Positions 1-64,000 of a DNA stretch of 64,000 nt are shown piece after piece. Positions within the stretch are counted from its first letter, which is position 1. Each line of letters starts with the position of its first letter. The stretch lies in contig CATNEN010000007.1 of NCBI GenBank assembly GCA_950097015.1, forward strand, positions 8,432,001 through 8,496,000, in the 5' to 3' direction. The notes below the pieces were generated by a model. That model was given only the letters and a program-made list of their open reading frames with translations. It was not told the DNA's origin and ran no database searches. This stretch comes from Macrostomum hystrix. Lineage: Eukaryota; Animalia; Platyhelminthes. The translations under genes and the position numbers were made by a program.

Positions 1-206
1 CTTCGATTCTACCGTGTCTCTAGCTACGATTCTAGCTTCTCCTCTTGATAGGATTCCAGCCCTATCTTGCTTCGATTCTACCGTGTCTCTAGCTACGATT
101 CTAGCTTCTCCTCTTGATATGATTCCAGCCCTATCTTGCTTCGATTCTACCGTGTCTCTAGCTACGATTCTAGCTTCTCCTCTTGATAGGATTCCAGCCC
201 TATCTT
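1..206. repeat. Tandem repeat, 70-bp unit, ~3 copies (may continue left of the window)
   Basis: cttcgattctaccgtgtctctagctacgattctagcttctcctcttgataggattccagccctatcttg recurs; explains repetitive ORF 14..316. Confidence 0.95.
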
Positions 207-550
207 GGAATCTTACAATTCAATACAATACAATACAATATAATATTCAGCAGTGCCTGGATGATTCGTACTTCTCAGAATTAAAAGTCATGAAGAGCAG
301 TCACACAATGCACTAAAATCAGCACTTAAAAAGCTTTGAAACTTGTTTCTAACGTATGTTGAATGAAATTGTTTTTAAAATATCGATGTTTTCTAAATGG
401 GAGAAAACATAAATTAAGATTACATTTTTGTATTCATGCTAGTTTGCGCACAAAGACACTGGAAGCTTCTACGAGTAACATACGCGATGAGCATGTCAGC
501 ACCAAATATTAGCGGGAAACCGATTTCGCTACTTGTAAGCATCGAGATGC

Positions 551-1024
551 TCAATGAGTGGAGACGCCTCGGGACCGAGTGTCAGCCGCTGGGCCCTCCT
601 CGTCCGACTGGAACACATCTGAGAGCGCGATGGAGCTCGGCCTGCTGAACGAGACGCTGCCAGGCTGCGAGGCTGCCTCGACCTCTGCCGCCGCCGCTGC
701 TGCCTCCGCTGCTGCTGCCGTCGCTGCTGCTGCTGCTGTTGCTGCAGTTACGACGCTCGACGATGAAGTCCCGGTTGTCAGCAAATTCGTTGTGGCATCG
801 CTGGTGAATTGGACTCCGGAGCCGGATGCAGTCGTGACAGCTGTGCTCTGCAGCCAGCGGCTCACAGGATCCTCAGCCAGCTGGGCCATGGTCGCTGCTG
901 CCATCGCTGTCAACTCGCTGCTGTTGCAGTCGCGGCGGTCAGCGGTTGTTGGAGCTGGCCGAGGACAATAAGAGTTGGAATCTCCTTCGGTCTGACAGCC
1001 GACTGACACTCGAGCTGGAAGCAT
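551..1024 (-). CDS. Hypothetical low-complexity Ala/Thr/Ser-rich protein (157 aa, single exon), divergent from RRM1
   Basis: ATG-initiated GC-rich ORF with a poly-Ala tract like the real exons in this window, in AT-rich flanks; no recognisable domain. Confidence 0.45.
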   Translation of the reverse strand: MLPARVSVGCQTEGDSNSYCPRPAPTTADRRDCNSSELTAMAAATMAQLAEDPVSRWLQSTAVTTASGSGVQFTSDATTNLLTTGTSSSSVVTAATAAAAATAAAAEAAAAAAEVEAASQPGSVSFSRPSSIALSDVFQSDEEGPAADTRSRGVSTH

Positions 1025-2392
1025 TGCTTAGCAGTCTGCAGTGTCTGTCCGAGTGCTGTGGCTGCTTGCTGTCGTTTTTTATCCCGAAAATTTCGCGCCG
1101 GTTTGTTCTTCAGTTCCTTAACTGGATTCCGCAGCCTTCGTAGAAGCGCGTTTTACTCCAATTTCTACTTTCCCTAGCCGACACAGTGTACAGGTTGCGG
1201 GAGGCGCGCAAAGCCTAATCTGCCCTACCACTGCACCCCTGATTTGACTTGCGCGCATTCGCTGGGTCCGCGAACCATTTTATCATTCCTGGCTGAACCC
1301 ATCTATGCATTCATGAATCTTCTTTTTTACCAGATAGCAACTGCGCCTGCCTCAGCATTTTTTGTTAGGGGCGAAGCGCCACTATCAGTTTCAGTTGAAA
1401 TGGCGCGGGCGTGAGTCACAGAAATTCTTCCCCCATCTGATTAAGGGAAGGAGAGAAAATTAATCGGTCTCCCAATTTCACACTGGACGCCCCTGTGCAC
1501 GCCTGCTCGCACGGAACCTATCTATCGCAAGATTATTTAACTGCAATTGATGCGCGATAGTCGATGGACTGATTCTTCCAGGAATACCTAAATTTATTCA
1601 TCCAAAGTTTAAGGACCGCTGTCGAAGTATTCCTACAGTCGCAGCAGCATTCTAGCTTGAACCCGAAAAAAACTTCGTATTGAACCATATCGATCTGAGC
1701 TTCTACATTAAGTTAAATAATTTCGGCTTTTTCTGCTAATCATCATTTTCATTAGAAATTTTTGTTAGTGGATTATCGTTTTATATTAAAAGCGAAAAAT
1801 CGAATTAGCTCGAATGCATCTCAATTTCAGTGCCGAATATAGTTTTTTTGGGTCTATACCTTATATTGTTGGAAACAATCGGCTCTTGTTTGCATACGTG
1901 TGTCCGTGGACTGCAGTGAACGATCAGTACTCTTAGTATACACAGGACATAGCATCTTAGAAAAATTGTCTAAGAACTGCAGAATAGAGTCTATAGGCAT
2001 CAGAGTATTTTGTGCTTTACAATTATTGAAATATTAGCAATCGGCAATAATTCGTTTACTTGTCTTACATAGATACAAAAGTCTTGCTTATAAGATTCAT
2101 GACGAAGGATTTAGTTTTTAATCGCTGGTATGGCACTATATGTTATATCTAGTCTAAATAATACTCTTTAGGTACAAGCTAGTATTTTTGGCGTAAATTA
2201 CTATTACGCATCAAAATATTGTTTTTTCGATTACAGCCGTCGTGGTTTGAACATTCTATCGGCGAGCTAATATTATTATATATATTATAATTCAACGTGC
2301 ACTCACCCACGTGATTGCAGCTGCGCATCTCTTCGTCTTGTGCGTTTAGTACTTAAAAAAGTTATTTTACATAAGAAATAAAAAGAAAATAA

Positions 2393-5300
2393 ATGACAAG
2401 CGAAGGCAGACATCCCAGTGGTGAAAATCTATACGTCATTAAAAGAGGTAAGTTTAAAAGAAGCAACTCAAAAGAAAGTAAGGACAGCTGCACAGCACTG
2501 CCATTAGTGCGTAACCAATGAGATTCGAACCACAGGGGTATGGGGTTGCTTATATTGGATACAAGCAATTCATTAATTATCTTTCCTTTTTAAACAATAC
2601 ATGTATGCTCTTTTGTCGGAATGCTCTTTGATTGGTAAGAGTATTGTTACGCTATACTATGTTTACGCTACCTACCTAGTATATAGTACTGTAAGGCATA
2701 TTCGGCATTAGGTAAAAAACTGTCCACGTATTAAAAATTAGATTTGTAAAAAAAATCTGGCCTTCTGTCTATAGATATAGTTCTTGTCAGTCTTTTAGTG
2801 GTAAATATCAACATGACTAAAAGTTATTTTCATGTGCCCCCATCCTTTGTCAAGATCATGTAGTGTTTTCCCAAAAATTGGGTGTGCATTGGTGTTGCCT
2901 GTCAAATTAGGCCAGCATGCTTGGTGTACATTTGCATCACACTGAATTCTTAACATGCACACTTGGTGCTCAAGCACTTATAGTAACAATAACAAGTAAC
3001 CTTATTGAGAATAGAAAATCAACTTAGGCCTACTGTTAATTTTTCAGATAGTTTACTTTAAAGTATGCAAATTTAACATTTTTAGTGTGAACTCTAGCCT
3101 TCTAATTGTTTTTTTCTGGGGTGCATCCAACATGATCTGGACTACTTGCCCTAATCTGTGTAGCCAATTAGAGCTATTGTGTGGCACTCAAGAGACTAAA
3201 TCTATATGACTCTTGCTTGTTCAATAAGTCAACAGGACAATGGGAGACCATCCCTACATTTAATTGCCTAAATGATAATAATAATAATACTTGCAGGAGG
3301 GCTGCAGTCAATGAAACATAATTTGGTGGCACTAGACCAAATGCCAGCAAGGATAAAATTCTGCACATTATGCTAACTCCTGAGCATATTTGCACAGAGA
3401 TTCTATATGTAGGCATACACTCACATAGGTGTGTACATGTGCCTTGACTTTCTCATTGTCAAGCAGTGTACACCCTAGCTGATATAGGTTTTTCAATTTA
3501 ACAGATGAGTGTACTGAAGCAATGTATAGTTATGTCTTGCTAAATAGAAATCAAACCCCTAGGCTTTTAGTCATAAGTAAGAGACTCCAACAACTGGGCT
3601 GAACCTAATTTGCTGAAAATTAAATGTATAGTCTTATAATAACATTCAGTAAAAAAATAGCATTGCATTGAAAAAGCCAAAAGAGTTGCAACAACTTGGT
3701 TGCTAAACATAGTCTAAGGTGCCTGTAACTAGTTGATCAAACTTTTGACTCGTTGCTCTTATATAAACTTCAAGTTTATATTATGTCTATAAGCTTATAT
3801 ACTTAAATTTTGCATGCTTTTTACATTTTTACTTAGAATTTCAACATTTTATACATTTGTACTTTGAATTTTAAATAAATAAGCTGCATGTCTTTAACTA
3901 AATCCTATCCTATAGACTATATATTCAATTTTCATCCATACAGACCAGACTCGTGAGAAAGTCCACTATGACAAGATCACTGCCCGAATTCAAAGCCTTT
4001 GTGCTGGCTTAAATGAGGACTATGTGGAACCCGTAAGTAGCATGATTAAAACTGACAATTTCAATGCATCATCAAGCAAGCCTCAATGGAGGTAAAAGCA
4101 TTGTAATAGCAAAATGAGTTTTTATCATTTTTACAGGCAGCCATCACTCGCAAGGTGATCAGCGGCCTCTACCCTGGCGTGACCACCTCGGAGCTGGACA
4201 ACTTGGCCGCTGAGACGGCAGCCACCATGACTACAAAGCATCCGGACTATGCCATCCTGGCTGCCCGCATCGCCGTGTCCAACCTGCACAAAGACACCAA
4301 GGAGAAGTTCTCGGAGGTGATGAAGGACCTGTTCGAGTACGTGAACCCCAAGACTGGCCTTCACTCGCCCATGGTGACCCGCGAGTTCCTGGATTTCGTG
4401 ACGGCTAACCGAGAGCGCCTGGACTCTGCTATCGATTTCAAGCGCGATCTGGACTACAACTACTTCGGCTTCAAGACCCTAGAGCGCTCCTACCTGTTAA
4501 AGATCAATAAGCGAGTTGCTGAGCGGCCCCAGCACCTGCTGATGCGCGTTGCCTGCGGCATCCACTGCGGCAATGTAGACGCCGCTCTGGAGTCATACGA
4601 GCTGATGTCGCAGCGCTGGTTCACCCATGCCAGCCCGACACTGTTTAACTCGGGCACACCGAAGCCGCAGCTCAGCTCCTGCTTCCTCCTGACCATGAAG
4701 GATGACAGCATCGAGGGCATCTACGACACGCTGAAGCAGTGCGCCCTGATCTCTAAGTCCGCTGGCGGAGTCGGCCTTAACATCCATTGCATCCGCAGCA
4801 CCGGCTCCTACATTGCCGGCACCAATGGCACATCCAATGGCATTGTGCCTCTACTGAGAGTGTTCAACAACACTGCCAGGTGAGTTGCCGTGCTTTTCAC
4901 ACATTGCTCCTACATGTGTAATTACATGGGCTGTACTCTCCAACTACAGGTACGTTGACCAGGGTGGAAACAAGCGGCCTGGCGCATTTGCCATCTACCT
5001 GGAGCCCTGGCACCCGGATGTATTTGAGTTTCTCGACCTGCGCAAGAACACTGGTAAGGACGAGCAGCGAGCCAGGGACCTGTTCTACGCACTGTGGGTG
5101 CCGGACATCTTCATGCAGCGCGTGGAGTCCAACGGCCATTGGACTCTCATGGATCCGCACGAGTGTCCGGGCCTGCCTGAGGCCTGGGGCGCCGACTTCG
5201 ACAAGCTCTACGAATCGTACGAAGCCGCTGGCAAGGGTCGGCGCACTGTGCGCGCCCAGGAGCTGTGGTACGCCATCATCGAGGCCCAGATCGAGACCGG

Positions 5301-7757
5301 CACGCCCTACATGCTCTATAAGGACGCCTGCAACGCTAAAAGCAACCAGCAGCACTTGGGCACCATTAAGTGCTCAAATCTGTGCACAGAAATTGTTGAG
5401 TACAGCAGCCCGGACGAAGTGGCCGTTTGCAACCTGGCCAGCATAGCGCTGAACCGGTGAGAGTTTTGTGTCACGCGACACCTTGTGAATGAGAAGACGC
5501 ACAGGATTTTAGCTTTAATGATCCCGTCCATCGTGCCCAACCCGGCCAGGTTCGTGAAGGAGCCGGGCCAGTTCGACTTTGCCATGCTGCGCCGTGTCAC
5601 TCACGTTGTAGTACGAAACCTCAACCGAATCATCGACATCAATTTTTACCCCGTGCCTGAGGCCAAGCGCTCCAATATGCGCCACCGGCCCATCGGCATC
5701 GGCGTGCAGGGCCTGGCCGACGCCTTCCAGCTGATGCGCTACGCTTGGGAGTCTCCGGAGGCCGCCCAGCTCAACAAGGATATCTTCGGCACCATCTATT
5801 ACTCAGCTCTGGAGGCCAGCTGCTGGGAGGCCAAGGAGTGCGGGCCGCACGAGACTCATCCGGGCAGTCCGGCTAGCCGGGGCATCCTGCAGCCGGACAT
5901 GTGGTCCGTGGCCACGCCCGACCGGCCTGACATTGGCCTGAATTGGACCAGCCTGCGGGCGGACATTGCTAAGTACGGCCTGCGCAACAGCCTGCTGCTG
6001 GCACCCATGCCCACCGCCTCAACAGCTCAGATCCTGGGCAACAATGAGAGCATCGAGGCTTACACCAGCAATGTCTACAGCCGACGGGTGCTGTCTGGCG
6101 AATTCCAGGTGGTCAATCCGCACCTGCTTCGGGACCTCACCCGGCTGGGACTGTGGTCTGACGATCTCAAGACTGCCATTGTGGCTAATCAGGTGCGGGA
6201 TTCGAGCTTAGGTTCTTTTCTTTGTTCTTGCTTCGTGTTAAAATTAGGGAAATGTTGTAAAAAGATTTGTAGATTCCAAGTTAGCAAGGTGATTAATTAC
6301 TTAGATTAGGGCCTAGTCTTATACGGAGTCAAAGTCTTATGACTTATACTATTTCTTAGCTCGGGCTTATTCAAATCTTGTTTATTAAAGAGGAAACACT
6401 AATTAGTTTGACCTCGTAGTGAGTGGCTTACTTACTTAATTGCAGGGGGGCCTGGGGCACTTGACGCACAAGCGCAGGAACGGCATGCCCCCAGGCCGGC
6501 GAACTAGGCGGGAGTCGCCCATCGCGCCATCTAGACCCCTGAACACAGGCACCTCATACACAGCCGCAAGCCAAGCGGGGAAGGGGGCGGCAGCCGGAGT
6601 GCCTCTCACCCCCAGGCCCGCACACGCACAGAGCTGACCAAACCAGGGGAGGACTTATATGCCTGAAGGGTAGGGACGAGAGGACCAAGCCACGCGCGCA
6701 GACGGCTGGTGAAACCTCGCCGCTCAGAGCACGCAAGGCTGGTGCACACCCGCCCCACCCCCCATACAACGCCTCACACCCGGCCCAACGCACAAACACA
6801 AACACAAACAAGCAGGCACACAGAAGGCAGGAGCGAAGCTATTATTTCAAGCTTTGATTGCACGAAATATGGTGCACCTCCGCCGGTCGCTACTGTCCAA
6901 ACCCCCCCAACAAGTCCCGAAATTAATCGTGACTTGAAGGGTGAATCGAACTAGCGTCCTTTGGAGTGCGAGGCAGCGACGTTAGCCGCTGACCCACTCG
7001 CCCCCTGTAGTGAGTGGCAGAGCGGTCAAATGTGTTTGATTCTCGAACCAAGGGCCGCAGTGAGGCCACATTTATTTGGGGCGCAGCCGCTGAGAGAACT
7101 TTTAGCGTCTTGTGCAATTTACGCCCTTGAGAACCAACCTCCAAGGCACAGTGAAAGCGTACACTGCCTAACGATGAGAATTCCAGGGAAGTGTGTTTGA
7201 GTGTGTTGTGGCAGGGGCCCACAGCCCTCCTGCAAATTTATTTCTATTTTTTTGTAAGGCCTCGTTGGAACTGAATTAGGTAATTTCACACTGCAGCCTT
7301 CCTATCTTCTTCCCGCCTCCAGGGCTCAGTGCAGAGCATCGAAGGCATCCCGCAGGAGGTGAAGGATCTGTACAAGACCGTGTGGGAGATTCCCCAGAAG
7401 CGCATCATGGAGATGGCGGCCGATCGCGGCGCCTATATCGACCAGAGCCAGAGCCTGAACCTGCACATTGCCCAGCCCAACTTCGCTAAGATCACCAGCA
7501 TGCACTTCTTCGCCTGGCGCAGCGGCCTGAAGACCGGCATGTACTACCTGCGCACCAGGCCTGCAGCCCAGCCCATCCAGTTCACTGTTGACAAGGCCCG
7601 GGTTCGCGTCAAAGGCAAGGAGAACGACACCGCGGCCGACCCGACTGGCGAGGCCAAGCAGGCCGAGGCCGCCATGCAGGAGCTGCGCCTGCAGAACCAA
7701 CGCGACATGCTCTGCTCGCTGGAGAACAAGGACGCCTGCCTCAGCTGCCAGGGCTGA
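2393..7757 (+). CDS. RRM1: Ribonucleoside-diphosphate reductase large subunit (class Ia R1), ~823 aa
   Basis: Exons 2393-2447, 3944-4032, 4137-4879, 4950-5456, 5550-6192, 7323-7757, all GT-AG and phase-consistent (2472 nt). ATP-cone start YVIKRD...DKITARI; QLSSCF; SNLCTEI (thiyl Cys); AVCNLAS; APMPTAST; KTGMYYLR; C-terminal CLSC shuttle cysteines. Confidence 0.97.
3270..3480 (-). mobile_element. 3' part of tRNA-derived SINE (family A) in RRM1 intron 1
   Basis: Reverse complement shares acactgc..gacaatgagaaagtca and the cagccctcctgcaagtattattatt tail with copies at 48968-49330 and 7008-7245. Confidence 0.6.
6425..6840 (-). mobile_element. Possible 3'-end fragment of a non-LTR retroelement in RRM1 intron 5
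   Basis: GC-rich island in an AT-rich intron; on the minus strand it ends in ...ccccctgcaattaagtaagtaag (short-repeat tail). Confidence 0.3.
7008..7245 (+). mobile_element. tRNA-derived SINE (family A) copy, internally deleted
   Basis: A-box-like tggcagagcggtc; body gaggccacatttatttggggcgcagccgc...ccaacctccaaggcacagtgaaagcgtacactgcc shared with other copies. Confidence 0.75.
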
Positions 7758-9231
7758 TGCTGGCCCACCGGCTCTGTTTGCAAATTTACTTCTGGCCTGA
7801 CTACTCACAGTAAGCACTGGCAGCTACTCAACCCCCACATTGCGCACCTGTGCTGCTGCGTATTAAATTAATTTAGACTGTAGTCTGAAATTTTCAAACT
7901 GCTAGCCCAATTATTTCATCACCAACCCTTTCTGATCTAGTTCTCAAGCATCTGGCACCGTGCAATTAGTAGGCAATCATATGTTTAATTAATTAAGTAT
8001 TTTATTGCACTGTTGTGTGTTTATTAAAGCATTTTTATTTCTCAATTTTATACCGTCTTCTTTTATTAGGCACCTGCAAAATCTTTTTTTGTACTCCATT
8101 TTTCTACCGCAGCTACTGTCAGTAGCACTGATTGAATTGTTCGCACTTTTCATATCTATATTTTGTCTCCGATTGTACCAAATATAACAGTTTCTGTTTA
8201 ATTCAATTCGGCCCAGCCCCAAAATTAGAAAACTAATTTTCGACGCTATTTTTATTAAATATGCCTGCTTGCTAGCTGTTTTCCGTCTTTTATTTACACA
8301 CGCGGATGTGTCGGTATTGGCAATGCTAACTAACAGAGCAATGTTAGTTGGCCTTGTCAGCAGGGTCTTCAATGAGAATCGCTGGATATCTCGAAAATGT
8401 TGAAGTCAAACGACTTTAAAAGTCAGTTTATCGTAAAGGGTGGAAATTTTGAATCAGTATTGCAGAAAATCGGTCATTAGCATACCTGTTGTAGATGATA
8501 CCTAATTGCTTCAAGAAATTCTGAGTCATACTTGTTGATTCATTTAAGACTACTCTAAACTAAAAATAGCCGCATGCTTTTTGGCCTTTACAACATCGGA
8601 ATATTTAATGAGACCGTCTGATAACGGAAAATCAACGTATATCGCAGGACTTATCGCTCGCCCTGGGGGTGGTGGGGTGAATTTTCCTTTCTCGCCTTTC
8701 CTCTGTTGCACTTCTGTGTACGCCAAGCTGTCTCAGCTCCTTGCACAGCTATGTACATGCATTGAAAGTGTACATGAAACCCGCCTCAGACCATTCCAAG
8801 GTGAAGAAGGAGAGAGAGACAGTCGAATGGTCGGCAAAACAGAAATGACTTCCACAGACCCCTCAGCCCTTGCTGCGTTAGCCGGCTGTGTATAAATATA
8901 GCTCAGGAAACCGAATGCCTGCTTATGCAGTAGTTGTCTAGGACTTGCTGCATTCTGCGTCTGTCTTCTGCTCCTTGGAAAGCTGCGAGGCCGTCTGGTG
9001 TGCGGCTTGGTTTCATAGAGAACTCTCCGAATAACCGCAGGGTGAGTGCACGGGTCATGTGACAAATTGTACTGGCCTTGGATGAACTGACAGACTTTGG
9101 TGTGAATTCGGAGATTTATTCTTGCACACAGTGCCCAGAGCATCTGTCCACCCAGCTCAAGATCTAGGAAATGTTCCTCAGAAAAATTTGCATTTTTGAT
9201 ATTTGGACTATACATTTTTATTTAAATTCTC

Positions 9232-9942
9232 CTAGAATCGGAGTTTCCTAAAATCGGAGTTTCCTAAAATCGGAGTTTGCTAAAATCAGGGTTTTTTAGA
9301 ATCAGAGTTTTTATAGAATTTGAGTTTCCTAGTATCGTAGTTTACTAGAATCTGAGCTTCCTATTATAGTATCGGGGTTTCTTAGAATCGGAGTTTCCTA
9401 AAATCAAAGTTTCTTACAATCGGACTTTCCTAAAATCGAAGTTTCTCAGAATCGGAGTTTCCTAGAGTCCTAGTTTCACAGAATCGGAGTTTCCTAGTAT
9501 CGGAGTTTCCTAGTATCGGAGTTTCCTAGAGTCTGAGTTTCCTAGAATCGGAGTTTTCTAGAATCTGAGTTTCCTAGAATCGAAGTTTCCTAGAGTCGGA
9601 GTTTTCTAGAATCGGAGTTTCCTAGAATCTGAGTTTCCTAGAATCTGAGTTTCCTAGAATCTGAGTTTCCTAGAATCGAAGTTTCCTAGAGTCGGAGTTT
9701 TCTAGAATCGGAGTTTCTTAGAGTCCGAGTTTCCTAGTATCGTAGTTTCCTAGAATCGTAGTTTTCTAGAATCGGAGTATCCTATTATATAGTATCGGAG
9801 TTTGCTAGAATCTGAGTTTCCTATTATGTAGTATCGGAGTTTGCCGGAATCTGAATTTCCAAGAATCCGAGTTTCTCAGAATCGGAGTTTCTTAGAATCG
9901 GAGTCTCCAAGAATCGGAGTTCCCTAGAATCGGAGTTTCCAA
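9232..9942. repeat. Minisatellite, ~16-bp unit (tagaatcggagtttcc)
   Basis: Visible tandem array upstream of GRAMD4. Confidence 0.95.
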
Positions 9943-10075
9943 CTATTGGAGCTTCCTCGAAAAACGTGTTTATTTGTCCCTAGGACGGCAAGACTGAGTT
10001 AATTTACATTCGGGGGCCACATCATGCCTTGATCGACTGGCGAAATCGAAAAATTTCAGATTCTGCCCGAGCCGA

Positions 10076-13000
10076 ATGGCTTCAACACCGCAGTCGGGCC
10101 CGACCACCCTGGCTGGCCGGCTGAAGAACCGCCTGCGCCGCTCAGTTCAGCACGAGGCCGGACAGACGGCGGCACCATCGCTGCAGCCGGACACCGGCAC
10201 GATGGAATCTGAAATTGATGATAAGCAGCACTTGGAGTTTGTGCTGGTGAGATTAGAGTTCAAATTAAGTCGGTTACAAGAATCGAGCTCACAATAATCG
10301 AGTTGACAAGAATTTAGTTTGCAATAATCGAGTTTGCAGGAAGTGTATGTACGATCATCTGAGTTTCCTAGAATCTGAGTTTCCTAGAATCTGAGTTTCC
10401 TAGAATCTGAGTTTCCTAGAATCTGAGTTTCCTAGAATCTGAGTTTCCTGGAATCTGAGTTTCCAAAAATAAAGACTTTACAATAATCAAGTCTACGGGA
10501 AGTGTGTGCACGATAATCTTAGTTTCTGAGAATATTTGTTTCCAAGAATCTGAGTTTCATGGAATCTGAGTTTACAAGAATCTAAGTTTACAAGAATCTA
10601 AGTTTACAAGAATCTAAGTTTACAAGAATCGAGTTTACAAGAATTTGAGTTTCCAAGAATCTGATTTTACAAGAATCGAGTTTACAATAATCGAGTTTCC
10701 AAGAATCTGATTTTACAAGAATCGAGTTTACAAGAATCGAGTTTCCAAGAATCTGAGTTTACAAGAATCGAGTTTTCTAGAATCAAAATTGTTAGAATCT
10801 GTGTTTCCTACAATTGACTTGACTAGTATCGAGTTTCGTGAAATAGAGTTTACGAGTTTTCTCTGTTCTGTTTGTTGCCATCCAATTTTGGGTTTGTTTT
10901 TCCTTAAACAACGACTCCACAGGCCACGGAGGAGCCGCAGCCGCAGCCAGACCTTGACGACTGTGCCGAGCTGTCCGAGCTGTTGATTGCCGCCGCCGCG
11001 GTGGACGAGGCTGACGATGAACAGCCGATGTTGCCGCCGCAGCAGCCGCAGCCGCCGCCGTCTCCGGCAGAGCAGCAGCTGCGGGCCCAGCTGCTGTCAC
11101 TGGCCATCGAGAACGAGACGCTGCGGGCGCGGGCCAGCCAGGAGGAGAGCGAGCTCGTCAGCCGGCTGCGCCGACAGCTCTCGGAGGAGCGAACTGCCCG
11201 CCTGCGCGCTGAGACGGTCGCCGCAGATGCCGCCGCGGCCGCAGCCGGAGCTGCCGGCAAACCATCCTCTGGCGGTGGACCTATGTGAGGAACCTTCTCT
11301 CCTCCCTTCCTCTCACCCTTCCTGGCAACCCTTGCTGGCAACCCTTCCTCTCACTCTTCCTCTACACTCCTTTTTTAAACTCTCAATCCTTCGCCCCTTA
11401 CTGTCAGTAGGTTGTGGCGGGTGCCGATTCCTTTGTAAATTGAATTTAGCAACAAAAAACTAGCCCGCGGGGTTCGTCTATTACGAACGGCTCGCTAAAG
11501 TGCAGCTGCTTGTCATCGTCGCTTCAATGCACATAGTGAGCTGGCTTTCTCAAGTGACCCTTTATTCTGCTCCCCGTCTTCTCACCCAACTCCGTCTCCC
11601 GTTCTTGCGTCTCACTTTCGCTTTCGGCCCCACCAGCCTCCGCTCCATCTCTCATCTGCTCTGGCAGCGAAGTCGCTTTGCCCCTGTTTGCTAATGGCCT
11701 TGCCTTGTAAGCCTAAGTGTGAGCCTCTTTGTGTCAAACACCGAAAAGGGACTGTTTGCAATACCTGTCAAGCTGCCTAAACGAGTGTTGCCGTGACGAC
11801 TGAGTGGCATGTTAACGACGCGACAGCTCCGAAACACGGGGCATCATTTGCTCAAACAGACTGCTTAAAATTCGCTTTTCGCGTCCAAGATTGTAGGAAC
11901 CCATTTGGAATCCTATGTGCTGTTTGAAATGTGTGAGATTTGCTGTTTGAAATGTGTGAGATGTGCTGTTTGAAATGTGTGAGATGTGCTGTTTGAAATG
12001 TGTGAGATGTGCTGTTTGAAATGTGTGAGATGTGCTGTTTGAAATGTGTGAGATTTGCTGTTTGAAATGTGTGAGATGTGCTGTTTGAAATGTGTGAGAT
12101 GTGCTGTTTGAAATGTGTGAGATGTGCTGTTTGAAATGTGTGATATGCGTCCCCGCTCTCTATCCTGCAGATCCCGAGCTGTTGCCAGCCTGCGCAGGCG
12201 CCGTCAAGCTCGAGCAGCCGCAGCAGCAGCAGCCGACGCAGCTGCCGCTGAAGGAATGGCTGCTATGCCAGAGGGAGTCCCTGGGGCGTCGGCAGCCGAG
12301 GACGCCGACCTGGAGTCTCTGGACAGCGACAGCGACGCTGAGCCGGATGACGCCCCAGTTGGGCGCCGACCGAAGAGCTTCTGCAGCCGCCTCCGAGTCT
12401 GGGCAGCGAGCCAGCTGCTCGACCTGATGGAGGACATGCAGCAGCCGACGGAGGCCGACGGGGCGGCGGCCGCTGCGGCTGCGGCTGCGGATGAGCCACA
12501 GTTGTCGGCGCGGCGGCTGAAAGCGAACGCGACTAGGTTCGGGCGCAATGTCCGTCCGCTGACTCGCAGTCTCCGCGGTCTTCAGGGCGTCCTGCGGTGG
12601 CGCTCGCCCTCCTACACCGCACTGGTGATCGCGGTGAGGCCAGCAGCATCCGTTCATTGAATGCCCGAGTGCCCGAATTGACATTCCCAATTACCCTTCA
12701 CAATCTCCCCTTTACAATCTCTTCCCGATCTAACTTTCCTAGGTCTCTTCCTAAAATCCCCTTTTAATCTATTCCCAATCTCCTCTTCCCAATCTCCTCT
12801 TCCCAATCTCCTCTTCCCAATCTCCTCTTCCCAATCTCCTCTTCCCAATCTCCTTCTCCCGATCTCCTCTTCCCAATCTCCTTCTCCCGATCTCCTCTTC
12901 CCAGTCTTCTCTTGCCAATCACCTCTTCCCAGTCTTCTCTTCCCAACCTCCTCTTCCCAATCTTCTCTTCCCAGTCTTCTCTTCCCAATCACCTCTTCCC

Positions 13001-16000
13001 AGTCTTCTCTTCCCAACCTCCTCTTCCCAATCTTCTCTTCCCAGTCTTCTCTTCCCAATCACCTCTTCCCAGTCTTCTCTTCCCAACCTCCTCTTCCCAA
13101 TCTCCTCTTCCCAGTCTTCTCTTCCCAACCTCCTCTTCCCAATCTTCTCTTCCCAGTCTTCTCTTCCCAATCACCTCTTCCCAGTCTTCTCTTCCCAACC
13201 TCCTCTTCCCAATCTCCTCTTCCCAGTCTTCTCTTCCCAACCTCCTCTTCCCAATCTTCTCTTCTCAGTCTTCTCTTCCCAATCACCTCTTCCCAGTCTT
13301 CTCTTCCCAACCTCCTCTTCCCAATCTCCTCTTCCCAGTCTTCTCTTCCCAACCTCCTCTTCCCAATCTTCTCTTCCCAGTCTTCTCTTCCCAATCACCT
13401 CTTCCCAATCTTTTCTTCCCAATCACCTCTTCCCAATCTCCTCTTCCCAATCTCCTCTTCCCAATCTCCTCTTCCCAATCTCCTCTTCCCAATCTCCTTC
13501 TCCCGATCTCCTCTTCCCAGTCTTCTCTTCCCAACCTCCTCTTCCCAATCTTCTCTTCCCAGTCTTCTCTTCCCAATCACCTCTTCCCAATCTCCTCTTC
13601 CCAATCTTCTCTTCCCAATCTCCTCTTCCCAATCTTCTCTTCTCAATCACCTCTTCCCAATGTCCGCTTGCCTATCGTCTTGCTCGAGTCTTTTTCCAAT
13701 TTCTTTTTTATTTAATATTTCCCACCCCAATCGTTTTCCAGAGTTTTCCAATCCTAACAAGCTTATCAACACTCTTGACAAGCTATTTTTGCCTTTACGA
13801 TTTCTCTTTTTGCGTCTAATTTCATTCAATTAGAAGCCCTTTGCCAGCCCTTGTCGAAGGTCAGAAGTCCTAACAACTGCCAATTTCGCAGATTTACTAC
13901 TATGCTCTGTTCCATGAGCTGCTGATGCCGCTGCTTCTGTTGCTGTGCATCGGCCGGCTTTGCCTCAACTACTTGAAGTACCGGTAAGTCCTTTGCCAGC
14001 AGGAAACCTCTCTGTTGAATGCCCTGAACCTCCCCTCACCTTGACCGTCGCCAACCGCTCCCAGACTGCACTGGAGCTTCGAATTCAACTTCGTCTCGGA
14101 CTACGAGCCGGCTGAAGACGAAGACGGCGATGACAAGGAGCGAAGGGTGGGCACTCAGGTCAACCTGGTGGTCCAGGTGGCCAGAAAGGTCCAGGTGAGT
14201 CCTCGCAGTTTTAATAAGAAGCAAGAGATGAGCTCGTAGAGTTCTTTCTCAATAGTGCGTCTGAAATGATTGCGTCCACAGTTTAAGAAAGGAAAAATAT
14301 TTTTTTTACTCTTTGTAGAATCTGGCTGGGAGAGTCTCTGACAATATGGAGAAGTTTAAAAAGTAAGTTCTCCGGCGTTGAACAGCAGGCTTATTTTTTA
14401 CGGACGCATACCACTCTGCACTACACCTCACTCCGCACACCCACCTCACTCCTCACACGCATCTCACTCCGCACTTCACCTCACTCCGCACATCCACCTC
14501 ACTCCGCACACGCATCTCACTCCGCACTTCACCTCACTCCGCACATCCAGCTCACTCCGCACACCCACCTCACTCCGCACACGCATCTCACTCCGCACTT
14601 CACCTCACTCCGCACATCCAGCTCACTCCGCACATCCACCTCACTCCTCACACGCATCTCACTCCGCACTTCACCTCACTCCGCACATCCAGCTCACTCC
14701 GCACATCCATCTCACTCCGCTCATCTATCTTACTCTGCACATCCACCTCACTCCACACAACCACTCAATCCGCACAACTAGCTCACTCTGCACAACCACC
14801 TCACTCCGCACATCCACGTCACTCCGCACACGCACCTCGCTCCGCACATCCACCTCACTCCGCACGCGCACCTCACTCCGCACATCCACCTCACTCCGCA
14901 CATCCATCTCACTCCGCTCATCTATCTTACTCTGCGCATCCACCTTACTCCGCACATCCATCTCACTCCGCTCATCTATCTTACTCTGCACATCCACCTC
15001 ACTCCACACAACCACTCAATCCGCACTTCACCTCACTCCGCACATCCACCTCACTCCGCACATCCATCTCACTCCGCTCATCTATCTTACTCTGCACATC
15101 CACCTCACTCCACACAACCACTCAATCCGCACAACTAGCTCACTCTGCACAACCACCTCACTCCGCACATCCACGTCACTCCGCACACGCACCTCACTCC
15201 GCACATCCACCTCACTCCGCACATCCACCTCACTCCGCACACGCACCTCACTCCGCACATCCACCTCACTCCGCACATCCATCTCACTCCGCTCATCTAT
15301 CTTACTCTGCGCATCCACCTTACTCCGCACATCCATCTCACTCCGCTCATCTATCTTACTCTGCACATCCACCTCACTCCACACAACCACTCAATCCGCA
15401 CAACTAGCTCACTCTGCACAACCACCTCACTCCGCACATCCACGTCACTCCGCACACGCACCACACTCCGCACATCCACCTCACTCCGCACACGCACCTC
15501 ACTTCGCACAACCACCTTGCTCCGCACCTAGCCTGGTCACCTGGCGCAGTCCGAAGCATACTCAAAGGCTTCTGAACCTTCTAGTTGCGGCATTCGCCGT
15601 CAGCGTTGTGCTTCCGTCATCAACCTGCCTTCAATTAATCGGCCTGTACTTTGGCGTCAAGCTCTTCGTCATCGACGCCCTGGTTGCTCGCTATCCGCGG
15701 CTCAGGCGACGATTCGATGGCGCCTCGAAGATGTGGCGAGCCCTGCCCACCGACCAGCAGCTGGGCAGCCTGCAGGTCAGCAGGGATGTTGAGAAGGTAA
15801 ATGTGACCGAGGCGAAAACTTGCGAGCCAGAAACTGTTAGCCAGTCACGAAAACAGCTGTCTGAATTTTTTAAAATACCCAACTTTTTCTCGTAAATGTA
15901 TTTTTTTATCTCCGAAAACATTTGCCTAGACTTTGAAAAAAAGCAATTTGCAGAACAAAGCAGCTAATCTGACTCTAAGCCATGTGCTTCAAATTCCACA

Positions 16001-19000
16001 CAAAACCAGCATTTCCATCATTTGGCTGAGACAAAAACTCTGTGTGCCTGTCAAGTTTAGCTGACAGCGAAAGCAGCGATGGCGTGGACTCTTTTTATTG
16101 AGGCTTTAGTTCCTGAATTGCTTTTATTTCAGTAAATCCGGGGAAATGACTTTCCCAGGAGCAGTCAATCAAGCTGCTCTGAAAAACGTTTCGGGAATTA
16201 AAGAGCTTCCTGATGAGTCAGAGAGTTTCCTGATGAGTCAGAGAGTTTCCTGGGGAATCAGAGAGTTTCCTGAGGAAGCAGAGAGTTTCCTGATGAGTCA
16301 GAGAGTTTCCTGGGGAATCAGAGAGTTTCCTGAGGAAGCAGAGAGCTTCCTGATGAGTCAGAGAGTTTCCTGATGAGTCAGAGAGTTTCCTGAGGAATCA
16401 GAGAGTTTCCTGAGGAAGCAGAGAGCTTCCTGATGAGTCAGAGAGTTTCCTGAGGAAGCAGAGAGTTTCATGAGGAAGCAGAGAGTTTCCTGATAACTAT
16501 AGAGTTAACAATTGTGTAGCAGGTCACATTTCAATGTCAAATCGCAGTACATTCTGCCTGGCTCAGACGATGAAGACGGTGGCAGCAGCCGCAAAGACCA
16601 CACTGGAAGCCAGGCTTCAGTTGCGTCTAACGAGGAGCAACCGCATCAGCAGCAGCAGCAGCAGCAGTTCTGCCAGACCTTCTCGCTGCCGGCCACTGAG
16701 GCGCCGCTGTCCCGATGGCGCGGTGGCAAGCGGTGCGCCATCGTCTGCAAGGTCGGAGAGCGCAGCCTGCCGCTGCCGAGCTCGCTGAAGCACGGGAAGC
16801 TGTACCTGACTCGGAGGTGGGTGTCTTGCAGTAGTGTTGCAGATGCAGTGTTGCAGATGCAGTGTGGCAGATGCAGTGTGGCAGATGCAGTGTGGCAGAT
16901 GCAGTGTGGCAGATGCAGTGTGGCAGATGCAGTGTTGCAGATGCAGTGTTGCAGATGCAGTGTGGCAGATGCAGTGTAGCAGATGCAGTGTGGCAGATGC
17001 AGTGTGGCAGATGCAGTGTTGCAGATGCAGTGTTGCAGATGCAGTGTGGCAGATGCAGTGTGGCAGATGCAGTGTAGCAGATGCAGTGTGGCAGATGCAG
17101 TGTGGCAGATGCAGTGTGGCAGATGCAGTGTGGCAGATGCAGTGTGGCAGATGCAGTGTGGCAGATGCAGTGTTGCAGATGCAGTGTTGCAGATGCAGTG
17201 TGGCAGATGCAGTGTGGCAGATGCAGTGTAGCAGATGCAGTGTGGCAGATGCAGTGTGGCAGATGCAGTGTAGCAGATGCAGTGTGGCAGATGCAGTGTG
17301 GCAGATGCAGTGTGACAGATGCAGTGACAGAAATTACACGCAAAGACCACTGGGAGTGGAAGAAAGGTCGAGGAACAGAAATCAATGGAGCTATGCAAAA
17401 GTGCACTAGCTAAATAAGGAATATCTTAATATAAGCCTCTTCAGTCAAAAACAGTCACTAAAAATTGGTGCAGAAAAAAGGTGAGAATTTCATTTCTCTG
17501 TAGCATGGACTGGGGGGACGCCTCACCCACCCTCAATTAGCCGAGCTAATGCTGGTAGCCAATTAACAGCTCAGTCGGAAATCGAACCCCTGACCTTCAA
17601 GTTGTGAGTCCGAGGCTCTAACATCTATTAAAAAAGCTCCCTGGTACAGTCAGTAAGGGCCATTGTTGAGAGGGACTATGATAACCAATTAGTTTGTTAA
17701 ACTGATAAGAAAATTGGACTTATTTACATTTTGAAACAATTTCTTATTAGCTTTTGCCTGCAAAACTGCTACGCCAATAGCAGCCATTCAAATTGGGGTC
17801 ACAGGGGCAAGCTGGCCCAGACAGAAATGAACAAGAGACTCTTGATATTGAACAATGAGCTGGAGCTTGGACTGAATTGTCTGCTCAAAATCTGATCTAT
17901 TCTTAGAGCTCTGAGACCGTCTCAAAGACAATCTCGCACGCTTTGGCTTCAGAGCTAATATTTGAGATCGATATTCTCATTTCCCAGTCCCTCTTCGTGT
18001 GCCTTTCCTGTGAATGCGAACAGGCCATGAGGGGCGGGTCCTCCAGGCGGTCTCTGGGGTGCATAGCAACCATGCTGATAGGGCATGGGCTGCTGGGTTT
18101 TTCGCTTCGCTGCTTTTAAGCATCTCCACCTGTCCCGCTTGGCATGTCAGCCCATCTGCCCGCTGTGCCAAAGTCAAAACTTGAAGTAGTGAAAAGATGC
18201 AGCGGAAGACAGCCGGGACGGAATTTCCTAGAAAGTGGCGAATGTTAATTAGCATTACGGAAATTGAGGCTGAGAGGGAGGAAGTTGTGAGCACAATTAT
18301 CGAGCTGGTGCTAACAACTGCAAGCTGTCAGTGCGACGCTGAAAAAAGCAAAAATAAAAAATAAACATTTGAAAAATAAGAAAAAGTGCAGGCTAAAAGG
18401 AAGACAGAAAAGTGTTCCATCACCGAGTTTCCTGTCTGAGAAAGCAGGAACTTATGGCGAGAATTTTCGAGCTCAAACAGAATGAGAACTGTGTTTAAAA
18501 GGCCGTCAGCGCTCCGCCCATCCGATCCGCAGTTTTCTCTGCTTCGAGCGCAGCAAGGACCGCGGCAAGGCCCGCAGGAGGAACCTGGTCATCCCGCTGA
18601 GCATGATCCGCTGGCTGAAGAAGGCAAGCACCAGAAAATTGCTCCAATTATCCGTTTCGGCGCTTTTTGACAAATTCAAAACGGCTTTTATCCTCTCAGA
18701 GCTGATTCAACGCACTTAGGGGATAATTAACTTAGGGGGATTTAACGCTCTCGGTAATGATGTAACGCTCTTAATATTGATTTAACGCTCTAGGTAATGA
18801 TGTAACGCTCTCGGTATTGATGTAACGCTCTTAGTATTGATTTAACGCTCTTAATATTGATGTAACGCTCTCGGTATTGATGTAACGCTCTCGGTATTGA
18901 TGTAACGCTCTTAGTATTGATTTAACGCTCTTAGTATTGATGTAACGCTCTTGGTATTGATGTAACGCTCTCGGTATTGATGTAACGCTCTTAGTATTGA

Positions 19001-22000
19001 TTTAACGCTCTTAGTATTGATGTAACGCTCTTGGTATTGATTTAACGCTCTCGGTATCGATGTAACGGTCTCGGTATTGATTTAACGCTCTTCGTATTGA
19101 TTTAACGCTCTTCGTATTGATGTAACGCTCTCGGTATTGATGTAACGCTCTTAGTATTGATGTAATGCTCTTAGTATTGATGTAACGCTCTTGGTATTGA
19201 TGTAACGCTCTCGGTATTGATGTAACGCTCTTAGTATTGATTTAACGCTCTTAGTATTGATGTAACGCTCTTGGTATTGATTTAACGCTCTCGGTATCGA
19301 TGTAACGGTCTCGGTATTGATTTAACGCTCTTCGTATTGATTTAACGCTCTTCGTATTGATGTAACGCTCTCGGTATTGATGTAACGCTCTTAGTATTGA
19401 TGTAATGCTCTTAGTATTGATGTAACGCTCTCGGTATTGATGTTACGCTCTTAGTATTGATTTAACGCTCTTAGTATTGATGTAACGCTCTCGGTATTGA
19501 TGTTACGCTCTTAGTATTGATTTAACGCTCTTAGTATTGATTTAACGCTCTTAGTATTGATGTAACGCTCTCGGTATTGATGTTACGCTCTTAGTATTGA
19601 TTTAACGCTCTTAGTATTGATGTAACGCTCTCGGTATTGATGTTACGCTCTTAGTATTGATTTAACGCTCTCGGTATTGATGTAACGCTCTCGGTATTGA
19701 TGTAACGCTCTTAGTATTGATTTAACGCTCTTAGTATTGATGTAACGCTCTTGGTATTGATGTAACGCTCTCGGTATTGATGTAACGCTCTTAGTATTGA
19801 TTTAACGCTCTTAGTATTGATGTAACGCTCTCGGTATTGATGTTACGCTCTTAGTATTGATTTAACGCTCTTAGTATTGATGTAACGCTCTCGGTATTGA
19901 TGTTACGCTCTTAGTATTGATTTAACGCTCTTAGTATTGATTTAACGCTCTTAGTATTGATGTAACGCTCTTAGTATTGATTTAACGCTCTTAGTATTGA
20001 TGTAACGCTCTCGGTATTGATGTTACGCTCTTAGTATTGATTTAACGCTCTTAGTATTGATGTAACGCTCTCGGTATTGATGTAACGCTCTTAGTATTGA
20101 TTTAACGCTCTTAGTATTGATTTAACGCTCTTAGTATTGATGTAACGCTCTCGGTATTGATGTTACGCTCTTAGTATTGATTTAACGCTCTTAGTATTGA
20201 TGTAACGCTCTCGGTATTGATGTTACGCTCTTAGTATTGATGTAACGCTCTTAGTATTGATTTAACGCTCTTAGTATTGATGTAACGCTCTCGGTATTGA
20301 TGTAACGCTCTTAGTATTGATTTAACGCTCTTAGTATTGATTTAACGCTCTTAGTATTGATGTAACGCTCTCGGTATTGATGTAACGCTCTCGGTATTGA
20401 TGTAACGCTCTTATTATTGATTTAACGTTCTTGGTATTGATGTAACGCTCTCGGTATTGATGTAACGCTCTCGGTATTGATGTAACGCTCTTATTATTGA
20501 TTTAACGTTCTTGGTATTGATGTAACGCTCTCGGTATTGATGTAACGCTCTCGGTATTGATGTTACGCTCTTAGTATTGATTTAACGCTCTTAGTATTGA
20601 TGTAACGCTCTCGGTATTGATGTTACGCTCTTAGTATTGATTTAACGCTCTTAGTATTGATGTAACGCTCTCGGTATTGATGTAACGCTCTTAGTATTGA
20701 TTTAACGCTCTTAGTATTGATTTAACGCTCTTAGTATTGATGTAACGCTCTCGGTATTGATGTAACGCTCTCGGTATTGATGTAACGCTCTTATTATTGA
20801 TTTAACGTTCTTGGTATTGATGTAACGCTCTCGGTATTGATGTAACGCTCTCGGTATTGATGTAACGCTCTCGGTATTGATGTAACGCTCTAGGTATTGA
20901 TTTAACGTTCTTAGTATTTATTTAACGCTCTTAGTATTGATTTAACGCTCTTGGTATTGATGTAACGCTCTTCGTGCGGATTTAACGCTTTTTGTGCCGG
21001 TTTAACGCTCCTTGTGTAGATTCAACGCAATTTTATGGCTTTAACGCTCTTTGCGAGGATTCAACACTATTTGTATTGATTTTTATTGAACTCAAAACTC
21101 TTGGTTTTGAATTAACACTCCTTGTACGGATTTAACGCTCTTGATTCTGATTTAATGCTTTCTTCGGACTTTTCTGGCTATTTTAACGCTTCGCTTATTT
21201 CTTTCCGGTACTCACTTGAAAACTGGCAAAATGGCCAACCGACTGTGCGCAGCTCTGCAAGGCTGTCAAAACCCGCTGACCCCCAATCCCTGACTCCCGC
21301 AGACAAAGCCCTTCTCCTGGTTGCCAGGCGGCGGGATGTCGATTGAGGTGCAAATTTTCGGCGTTGAAAAGGTGAGTTGGGACTCAGTGAGAAGTTGGCT
21401 AATTTTGCACTGCGGGGTCCATCTGGCTGATGAGTTCTCGCTCAACTGCTCAACTGTTTGAGGCCAGCTTTGCTTTGTTCCTGTATGGGTACCATGTGGC
21501 TATCAATATGGATCTGAGAGCGGTTCAATTTAGCCTGCTCATTGTTTGCACACGACACCGATAATTAGTTCTAATTGAATCAAATTGCTCGTAAAAGTGC
21601 ACAGACTGCCGGTTCTGACTGACCCAGTGACACAACAGTGAATGTCCAGATTTAGGTAACCCGCCCAAACAATAGAGTCTAGATCCAGCAAATCACAGTG
21701 CTTCATCCATACCATTCTTACCATCTTGAACCAGCCAATCACAGTGCTTCATGCATACCATTCTTACCATCTTGAACCAGCCAATCACAGTGCTTCATCC
21801 ATACCATTCAAACCATCTAGATCCAGCCAATCACAGTGCTTCATCCATACCATTCTTTCCATCCAGAACCAGAAAATCACAGCGCTTCATTCATACCATT
21901 CTTGCTATCTTGATCCAGCCAATCACAGTGCTTCATCCATCCCATTCTTACCATCGAGAACCAGCCAATCACAGTGCTTCATGCATACCATTCTTACCAT

Positions 22001-22585
22001 CTTGAACCAGCGAATCACAGTGCTTCATCCATACCATTCAAACCATCTAGATCCAGCCAATCACAGTGCTTCATCCATACCATTCAAACCATCTAGATCC
22101 AGCCAATCACAGTGCTTCATCCATACCATTCTTACCATCCAGAACCAGAAAATCACAGCGCTTCATTCATACCATTCTTGCTATCTTGATCCAGCCAATC
22201 ACAGTGCTTCTCCATCCCATTCTTCCCATCGAGAACCAGCCAATCACACTGCTTCGCCTATCCCATTCTTGCTATCTAGATCCAGCCAATCACAATCCTT
22301 CCGTCACAATTTAACCGTATTGATTCAGCCAATCAACGTAGCGCAGTAGCCCCCACCCTCCGCTATTCTATCCAGCCCCTGATCTTCGGAGGCATCATCG
22401 GTCGTGATGAGGTGTTCGACAGTCTTACGGAGGCTGGACGGCGAGCCGGGCTTCCCTGGGCTGGCGGAACGAACGCCACAGGAGACAGTCAGCAGCAGCA
22501 GCAGCAGCAGCTCCCCCAAGCGGACCCGCAGCTGGTACAGTCTGTCAGTCAAGCTCTGCTTTCGGACAGCGACATGGAAGATTGA
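10076..22585 (+). CDS. GRAMD4: GRAM domain-containing protein 4 orthologue (coiled coil, TM segments, C-terminal GRAM domain), ~721 aa
   Basis: Exons 10076-10246, 10923-11284, 12171-12633, 13892-13983, 14065-14194, 14319-14362, 15532-15796, 16548-16816, 18533-18623 (GC donor), 21303-21371, 22376-22585; phase-consistent (2166 nt). Motifs match GRAMD4 as recalled: LSARRL, RLCLNYL, LYFGVKLFVID...YPRLR...WRALPTD, HGKLYLT.SFLCFE, LPGGGMSIEV, PLIFGG..RDEVF. Confidence 0.88.
10355..10785. repeat. Minisatellite, 15-16-bp unit (agaatctgagtttcct / agaatcgagtttaca), GRAMD4 intron 1
   Basis: Related to the 9232-9942 array; the two arrays flank exon 1. Confidence 0.9.
11916..12145. repeat. Minisatellite, 23-bp unit (tgtgctgtttgaaatgtgtgaga), GRAMD4 intron 2
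   Basis: ~10 near-identical copies. Confidence 0.95.
12770..13660. repeat. Pyrimidine-rich minisatellite, 14-bp unit (tctcctcttcccaa), GRAMD4 intron 3
   Basis: Tandem array; source of the REDWEEEIGKRRLG ORFs. Confidence 0.95.
14420..15525. repeat. Minisatellite, ~18-bp unit (cacctcactccgcacatc), GRAMD4 intron 6
   Basis: Tandem array with higher-order duplications. Confidence 0.95.
16200..16495. repeat. Minisatellite, 20-bp unit (cagagagtttcctgaggaag), GRAMD4 intron 7
   Basis: Tandem array. Confidence 0.9.
16830..17330. repeat. Minisatellite, 14-bp unit (gcagatgcagtgtg), GRAMD4 intron 8
   Basis: Tandem array starting just after the splice donor. Confidence 0.95.
17490..17625 (-). mobile_element. 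Degenerate tRNA-headed SINE remnant (family B)
   Basis: Minus strand reads gttagagcctcggactcacaacttgaaggtcaggggttcgatttcc (anticodon/T-arm-like, B box ggttcgatt), then a non-tRNA body ending catgctacagaga. Confidence 0.4.
18740..20990. repeat. Satellite, 20-bp unit (gtattgatgtaacgctctcg), ~110 copies, GRAMD4 intron 9
   Basis: Exact 20-bp periodicity visible in the 60-column layout. Confidence 0.97.
21680..22330. repeat. Minisatellite, 46-bp unit (ccagccaatcacagtgcttcatccataccattcttaccatcttgaa), GRAMD4 intron 10
   Basis: ~14 diverged copies, most with CCAAT. Confidence 0.93.
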
Positions 22586-22799
22586 CTCGATGGCGATTGT
22601 GAACTGAGATGCACTTTCCAACATGTTCCATTGCACTCCACACTACGAGTACAAGATGTCTATTCTGAACTCACTTGGCCAGCACAGACCATTGAATGAA
22701 TGAATACACTGTGATTTATACTGTCCTGATATAATATATTCTTGATATTTCAGCGATTTCAATTAACTTGCATTTGTGCTTTTAGCTTTTAGCCTCAAT

Positions 22800-22952
22800 G
22801 TGTGTGTGGGTTTATTGGTTATTTGTGGTTTTATTGGTTGTGTGTGTGGTTTTATTGGTTGTGTGTGTGGTTTTATTTGTTGTGTGTGTGGGTTTATTTG
22901 TTGTGTGTGTTGGTTTATTGGTTATGTGTGTGATTTTATTGGTTGTGTGTGG
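22800..22952. repeat. 21-bp (TG/T-rich) minisatellite
   Basis: ttttattggttgtgtgtgtgg units. Confidence 0.85.
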
Positions 22953-23419
22953 GTTGTTTACTGCTTTTTTATTTCGCTTGCAATGCTTAAAAAAGTTTTT
23001 GAGCAGCAAGCGAAACGGTTGCATCGAGTTTCGTCTAATTTAAGGAGTTGAATTGTCCCGAAAGCAGCAGAGGCAGTTTCAGGCCCTGTAATTCAGTGTT
23101 TCTTGTTTTCCTCATTCGACTTTCACCAAAAACTCTAATTACTTTCTAATTTAATGTCTTTATTTGGATTCGTTAGTTTGACAATCCTGAGACATCTCAC
23201 TTGACTGACTTGGCAACTGCCCAGAACAATCCCATTCGGACAGTCTAGAAATGTTCGATCAGGATCATCAATTAAGTGAGGTGAATGAGAAGCCCTGCCT
23301 GACTGAGCAGGCGAGTTAATGAAAAGCTCGTTTAGCCCCTGCTTGAGCCAGCAGCCATGCGCATGGACAGCTCAAAGCAGGTACTCATGAACCCAGACAG
23401 CTCAGGGAACAGGTAACTC

Positions 23420-23690
23420 ATAATATTACTACTATTAATATTATTGTAGTAGGCTGCGGGCAATAGTACATCAATAGTACACCCACACAGGTGTGCACAT
23501 CTGCCCTGACTTTCTCATCGTCAGACTGTTCTACACTCTCACTGGCCCTCAATGGCGTAAACTGCACAACAAGCACCCAAGCCTTCTATCCGCGGCTGCG
23601 CCCCAAATGAATGTGACCTCGCCGCGGAATCGAGCTCGGGACCTTGGTGCGAGAGGCAAAGGCGTTAGACTGACCTGCCACTCACCCTCC
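23420..23690 (-). mobile_element. tRNA-derived SINE (family A) inserted in a 32-bp array
   Basis: Reverse complement matches 48968-49330 (gagtggcaggtcagtctaacgcctttgcctctcgcaccaaggtcccgagctcgattccgcggcgagg...); AT-rich tail at 23420-23445. Confidence 0.8.
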
Positions 23691-24265
23691 GCACAGGTAC
23701 TCATGCACACAGACAGCTCAGAGCACAGGTACTCATGCACACAGACAGCTCAGAGCACAGGTACTCATGCACACAGACAGCTCAGAGCACAGGTACTCAT
23801 GCACACAGACAGCTCAGAGCACAGGTACTCATGCACACAGACAGCTCAGAGCACAGGTACTCATGCACACAGACAGCTCAGAGCACAGGTACTCATGCAC
23901 ACAGACAGCTCAGAGCACAGGTACTCATGCACACAGACAGCTCAAAGCACAGGTACTCATGTACACAGACAGCTCAGAGCACAGGTACTCATGCACACAG
24001 ACAGCTCAAAGCACAGGTACTCATGCACATAGACAGCTCAGAGCATAGGTACTCATGCACACAGACAGCTCAGAGCACAGGTACTCATGCACACAGACAG
24101 CTCAAAGCACAGGTACTCATGCACACAGACAGCTCAGAGCACAGGTACTCATGCACACAGACAGCTCAAAGCACAGGTACTCATGCACACAGACAGCTCA
24201 GAGCACAGGTACTCATGCACACAGACAGCTCAGAGCACAGGTACTTATGCACACAGACAGCTCAG
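23690..24265. repeat. Minisatellite, 32-bp unit (gcacaggtactcatgcacacagacagctcaga), ~18 copies
   Basis: Tandem array; degenerate units also at 23360-23420. Confidence 0.95.
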
Positions 24266-24733
24266 GCCCTATAAGTCAAGTTCACCGCCTCAGAAATGAG
24301 CAGTCGCACGCACACTTGATTACTAGTATTGAAGGATTTAGCACTAGTGACAGTTATTGGGAATTATAGCATTACGCTCGTATCAGTGCGAGAAGCAGAG
24401 ACCTACGGAAGCGAACAGCGCGGGACAAGGGTGGCAGTCAGATCGGCACCTGCAGAGCTGCCCGCTGATTGGCTGGCTCGCCCACTTCCCTGTTCCCCGT
24501 TCTTCCACTCAACAGACGGCAAGCTGGGCCAAGACAGGTCCGGGGGGAACAACTTGGGTAGGGATTTATAAATTGTACGAGTCACAAAGCGGGGCTTTTA
24601 TCCCAAAATTCAACGGCCACAGTGGAGACAGCGAAACGGCTGAGGATCTGTGAGACCCACCGGCCAGCAGCGGTCGGCAGCTGGATCAGGCATCGGGGTG
24701 CCCTGACCCAATTGAATTCTCCAACCCAGCAGC

Positions 24734-27700
24734 ATGGCGAGCGCAGTACTTCTGGCGTTCCTCGGCTTAGCAACCGCAATAGCGCCCCTAGCAACAGCGT
24801 CTAGGATAGTTATTCAGGGCAGCGGGGCCACGTTTCCTGAGAATGTGTACGTGGCAGCCTGCGACCGCTACAGGGTGTACAGGAGCGGCAAGGCGGATGT
24901 CACCATCTTGTACAGCGGCGTCGGCAGCGGCTCTGGCAGAGCCAACTTCCAGCGCGGCTACAAGAACCCGGCCGACCCCAGCTACATGCTGTTCGCCGGC
25001 AGCGACTCCGTCATGAGCAGCAAGGAGTACCTGGACTATCCAAGCAGCCAGATGTTCCCCACGCTGGCCGGGTGAGTCACGCGACGGCCTCCTGCGATTC
25101 TGGAATTCGGGAATCGGATTCAGGGAACAGGCTCCAGGGAACGGAATACTGAGCATCGGAATCTAGGACTGGGATTCTCGAAATGGGGCTCTGGGGATGA
25201 AGTTCTGAGAATGGGATTGGGGTTTTTGGATTGGGATTCTGCGATTGAGGTTCTGTGAACGGGATTCGACTGATGGGATTCTACAATTAGGATCCTCTGA
25301 ATGGTATTCTGGAATTAGGTCTTTAGGATTCCGGGAATAGAATTTGGGAAAATTGAATTCCGATAATGGGATTCTGGGAATGGTATTGTGGAAATAAAAT
25401 TCTGGTCATGGGATTCAGATTGGACTCTGGGAATGGGATTCAGGAATGGGATTCTCTGAATGGGATTGTGGAATTGGAATTCTTGGAATGGGATTCTGGA
25501 TGGGATTCTGGATGAGATTTTGGGAATGGGAGTGTGGGATTGGAATTTCGGGAATGGGATTCAGGATGCGATTCAGGATGGGATTGTGGAAATGGGATTC
25601 TGGGAATGGGATACAGGGTGAAATTCATTTAAAGATTGGGATTATGGGAACGGGGATCTAAAGGAGTGGGATTTGATGTTGTAGATTGGGTCGTAATGGA
25701 ATAGCAGGCAAGGCTTTGGCGAGATTTAGACCACAGACATGATTCATTGTGTCTAGTAGCCATTAAGCAGTCATCCAATTTTCGAAGTCACTCAACACTC
25801 AACTCACTCAAGTGGATGAGGCTCAGTGCTAACTAGAGTGCGCAACTGGCTGTCTCGGTTGGTATCGACCAAAATATTTCCAGAATAGAAAGCAAGTGCG
25901 CTGCAGCTTTGTTATCAATAAAAAGCGAGAAGCGGAAAGAAAACAGAAAGCCAACTGTGGCTGGCTGCTGGGGAAACCTTGGCACGGGGGAGTTGGATGG
26001 TGGTTGTGTTTTGTAGAAGACCGGGCAATTTTCTTTTTTTCTTCCTCTACAAGAACACTCCAGTCACACCGTTGGCTGCTCCAGCCTCAGTGCTGAGGTG
26101 CTGAGGCAACAGTTACTGAAGTGCAGCCTCAGTGCTATTAGAGGCCAGCGAAGCGACTCCAGAAATACTAAGATTAGAATTAAAGAGGATAAATAAACAC
26201 TTTTCAAACTTAACGAAACACGAGAATGGGAAAGCAACTTATAGATATTGTAATAAAAGTTCGGCCTGAATATTATTCACATTCGCGTTGTGAGCACGCT
26301 GAGCACGGAGAGCACCGTGAGTACTATGAGCAGTGTGAGCAGTGTGAGCAGTTTGAGCACGGAGAGCACCGTGAGCACTATGAGCAGTGTGAGCAGTGTG
26401 AGCAGTTTGAGCACGGAGAGCACCGTGAGCACTATGAGCAGTGTGAGCAGTGTGAGCAGTTTGAGCACGGAGAGCACCGTGAGTACTGTGAACATGGGGA
26501 GCGCCGTAAGCAGTTGGAGCACCGTTAGCAGTGTGAGCAGTTTGAGCACCATGGTGAAAACTGTGAGCAGTGTGAGAACTATAAGCAGTCTAAGCACCAT
26601 GGTGAGCACTGGGAGCACCGTTAGCAGTGTGAGCAGTATGAGCACCGTAGTGAGCATTGTGAGCAGTGTTAGCAGTTTGAGCACCATAGTGAGCAGTGTG
26701 AGCAGTGTGAGCAGTGTGAGCAGTAAAAGCAGTCTAAGCACTATGGTGAGCACTGGGAGCACCGTAAGCAGTGTGAGCAGTGTGAGCAGTATGAGCCTCC
26801 GTAGTGAGCATTGTGAGCAGTGTGAGCACCGTGAGAACTTCACTGCGGCTAGCAACCTGCGACGGCTTTTCCTACCTGTCCCTCATCCTACTTGTCTTTG
26901 CTTCTGCTCTCCGATTCTCCAGAAATTTCATCCGCATGCGGATACACGGGTGCAGCGGGGCCTCTCCCACTCGCATTGTTAGCCGCTTGGCCATCCCATA
27001 TGGAATATTTTTTCATCAGGCGCAAATCTTCCACCTGCTGCTGCAGGGCCGGCTTATTGTTTTGCCCTAACAATTTACTGCGCTTCCCAGCCGCTTCATC
27101 AGCCTGGCCCCAGCTCCATCTAGGGGCCGATGCTATTTTTAGCTCCAGATGACTAATATATGACTGATATTTATTTACCAGCCCAGCGGACAGCCATTGC
27201 ATCAAGCCATCAGCCTCACCTCGCCTCGCCTCTAGCGGATTATTGCACCCTCAGTGCCCGCACAATGCCTGCCTGCCTGTCAAAGCGCCGGCGTCATTCC
27301 GCTGGGCTGGACGTCATGAGAAGCGGTCCCTAATTAAATTAATGTGTTTGGGGACCAAGGCTCCGCAACGTGATCTCTGTTCATTTTTTTACTGTCCCGT
27401 ACCGTAACGTGTCCCGGGCAAGAGGCCCTGAGTTCGAACCCCGAGCGAGTTTTATTCCGTGCTCAACTGCATCAAACCGAGTTGGCTTCTCAATCGGCCT
27501 GATAATGAATTGACAAAATCAAAATTACTCAAATTCCTAGGATAAAAAATGAATTCACACCAAAAAGTGGCACCCCCATACATGCCTGCCAGCCTTTAGC
27601 AAAGCCGAATCCCAATAGAGGATCTGCGCCGGCATTAATGAACGCCGCCTCCACCACTGAGGCAATAGAAAGATTTGGCGATAAGATTAGGGAATAAAAT

Positions 27701-30700
27701 CCTCAAATCCCCCAGTGTTGACAGGTGGGCAAAGAGAAGGCGCGGCTGTTGTGTGCCTTGCCTCAATAATGCATGATGAGAAGCACGGCCATTGTGAACA
27801 GTGCTCACAGTTCTGGCTTGAGAACACTCGCAAGGCTTTAGCATGAGGCTGGCTTTTCGAAAGCTTTGGAAAAAACAGATCGACAAAGATTCGTTGGAGG
27901 TTTGGCTTCCATCTCCAATGCAACTGAGGCTTGGCTGCCATCTCCAATGCAACTGAGGCTTGGCTGCCATCTCCAATGCAACTGAGGCTTGGCTGCCATC
28001 TCCAATGCAACTGAGGCTTGGCTGCCATCTCCAATGCAACTGAGGCTTGGCTTCCATCTCCAATACAACTGAGGCTTGGCTTCCATCTCCAATGCAACTG
28101 AGGCTTGGCTTCCATCTCCAATGCAACTGAGGCTTGGCTGCCATCTCCAATACAACTGAGGCTTGGCTTCCATCTCCAATACAACTGAGGCTTGGCTTCC
28201 ATCTCCAATACAACTGAGGCTTGGCTGCCATCTCCAATACAACTGAGGCTTGGCTGCCATCTCCAATACAACTGAGGCTTGGCTGCCATCTCCAATACAA
28301 CTGAGGCTTGGCTTCCATCTCCAATACAACTGAGGCTTGGCTGCCATCTCCAATACAACTGAGGCTTGGCTGCCATCTCCAATGCAACTGAGGCTTGGCT
28401 GCCATCTCCAATGCAACTGAGGCTTGGCTGCCATCTCCAATGCAACTGAGGCTTGGCTTCGATCTCCAATACAACTGAGGTTTGGCTTCCATCTCCAATA
28501 CAACTGAGGCTTGGCTGCCATCTCCAATGCAACTGAGGCTTGGCTGCCATCTCCAATGCAACTGAGGCTTGGCTGCCATCTCCAGTACAACTGAGGCTTG
28601 GCTTCCATCTCCAATGCAACTGAGGCTTGGCTGCCATCTCCTGTCCAACTGAGGCTTGGCTGCCATCTCCAATGCAACTGAGGCTTGGCTGCCATCTCCA
28701 GTCCAACTGAGGCTTGGCTTCCATCTCCAGTCCAACTGAGGCTTGGCTGCCATCTCCAATGCAACTGAGGCTTGGCTGCCATCTCCAATGCAACTGAGGC
28801 TTGGCTTCCATCTCCAGTCCAACTGAGGCTTGGCTTCCATCTCCAGTCCAACTGAGGCTTGGCTGCCATCTCCAATACAACTGAGGCTTGGCTGCCATCT
28901 CCAGTCCAACTGAGGCTTGGCTTCCATCTCCAGTCCAACTGAGGCTTGGCTGCCATCTCCAATACAACTGAGGCTTGGCTTCCATCTCCAATACAACTGA
29001 GGCTTGGCTGCCATCTCCTGTCCAACTGAGGCTTGGCTGCCATCTCCAATGCAACTGAGGCTTGGCTGCCATCTCCAGTCCAACTGAGGCTTGGCTGCCA
29101 TCTCCAATACAACTGAGGCTTGGCTTCCATCTCCAATACAACTGAGGCTTGGCTTCCATCTCCAGTCCAACTGAGGCTTGGCTGCCATCTCCAATACAAC
29201 TGAGGCTTGGCTTCCATCTCCAATACAACTGAGGCTTGGCTGCCATCTCCTGTCCAACTGAGGCTTGGCTGCCATCTCCAATGCAACTGAGGCTTGGCTT
29301 CCATCTCCAATGCAACTGAGGCTTGGCTTCCATCTCCAATACAACTGAGGCTTGGCTGCCATCTCCAATGCAACTGAGGCTTGGCTGCCATCTCCTGTCC
29401 AACTGAGGCTTGGCTGCCATCTCCAATGCAACTGAGGCTTGGCTGCCATCTCCAGTCCAACTGAGGCTTGGCTTCCATCTCCAGTCCAACTGAGGCTTGG
29501 CTGCCATCTCCAATACAACTGAGGCTTGGCTGCCATCTCCAGTCCAACTGAGGCTTGGCTTCCATCTCCAGTCCAACTGAGGCTTGGCTGCCATCTCCAA
29601 TACAACTGAGGCTTGGCTTCCATCTCCAATACAACTGAGGCTTGGCTGCCATCTCCAATACAACTGAGGCTTGGCTGCCATCTCCAATGCAACTGAGGCT
29701 TGGCTGCCATCTCCAATGCAACTGAGGCTTGGCTGCCATCTCCAGTACAACTGAGGCTTGGCTTCCATCTCCAATGCAACTGAGGCTTGGCTGCCATCTC
29801 CTGTCCAACTGAGGCTTGGCTGCCATCTCCAATGCAACTGAGGCTTGGCTGCCATCTCCAGTCCAACTGAGGCTTGGCTTCCATCTCCAGTCCAACTGAG
29901 GCTTGGCTGCCATCTCCAATACAACTGAGGCTTGGCTGCCATCTCCAGTCCAACTGAGGCTTGGCTGCCATCTCCAATACAACTGAGGCTTGGCTGCCAT
30001 CTCCTGTCCAACTGAGGCTTGGCTGCCATCTCCAATGCAACTGAGGCTTGGCTTCCATCTCCAATGCAACTGAGGCTTGGCTGCCATCTCCAATGCAACT
30101 GAGGCTTGGCTGCCATCTCCAGTCCAACTGAGGCTTGGCTGCTATCTCCAATGCAACTGAGGCTTGGCTGCCATCTCCAATGCAACTGAGGCTTGGCTGC
30201 CATCTCCAATACAACTGAGGCTTGGCTTCCATCTCCAATACAACTGAGGCTTGGCTTCCATCTCCAGTCCAACTGAGGCTTGGCTGCCATCTCCAATGCA
30301 ACTGAGGCTTGGCTTCCATCTCCAGTCCAACTGAGGCTTGGCTGCCATCTCCAATACAACTGAGGCTTGGCTGCCATCTCCTGTCCAACTGAGGCTTGGC
30401 TGCCATCTCCAATGCAACTGAGGCTTGGCTTCCATCTCCAATGCAACTGAGGCTTGGCTGCCATCTCCAATGCAACTGAGGCTTGGCTGCCATCTCCAGT
30501 CCAACTGAGGCTTGGCTGCTATCTCCAATGCAACTGAGGCTTGGCTGCCATCTCCAATGCAACTGAGGCTTGGCTGCCATCTCCAATACAACTGAGGCTT
30601 GGCTGCCATCTCCAATACAACTGAGGCTTGGCTTCCATCTCCAGTCCAACTGAGGCTTGGCTGCCATCTCCAATACAACTGAGGCTTGGCTTCCATCTCC

Positions 30701-33700
30701 AATACAACTGAGGCTTGGCTGCCATCTCCAATACAACTGAGGCTTGGCTTCCATCTCCAATACAACTGAGGCTTGGCTGCCATCTCCAATACAACTGAGG
30801 CTTGGCTGCCATCTCCAATGCAACTGAGGCTTGGCTGCCATCTCCAATGCAACTGAGGCTTGGCTTCCATCTCCAATGCAACTGAGGCTTGGCTGCCATC
30901 TCCAATGCAACTGAGGCTTGGCTGCCATCTCCAATGCAACTGAGGCTTGGCTTCCATCTCCAATGCAACTGAGGCTTGGCTGCCATCTCCAATGCAACTG
31001 AGGCTTGGCTGCCATCTCCAATGCAACTGAGGCTTGGCTTCGATCTCCAATACAACTGAGGTTTGGCTTCCATCTCCAATACAACTGAGGCTTGGCTGCC
31101 ATCTCCAATGCAACTGAGGCTTGGCTGCCATCTCCAATGCAACTGAGGCTTGGCTGCCATCTCCAGTACAACTGAGGCTTGGCTTCCATCTCCAATGCAA
31201 CTGAGGCTTGGCTGCCATCTCCTGTCCAACTGAGGCTTGGCTGCCATCTCCAATGCAACTGAGGCTTGGCTGCCATCTCCAGTCCAACTGAGGCTTGGCT
31301 TCCATCTCCAGTCCAACTGAGGCTTGGCTGCCATCTCCAATACAACTGAGGCTTGGCTGCCATCTCCAGTCCAACTGAGGCTTGGCTTCCATCTCCAGTC
31401 CAACTGAGGCTTGGCTGCCATCTCCAATGCAACTGAGGCTTGGCTTCCATCTCCAATACAACTGAGGCTTGGCTGCCATCTCCTGTCCAACTGAGGCTTG
31501 GCTGCCATCTCCAATGCAACTGAGGCTTGGCTTCCATCTCCAATGCAACTGAGGCTTGGCTGCCATCTCCAATGCAACTGAGGCTTGGCTGCCATCTCCA
31601 ATGCAACTGAGGCTTGGCTTCCATCTCCAATGCAACTGAGGCTTGGCTGCCATCTCCAATGGAACTGAGGCTTGGCTGCCATCTCCAATGCAACTGAGGC
31701 TTGGCTGCCATCTCCAATACAACTGAGGCTTGGCTGCCATCTCCAATGCAACTGAGGCTTGGCTGCCATCTCCAATACAACTGAGGCTTGGCTTCCATCT
31801 CCAATGCAACTGAGGCTTGGCTGCCATCTCCAATGCAACTGAGGCTTGGCTGCCATCTCCAATACAACTGAGGCTTGGCTGCCATCTCCAATGCAACTGA
31901 GGCTTGGCTTCCATCTCCAATGCAACTGAGGCTTGGCTGCCATCTCCAATGGAACTGAGGCTTGGCTGCCATCTCCAATGCAACTGAGGCTTGGCTGCCA
32001 TCTCCAATACAACTGAGGCTTGGCTTCCATCTCCAATGCAACTGAGGCTTGGCTGCCATCTCCAATGCAACTGAGGCTTGGCTGCCATCTCCAATACAAC
32101 TGAGGCTTGGCTGCCATCTCCAATACAACTGAGGCTTGGCTGCCATCTCCAATACAACTGAGGCTTGGCTGCCATCTCCAATACAACTGAGGCTTGGCTG
32201 CCATCTCCAATACAACTGAGGCTTGGCTGCCATCTCCAATACAACTGAGGCTTGGCTGCCATCTCCGATACAACTGAGGCTTGGCTGCCATCTCCAATAC
32301 AACTGAGGCTTGGCTGCCATCTCCAGCTCTCGAGGTCTGACGTCAGTGAGCACGCATCGATCAGACGTTGAGCAGAGAAATTCCAACTTGGAGTCGCCGC
32401 CTTCCCCCTGACTTTGCAGTGTCGACTTTCTCCCATAATTAATGCCTAAATCCGAGGATGCAAATTTAGCTTTTCCTCTCTTGACTGCGTGCGACACTCT
32501 AGACAGCAGGTAATTCGACAACTGTTAGATGGGGAATGCACATGCTTGATTAGGACTAACTCAACAGCATCGATTTGAGCAGATTGAGTGGCCGGCCCGG
32601 CACCGCAGTTGGACCGCAGTAAAATCTTTCCTTATGGAGTTCGCAAAGCGTCACTTGCCCCAGCTTTGTTTTTCTGAAGCTATTCCGCTTGACTTGCCAG
32701 GAGGTCGACGGCGATGATGCTGTCCTGAGTTCTGGGAGTCCCGGATCTCATTTCATCAGCGAGTGAAACAAATGTTCGCCATCATTGATTAACTCTCTAA
32801 TTAAAACTGTTTAGTTGGAGTTCCACCGGACTTTAGAAAATTCCGCAGCTAATCAAAACTGTTTAGTTGGAGTTCCACCGGACTTTAGAAAATTCCGCAG
32901 CTAATCAAAACTGTTTAGTTGGAGTTCCACCGGACTTTAGAAAATTCCGCAGCTAATCAAAACTGTTTAGTTGGAGTTCCACCGGACTTTAGAAAATTCC
33001 GCAGCTAATCAAAACTGTTTAGTTGGAGTTCCACCGGACTTTAGAAAATTCCGCAGCTAATCAAAACTGACCTTGAAATCAGCCTTCAAAACTCAAGGCT
33101 TCATTATCAAATTAAATTTGTACTTTTAATTTTTACTCACCAAATGTGTCACCAAATGATGTGCCTTAGCCTGCAGCCCAACTGCAATTAATATTATCAT
33201 TACAAGTATTAACGTAGCTTGGCGGTCACCCGGAACCCGCAGAGCAATGGCCGTGGCCTACCACCCGCCGTCATCCGCCTCCAACCGGTTGAATTTGCGG
33301 CGCCAGACCCTCGTGGACATTTACATGGGCCGGGTGACTCACTGGGACGACCCGACCATCGCGGAGCTGAACCCGAACACCAGCCTGCCGCACCATGCCA
33401 TCCACCCCATGGCCCGCATGGACAAGTCCGGCTCCACCTCCGTGTTCACCTCGGCGCTGAGCGCCTTCTCCGCCGAGTGGAGGCTCAAACCGGGCGAGTT
33501 CGAGACTGAGTTCAACACGGCCACCTGGAGCCACCCAAGGTGGAACAACTCGGTGGTGAAGCTGTTCGCTAAGGGCACCGAGGGACTCACCTCCCTGCTC
33601 ACCAGCATCCGAGACTCCATCGCCTACATATCGGCCTCGGACCTCAAGCTGGACGGCAGCGGCCTCATGAGCCTGGCGCTGGTGCAGAACGCCAAAGGCA

Positions 33701-36700
33701 GCTTCGTGGACTGCACCGTGCCGGCTTCAGTGCAGGCCGCCATGGACTACTTCGCCGGGTCCATGGACTCTAGACTCACCGCGCAACTTATCGACGCGCA
33801 GTCCATTGAAGCCTATCCCATAGCAACCTATACCTACCTGATCATCAACATGAACATGACAAGCAGGTACATCTCTTGAATTACTGAAAACATGTTCGCC
33901 TCTCAGTTTTCGATTTGATCCTGGTTTCATGGCAGCGGTTGTAGCCCAGTGCATGGGTTGTAGCCTAGTGCCTGGGTTGTAGCCTAGTGCATGGGTTGTA
34001 GCTCAGTGCATGGGTTGTAGCCCAGAGCATGGGTTGTAGCCTAGTGCATGGCTTGTAGCTCAGTGCATGGATTGTAGCTCAGTGCATGGGTTGTAGCCCA
34101 GTGCATGGGTTGTAGCTCAGTGCATGGGTTGTAGCTCAGTGCATGGGTTGTAGCTCAGTGCATGGGTTGTAGCCCAGTGCATGGGTTGTAGCTCAGTGCA
34201 TGGGTTGTAGCTCAGTGCATGGGTTGTAGCCCAGTGCATGGGTTGTAGCCCAGTGCATGGGTTGTAGCCTAGTGCATGGCTTGTAGCTCAGTGCATGGAT
34301 TGTAGCTCAGTGCATGGGTTGTAGCCCAGTGCATGGGTTGTAGCTCAGTGCATGGGTTGTAGCTCAGTGCATGGGTTGTAGCTCAGTGCATGGGTTGTAG
34401 CCCAGTGCATGGGTTGTAGCTCAGTGCATGGATTGTAGCTCAGTGCATGGGTTGTAGCCCAGTGCATGGGTTGTAGCTCAGTGCATGGGTTGTAGCTCAG
34501 TGCATGGGTTGTAGCTCAGTGCATGGGTTGTAGCCCAGTGCATGGGTTGTAGCCCAGAGCATGGGTTGTAGCCCAGAGCATGGGTTGTAGCCTAGTGCAT
34601 TGGTTGTAGCCTAGTGCATGGGTTGTAGCCTAGTTCATGGGTTGTAGCCCAGAGCATGGGTTGTAGCCTAGTGCATGGGTTGTAGCTCAGTGCATGGGTT
34701 GTAGCTCAGTGCATGGGTTGTAGCCCAGTGCATGGGTTGTAGCTCAGTGCATGGGTTGTAGCTCAGTGCATGGGTTGTAGCCCAGTGCATGGGTTGTAGC
34801 CCAGTGCATGGGTTGTAGCCCAGAGCATGGGTTGTAGCCTAGTGCATGGGTTGTAGCTCAGTGCATGGATTGTAGCTCAGTGCATGGGTTGTAGCCCAGA
34901 GCATGGATTGTAGCCTAGTGCATGGGTTGTAGCTCAGTGCATGGATTGTAGCTCAGTGCATGGGTTGTAGCCCAGTGCATGGGTTGTAGCTCAGTGCATG
35001 GGTTGTAGCCCAGTGCATGGGTTGTAGCCCAGTGCATGGGTTGTAGCCCAGAGCATGGGTTGTAGCCTAGTGCATGGGTTGTAGCTCAGTGCATGGATTG
35101 TAGCTCAGTGCATGGGTTGTAGCCCAGAGCATGGATTGTAGCCTAGTGCATGGGTTGTAGCTCAGTGCATGGATTGTAGCTCAGTGCATGGGTTGTAGCC
35201 CAGTGCATGGGTTGTAGCCTAGTGCATGGGTTGTAGCCCAGAGCATGGGTTGTAGCCTAGTGCACGGGTTGTAGCTCAGTGCATGGGTTGTAGCTCAGTG
35301 CATGGGTTGTAGCCCAGTGCATGGGTTGTAGCTCAGTGCATGGGTTGTAGCCTAGTGCATGGGTTGTAGCCTAGTGCATGGATTGTTGCTCAGTGCATGG
35401 GTTGTAGCCTAGTGCACGGGTTGTAGCCTAGTGCATGGGTTGTAGCCTAGTGCATGGATTGTTGCTCAGTGCATGGGTTGTAGCTCAGTGCATGGGTTGT
35501 AGCCTAGTGCATGGGTTGTAGCCTAGTGCATGGATTGTTGCTCAGTGCATGGGTTGTAGCCTAGTGCACGGGTTGTAGCCCAGTGCATGGTTTGTAGCTC
35601 AGTGCATGGGTTGTAGCTCAGTGCATGGGTTGTAGCTCAGTGCATGGGTTGTAGCCCAGAGCATAGGTTGTAGCCTAGTGCATGGGTTGTAGCTCAGTGC
35701 ATGGGTTGTAGCCCAGTGCATGGGTTGTAGCTCAGTGCATGGGTTGTAGCCTAGTGCATGGGTTGTAGCCTAGTGCATGGATTGTTGCTCAGTGCATGGG
35801 TTGTAGCCTAGTGCACGGGTTGTAGCTCAGTGCATGGGTTGTAGCTCAGTGCATGGGTTGTAGCCTAGTTGAGTGGTTGTGGCCTAGTAAAATGAGTTCC
35901 AGAATTAGCTGGGTGGTAATTTAGTCTGGCTGTGGCGTCCGCCTAGTCCATGGACTGAACTGCCGTACGCAGGCTGCATATCTAACCCAACTGGGGCAGG
36001 TGTAATCATCTGTGGATGGAGAGTCGATTTCTGTGCGAGTGCATTCCACATTAAATTAAATGTAACATTCCACATGTAACATTCCACATGTAACATTCCA
36101 CATGTAACATTCCACATGTAACATTCCACATGTAACATTCCACATGTAACATTCCACATGTAACATTCCACATGTAACATTCCACATGTAACATTCCACA
36201 TGTAACATTCCACATGTAACATTCCACATGTAACATTCCACATGTAACATTCCACATGTAACATTCCACATGTAACATTCCACATGTAACATTCCACATG
36301 TTAAGGTTGAGAAAAATGAGTACCAGGTCGGCAAATTGTGTAACGGGTTTGTCTAACCGGTTGGCAGTCACCTGATCACCTGATAAAAATCATTGTTAGA
36401 TGCGAGGAGGCCACGGAGTTCTACGGCTTCCTGGACTGGTTCTACTCTGACCCGGAGCCCGCGGGCATCATTCGCAAGAACTCGTTCGTGCCGCTGAGCA
36501 ATGCTGTGCAGCTGAAGGTGCGCGAGTTCGTGCTCAATCGGGCCATGTGCGGCGGCAGCTACCTGCGCGACCTCTGGCTTGAGAAGCGCCGCCTCGAAGA
36601 ACTAAAATTGGAGCCGTCGAACATGTCCTGGATGACGCCGACGCTGACGTCTGTCGGCATCGGCCTGCTGGTGGCGTGCGGCCTTGGCACCTACATCGCC

Positions 36701-39700
36701 AGGCAGAGCTACCGGCAGTGGAAACTGCTCAATCAGGTGAGAATACTTGTGGGAACCCGGAGGCAGTTGAAACCTCCCCTGGGGTTCGAACCCAGGACAC
36801 TCGGTTCGTCTTAGATTCCTAGATGCCAAAGTAGTGAAAGTGCAAACCAGCCGGACACCCCGACATTCGCGCAGGACCTGTGGCTAGTGCCCATCGAGGA
36901 GATCATGTTCTTCGCTCCGCGCAGCCGCGGCAACCGAAGCCGATCGATGCGCAGTTTCAGCATGCACGAGTCGGACACAATCTCTGTCGGCACGCAGTTG
37001 ACCGAAGACGAAGCCGGCAGCGAGGAGGACTACGACGCAGACACGGTGCTGCAGTGGCCGGGCAAGTTCCGGGAGGCCAGCGTAGGCGTCCGTCTGCTGC
37101 AGACGCACCGCACGCAAGACAGATTCGACATTCGCACCAAGAAGCTGCTGCAGTGGATGATGGACCGGGTCCACCACAACAATGTGGCCGCCTTCCACGG
37201 CCTGACGCAGGTCGAGAGGGACTTCTTTGTGGTGTCCGAGTATTGCGAGCGCGGCCCGCTGAGCAAGGTGGTGCACAACCCCAAGCTGGACCTGCCGCCA
37301 ACAGTCAAGGGTTCCATTGTGATGGACATCTGCCAGGCTGTCAGCTTCCTGCACAGCCAGGGCGTTGTGCACGGCATGCTGCGGACCAACGCCTGCCTCA
37401 TCGACAGCAAGTGGACGGTGAAGCTGGCGGACTGGGAGTACTTCATATTTTACTCCACCACCACCCGGGCCTTCAAGAATGCCCGTCCGGCGCTGCAGTG
37501 CGTGCGCGAGGCGGTGCTGGGCGACTATCCCAGCGAGCAGCAGGTGCTGGACTTTGATATTTACGTCGCGCCGGAGATCCTGCGCTCCGAGTTGCAGTGG
37601 CCGCCGGACCAGAGCTCGGACATCTACTCATGTGCCATCATCTTCTACGAAATCTTCACCAGAAGCATTCCCTTTACCAACTACAGAGAGGATCTGAGCA
37701 CGGCCAGGGATCTGCTCACCGCCATCGTGAAAAACTCGCTGCGGCCGGACCAGCTGCAGGACATTCCCATTACCTTCCGCCAGGTGCTGGAAACCTCCTG
37801 GTCGGACGATCCCAGATCGCGGCCGAGCGCCGAGAACCTCACCAAGCTGGCCAAGAAGTGCTTCCCCAGGCGCAAGAACATGCTGCAGAGCATGTTCGAC
37901 AGCCTGGAGTCCGAGCACCTGCTGCTGGAGAACGAGATGCTGGCGGTGAACTCCGCCATGGAGGAGCAGCGAGACACCTACCAAGCCATGATCCGCTCCA
38001 ACCTGCCCGAGTTCTACGCCAGCCGGCTGCTCAACGACCAGCCCTTCCAGCCAGAGTACAAGCGCCTCACGGGGGTGCTATTCGTGCGCCTGGACGGCCT
38101 CGCCCGCCTCAGCGACATCAACCGGCCGTTCGAAGTGAACGCAGCATCCAACGCCTACTATCACGTGTTCAACAGCATCGCCGCAGGCTACAAGGACATG
38201 CACATGCGGCATGCCTTCGGCGACTTCTTCCTCTTCTTGTGCGGCCTGCGAAGAAAGTCTTCGCGGCGCAGCGTGCGAGATCTGCTGCGCCTCGCCGAGC
38301 ACATCATCCGCCTAGTTCGCGCCGGCGGCGTTCATGTCGACGATGGCACCGGCGGCGGCGATGGCGCAGCCATGTCTCTGGCGGCCTGTGCCGGGCTGCA
38401 CTGCGGTCCGGTGTCCATCGGGGTCATCACGTCTGGCGTGCCGACGCTGTTCACAGGCGGCGGCGCTCTCCATGTGGCCCTTCAGCTGGCGCTGTCAGCG
38501 GAGAAGCACCGCGTGCTCGCCTCCGAGACAGTCCGGCGGGCGCTCGCTGACGATGCCGAGGAGGACAACAACAATGAACCGGCAGCCACTGCATTGTCTG
38601 ACGAGGCAGCACAGAAATCGAGCGATGCGCCGGTGGCGGCAGAGTCGGAGCGGCAGACAGGCGACGGAGCTGACGGTGACCTCTCCATTGAGGTGACGTC
38701 GGCGCCAGTTCCGCAATCGCCCGCGAAGTTCGCCATCGACCCGAAGGCTTCAGCGGCTGCGAAGGTGGCGGCAGCAGCTGCTGCCACGGCCGCGGCGGCA
38801 GCCAATGCAGCAGCAGCAGCGGCGGCAGCTGCCGCAGCCGCAGCTTCTGGTGAGACGCCAGCTGTGGAGGCGGTGGCGGTCGCAGCCAAAAGTGCGCCCG
38901 AGGTCAAGAAGAAGAAGAAGAAAAGGAAGGATGAGGAGCGGAGGCTGCGCTTCGACAAGCGGCTCTGCCCGCTCTCGGTGAGTGCTGTTGCTGGTCAGCG
39001 CAAATTTCCAACAACGAATGCGGGTTATTAATTTCGTTGGGCAGTGGAATTCAATTTTGTGATTGCCCTTGTCTGACTGTATCAGCTTCTGCCTCACGTA
39101 GCCTATTCATTGTCTCGCTTATTCTTTAGAAAATGACAAGAAAAAATGGACTAGGCTCTCAATTTTGAGAGTGCATCACAATGCAGCTTTACTGTGGGCA
39201 TTTGCTGTCTGAGTAAGCTGGCCGATAGTTAGTGACGCAGCGCTCACCTGCCTGCAGGTCCGAGATCACTCCACCTGACCCCTCAAATTCTATTTTAATG
39301 ATCGCCAATGAGCCATCCGCCTAGAAGGCTTCTCGCAACAGCCTGGAGAATTTTCGAGAGCATCGATTCTACCCTGGGGCGAGCTCGATAAACCCCATCC
39401 CCAGCTCTATGCCCAAATGATTAATGAGGGCCAGCACAGGTAGGCGTTCAGAGCCGTCTAGAAATTATCAACTTTCAGTAATAAAAAAAGGAATGAAAAA
39501 TAAACAGCGAGTTCACAATTCACAAATTTGGCGCAGGCAAGGTGAGGTGAACCGGTCGGACATTCTCATCAATGCCAAACCTCGAATAATTGAATTTTTG
39601 TGACCGTCTGTTGCTCTTTTATGCGAATCGAACAGAACCCTAGGCTTCTGAGTGGCGCTGTCAATATTTGAGCTGGGCGTCACCAGCCAAGATGTGATCG

Positions 39701-41052
39701 ATGGCCCTCGCGGCAGAACCCCCCCGCCCCCGGTGTTATGAAATTACGCGCGGAACTCCGCTCACAAATTTCATTGCTGGAAAAATCGATTGCCGAACTC
39801 TAGTTGAGAACTCGCGAGGATAAACAACTGCAGCCAGAACTCTCTGGCCAGACTGAGGGGAGTGACGCGCTGCGGATGGGAAAACTGTTTGGGCCAAATA
39901 AGTTCACTGATAATGGGCTAATGTTCCCAGCGGACGGATTACACAAGGCCAGGACAACTGTCTGCTTGAAGGCAGCAGTTTTTGTCTGCTGTGTTGCGCC
40001 CTTCAGACCTGGCTGAGCAAAGCCGGGCTGACGGAGCTCAGTGCTGATGGGTGGGGCCTGGGGTCCTGGACTCGGGCTAAAAGCGACAACTCCCGTTCAG
40101 CTCGCGGAAAGCTTTCAACTCGTCTGGTTGTTCCCCTCCGGCGCGAGCACATTCAGTCTCACAATGCGCAGATAAAAGCTTCTTAAATGCCAGGTCGCAG
40201 TTTCTGGATCGATTCGGCCGATTTGCAAGTTCAGACAAGTCGGTCATTGCCGTCTGCGAAGCATCATCAGGGACTTTGCATTATTAAACTTCCATCCTTA
40301 AAAATTTGCCTCAATAGTTCGGAATTTCGCGGGGATAAATCGCTTTCATTGATATTTCCCCATTCGGACATTTACTCCCTCAGGACGGCAGGTACGTCAC
40401 AACTTACTGCGTCTCCAGTGTGCGCGATGATGCGGACTATTCGGCGCCTCCTCAGGACGCCGAGGACGTCCTCGCAGCATCAGACGGGGACCCGGATGAG
40501 GATCCCGATGCAGACGCGGATGCGCATCTGACCTTTGGAATTCGCCGCACGGCCCACTCGCCACCGCCGGGCCCCGCACTGGGCAGCCGCCGCTACCGTC
40601 CGCAGAATGACAGCATCTCCAATGAAACGGCAGACGACGTCGTGCCAGCCACCGCGTCAATCTCGCCGGAGCGAGTCACTGTCACCATCATTGACGAAGT
40701 GCCGCCGTCACGGCCGACGGTCGAAGCGCAGAAATCGCTGCCGCGAAGCCTCCAGAAGACTCGACTTACTGGTGGCGTATCCGAAGCCGCTCCGTTTCGC
40801 ATCTTCATGTCGGGCGAGTCGCTGGAGATGTCGGTGTTTGGTCAGCGCAGCAACGGCGGCGTCAGCCGGAAGTCCATCCTGAGCCGGAACAACGGTGCCA
40901 ACGGGTCAGCAAATGGCAAGAAGAAGGTGCTATCCTTCTGCGACGACTCCGCCATAGCGGTGGTCATCGAGGACGGCGTCACAAACCGAGCATTCAACGG
41001 CGACTCGGTGTTCGAGGAAGACTCTGGTGGCAGCGTTGTGTGCGAACTATAA
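24734..41052 (+). CDS. Single-pass receptor: signal peptide + PstS-type phosphate-binding ectodomain + TM + kinase-homology domain + coiled coil + degenerate guanylyl-cyclase domain + disordered tail (~1356 aa)
   Basis: Exons 24734-25071, 33243-33866, 36400-36736, 36875-38977, 40384-41052; GT-AG and phase-consistent (4071 nt). PstS motifs GSGATFP, YSGVGSGSG, FAGSD, IYMG..THWDDP.I..LNP, RMDKSGST, AYPI..YTYL. TM TLTSVGIGLLVACGLGTYIA. rGC-type kinase homology SEYCERG, HGMLRTNACLID, YVAPEIL, DIYS. Cyclase remnants FGD..L.CGL, GLHCGPV..GVI. Confidence 0.88.
25100..25680. repeat. Degenerate short-unit repeat (tgggattctggaa)
   Basis: Repeated gggatt/ggaat motifs at the start of receptor intron 1. 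Confidence 0.75.
26290..26835. repeat. Degenerate 9-bp repeat (gtgagcagt/gtgagcacc)
   Basis: Intronic array producing the Ser/Thr- and EQC-rich ORFs. Confidence 0.9.
27896..32326. repeat. Satellite, 29-bp unit (gccatctccaatgcaactgaggcttggct), ~150 copies, receptor intron 1
   Basis: Highly homogeneous array; the unit has no stop codon in any minus-strand frame, hence the 592-1628 aa ORFs. Confidence 0.98.
32803..33070. repeat. Tandem repeat, 52-bp unit, 5 identical copies
   Basis: aaaactgtttagttggagttccaccggactttagaaaattccgcagctaatc. Confidence 0.95.
33937..35870. repeat. Satellite, 19-bp unit (gggttgtagctcagtgcat), ~100 copies, receptor intron 2
   Basis: Tandem array. Confidence 0.97.
36060..36300. 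repeat. Minisatellite, 14-bp unit (tgtaacattccaca), perfect
   Basis: ~17 identical copies. Confidence 0.97.
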
Positions 41053-41112
41053 GCTGGCTCGCTGTACGCTTCCAGTTCCATTAGACTCTGGCTGACCACT
41101 GGGCGAAATGTG

Positions 41113-41325
41113 TACCACTCCGATGCGCATTGTGGACCACTCGGATGCGCATTGTGGACCACTCCGATGCGCATTGTGAACCACTCCGATGCGCATTGTG
41201 AACCACTCCGATGCGCATTGTGGACCACTCCGATGCGCATTGTGAACCACTCCGATGCGCATTGTGGACCACTCCGATGCGCATTGTGGACCACTCCGAT
41301 GCGCATTGTGGACCACTCCGATGCC
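41113..41325. repeat. Minisatellite, 22-bp unit (ccactccgatgcgcattgtgga) in the receptor 3' region
   Basis: ~10 copies starting ~60 bp after the stop codon. Confidence 0.93.
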
Positions 41326-42233
41326 CTTGTAATCACATCGGACCCTCCGTCCACGCAACATTCTTACTTGACACCTGCCAATACCATTACGTCTCCTGAT
41401 AATGAATTGTCTGTGCATCCAACCCAAGTTTTCCATTCTCAAAGCAACTGGAATCGACTGGCTCCACCTTCGCCCATGATTCCCATCTGGTTATTTAGAT
41501 TACACGCGAGTATTTATTTTGTTTTAAATTTCGAAAAAAATCAATTGTATTTTCGCTGCGGTGACTTAAATCAGCCAAGACGGCTTTGTAAACAATGTTT
41601 TCTTAGAAATGTCTCATGTACAAGGATAAGCCTATCCGCAGTTTGAGGGCTTCTAATGCTAATTACAGCACATTTTCAAATTGTCAAAGAATGTATTTTT
41701 ACCGCATATCATTGACTATGACTGCATGCAGAACTGTTTCTTGTTTTAGAGTGACGCGCCAGGTTGTAAATAAGTATTTATGCGCAAATGCCGCCTGGTC
41801 ACATGTCCACAGTCTATTGCGCTTTGCCTAATAAAGTTTTATTCCAGTGATTCAAGCCGGTGCGGAGTGCTTAAAGTGCTGTCAGGTCCGACTTGGATTC
41901 TCGACATCTAAACATAACTCGCTGCTTTCAGCTTTTCAGACTACCCAAGGCTGGGGAGAGAATAAAAGTAGCAAAAAAATGTTAGACACCCTTGTCCCAC
42001 AGCCTCCCTCAGCTGTCTCGAGTAGTTCTACCTTTAAGCACTCCGCTCTCATTGCTTTTGAAGATTATCGACTCAAATAGTGCATGCCGGCTGCTGGGCA
42101 AATAAGAAGGAATTTGCGTGCACCGGCTTCTTCAACGGCTGAGAGAAATGTTTAGGGAGAAAATTCTGAAGAAACTGTGTCTGACAAGTCGATCTACACG
42201 AGTGAGCCGACTCCAGCCAGGCTGCGGGTGCTC

Positions 42234-42410
42234 ACTGGCAGCGCGGTCTAACGAGTTTGCCTCTCGCACCAAGGTCCCTGAGCTCGATTCCGCGGCGAGG
42301 CCACATTTAATTTGAGACGCAGCCGCGGAGAGAAAGTGTTGAGGGCTTGTCGCGCAACTGACGAACTCGAGGGCCAACCTCCAAGGCACAGTGAGAGCGT
42401 ACACTTTAAT
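42234..42410 (+). mobile_element. tRNA-derived SINE (family A), 3'-truncated
   Basis: tggcagcgcggtctaacgagtttgcctctcgcaccaaggtccctgagctcgattccgcggcgaggccacatt... with A/B-box-like motifs. Confidence 0.8.
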
Positions 42411-42890
42411 TTTTTATTACCACACACGCGAGCGCACTGCAGAGTGCATTTGGGAGGTGAAGACAAGCGGATCGAATTTCTTTTCAAGCAGGCTTATTTC
42501 GCAGGCCAGACTCCAGTCTCTATCGATCCTGATCTGAGCAATCGCGGGCAACTCCCCGCCTTCCGCTCCGCATCCACCCCACGTCAAGGATTGTCTCGCT
42601 TCTCCGTCGCTCAGGAAAGTCCGGAAACGGCGCTTCAGGTATCACCCAGCTCAGCTTGCCAGCCTTTGATTCTCGTCCGCAGGCTTCCGGGAGCAGCCCT
42701 GCTGAGGTCTGGGCTGCGGCTACATCTTCCCAACTTCCTGACTCTCAGTAAAAAGGGGAAAGACTTCAACAATAGCTTCGGCAGCAGTGATTGTACATAC
42801 CGCTTATCTTTCAACTCCTTATCTTTCAATACCTGTGTGCGTCATTCTTTCCTCGACACTGTACTCATCTTTTCGGAGGGCAAGAATACA

Positions 42891-43850
42891 CCGATGGTCT
42901 GTGAGCTAATGCCTGACTCACTGATGGTCTGTGAGCTATTGCCTGACTCACTGATGGTCTGTGAGCTAATGACTGACTCACTGATGGTCTGTGAGCTAAT
43001 GACTGACTCACTGATGGTCTGTGAGCTAATGACTGACTCACTGATGGTCTGTGAGCTAATGCCTGACTCACTGATGGTCTGTGAGCTATTGCCTGACTCA
43101 CTGATGGTCTGTGAGCTAATGCCTGACTCACTGATGGTCTGTGAGCTAATGACTGACTCACTGATGGTCTGTGAGCTAATGACTGACTCACTGATGGTCT
43201 GTGAGCTAATGACTGACTCACTGATGGTCTGTGAGCTAATGCCTGACTCACTGATGGTCTGTGAGCTATTGCCTGACTCACTGATGGTCTGTGAGCTAAT
43301 GCCTGACTCACTGATGGTCTGTAAGCTAATGACTGACTCACTGATGGTCTGTAAGCTAATGCCTGACTCACTGATGGTCTGTGAGCTAATGCCTGACTCA
43401 CTGATGGTCTGTGAGCTAATGCCTGACTCACTGATGGTCTGTGAGCTAATGCCTGACTCACTGATGGTCTGTAAGCTAATGACTGACTCACTGATGGTCT
43501 GTAAGCTAATGCCTGACTCACTGATGGTCTGTGAGCTAATGCCTGACTCACTGATGGTCTGTGGGCTATTGCCTGACTCACTGATGGTCTGTGAGCTATT
43601 GCCTGACTCACTGATGGTCTGTGAGCTAATGCCTGACTCACTGATGGTCTGTGAGCTATTGCCTGACTCACTGATGGTCTGTGAGCTAATGACTGACTCA
43701 CTGATGGTCTGTAAGCTAATGACTGACTCACTGATGGTCTGTAAGCTAATGCCTGACTCACTGATGGTCTGTGAGCTAATGCCTGACTCACTGATGGTCT
43801 GTGAGCTAATGCCTGACTCACTGATTGTGTGTGAGCTAATGCCTGACTCT
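42891..43850. repeat. Minisatellite, 30-bp unit (ctgatggtctgtgagctaatgcctgactca), ~32 copies
   Basis: Exact 30-bp periodicity. Confidence 0.97.
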
Positions 43851-44720
43851 CTGTCAATGCAAGTCTGTCAATCAGCGAATTAATTTATCGACTCTTGTCA
43901 AACAATCTCAGCAGCAGCAGCAGCAGGAGCATTCAATGAAAATGCTCCAACAGAGGGCAACTGATAAGAGAAGCAAGGGTTTAGCCATCTCGACTTGCTG
44001 GGGCTCGCAAACTATCGACATTGCGCAACTGAGAGAGCGGCACGAGCCCACGCGAACCCTGAGCCTCTGTGAAAACAGGCCAACAACTTGCAGTAATTAC
44101 AGCGAGAGTAGAAAAGCGAGAGTGAAAGAGTCTCTCAATGGTTGCCATGACAACAGCAACGGAGAGTTGCAGAACCGCTGTCATGTGAAACAGCGAGGCG
44201 GGAGAGGGCCCAAGTGCGGAGCGCACGTGGTCAGATCGGGACCAGGGCGAGCGGAAAAAGAGTTATTACTGCTCTAGAGTGAATATCGATCGATAGCGCC
44301 AGTAGCGGCTGGGGCGGCCCTGTAAACACAATAAATAGGTGCGCTATGGCTGTACAGCTGCAGGGCTGTCATTAAACACGCCTCAGGCCAACTCAACTTT
44401 GGCCAGAGCTCGCTGGGAAGGAGGGTGACGCAGAGATTTGGGGCTCTGGAGAGGTCACCTGCATTTTATGATACCTGTGAGCCTCGTGCGCGAGTCCCTT
44501 ATCTAATCTGCACGGGTAACGAAAGACTGAATCGGGCCACCCTTTCCTGCTCTCCCCTCCCACCTTGCCGTGCCCCCTGCCAGAGCAGTTGAGATAAATC
44601 GCTGCAGATTAGCATGCTGGCAGGCAGGCGGGTTAGAGCAAGGAATTGAAGCTAGCCAAAAACTCGACTCCGCTGCGATTGCAGGTCCACAGAGAAGCGC
44701 TTAGCAACCGAAAAGCAACA

Positions 44721-45854
44721 ATGCGCCACCACCGCCCCCTGCTGCTTCTGCTGCTGCTGACTGTGGCGGCGCCGCTCACCACAATGTCCGCTCCGCTCAC
44801 GGATGCGTCTTTCGGAGCCGTCAACTGCGGCTACGACTGGCAGCAGTCCATCTGCAAGCTGGCGCCCGCCGACTTCAGCTTCAACGACGGCTGCAACACC
44901 GTCACGTGCGACGGCCGAGGCGAGTTCATCACCACCCTGATGGCTTGCCCGGAGCCGGCCACCGAGCAGGACCGCCAGCGCTGCCAGACAATCCGCGAGA
45001 ACGTGCAGCTCCGATTGGACGAGTCCACAGGCGTCACCTGCCCGATGCTGTCGATGAGAGCTGTCTGCGCCACCGCAGCCCGAGGCTTCACTTACAACGA
45101 CGGCTGCAACACTGTTGTCTGCGACGGCGCCGGCTCCGGAACGACCACGCTGATGTACTGCCCCGAGCCCTCCCGGCCCACCGAGACCGCCCTGTGCGAG
45201 CGGCGCACCGAGCGCCTCATCGGGCGACTTGAGCCCAGGACCTGCTCCGGCATCAATTCTACTCAGGTCTGCCTGGCCGAGGGCATCGGGTTCAGATTCA
45301 GCGACGGCTGCAACACAGTCGAGTGCCGGGAGAGCGGCACGTGGACCACAACTCTCATGTCCTGCCCGCCAGCCGGTAACGAGAGCGCCATTTGCCAATG
45401 GCACCGCAGCAAGGCCGGCCCGACGGTCGTCGACACCCTGGACCTGTCTTGCCCGGAGCTGGCCATGTCGCGGGTTTGCAAGGCCCAGACCATCGGCTTT
45501 CGCTACAACGACGGCTGCAATGACGTGCACTGCGCCTCGCCCGGCAGGGGCTCCAGCACCACCCGCCTGTGCCGAGTGGCCAATGCGGCTGAGGCGGAGC
45601 GCAAGTGCAACGCCTCCAAGGTCGCCATGGAGGAGAAGCGGAGCCAGTCAAAGCAGCGCACCAGCTGCCTGACGGCCGCCGACGTCTGCAGGCGGGCCGG
45701 AGAGCGCAAATCCTTCTTCGACGGCTGCAACTATTGCTTCTGCATGGGCATCAACCGCGCCGGCTGCACCAGGCGAGCCTGCCAGCCCTACTTCAGCACC
45801 GAGGAGGAATTCAGGAGAGAGTGCGTGCGGCGCAAGGCGGGCATCATCAACTAG
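44721..45854 (+). CDS. Secreted multi-domain pacifastin-like serine protease inhibitor A (377 aa, 5 modules, intronless)
   Basis: Signal peptide MRHHRPLLLLLLLTVAAP; four F.(Y/F)(N/S)DGCN.V.C...TT(L/R) modules; terminal canonical pacifastin C..DGCNYCFC......CTRRAC. Confidence 0.8.
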   Translation: MRHHRPLLLLLLLTVAAPLTTMSAPLTDASFGAVNCGYDWQQSICKLAPADFSFNDGCNTVTCDGRGEFITTLMACPEPATEQDRQRCQTIRENVQLRLDESTGVTCPMLSMRAVCATAARGFTYNDGCNTVVCDGAGSGTTTLMYCPEPSRPTETALCERRTERLIGRLEPRTCSGINSTQVCLAEGIGFRFSDGCNTVECRESGTWTTTLMSCPPAGNESAICQWHRSKAGPTVVDTLDLSCPELAMSRVCKAQTIGFRYNDGCNDVHCASPGRGSSTTRLCRVANAAEAERKCNASKVAMEEKRSQSKQRTSCLTAADVCRRAGERKSFFDGCNYCFCMGINRAGCTRRACQPYFSTEEEFRRECVRRKAGIIN

Positions 45855-46987
45855 AGAGCCTCTGAAGGGATTCAACAACATACTGAATGATTGTCGGGTA
45901 GGGTCCTAGTACAGAGTTCCAGTCTACTGCAGCTCCAGTGGCATTCCCTATAGTTAGTAGAACAAAGCTTTGAAGTTTGACCTCGCGAACTGTTTTGGTT
46001 CCAATTGCGCAAGGAAATTCTTGGGGTGAAAATGGAAGCCCCATTTGTTTCAATTTTGCTATTCGTTTTTTCATCCTCTTTTATACTCGTATTGATACGT
46101 GTCGTTCAAATAATATTCACATCTCCGTCTCTTTCTCGCGTTTTTGCAGTGCCCTTGCGCAACCTCGTCTCACTCATTCGCGACATAATTCGCCCTCATT
46201 CGCGGATCCAATATTTTTTACCTGACCTCTATTTTGCTAGACCCAAGCACTGATTGAAGCCCGCTGAATTGATCTCAATAGACCCAAATTGTCTCCTCCG
46301 TGTACATGCGACACATGCTTCTCCCGAGCGCATCGGCATGCCATAATCGCTTAATTCCCCAGCCCAGTATTTTCTGCGGCAAGCCGCCTCTGTAAAGAAA
46401 TACCTGAGCAACTGTGCCTTATTTCTTAGAATGCTGAGCACGCACAGCAGGCGAGAAACAATTGGACTCGCCCCAGCCGCTCCCACCTCGCCATCTGATC
46501 GCCAGAGCCATCCGTCGCTTTTTATTTGCGTTACAAACGAAAAACTACAAAAATAAATAAATCAATCGATTGCTTTCGGATTTTGCTTTTTTCACTCCGG
46601 CCATCTGTCAGCCAGCTGGACATTGTGCTTGTTGCTGACAGCCGAATGCCACAGTCACTGGCTAATTGTCGCCCAGAGCGGCTGGACTTGCGCCATAAGC
46701 CATTCTGGCCAGTGCTGACAGGGCAGACAACTGCGACTCCGTGACCCTCCCCCTCCCCGCTACTCCGGTGAGCGGCAACTCCGACAGGCAATTACAGCGA
46801 CTGTCGGCGATCCGGAAAGGCCGCAGGGCAATTTCCACTGCAGCGTTTACCGCCCGCAAGCGGTCAACAACAGGAAGCAGCGCTTTTGAGGCCGGCAATT
46901 TTCGATTCTCTGGGAACCGGTTTCAAGCGTCATCGACTGCTGATTCACATAGCCCCCTCACCCTGCCCAAATTTGGTGAATTTAGCG

Positions 46988-46994
46988 TATAAAA
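46988..46994 (+). promoter_or_regulatory. TATA box candidate for inhibitor B
   Basis: TATAAAA ~70 bp upstream of ATG 47062; AATAAA at 48074-48079 downstream of the stop. Confidence 0.5.
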
Positions 46995-47061
46995 TCCGGC
47001 ACCTTCTCGCAAAATTCACGCGCTGTTTCTGTGGTTAAAATCCATTAAAAACTGCAAAGCG

Positions 47062-48006
47062 ATGCTGCAGCTGCTCTTCCTCATCCTGGCCACCGTCTGC
47101 CGCGGGGCCGTCGGCAACCTGGCCCTGCGCTGTCCCGACCTCGACGCCAAAATCGTCTGCCTGCAGGCCGAGTCCGGCTTCACCTATAACGACGGCTGCA
47201 ACAGCATCACCTGCAGCAGCGGCGATGTGGCCAGCACAACCCTGATGGCCTGCCCGAAGCCGCAGACCCGGGCTGAGCGAGTCAGCTGCGAGAACGCGGC
47301 CCGCGCCGTGTGGAGCCGCCTCGGTCCATTCACCTGCTACAACATTGTGGCCGATTCTGTCTGCGCCAGGCGTGGCGCCGGCTTCGCCTTCAGCGACGGA
47401 TGCAACCGCGTCCGCTGCCTGGCGAACAGCGGCCACTCAAGCACCCGCATGGCCTGCCCCGTGACCGACCCCGCTGGCCCGTACTGCCGCTTTGTGGCAT
47501 CCCTGCTGGAGGTGCAGGCCGAAGAGAAGCCCGTGGAGTCCCGCACCGGTGCGCTCGACGAGGCGGAGTTCGAGTGCACGGAGCTGAGTCACAGCCGCGT
47601 CTGCGCGGAGTTCCTGCCTGGCTTCCAGTACAACGACGGCTGCCGCAACGTCACCTGCGTGTCAGAAGGCCTGGCCCGGCTGGCCGACAGCCGCGGCTGT
47701 CCCGAGCCGGAGCCCAACAACGAGGCCGCGGCCATCTACTGCCGCGAGGCGAAGCGCCGCTTCCAGGAGAAGAAGGACCGCTCGCGCTTCTACACCACCT
47801 GCCTGGACGCCGAGAGTGTCTGCCGCGGCCGGCGCACCGCCGAGCTGTCCTTCTTCGATGGCTGCAACCGCTGCTTCTGCCTGCCGGATCGCACTGCCGC
47901 CTGCACCCGGGCCGCTTGCCCGCCGATGTTCTTCACCCAGGAGGAGTTCGCCACTCACTGCCAGCAGGCGGGCGCCGGAGTGCTGACCCAGCGAAGGCGG
48001 AAGTAG
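47062..48006 (+). CDS. Secreted multi-domain pacifastin-like serine protease inhibitor B (314 aa, 4 modules, intronless), paralog of A
   Basis: Signal peptide MLQLLFLILATVCRG; same module pattern; terminal SFFDGCNRCFCLPDRTAACTRAAC. Confidence 0.8.
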   Translation: MLQLLFLILATVCRGAVGNLALRCPDLDAKIVCLQAESGFTYNDGCNSITCSSGDVASTTLMACPKPQTRAERVSCENAARAVWSRLGPFTCYNIVADSVCARRGAGFAFSDGCNRVRCLANSGHSSTRMACPVTDPAGPYCRFVASLLEVQAEEKPVESRTGALDEAEFECTELSHSRVCAEFLPGFQYNDGCRNVTCVSEGLARLADSRGCPEPEPNNEAAAIYCREAKRRFQEKKDRSRFYTTCLDAESVCRGRRTAELSFFDGCNRCFCLPDRTAACTRAACPPMFFTQEEFATHCQQAGAGVLTQRRRK

Positions 48007-48967
48007 AGGAGGCGGACAGCTGTTGCGCTGCTTCCACAAGAAGTACCGCCTAGACTCCTCTTCTAAACATTTTAATAAAGTTAATTCCTAACCTGCTTGT
48101 TTACTCTCGTCCTAAATATGCAAAATAAAATTCAGATAAAGCTTCCCACGGACCCGTATAGTACAATACGCGTGAAGGTCAGACTATTATTAAGTCAAGG
48201 CTGGCCAGTTGTGAAATGCCTGCTCCTCAATGATTCGGAGAATTTTGTGTTCAATTTGGCACGCCAATTCCCTCATTTTCATTCCCAGCTCGAGCTCTCC
48301 ATTGACGGCTGATTGAGGGGAATTCTCAGGCTGGTGCGTGAGCGCAGAGGCTGGTACATTGAGCTGCTCACCTTGAGCACCTGCTATTAATTACTCACTG
48401 ATGAAGGCGCAATCAGACACAAGAAATTTGGTCACTCGGGAATTCACTTCTGCTTCTGTTGCGGGATAATTAAAGGAAGGAGTACTGGGAAATTAGAAAT
48501 TGAACAGACGAATGGGGTAGGACAAGACAAGTGGAGTAGCGGTCGTGTAAATATGCCAGATCTATAATTCTATAGGTCGTGACGGTCGTGAGATCATTGG
48601 GGGCATTGACCTGCGCACAGCTTTTTAGTGACGACTCAGCTTTATCAACAAAGTGTACTGTCTACCTCTCCTGACCCCGCTGGCCGGAGGGCTGCCACCA
48701 TTGCTCTCCGGTCCGGTACGCGCTCTCAGCGTGGCTGCGTCCGCTCCTCTGCTCGGTACAACATCAGCGTTGACTGGCTCCTTGCTGACGGCAACCACCC
48801 CATCGGTGTCCGGAATGATTCGCAGTTCGGCCCCCCACCTATTGTCTGGCGACCTCGCGGGGCCCGACTTGCGTGCTAGCCTCCCGGGACTAGGCCTGTT
48901 TCAACACCAACAGCAGCAGCGGCAGCAGATTTAGTTTCAGTAGTAGTACCAGTAGTACCAGTAGTAG

Positions 48968-49330
48968 TTGGGGGAGTGGCAGAGCGGTCTTACGCGTTTG
49001 CCTCTCGCACCAAGGCCCCTGAGCTCGATTCGGCGGCGAGGCCACATTCATTTGGGGCGCAGCCACAGACAGAAAGTTTTAGGGCTTGTCGTGCAATTTA
49101 CGCTATTGAGGGCCAACCTTTCAAGGCTCAGTGAAAGTGTACACTGCCTGCCAGAGATGTAGAAACCTATGTGAGCGTATGCCTGTACTGCGTACAGTAT
49201 CTGTGTGCGTGTGTTGTCAGGAGTCAGCGTTGGTGACGCTGAATGTCACCAAATGATGTGCCATTGCTCACAGCCCTCCCGCAATTATTATTATTATTAT
49301 TATTATTACCTATACTAATTATTATTTTAG
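48968..49330 (+). mobile_element. Near full-length tRNA-derived SINE (family A), ~350 bp with (ATT)n tail
   Basis: A box tggcagagcgg; B-box-like gagctcgattc; conserved body; 3' end tgtcaccaaatgatgtgcc...cagccctcccgcaattattattatt. Confidence 0.8.
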
Positions 49331-50261
49331 AAGTGTAAGTAGTGTAGTACACACAGTATCAGTGGAGCATAGAACAGCAGTGACACTGTAGTGGTAGCGG
49401 GCAGCTTCACATTCTTGTGCTAGCCTAAGAAGCTCTGTTCTCCAAGCAGGTAACATCCAATACGAAGCAGGGGGTTGTGGCGTTGGCATGGGGCAGCACA
49501 CGAGCTCGATAATCTCTGCAGATTAGCGACTCGAGCTGTTCCACTAAAAGCAATCAGAATGCCGAAACACGCCCCCTGGGCCTTCTGGGTATTTCAACAG
49601 CGGATGCAGATGGAACTAGGCAAAAAGCAGGAGGCGGAAGATGTACTCAAACGAATCCGGCGCTATCCAGCCCTGTCTATTTGCTGTGTCTATTGGCTTT
49701 TGTGACTGATCAATAATAATAAATAGCTGTGTGCGGAAGTAATAATAACTGGAGATCATCGACCGAAGCTGCATCTCGTGACAAACTGAAAGACTATTAA
49801 AAAACGCAGCAATTTTCCATCTTTCATCCTTTCTACTCGTAGCAAAAGCCCAAATAAGTGACAGTTGACACTTTTTTATAGATCAAAGATTGAGGCCCGC
49901 GTGTGAGTAGTCAGTGGGCTGACCATAGGCTTGGCATTGATTTCTGTATTGTTACAATGACAAAGACTCATCAAGACGCACAATTAGTGAAGTGTTCTGC
50001 GTCTCATTCTGGATAAGCACGCGTAGCATAAGCACTTGTAGCTAATATAAATAAATAGATCTCAATTACCAATGATATTTATAAAAATAAAGCTTTAATG
50101 TGCCGTGCCCGGATCTTAAAAAACTGTGCTTGTCCAGCTTGACTTGAGAAAATAAATATTCAAAACATCACTAGAAAGATCTCTAAACTGGCACTTTCAA
50201 AACGTTGATTAATCGAATTTAAAAAATATTGTCTACTTCAAAATATATGCCTACAGGGATA

Positions 50262-51472
50262 GCAGGTGGTGCTGCAGCAGGTGGGGCTGCAGCAGGTGGG
50301 GCTACAGGAGGTGGTGCTACAGGAGGTGGTGCTACAGGAGGTGGGGCTGCAGCAGGAGGTGCTGCAGGAGGTGGTGTTGCAGCAGGAGGTGCTGCAGGAG
50401 GTGGTGTTGCAGCAGGTGGGGCTGCAGCAGGAGGTGCTGCAGGAGGTGGTGTTGCAGCAGGTGGGGCTGCAGCAGGTGGGGCTGCAGCAGGTGGGGCTGC
50501 AGCAGGTGGGGCTGCAGCAGGTGGGGCTGCAGGAGGTGGTGCTGCAGCAGATGGGGCTGCAGGAGGTGGTGCTGCAGCAGGTGGGGCTGCAGGAGGTGGT
50601 GCTGCAGCAGGTGGGGCTGCTGCAAGAGGTGGTTCTGCAGCAGGTGGGGCTACAGGAGGTGGGGCTGCTGCAGCAGGTGGTGCTGCAGGAGGTGGTGCTG
50701 CAGGAGGTGCTGCAGGAGGTGCTGCAGCAGGTGGGGCTGCAGCAGGTGGGGCTGCAGGAGGTGGGACTGCAGGAGGTGGTGCTGCAGGAGGTGGTGCTGC
50801 AGGAGGTGGTGCTGCAGGAGGTGGTGCTGCAGGTGGGGCTGCAGCAGGTGGGGCTGCAGCAGGTGGGGCTGCAGCAGGTGGGGCTGCAGGAGGTGGGGCT
50901 GCAGCAGGTGGGGCGGAGGAGGTGGGGCTGCAGGAGGTGGGGCGGAGGAGGTGGGGCTGCAGCAGGTGGGGCGGAGGAGCTGGTGCTGCAGCAGGTGGGG
51001 CGGAGGAGGTGGTGCTGCAGCAGGTGGGGCTGTTGGAGGTGGGGCTGCAGCAGGTGGGGCGGAGGAGGTGGTGCTGCAGGAGGTGGTGCTGCAGGAGGTG
51101 GTGCTGCAGGTGGGGCTGCAGCAGGTGGGGCTGCAGCAGGTGGGGCTGCAGCAGGTGGGGCTGCAGGAGGTGGGGCTGCAGCAGGTGGGGCGGAGGAGGT
51201 GGGGCTGCAGGAGGTGGGGCGGAGGAGGTGGGGCGGAGGAGGTGGGGCTGCAGGAGGTGGGGCTGCAGGAGGTGGGGCGGAGGAGGTGGGGCTGCAGCAG
51301 GTGGGGCGGAGGAGGTGGGGCTGCAGGAGGTGGGGCGGAGGAGGTGGGGCTGCAGCAGGTGGGGCGGAGGAGCTGGTGCTGCAGCAGGTGGGGCGGAGGA
51401 GGTGGTGCTGCAGCAGGTGGGGCTGTTGGAGGTGGGGCTGCAGCAGGTGGGGCGGAGGAGGTGGGGCTGCAG
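50262..51472. repeat. G-rich degenerate minisatellite (gcagcaggtggggct, ~12-15-bp units) abutting the RLR stop codon
   Basis: Tandem array with frame-shifting unit variants; source of the Gly/Ala-rich and VGLQQ ORFs. Confidence 0.9.
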
Positions 51473-51477
51473 TGGAG

Positions 51478-54400
51478 CTAATGAGCAGATTTGGAAAGCA
51501 GGCTCATGTAAATCTCATCCGGCAGTCCCTCCGCCTTGGCCATGAGCTCCTGGTTGCTGAGCTCGGCAACGTTAAAGTACTTGGTGGTGTCCGTCCACTT
51601 TTTGATACCGAAGGCGGAGACATCGGTGGCCGAGTTGACGAACTTGAAGGACTCCACCTTCAGCCAGGGAAACACCAGCTCCTTGAACTTGCGAAGGCCT
51701 CCCCAAACCTTGTCGCGGCACTTGGCGCAGACCAGGCGCGCATTCAGCAGGTCGTCCTCGGAGCCGCCCTGCTTTGGCAGCAGACAAGCGCGCTGCTCCG
51801 TCAGGAAGCTGTCGTTTAGCACAACAAAGTGCTTGCCAGCCATGAGGCGCAGGTCCAGGGAGGTGCAGGCGACCGTGTTGCAGCCGGTGCACTGCAGCCT
51901 GTAAGGCGGCCCGACTGGAGCAGCGGCTGCCGCGCGCGGGACAGCGGCGGCGTTTGCCTGGATCTGGCGTATCTGGCGCAGGCAGTCCTGGTCCGACTGG
52001 AGCTTCCGCAGCTGCGGGCATGGGACCGAGGACACAGTGTTACATCACTGACACAGTGTTACACACCACTGACACAGTCATACACATCACTGACACAGTG
52101 ATACACATCACTGACACATTGATACACATCACTGACACAGTGATACACATCACTGACACAATGATACACATCACTGACACAGTGATACACATCACTGACA
52201 CAATGATACACATCACTGACACAGTGATACACATCACTGACACAGTGATACACATCACTGACACAGTGATACACATCACTGACACAGTGATACACATCAC
52301 TGACACAATGATACACATCACTGACACAGTCATACACATCACTGACACAATGATACACATCACTGACACAATGATACACATCACTGACACAGTCATACAC
52401 ATCACTGACACAATGATACACATCACTGACACAATGATACACATCACTGACACAGTGATACACATCACTGACACAGTGATACACATCACTGACACAATGA
52501 TACACATCACTGTGTCAGTGATAAACATCACTGACAAGTCGCAGCTGTACTGGCCAGCTCACCTTGGCCGTGAAATCTGGCTGGCTCATCTCGCTAATCT
52601 GGAGCACAGCGGCCCTCATGAGCTCATCACGCATTTGGTTGGTCTTCTCCTTGCGCGACAGCCAGCCCAACACTTCTGGGACGATCACGTGATAAGTGCT
52701 GCCCTCCGCGCGGCCGCGACCTTTGGACTGCACCATGGCGATCTCGTTGGTGACGTGGCAGAACCGAACCACTGTGTTGCACTTTTGCACGTCCAAGCCC
52801 TCCTCGCTGACGCTGGTGCTGATGAGGATCTGAAGTTTGAGAGGCACTGACTGACTGACTGACTGACTGACTGACTGACTGACTGGCTGGCTGGCTGACT
52901 GACTGACTGACTGACTGACTGACTGACTGACTGACTGACTGGCTGGCTGACTGGCTGGCTGGCTGGCTGGCTGACTGACTGACTGACTGACTGACTGACT
53001 GACTGGCTGACTGACTGACTGACTGACTGACTGACTGACTGACTGACTGGCTGACTGGCTGGCTGGCTGGCTGGCTGACTGACTGACTGACTGACTGACT
53101 GACTGGCTGGCTGACTGACTGACTGGCTGACTGACTGACTGACTGACTGACTGGCTGGCTGACTGACTGACTGACTGACTGGCTGGCTGACTGACTGACT
53201 GACTGACCTTGGCCACGCCACGCCGGAAGTCCACCAGAGTGTCGGTTTGCGCATTCTGCGTGATGCCACCGACAGCGCCGCGGGCGTTGGCGCCGGTCAT
53301 GATTGCAGCGCGAACGCCGCCATCGCTCAGCTCGTGCTGGGTGTAATCCAGGAAGTCCTTCACAGCGCGGGTGAAGCAGCGCTGCTGCACGAACACGATC
53401 ACCCGGGAGTCTTTGTTCTGGCGGAACTGGTCACGAAGAATCTTAGCCAGGATTTCCAGAGCCGGACTCGAACCAGCGGCCGCCGGGTGCCTTCGGCAGA
53501 AATCTTCCATGAGCGGCAATGAGCTGCGCAGGTCGCTACGCAATTGTCTGTCGAGCTGGCAGGTCGGCTCGCCGCGATCCGGGTCCAGCTCGTCCTGCAG
53601 GTAGCGGACGGCATCCACGGACCTTGGAGATGGGAATAATTTAAGTCCATCATGGGATCTATTTTGGGAATAATTCAAGTTCATCATGGGATCTATTTTG
53701 GGAATAATTCAAGTTCATCATGGGATCTAGATGGGAATGATTCAGAATGATCATGGGATCTAGATGGTAATAATTCAGGATGATCATGGGATCTAGATGG
53801 GAATAATTCAGGTTCATCATGGGATCTAGATGGGAATAATTCAGGATGATCATGGGATCTAGATGGGAATAATTCAGGTTCATCATGGGATCTAGATGGG
53901 AATAATTCAGGATGATCATGGGATCTAGATGGGAATAATTCAGGATGATCATGGGATCTAGATGGGAATAATTTAAGTTCATCATGGGATCTATTTTGGG
54001 AATAATTCAAGTTCATCATGGGATCTAGATGGGAATAATTCAGGTTCATCATGGGATCTAGATGGGAATAATTCAGGTTCATCATGGGATCTAGATGGGA
54101 ATAATTCAGGTTCATCATGGGATCTAGATGGGAATAATTCAGGATGATCATGGGATCTAGATGGGAATAATTCAGGATGATCATGGGATCTAGATGGGAA
54201 TAATTCAAGTTCATCATGGGATCTAGATGGGAATAATTCAGGTTCATCGTGTGATCTAGATGGGAATGATTCAGGTTCATCATGGGATCTAGATGGGAAT
54301 GATTCAGGTTCATCATGGGATCTAGATGGGAATAATTTAGGTTCATCATGGGATCTAGATGGGAATTATTCAGGATGATCATGGGATCTAGATGGGAATA

Positions 54401-57400
54401 ATTCAGGATGATCATGGGATCTAGATGGGAATAATTCAGGATGATCATGGGATCTAGATGGGAATAATTCAGGTTCATCATGGGATCTAGATGGGAATAA
54501 TTCAGGTTCATCGTGTGATCTAGATGGGAGTATTGCAGAATGATCATGGTACCTCAATGATGGGATTTCATGCCCTTCAGTCTTCAGAGCATCCAGATGA
54601 GGATTATTACCTAAATAGGCTGCAGATGAGGTGGGCAAAGTTGTACCGCAGCAGGTGCTTCCAGGCGGCGTGTAGCACGCAGGACGGGAGATCCCTTGAC
54701 TCCTGCTTCACCAGCTTGTGCAGTGTGCCGCAGTAGTTGGTGTAGATGAAGCTGCCCCTTGCCGAAGGCGGCCTGGGGACGTCGGACTCGGACAGTCCGG
54801 CTTCTTTGAGCAGCGCCTGGGCGAGCAGGTCCTCGGCCCGCTGCATGAGGTCGTCAATTTGGCCCAGGACTGAGTCTTCGTACGGCTTGGCTGGCGCCCA
54901 GTGCATCAGGTCGGTGGGGTCGGAGACGCTGGAGTGCAGACTGGCCAGGTTGTCCTGCACAGTGCAGAGGTCATGGCAGTCCAGGTTGGCGCAGATTTTC
55001 AGCACATGTTCCACGGCCTCCTCCCTCTTTCTGGCCTGGCCGGTGCCCGGGCTGGCCGTGAGGCCCACAATCTGGGGCAGCCGAGCCTGCGGGTGCGCGT
55101 CTCGGAACTGCGCAGCGGGGGAAGCGAGAGAATTGGCTGCACCATTGGCGCTTGGACACAGCGGCAAGTGAAAGAATAGTTGAAAAGCAAGCAGACAGAG
55201 GGGAGATTGGTCAGAGACAGAGGGGAGATTGGTCAAGAACAGAGAGAAGAAAGGTCAAAGACAGAGGGGAGATTCGTCAAGGACAGAGGGAAGAAAGACC
55301 AGAGACGGAGGGGAGAAAAGTCAGAGACAGAGGGGAGAAAGGTCAGAGACAGAGGGGAGAAAGGTCAAAGACAGAGGGGAGAAAGGTCAGAGACAGAGGG
55401 GAGAAAGGTCAGAGACAGAGGGGAGAAAAGTCAGAGACAGAGGGGATAAAGGTCAGAGACAGAGGGGAGAAAGGTCAGAGACAGAGGGGAGAAAGGTCAG
55501 AGACAGAGGGGAGAAAGGTCAGAGACAGAGGAAAGAAAGATAAGAGGCAGAGGGGAGAAAGGTGAGAGAAAGAGGCGAGAAAGGTCAGAGACAGAGGAGA
55601 GAAAGGTCAGAGACAGAGGGGAGAAAGGTCAGAGACAGAGGGGAGAAAGGTCAGAGACAGAGGGGAGAAAGGTCAGAGACAGAGGAAAGAAAGATAAGAG
55701 GCAGAGGGGAGAAAGGTGAGAGAAAGAGGGGAGAAAGGTCAGAGACAGAGGGGAGAAAGGTCAGAGACAGAGGGGAGAAAGGTCAGAGACAGAGGAAAGA
55801 AAGATAAGAGGCAGAGGGGAGAAAGGTGAGAGAAAGAGGGGAGAAAGGTCAGAGACAGAGGGGATAAAGGTCAGAGACAGAGGGGAGAAAGGTCAGAGAC
55901 AGAGGAAAGAAAGGTCAGAGACAGAGGGGGAGAAAGGTGAGAGACAGAGGGGAGAAAGGTCAGAGAGACAGAGGGGAGAAAGATAAGAGGCAGAGGGGAG
56001 AAAGGTCAGAGACAGAGGGGAGAAAGGTCAGAGACAGAGGGGAGACAGGGGAGAGATAGGTGAGAAAGGTGAGATATGCAGTGAGATGCAGCCGCACCTT
56101 AAAGTACAAGTCCATGATCTTCTTGCTGGGGTGCTCCTTGTCGCAGTGGTGGCACTCGTCGAAGATGATTAGACGAAACTTGCTCACGTCGCCCATCAGA
56201 CCGTCCACACCGTCGTCCAGAAGATTATTGAGCAGGATCTGGGTGCTGAGCACGAGCACAGAGTTCTCAATCATTGAGTAGGACACCGGAAACGGCTCCA
56301 CGGAGCCGCCGCGAAGGCAGATGATGCGGTTGCGGTGCGGCTCAGGCAGGCCGGCCTTGAAGGCCGCGTACTGCTGGTCAACCAGCTGCGTGCGGTCAGC
56401 CAGGAAGGCGATCTGCAGCGATAGCGAGCGTATCACACTACTGATTCTAACTAAATAGTCTATGAAGCATACAATTACTACAAAACATGAAAACACTAAA
56501 TTCGCAGGCGATAAAGAAACTATTCGCATAGGGCTTTGGGCGCCTAAATTTATATACAAAATCCAATAGAACCATAACCAGCGAGGAGGCAATTCTGCCT
56601 ATTCCGCTGACTTCTGAGAACACACGCACACAGATACTGTACGCAGGCACACTCACTCAGAGTTTCTCATCGTCAGAAAGTTTTACACTCTCACTGTGCC
56701 TTGGAGGTTGACCCTCAGGTGCGTAAATTGCACAAAAAACGCCCCCAAGCCTTCTCTCCGCGGCTGCGCCTCAAATTAAATGTGGCCTCGCCACGGAATC
56801 GAGATCAGGGACCTTGGTGCGGAAAGCAATCTTGTTATACCGCTCTGCCAATCATCCCCTTTGGGCACCTAAGAGTTCAAATCTTAGTCCAGTAGACAAA
56901 AACTTGGAATCTTGCAGGTTAAGCTATGAACATGAAATTATATACTCGTACAATGAGAACAAGGAAAACAGTATCGTGCTACTGATAGCTATTCAATAGT
57001 CTAGAACGGACACGAGTGATTTTTACATTCTTTCTAATTTCTAATTGAAAGCGAAGCGAAGCTGGCCAGACCTTGGCAGTTTCCGGCTCCTCCTCCAATC
57101 GGCGGGCTGCGATGGCGATGCCAACCAGCGTCTTGCCTGAGCCGGTGGGCGCCACCACCATGCAGTTGCGGCCTGCCAGGCCCGACCTCGCCAGCTCCAG
57201 CTGGTAGGCCCGCATCTGCAGCTCGCTGCTGCACCCAATCTCCTCAGCTTCGGCCTCCTCCGCTGAGGCGGCAGCTTCGGGCAGCCGGAGCTGCGACAGC
57301 AGGCCGTCTCCACCGCCTGTTGCAGACGCAGCAGCGACTTTTTCATTGCTTACATCACCGACCGAAAATAGCGGCGCAGCGGCAGCCGCGGCCGCCTCCG

Positions 57401-59169
57401 CACCGAAAGTCAAATCCATCGGCTGCTCCTCGAAGGCACAGGCGTTGGCGCGGATGAAGGTGTCGAAGGTGGCCAGGACAATGTTCTCCGCGATCTGGCG
57501 CTCTTCGCCGACCTCGCCTAGGCGGGCCCGCAGCTGATCAAGACTGCAGCCGTGGTCTGAATTTGGGGCGCCGATCAGAATTTCTTAGTGGTTAGTAACG
57601 GGTAATGTTTTAAAAAAGTAAAAAACATATATTCATATTAATAACCCTCACCGCAAACTGCATTTGCAACCATTACCCAACACAACATCCCACACGGCAA
57701 CTACTACACCACACGACGTCCCACACCGCAACCACTACACCACACGACATCCCACACCGCAACCACTACCCCGCACAACATCCCGTACCCCGTCTCAGAT
57801 AGTCCTCGAAGCCGGGCAGCAGCTGCTCCAGGCTTTTGCAGTTGCCCTCCGAGTAGACGATGGCGGTGAGGAGCTTGGCTGGCCACTCCGAGTGCTTCAT
57901 CAGCACGGATAGCAGTGCGGGCATCTCTGTACCGGCAGGGGGAACAGGAGTGACTTTAGCTGCCAATGAATTAACTTCTGGTTAGAACTCAAAAATCAGG
58001 AGGGGATTTCAACTTGCTTCTCTCCGTGACGTTTATCAACGTGTCCACGTCCACCTGGGTCAAGACGCCGAAGTCGCCCAGCGTAGTGAGCAGCGTATCG
58101 TTGACAAGGCCCTCGTTGGCGACGGATTTGCCATCGCTGCCCAGAAGGCAGAGCTGATAGTGCTCGGCCAGGCAGTCGAACAGGCGGCGCTCCTGCTCAG
58201 ACCGGGGCTTCTTCAGCAGGGCCACTGCCTTAGTGAACCGCTCTGCAATGGGTCCCGTGGATGTTAAAGTACACTGCGGTGTCTACCGCTACTCAGACAG
58301 ACAGGATTCAGCACTCACGCTCCTCAAGCAGCTGGCAGAAGTGGAAGTACTTTCTCTCCAGCCGCGATTCATGCAGCTTCTCAAACAGAAGGTCATTCAG
58401 GCCGTAGATCTGCTCCTGATTCTGCACCGAGCCGTCCGCGATCACAATCTCTGACATCGTTTGCCAGTCGCTCAGGTCCGCTGTTTGGGCGGCATGGATG
58501 ATGTGACTCAGGAACCACACCCTCCTTCTGACATCGCATTTTCCCTGTTGAAACCACCCCTAGCAGATGCCCCACATCCACACTCCCTGCATTTACACCA
58601 CCCCCCTGCTGAATTACCACCACTGCTGATACCCCACCCTCCTACTGATACCCCACACCCCTTCTGATACCCCACACCCCTTCTGACACCCCACACCCCT
58701 TCTGATACCCCACCCTTTTACTGATACCCCACCCTCCTGCTGATGCCCCACACCCCTTCTGATACCCCACACCCCTTCTGATACCCCACCCTCCTACTGA
58801 TACCCCACCCTCCTACTGATACCCCACCCTCCTGCTGATGCCCCACACCCCTTCTGATACCCCACACCCCTTCTGATACCCCACCCTCCTACTGATACCC
58901 CACCCTCCTGCTGATGCCCCACACCCCTTCTGACACCCCACCCCCCTTCCCCACTTTGATCCCGCTTTGATAACTGTCGTTGCTGAAATACCACCCCTGG
59001 TAATACCACATGACAAAAATAGCTACTCACACACATCGATGCACTTCTCTAGCTGTTTCCTGTAGCTGGATATGTTGGGTAGATGCATGCGCAGCTCAGG
59101 CCAGTGCACCTCTAGCTGCAACTGGCAGAGGCTCTCCTCATTAGTCACGTGACCAGTAGCAATTGGCAT
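51478..59169 (-). CDS. RIG-I-like receptor (DDX58/IFIH1 family DExD/H RNA helicase) with N-terminal CARD-like region and C-terminal Zn-binding domain, ~1058 aa
   Basis: Exons (5'->3') 59169-59031, 58480-58319, 58242-58018 (GC donor), 57926-57789, 57556-57072, 56412-56098, 55107-54611, 53622-53208, 52829-52563, 52011-51478; phase-consistent (3177 nt). Motifs MRAYQLEL, APTGSGKT, IIFDECHH, GLTASPG, IVFVQQR, STSVSEEGLDV..CN, QSKGRGRA; CTD CTGC...KHF...CAKC...WG...LKVESF...KKW. N-terminal exon boundaries are less certain. Confidence 0.9.
52032..52535. repeat. Minisatellite, 21-bp palindromic unit (acacATCACTgacacAGTGAT), RLR last intron
   Basis: ~23 copies. Confidence 0.95.
52847..53207. repeat. 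(GACT/GGCT)n microsatellite filling an RLR intron
   Basis: Tetranucleotide array contiguous with the donor GTCAGT. Confidence 0.97.
53628..54548. repeat. Minisatellite, 33-bp unit (gatgggaataattcaggttcatcatgggatcta), RLR intron
   Basis: ~27 copies. Confidence 0.96.
55190..56060. repeat. Purine-rich minisatellite, 22-bp unit (agagacagaggggagaaaggtc), RLR intron
   Basis: Tandem array. Confidence 0.95.
56620..56852 (-). mobile_element. tRNA-derived SINE (family A) in an RLR intron
   Basis: Reverse complement: ttggcagagcggtataacaagattgctttccgcaccaaggtccctgatctcgattccgtggcgaggccacattt... Confidence 0.8.
58625..58945. repeat. C-rich minisatellite, 18-19-bp unit (ctgataccccaccctccta), RLR first intron
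   Basis: Tandem array. Confidence 0.9.
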
Positions 59170-60799
59170 CTATAGGAGCTGCAAGAGTATTAATAGCTTT
59201 AGTGTATAAAGCCTCAATAGCTATTCAAGCAATTGGGACTAGAAATATTTCATTTAAGTTGAATAATATTATCTACCAAAGTTAAAAACTTAAAAACTTG
59301 CATTGCAAATATAAAATTTATATGCCTTATATATATGTTTAGTGTCCTAATATAGCTAAAAGTATACCATAGCTAGCTATTTTATACTAAACCATAATTA
59401 AAACAGGCTTAAATGAGAACAATATAAAAACAAAAAATCAAAATAGTTTCATTTATAGCAATAGTTTAGTTATTAATATTTATAATTATAGTAAAATATA
59501 ATAGTAAAAAAGTTAACACATATAATGGTTATAGTGTACTATTATTTTTATTAAAATACAATAGTATTATCCTGGTGTTATTTTAAAAATAAGTGCAACT
59601 GATTTGTTTGAGAGAATATGATAGATGATTACAATGAATGTCTGATCACTGCTTTCTAACATTATAATTTATTTTTTCTAGCCAAAACGCCAGGGCGATT
59701 ATCATTACAAGGGATCGTTTCTGCTGCTAGCTAGAAACACACAAGCTAAAATAAACAGACATGACTAGCATGACTAATAGTGTTACTGTGTCTACAGATT
59801 GAAAAACCATGAGAGGAAAAAATTTACACAAAACAAACAAAAAGTAAATAAAGTGAAGTCAGTTTCTTTGCTTGAAACTTTTTTCTTTCACTCGAGGTTT
59901 GGCTCGACCACAAAGACAAAATGAACGTTACGTTTATGGACCGATTCGTGTTGGCCTATTATGCTCGGGATTTCCAAGAAATTTTTCTTTCTCGTGCGAA
60001 CAGCCTACGACGATGTACGCTCGTAGATATGATATAACACTTGTGTACAAAATGCATACGTACACTGCAATTAACAGTATAACATATTTACAAGGAGATT
60101 TCCTTCTGAAAAGCTTTTTGTCCAAATATTTTGCTTCCCTCTCTTATCTCTCATTGCTTTGCTATTTTCTGTCTAGTTTTATTTAGTAGGAATACTCAAC
60201 GCAGAACGCAAGGCACATATTCATTTCAATGACATTTCATTTCTGCCAAACAGTTTTATCGTTTGTCGTCTAGCTTCAGTGTTGCTCAAATATCAGTTAA
60301 CAATTAACAATTCTATCAGAAATTAGATCCTGATTTGAAACTCTCCTCAGACAAAACATAGAGATGGACACTCCAATTTATGCAGGGAAGAGATCCTCAA
60401 GCCGAGTCAAGCGAACCTAAAGAGATAACGAACTCAGACTAGGAGAAACAAAATAATTAAGCAAATGTGCAGTCAGGAAGGATCCTCGCAGGATTAGGTT
60501 GCTGACTAAGGATAAATCAAACTGACGATATGATTGAGCGCGAAAGGTAGATATATTACTTTTCCAGACAGAAAATTGGATGGAATGAACATTTCTGTCC
60601 GTCCATATTCGCTTTGATGGTAAATTTATGTCCCATTTTGCATCCCCAAGAACAAGTAAATGTACGCGACCCTTAATACTCCATCATCTTCCCATTTTAT
60701 TATACATTTTGTTAAAGAGCCTGTAGCTGGTAATGTTTAGTTTCTTGATGAAAGACTAATTTCCTTAAGTCAAAAAAACACAATGTGACACTATAATAC

Positions 60800-60990
60800 T
60801 TCAGTATAATAATTGCCTGAGGGCTGCGGGCAATAGCACATCATTTTGTGGCACTATATTTGCAGCCAGCGATGAATTCTGCCCATTTCGCCGACTCCAG
60901 AGCACACACGCACACATATACCACCGCAGGCGCACGTTGGTGTGTACATCTGCCCTGACTTTCTCATCGTCATGCCTTGGAGGTTGGCCC
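60800..60990 (-). mobile_element. 3' half of SINE family A, broken off where the LINE begins
   Basis: Tail tataataattgcctgagggctgcgggcaatagcacatcatt and body tctgccctgactttctcatcgtca...tgccttggaggttggccc match other copies. Confidence 0.7.
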
Positions 60991-61659
60991 GCTCGCACCG
61001 GCGGGACACAGTGCCTGTGAGGTATGAGTCAGTCCAGGCCCACGGGCTTTGGTCTGCGATGCCTCACACCTGCAGCCGTTTTTTGAGCAGGCCTGGCAGG
61101 AAGGAGACCTGTACCTTCGGGTGCAGGAATCCCTCCAACGCTGTCCCGTCAGCTGACCCATGGATACACGTCCCGCGAGTGTTCAAGGCTGACCCTAGGG
61201 CAGCCGGACAGAATGGGCAACAGCGCTGGATGACCCATCCAGGGCCTCCGGCCAAACTGGGTACCTCTAGCCCCGGCTGGAGGGAAAGGTGTCACCCTTT
61301 GACCTTAACAGGGTATGTGGCTTGTCCGCAATTTTCGTGCACCTGTGCGTGATCAGGTACCTCTGGCTACGGCCCTGAGGGACAGGTGTCACCCTTTGAC
61401 CTTAACAGGGTTTGCGGCCAGCCCGCAGGCCTCGGCGCCGGCTCAATGGCACCCTCCAATGTCCCAGTGTTGACCGTGCTGATGGACGCTTGGCCAGGGA
61501 GTAGTCTGGTCTCTTACGGTTCCTCCCGGTGGTCCTGGCATCCCACCCCGGGTTGTAACTTGTCTTTTTTGGCTGCCCCCGCTCAGTTTTGGGATCGCGG
61601 CTGAGCGGGTTATTCCTGCCTGTGTCTACAGGAAGCCCCTCTCTTCATTGCAGCTTTCA

Positions 61660-63207
61660 ATGGCTTCTAGCCCTTCAACTGCTCCGGCCGAGGACACCAT
61701 GGTGCCTGAGGCCATACACGCTGCGGCGCCCGGGCTAGCTGGCCCCGCGACCGCCACAAATGCCGCGCTGCCCAACTCGCGCGATGACCGGGGCGCTAAG
61801 CGCTCCACCACCTCTGGAGCGGCAAAACGCCGTAGGCGCATGCTGGCCCACGGCACGTCGGCTCCATTGACCAAGGACCAGGCCCAGGCCAGAGGGGCCG
61901 AAGGGGCTCTGCCTAGGGCGGGGGCTGGGGCGGGGGGCCTTGTGCCTCCTGCCCAGGCTCCTGCACGGGGCGGAGCCCACGACGCCCCGAGGCCAGGGTC
62001 GCGGGCCAAGGAGGGCCCGGCGCCCATCCGGACGGCTGCCCGGCCCGAAGGAGAAGCGGAGGCGGAGGGCCCTGTGCCCACCGCCGACGCAGATCCCGAG
62101 GGTGGGGACGCCAACGGACAGGGCCCGGGACCACAAGCTACCTACGCCGCCATCGCACGTAGGCAACCTGCCGTCATCATCACCGGCAGAGACGGGAAAA
62201 GGCTGAGCAGCGAACAGCTCAGCGACATTTGCCGCAACATAGATGCTATGTTGTGGCAACTTCAACTGAAGGGCGAGCCCCTGGCGGTCGGCGCAAGCGC
62301 TACCAGGGAATCGTGCTTCGTCGTCTGGCCCGGCGATGCGGAATCGGGGCGGCGGCTCCTCGAGTTGCTGCCCACGCAGAGCTGGGCGGCTGGCCTCGAG
62401 TTCCTACGGGAGAACGAGCCACCAAAGACCAAGCGACACCGTATCTTCGTCCCGGCGAAAAGTGTCGTCACCAGCGCTGAGGACCTCCGCAGGGGCCTCA
62501 TCGCGATGAACCGGGAGCTGCCGACAGCGGGCCTGATCGTGCACCGCACGATCCTGCGCCCCGACGGCACCGGTTTCATCGCCATTATGGGCCTGTCCAA
62601 GCAATGGACACGCCGCTACCCAGATGGCGCCAACATTTGCATTGGTCTGTGGAAGACCAAAATCTTCGCCTTCGAGGCGGATAAAACCCGAGGTCAGACC
62701 GGGCCCACCACCGTACCGGCCAATGAAGGGTCCTCGGACCCCAAGGCTGGGACTGGGGGCAGGGCCCAGTCGTCCCGCCAAAAAAGGCCAGAGCGTGCCA
62801 TCGCTGGCAGCTCTGAGCGTCGCCCCGCGCGTGTCACAAAGCGCCGGGGCCTTCTCCAGCGGGCCTCCGAGGTGGTGCGAACCGCCAAGATGGCCCAGCT
62901 GCGCGCTGAGATGCGCGGTGGCCCACCGGGGCAGGCGCCGCAACCAAGGGCTACGGGGGAGGCCTCAGAGGTGCCCAGCTCCATCGAGCAGGGCCCTTCG
63001 AGCGCCCCTCCCACGGCCCAGGGAGCGGTGTCGGCTCCAGTTGAGGGCGACTCTGGGCCTGGGCTCGGGGCCGGGGGCGGGGACTGGGCGGCTGACGCCG
63101 TCGAGTTCCCGTCTCCGGCTCGGGGCCTGGGCACGGAGGAGCCCATGGCTACCGACATCGACCCGGAGGAGGAGGACCGCCTTCTGGCTGGGTCCCCCTC
63201 CAAGTAG
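61660..63207 (+). CDS. Retrotransposon ORF1 protein (gag-like; central domain resembles DUF4780-type ORF1 of LOA elements)
   Basis: ~515 aa from ATG 61660; disordered N- and C-termini, ATYAAIA motif, globular core at ~62160-62680; directly precedes the APE ORF. Confidence 0.75.
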   Translation: MASSPSTAPAEDTMVPEAIHAAAPGLAGPATATNAALPNSRDDRGAKRSTTSGAAKRRRRMLAHGTSAPLTKDQAQARGAEGALPRAGAGAGGLVPPAQAPARGGAHDAPRPGSRAKEGPAPIRTAARPEGEAEAEGPVPTADADPEGGDANGQGPGPQATYAAIARRQPAVIITGRDGKRLSSEQLSDICRNIDAMLWQLQLKGEPLAVGASATRESCFVVWPGDAESGRRLLELLPTQSWAAGLEFLRENEPPKTKRHRIFVPAKSVVTSAEDLRRGLIAMNRELPTAGLIVHRTILRPDGTGFIAIMGLSKQWTRRYPDGANICIGLWKTKIFAFEADKTRGQTGPTTVPANEGSSDPKAGTGGRAQSSRQKRPERAIAGSSERRPARVTKRRGLLQRASEVVRTAKMAQLRAEMRGGPPGQAPQPRATGEASEVPSSIEQGPSSAPPTAQGAVSAPVEGDSGPGLGAGGGDWAADAVEFPSPARGLGTEEPMATDIDPEEEDRLLAGSPSK

Positions 63208-63219
63208 ACCTCTGCCTGC

Positions 63220-64000
63220 ATGATGATCCCCGGAATATCATGTCTGCAAGTTAACACCCAGCACTGCGTGGCAGCATCAGTCAATCTGATGCGCACGACA
63301 GAGCGCATGATGCCGGGCCTTGTACTTGTGCAGGAGCCCTGGCTATCAAAGAACAAGCCAAGCAACATTCCTGCTGGCTATGACTGCTTCTGCATGGCAG
63401 ACTCTGTCCGCCCTAGATCACTGATCTATGCCGCAAAAGCCTTAAATGCGTGGATGAGACCCGATCTCTCTAACGGGGACATCTGCGTCATCCAATCTGC
63501 ACACATTGTGCCTAACAAGTTGACCCTCGTGGCATCCGCCTACCTGGCAGGCGACGCCCCCGTGGTTAGCGATACCCTCGTCGCCCTCTGTGAATTCGCC
63601 AGGGCACGAAACTTCGAGCTGCTCCTCGCGGGAGATGTAAACTCGCATCACACCCACTGGGGTAGCTCAAAAATCAATGACCGCGGCGAAGAGCTCCTGG
63701 CCTTCGTCAGCGGCACGCCTCTAAACTTCTGCAATGTGGGCAACACGCCCACTTTCGACAATGGGCGGTGGGCTGAGGTGCTTGACGTCACCCTGGCCTC
63801 ACCCGGCATCCTCCCAAGGATGCTGGGGTGGGAGGTGTGGGAGACCGAAAGCTCGCTCTCGGACCACCGTTTCATCCGTTTCAACATCGGCACCCCCGAT
63901 AAGAAGCAAAAGCCTATTTGGAGGCGTAATGTCAGAAATACCGACTGGCCCGCGTTCAGCCAAAAGCTGCATGAGGGCCTTCGGGATTCTGACCCCTCCA
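63220..64000 (+). CDS. Retrotransposon ORF2, N-terminal apurinic-like endonuclease (partial)
   Basis: Translation MMIPGISCLQVNTQHC...LVQEPW...ASAY...AGDVNSHHTHWGS...NDRGEEL...NVGNTPTF...LDVTL...LSDHRFI contains the canonical APE motifs. Confidence 0.93.
   Translation, partial: MMIPGISCLQVNTQHCVAASVNLMRTTERMMPGLVLVQEPWLSKNKPSNIPAGYDCFCMADSVRPRSLIYAAKALNAWMRPDLSNGDICVIQSAHIVPNKLTLVASAYLAGDAPVVSDTLVALCEFARARNFELLLAGDVNSHHTHWGSSKINDRGEELLAFVSGTPLNFCNVGNTPTFDNGRWAEVLDVTLASPGILPRMLGWEVWETESSLSDHRFIRFNIGTPDKKQKPIWRRNVRNTDWPAFSQKLHEGLRDSDPS

What the first reader, a model, noticed from the sequence alone, without database searches (positions are those of the whole stretch)
24734..41052. Candidate animal cell-surface phosphate sensor: PstS ectodomain fused to a receptor guanylyl-cyclase-type intracellular module
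Seen: five phase-compatible exons, split by 8.2-kb and 2.5-kb satellite-filled introns, so the ORF track shows only disconnected pieces. They encode signal peptide - PstS-like domain - one TM helix - kinase-homology domain - coiled coil - cyclase-like domain. Known: receptor guanylyl cyclases normally carry an ANF-receptor (type I periplasmic-binding fold) ectodomain. PstS is the type II-fold phosphate-binding subunit of bacterial PstSCAB, whose ligand residues in E. coli are T10, F11, S38, D56, R135, S139, G140, T141. The equivalent positions here are GA-T-F, G-S-G, FAGS-D and R-M-D-K-S-G-S, i.e. conserved apart from T141->S. The ectodomain has N-glycosylation sequons (NTS, NNS, NMT, NMS). 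Inference: a bacterial-type Pi-binding domain has been recruited as the ligand-binding domain of a metazoan receptor. How animals sense extracellular Pi is poorly understood.
Basis: partly seen in the sequence, partly recalled or inferred. Interest (0 to 1): 0.92.

Follow-up and report, generated by a model that had tools for sequence, protein, structure and literature searches.

The report
Flatworm receptor with phosphate-binding outer domain
This flatworm gene is real and expressed, and encodes a cell-surface receptor whose outer part is a bacterial-style phosphate-binding (PstS) domain with its phosphate pocket intact, joined to the inner part of a guanylyl-cyclase receptor whose enzyme site is dead; relatives occur in molluscs, annelids and ribbon worms, and I found no paper that describes them.

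Summary
Five GT..AG-bounded, phase-compatible exons (24734-25071, 33243-33866, 36400-36736, 36875-38977, 40384-41052) give a 1356-codon frame. Transcript-like contigs from four public runs confirm three of the four junctions. A Macrostomum lignano gene model is collinear across all four.

- **Outer domain:** exons 1-2 match PstS models. Exon 2 folds at pLDDT 93 onto PstS crystal structures (TM 0.82). All eight E. coli PstS phosphate ligands are kept (T141 is Ser), here and in 19 relatives.
- **Inner module:** exon 4 folds like the intracellular module of human GC-A. Six of seven cyclase catalytic or specificity residues are replaced, so this receptor probably makes no cGMP itself.
- **Family:** the build (PF12849 + kinase-homology + cyclase) occurs in molluscs, annelids, nemerteans and Macrostomum, auto-named "ANP receptor-like". 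About a quarter of members, including the named annelids, keep a canonical cyclase.
- **Literature:** ten full-text searches found no paper on this build. The closest published parallel is the NIT-domain guanylyl cyclases.

Best reading: a candidate extracellular phosphate receptor, a new variant of receptor guanylyl cyclases with non-catalytic output in this flatworm. Phosphate binding is untested. The joined protein was never searched or folded; exons were handled separately.

The parts
24734..25071 (+). Exon 1: start codon, signal peptide (about 24734-24802) and the first part of the PstS domain, with the equivalents of E. coli T10, F11, S38 and D56
   Evidence: TIGR00975 positions 1-76, E 8.8e-7; hydrophobic N-terminus; ligand columns; donor GTGAGT at 25072
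25072..33242 (+). Intron 1 (8171 nt), filled with tandem repeats including a 29-nt unit x153 at 27897-32325
   Evidence: junction not covered by reads; supported by the collinear M. lignano model
33243..33866 (+). Exon 2: core of the PstS domain with the equivalents of R135, D137, S139, G140 and T141 (Ser here); sequons NTS, NNS, NMT
   Evidence: TIGR00975 positions 81-266, E 3e-40, and PF12849 44 bits; PDB PstS-1 E 4e-19; fold pLDDT 93 with Foldseek TM 0.82 to 7dm1_A
33867..36399 (+). Intron 2 (2533 nt) with a 19-nt x102 satellite and a 14-nt x19 satellite
   Evidence: junction 33866/36400 shown by the loose end of X1 record 1
36400..36736 (+). Exon 3: C-terminal part of the ectodomain (family-conserved Cys pair, sequon NMS) and the single TM helix (about 36644-36700) followed by basic residues
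   Evidence: aligns with the relatives' ectodomain end and TM; Kyte-Doolittle window; no HMM hit on its own
36737..36874 (+). Intron 3 (138 nt)
   Evidence: joint GT..AG in contigs of runs X1 and X3
36875..38977 (+). Exon 4: juxtamembrane stretch, kinase-homology domain (about 37046-37864; HGxL in place of HRD, DWEY in place of DFG), long helix (about 37880-38002), degenerate cyclase-like domain (about 38042-38554), then an Ala/Lys-rich low-complexity stretch (about 38561-38944)
   Evidence: Pfam; alignment to GC-A; catalytic columns; fold pLDDT above 90 in both domains, with best Foldseek hits the GC-A intracellular domain at E 1.6e-29
38978..40383 (+). Intron 4 (1406 nt)
   Evidence: joint GT..AG in contigs of runs X2 and X4; sequence
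40384..41052 (+). Exon 5: probable last strand of the cyclase fold (inference by eye) followed by an acidic and Ser-rich tail and the stop codon
   Evidence: reads joint; 58% identity to M. lignano residues 1399-1628; no family hit

Best explanation
This is an expressed, single-copy flatworm gene for a type I membrane receptor of 1356 residues. Its glycosylated ectodomain is a PstS-type (type II periplasmic-binding fold) domain with an intact orthophosphate pocket. Its cytoplasmic part is the kinase-homology - helix - cyclase module of receptor guanylyl cyclases. Inferred mechanism: extracellular inorganic phosphate closes the two PstS lobes, and this change passes through the single TM helix to the cytoplasmic module, as ligand binding does in receptor guanylyl cyclases. 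The kinase-homology domain lacks the catalytic Asp, and the cyclase-like domain lacks one metal Asp, both transition-state residues (Asn, Arg) and the guanine-specifying Glu and Cys. The protein therefore most likely makes no cGMP itself. It probably signals non-catalytically, as a regulatory or heteromeric partner of active cyclases or through its conserved fold and tail. It belongs to a spiralian family whose annelid members keep a canonical cyclase and are the likeliest true phosphate-regulated guanylyl cyclases. Shown: gene model, expression, folds, residue conservation, family range. Inferred: the ligand, the signalling route and the output.
For: Gene and splicing. PstS identity: TIGR00975 3e-40 and PF12849 over its cut-off; PDB PstS hits; exon-2 model pLDDT 93 with the top 49 Foldseek hits all phosphate-binding proteins. 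All eight E. coli Pi ligands are kept here and in 19 relatives from four phyla. Extracellular setting: signal peptide, four sequons, TM helix and a family-invariant Cys pair. Intracellular module: Pfam; the best structural match is the GC-A intracellular domain. Dead cyclase: D->R, E->H, R->T, C->F, N->H, R->Q against GC-A and canonical relatives; it is the weakest of 66 cyclase matches in this genome. Purifying selection: exon 4 is 84% identical to M. lignano, against 55-73% for the ectodomain exons, with the same degenerate residues except one. Family. In the set examined, 12 of 56 members plus the reference keep the canonical residues DEDRCNR, and the named ones are annelids. The host chromosome context is animal: RNR, pacifastin and helicase genes. 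It is the only PF12849 locus in the genome.
Against: No binding or signalling data exist. Exon 3 and exon 5 match no family model on their own. The exon 1/2 junction is not shown by reads. RNA support comes from one study, low-depth contigs and runs whose kind is not on record. With both catalytic domains degenerate, the output is unknown. Conserved pocket residues would also fit arsenate, or a structural bound anion.
Confidence: 0.6

Rival explanations
1. The ectodomain keeps the PstS fold but recognises another ligand (arsenate, a phosphorylated organic molecule, pyrophosphate or polyphosphate) or holds an anion only for structure. The receptor would then report something other than free orthophosphate.
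For: Only sequence and fold were tested. T10 is Ser in most relatives and T141 is Ser here. The ectodomain exons diverge faster (55-73%) than exon 4.
Against: All eight ligand positions are conserved across four phyla, including the D56 equivalent. By established PstS work (my knowledge), D56 selects protonated phosphate over sulfate. All top structural neighbours are orthophosphate binders.
Confidence: 0.2
2. It is a non-signalling surface protein: a membrane-tethered phosphate scavenger or decoy, or a dominant-negative subunit that simply silences active cyclases, with the cytoplasmic module a decaying relic.
For: The catalytic residues of both the kinase-like and cyclase-like domains are lost. 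The cyclase score is the lowest in the genome.
Against: The cytoplasmic module is the most conserved part between the two Macrostomum species (84%). It is predicted to fold confidently (pLDDT above 90). Degenerate-cyclase members persist in several phyla. A relic would decay.
Confidence: 0.12
3. It is a working phosphate-regulated guanylyl cyclase despite the substitutions.
For: The fold is retained and one metal Asp is kept. Family members in annelids look fully active.
Against: Six of seven catalytic or specificity positions are replaced, including the Asn and Arg needed for the transition state and one metal Asp. The protein could supply neither half of a class III cyclase active site (established mechanism, my knowledge).
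Confidence: 0.05
4. It is an artefact: bacterial contamination, mis-assembly or a dead pseudogene.
For: PstS is typically prokaryotic. The exons are separated by long satellites.
Against: The gene has spliceosomal introns with canonical ends, spliced transcript contigs in four runs, open frames throughout, flanking animal genes, and collinear orthologues in M. lignano and other phyla.
Confidence: 0.02

Closest known systems
Receptor (membrane) guanylyl cyclases, e.g. human GC-A/NPR1
   Same: Single-pass topology and the juxtamembrane - kinase-homology (HGxL) - long helix - class III cyclase fold. The best structural match of exon 4 is the GC-A intracellular domain (E 1.6e-29).
   Different: The ectodomain is a PstS-type (type II) binding fold, PF12849, rather than ANF_receptor PF01094. 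The cyclase catalytic residues are lost. There is a long low-complexity stretch and tail after the cyclase core.
NIT-domain guanylyl cyclases of animals (PMC7400543; bioRxiv 10.1101/2023.08.02.551600)
   Same: They are animal membrane cyclases of the ANP-receptor group that carry a sensor domain otherwise known from bacterial oxyanion (nitrate/nitrite) sensing. The critical ligand residues are conserved, and the proteins are proposed as environmental or chemical sensors.
   Different: They have a NIT four-helix-bundle domain flanked by two TM helices and an active cyclase (shown for Platynereis NIT-GC1), and they occur in most animal phyla. Here the sensor is a PstS domain, there is one TM helix, the named members are spiralians only, and the cyclase is dead in this species.
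Bacterial PstS (E. coli PstS, M. tuberculosis PstS-1)
   Same: Same fold (TM 0.82, rmsd 2.0 A) and all eight phosphate ligands.
   Different: The domain is not a free or lipid-anchored partner of a PstCAB transporter. It is a glycosylated ectodomain with an extra conserved Cys pair, fused to a TM helix and a signalling module, in a spliced animal gene.
P. aeruginosa CtpL chemoreceptor activated by Pi-loaded PstS (review PMC8050422)
   Same: PstS is used as the phosphate-recognition element of a transmembrane signalling receptor.
   Different: There it acts in trans between two proteins and feeds chemotaxis. Here it is fused in one polypeptide in an animal.
Fungal class C GPCRs with a PBP_like_2 N-terminal domain (SPPG_06488 in PMC3251606; Endogone and chytrid proteins P0167, P0171)
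   Same: A PstS-type domain serves as the ectodomain of an opisthokont receptor. These domains are the sister group of the animal clade in my tree.
   Different: The output is seven-transmembrane rather than single TM plus kinase-homology plus cyclase. They are also uncharacterised functionally.

Membership tests
PstS / PBP_like_2 phosphate-binding domain family | Significant match to the family profile | tested here: met
   PF12849 scores 44.2 bits against a cut-off of 27 on exon 2. TIGR00975 gives 3e-40 (exon 2) and 8.8e-7 (exon 1). The equivalog whole-protein cut-off (205 bits) is not reached by the separate exons.
PstS / PBP_like_2 phosphate-binding domain family | Type II periplasmic-binding fold superposable on PstS | tested here: met
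   The exon-2 model has pLDDT 93. Against 7dm1_A it gives E 9.7e-16, TM 0.82 and rmsd 2.0 over 194 columns. The top 49 hits are all phosphate-binding proteins. Only exon 2 was folded; the joined domain was not.
PstS / PBP_like_2 phosphate-binding domain family | Phosphate-ligand residues (E. coli T10, F11, S38, D56, R135, S139, G140, T141) | tested here: met
   Here they read T, F, S, D, R, S, G, S. The 19 relatives show the same pattern apart from single exceptions (F11 to I in one; a gap at positions 10-11 in one truncated model), mostly with S at position 10.
PstS / PBP_like_2 phosphate-binding domain family | Works with a PstCAB ABC transporter | tested here: not met
   The domain is fused to a TM helix and a signalling module in an animal gene. 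It is a member of the domain family, not of the transporter system.
PstS / PBP_like_2 phosphate-binding domain family | Binds orthophosphate | not testable with these tools
   This needs recombinant ectodomain and ITC, MST or DSF.
Receptor guanylyl cyclase | Single TM followed by kinase-homology domain, helix and class III cyclase fold | tested here: met
Receptor guanylyl cyclase | ANF_receptor (type I) ligand-binding ectodomain | tested here: not met
   No PF01094 hit. PF12849 is found instead.
Receptor guanylyl cyclase | Catalytic residues (two metal Asp, Asn, Arg; Glu/Cys for GTP) | tested here: not met
   The seven positions read RHDTFHQ against the canonical DEDRCNR. The Pfam score is 24-28 bits, against 222 bits for the Owenia member.
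NIT-domain guanylyl cyclase | NIT domain (PF08376) between two TM helices | tested here: not met
   No NIT hit in any exon, and only one TM helix.

The most novel reading that the evidence does not exclude
PstS-ectodomain receptors are a dedicated extracellular orthophosphate receptor family of spiralian animals. Members with a canonical cyclase (annelids) would turn external phosphate into cGMP directly. The more numerous members with a degenerate cyclase, including this flatworm gene, would pass on the phosphate signal without catalysis, for instance by pairing with and gating active receptor cyclases.
Probability: 0.4. Interest if true: 0.85.

Novelty: new variant of a known kind. Interest (0 to 1): 0.76.

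Why it matters
How animal cells detect extracellular phosphate is still debated (review PMC8199323, found). No receptor with a dedicated high-affinity phosphate-binding domain appeared in my searches. This family offers a concrete, testable candidate: a pocket whose chemistry is known at atomic detail from bacterial PstS, wired to a classic animal signalling module. It sits in tractable animals, since (my knowledge) Macrostomum lignano has RNAi and transgenesis, and annelid larvae have cGMP imaging assays already used for NIT-GCs. It also shows that receptor cyclases repeatedly swapped in microbial-type oxyanion sensors (NIT, now PstS). Most family members have lost cyclase catalysis while keeping the fold, which raises the question of how such pseudo-cyclase receptors signal. 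Database names such as "atrial natriuretic peptide receptor-like" hide the family and should be corrected.

Tried and rejected
- **Papers:** ten full-text searches combining PstS, PBP_like_2, PF12849, phosphate-binding, guanylyl/guanylate cyclase and spiralian taxa found nothing on this build. Subscription-only papers are not covered.
- **Taxon names:** Absence outside Spiralia is therefore not shown.
- **ESM Atlas:** the search on a relative's ectodomain returned only generic prokaryotic PBP clusters.
- **Tree:** the first maximum-likelihood run timed out, so a FastTree tree was used.
- **Exons 3 and 5:** they have no Pfam or NCBIfam hit on their own.
- **Exon 5 alignment:** automatic fragment alignment of exon 5 was plainly wrong because of low complexity. 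The idea that its first residues are the last cyclase strand rests on reading by eye.
- **Reads:** the stretch did not include intron 2 or exon 1.
- **Rejected readings:** contamination or pseudogene (spliced, expressed, conserved), and an active cyclase (catalytic residues gone).
Full report
**Organism and setting.** Earlier notes of this scan call the genome a flatworm of the genus Macrostomum. The nearest database protein is from M. lignano, at 55-84% identity per exon, so this is a congener. The window is contig 7 of a 220-Mb, 42-contig assembly. The flanking genes are ordinary animal genes: ribonucleotide reductase large subunit, pacifastin-domain genes and a helicase.

**Gene model.** Read directly, the exon borders are 24734-25071, 33243-33866, 36400-36736, 36875-38977 and 40384-41052. 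The introns are GTGAGT..CAG (8171 nt), GTACAT..TAG (2533 nt), GTGAGA..CAG (138 nt) and GTGAGT..CAG (1406 nt). The phases are compatible, and the coding sum is 4071 nt, which is 1356 codons plus a stop. Introns 1 and 2 are mostly tandem repeats.

**Expression and splicing.**
- Four public runs of one study hold the exon-4 sequence. Their kind is not on record.
- Their contigs skip GT..AG introns, so they behave as transcript assemblies.
- Laid on 36310-41100 (4791 letters, under the operators' limit), they show the joint 36736/36875 in two runs and 38977/40384 in two other runs.
- One contig runs from exon 3 into 134 loose letters. The 30 shown equal the last bases of exon 2, which gives junction 33866/36400.
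- Overlapping contigs therefore tie the PstS exons to the kinase exon.
- The exon 1/2 junction was outside the stretch. It rests on canonical signals, phase, the step from PstS model position 76 to 81, and the M. lignano model A0A1I8HE86, which is collinear across all four junctions.

**Ectodomain.**
- Profile hits: exon 1 matches the PstS equivalog TIGR00975 at positions 1-76. Exon 2 matches positions 81-266 (3e-40) and Pfam PBP_like_2 above its cut-off.
- Solved structures: the best matches are M. tuberculosis PstS-1 and E. coli PstS.
- Fold: exon 2 alone, folded with an alignment of 61 PstS-domain proteins, gives pLDDT 93 and pTM 0.90. It superposes on PstS-1 (TM 0.82, rmsd 2.0 A over 194 columns), and the first 49 Foldseek hits are all phosphate-binding proteins.
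- Ligands: in an alignment anchored on E. coli K-12 PstS taken from its genome record, the eight phosphate ligands read T, F, S, D, R, S, G, S here. The same pattern holds in 19 relatives from four phyla, apart from single exceptions.
- Extracellular setting: a hydrophobic N-terminal signal sequence, four N-glycosylation sequons and one TM helix followed by basic residues are present. A family-invariant Cys pair is also present.
- Exon 3 has no HMM hit alone but aligns with the relatives' ectodomain end and TM helix.

**Cytoplasmic module.**
- Exon 4 matches kinase profiles (2e-25) and, weakly, Guanylate_cyc (24 bits).
- Its model is confident in the kinase-like domain, in one long helix and in the cyclase-like domain (pLDDT about 90 or more), and disordered in the low-complexity parts.
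- Its best structural matches are the intracellular domain of human GC-A, aligned over more than 500 columns.
- The kinase-like domain has HGxL where kinases have HRD, and DWEY in place of DFG, as in the whole family.
- Against GC-A and canonical relatives, the cyclase positions D, E, D, R, C, N, R read R, H, D, T, F, H, Q.
- By the established two-subunit mechanism of class III cyclases (my knowledge), such a domain can supply neither the metal-binding half nor the transition-state half of an active site.
- It is the weakest of 66 exon-level cyclase matches in this genome.
- The module is nevertheless the most conserved part between the two Macrostomum species (84%), with nearly the same degenerate residues. 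It is therefore maintained, not decaying.
- A separate first-stage note on this window also called the cyclase dead and split by an Ala/Lys-rich insert. I confirm the first point. I only partly confirm the second: the low-complexity stretch is there, but the match of the first residues of exon 5 to the last cyclase strand is by eye.

**Family.**
- A search of 1.8 billion representatives with exon 2 gave 4139 hits. Among the best 150 hits, 53 also carry the exon-4 module.
- Named members with PF12849 + PF07714 + PF00211 come from several phyla:
  - gastropods, bivalves and a chiton;
  - nemerteans (Tubulanus, Lineus);
  - annelids (Owenia, Dimorphilus, Paralvinella);
  - M. lignano.
- They are auto-named "atrial natriuretic peptide receptor-like", "retinal guanylyl cyclase-like" or "speract receptor". 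No named member lies outside Spiralia, but many members are unnamed.
- This genome has one PstS locus only.
- Of 56 members with an alignable cyclase domain, 12 keep all seven canonical residues, as does the Owenia reference. The named ones among them are annelids. The rest are degenerate to varying degrees (Pfam scores are 222 bits for Owenia, 103 for Tubulanus and 24 here).

**Origin.** In a FastTree tree of PstS domains, the receptor-linked animal sequences fall in one clade of 84 rows (support 98), 67 of which carry the kinase-like module. The sister group is the PstS domain of fungal class C GPCR-like proteins, followed by protist multi-PstS proteins. The E. coli sequence and the two named bacterial multi-PstS proteins lie on the other side of the midpoint root. 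This argues against a recent bacterial transfer into flatworms. The tree is quick, unrooted in fact, and full of unnamed rows.

**Literature.**
- Ten full-text searches found no paper on a PstS-cyclase receptor.
- The nearest published parallel is the NIT-domain guanylyl cyclases: animal membrane cyclases with a bacterial-type nitrate/nitrite sensor, one of which makes cGMP in response to an NO donor.
- A PBP_like_2 domain on a chytrid class C GPCR was listed in 2012.
- In P. aeruginosa, Pi-loaded PstS activates the chemoreceptor CtpL.

**Verdict.** It is a candidate extracellular phosphate receptor and a new variant of receptor guanylyl cyclases, with a probably non-catalytic output in this species. 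Ligand and output remain to be tested.

Noticed in passing
window 27897-32325 (also 33937-35869, 26289-26839, 25365-25612, 36042-36301, 41109-41324, 24000-24265): The introns and flanks of the gene are packed with short-unit satellites (29-nt x153, 19-nt x102, and others). The 29-nt array creates a spurious 1628-aa open frame on the minus strand.
   Followed up: partly
window 38787-38839: High-depth contigs from all four runs (depth 12-53) touch only a GC-rich Ala-codon repeat about 27-30 nt long and then run on into unlike sequence. This is most likely cross-matching of other transcripts to low complexity, not part of this mRNA (tables 5c, 7, 8).
   Followed up: no
window 38080 and 38146; 40576 and 40687: Single-base differences between the transcript contigs and the assembly (A>C twice, G>A, A>G) at low depth. 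They could be alleles or errors.
   Followed up: no
window 4155-6309 (+): Exons of a ribonucleotide reductase large-subunit gene (ATP-cone, all-alpha and barrel domains).
   Followed up: no
window 44646-48006 (+): Pacifastin-inhibitor domain ORFs, also noted by the first-stage reader as variant pacifastin modules.
   Followed up: no
window 52515-54547 (-): ORF with a helicase C-terminal domain. The adjacent ORF has no family hit.
   Followed up: no
P0153 (M. lignano UniProt A0A1I8HE86, 1867 aa): The M. lignano model carries about 270 extra N-terminal residues with a GRAM-domain hit and extra C-terminal sequence. It is probably a merged gene model. Pfam did not report PBP_like_2 for it at E <= 0.01.
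   Followed up: partly
P0003, P0031, P0083, P0065, P0195, P0173 (database proteins): Other eukaryotes carry unusual PstS-domain builds: four tandem PstS domains in Chromosphaera perkinsii and Entosiphon sulcatum; two PstS domains with a weak kinase-like match in Fabomonas tropica; PstS with a PARP domain in an unnamed protein (P0065); PstS with PF07699 in Palpitomonas; and PstS with a cyclase in a metagenome protein.
   Followed up: partly
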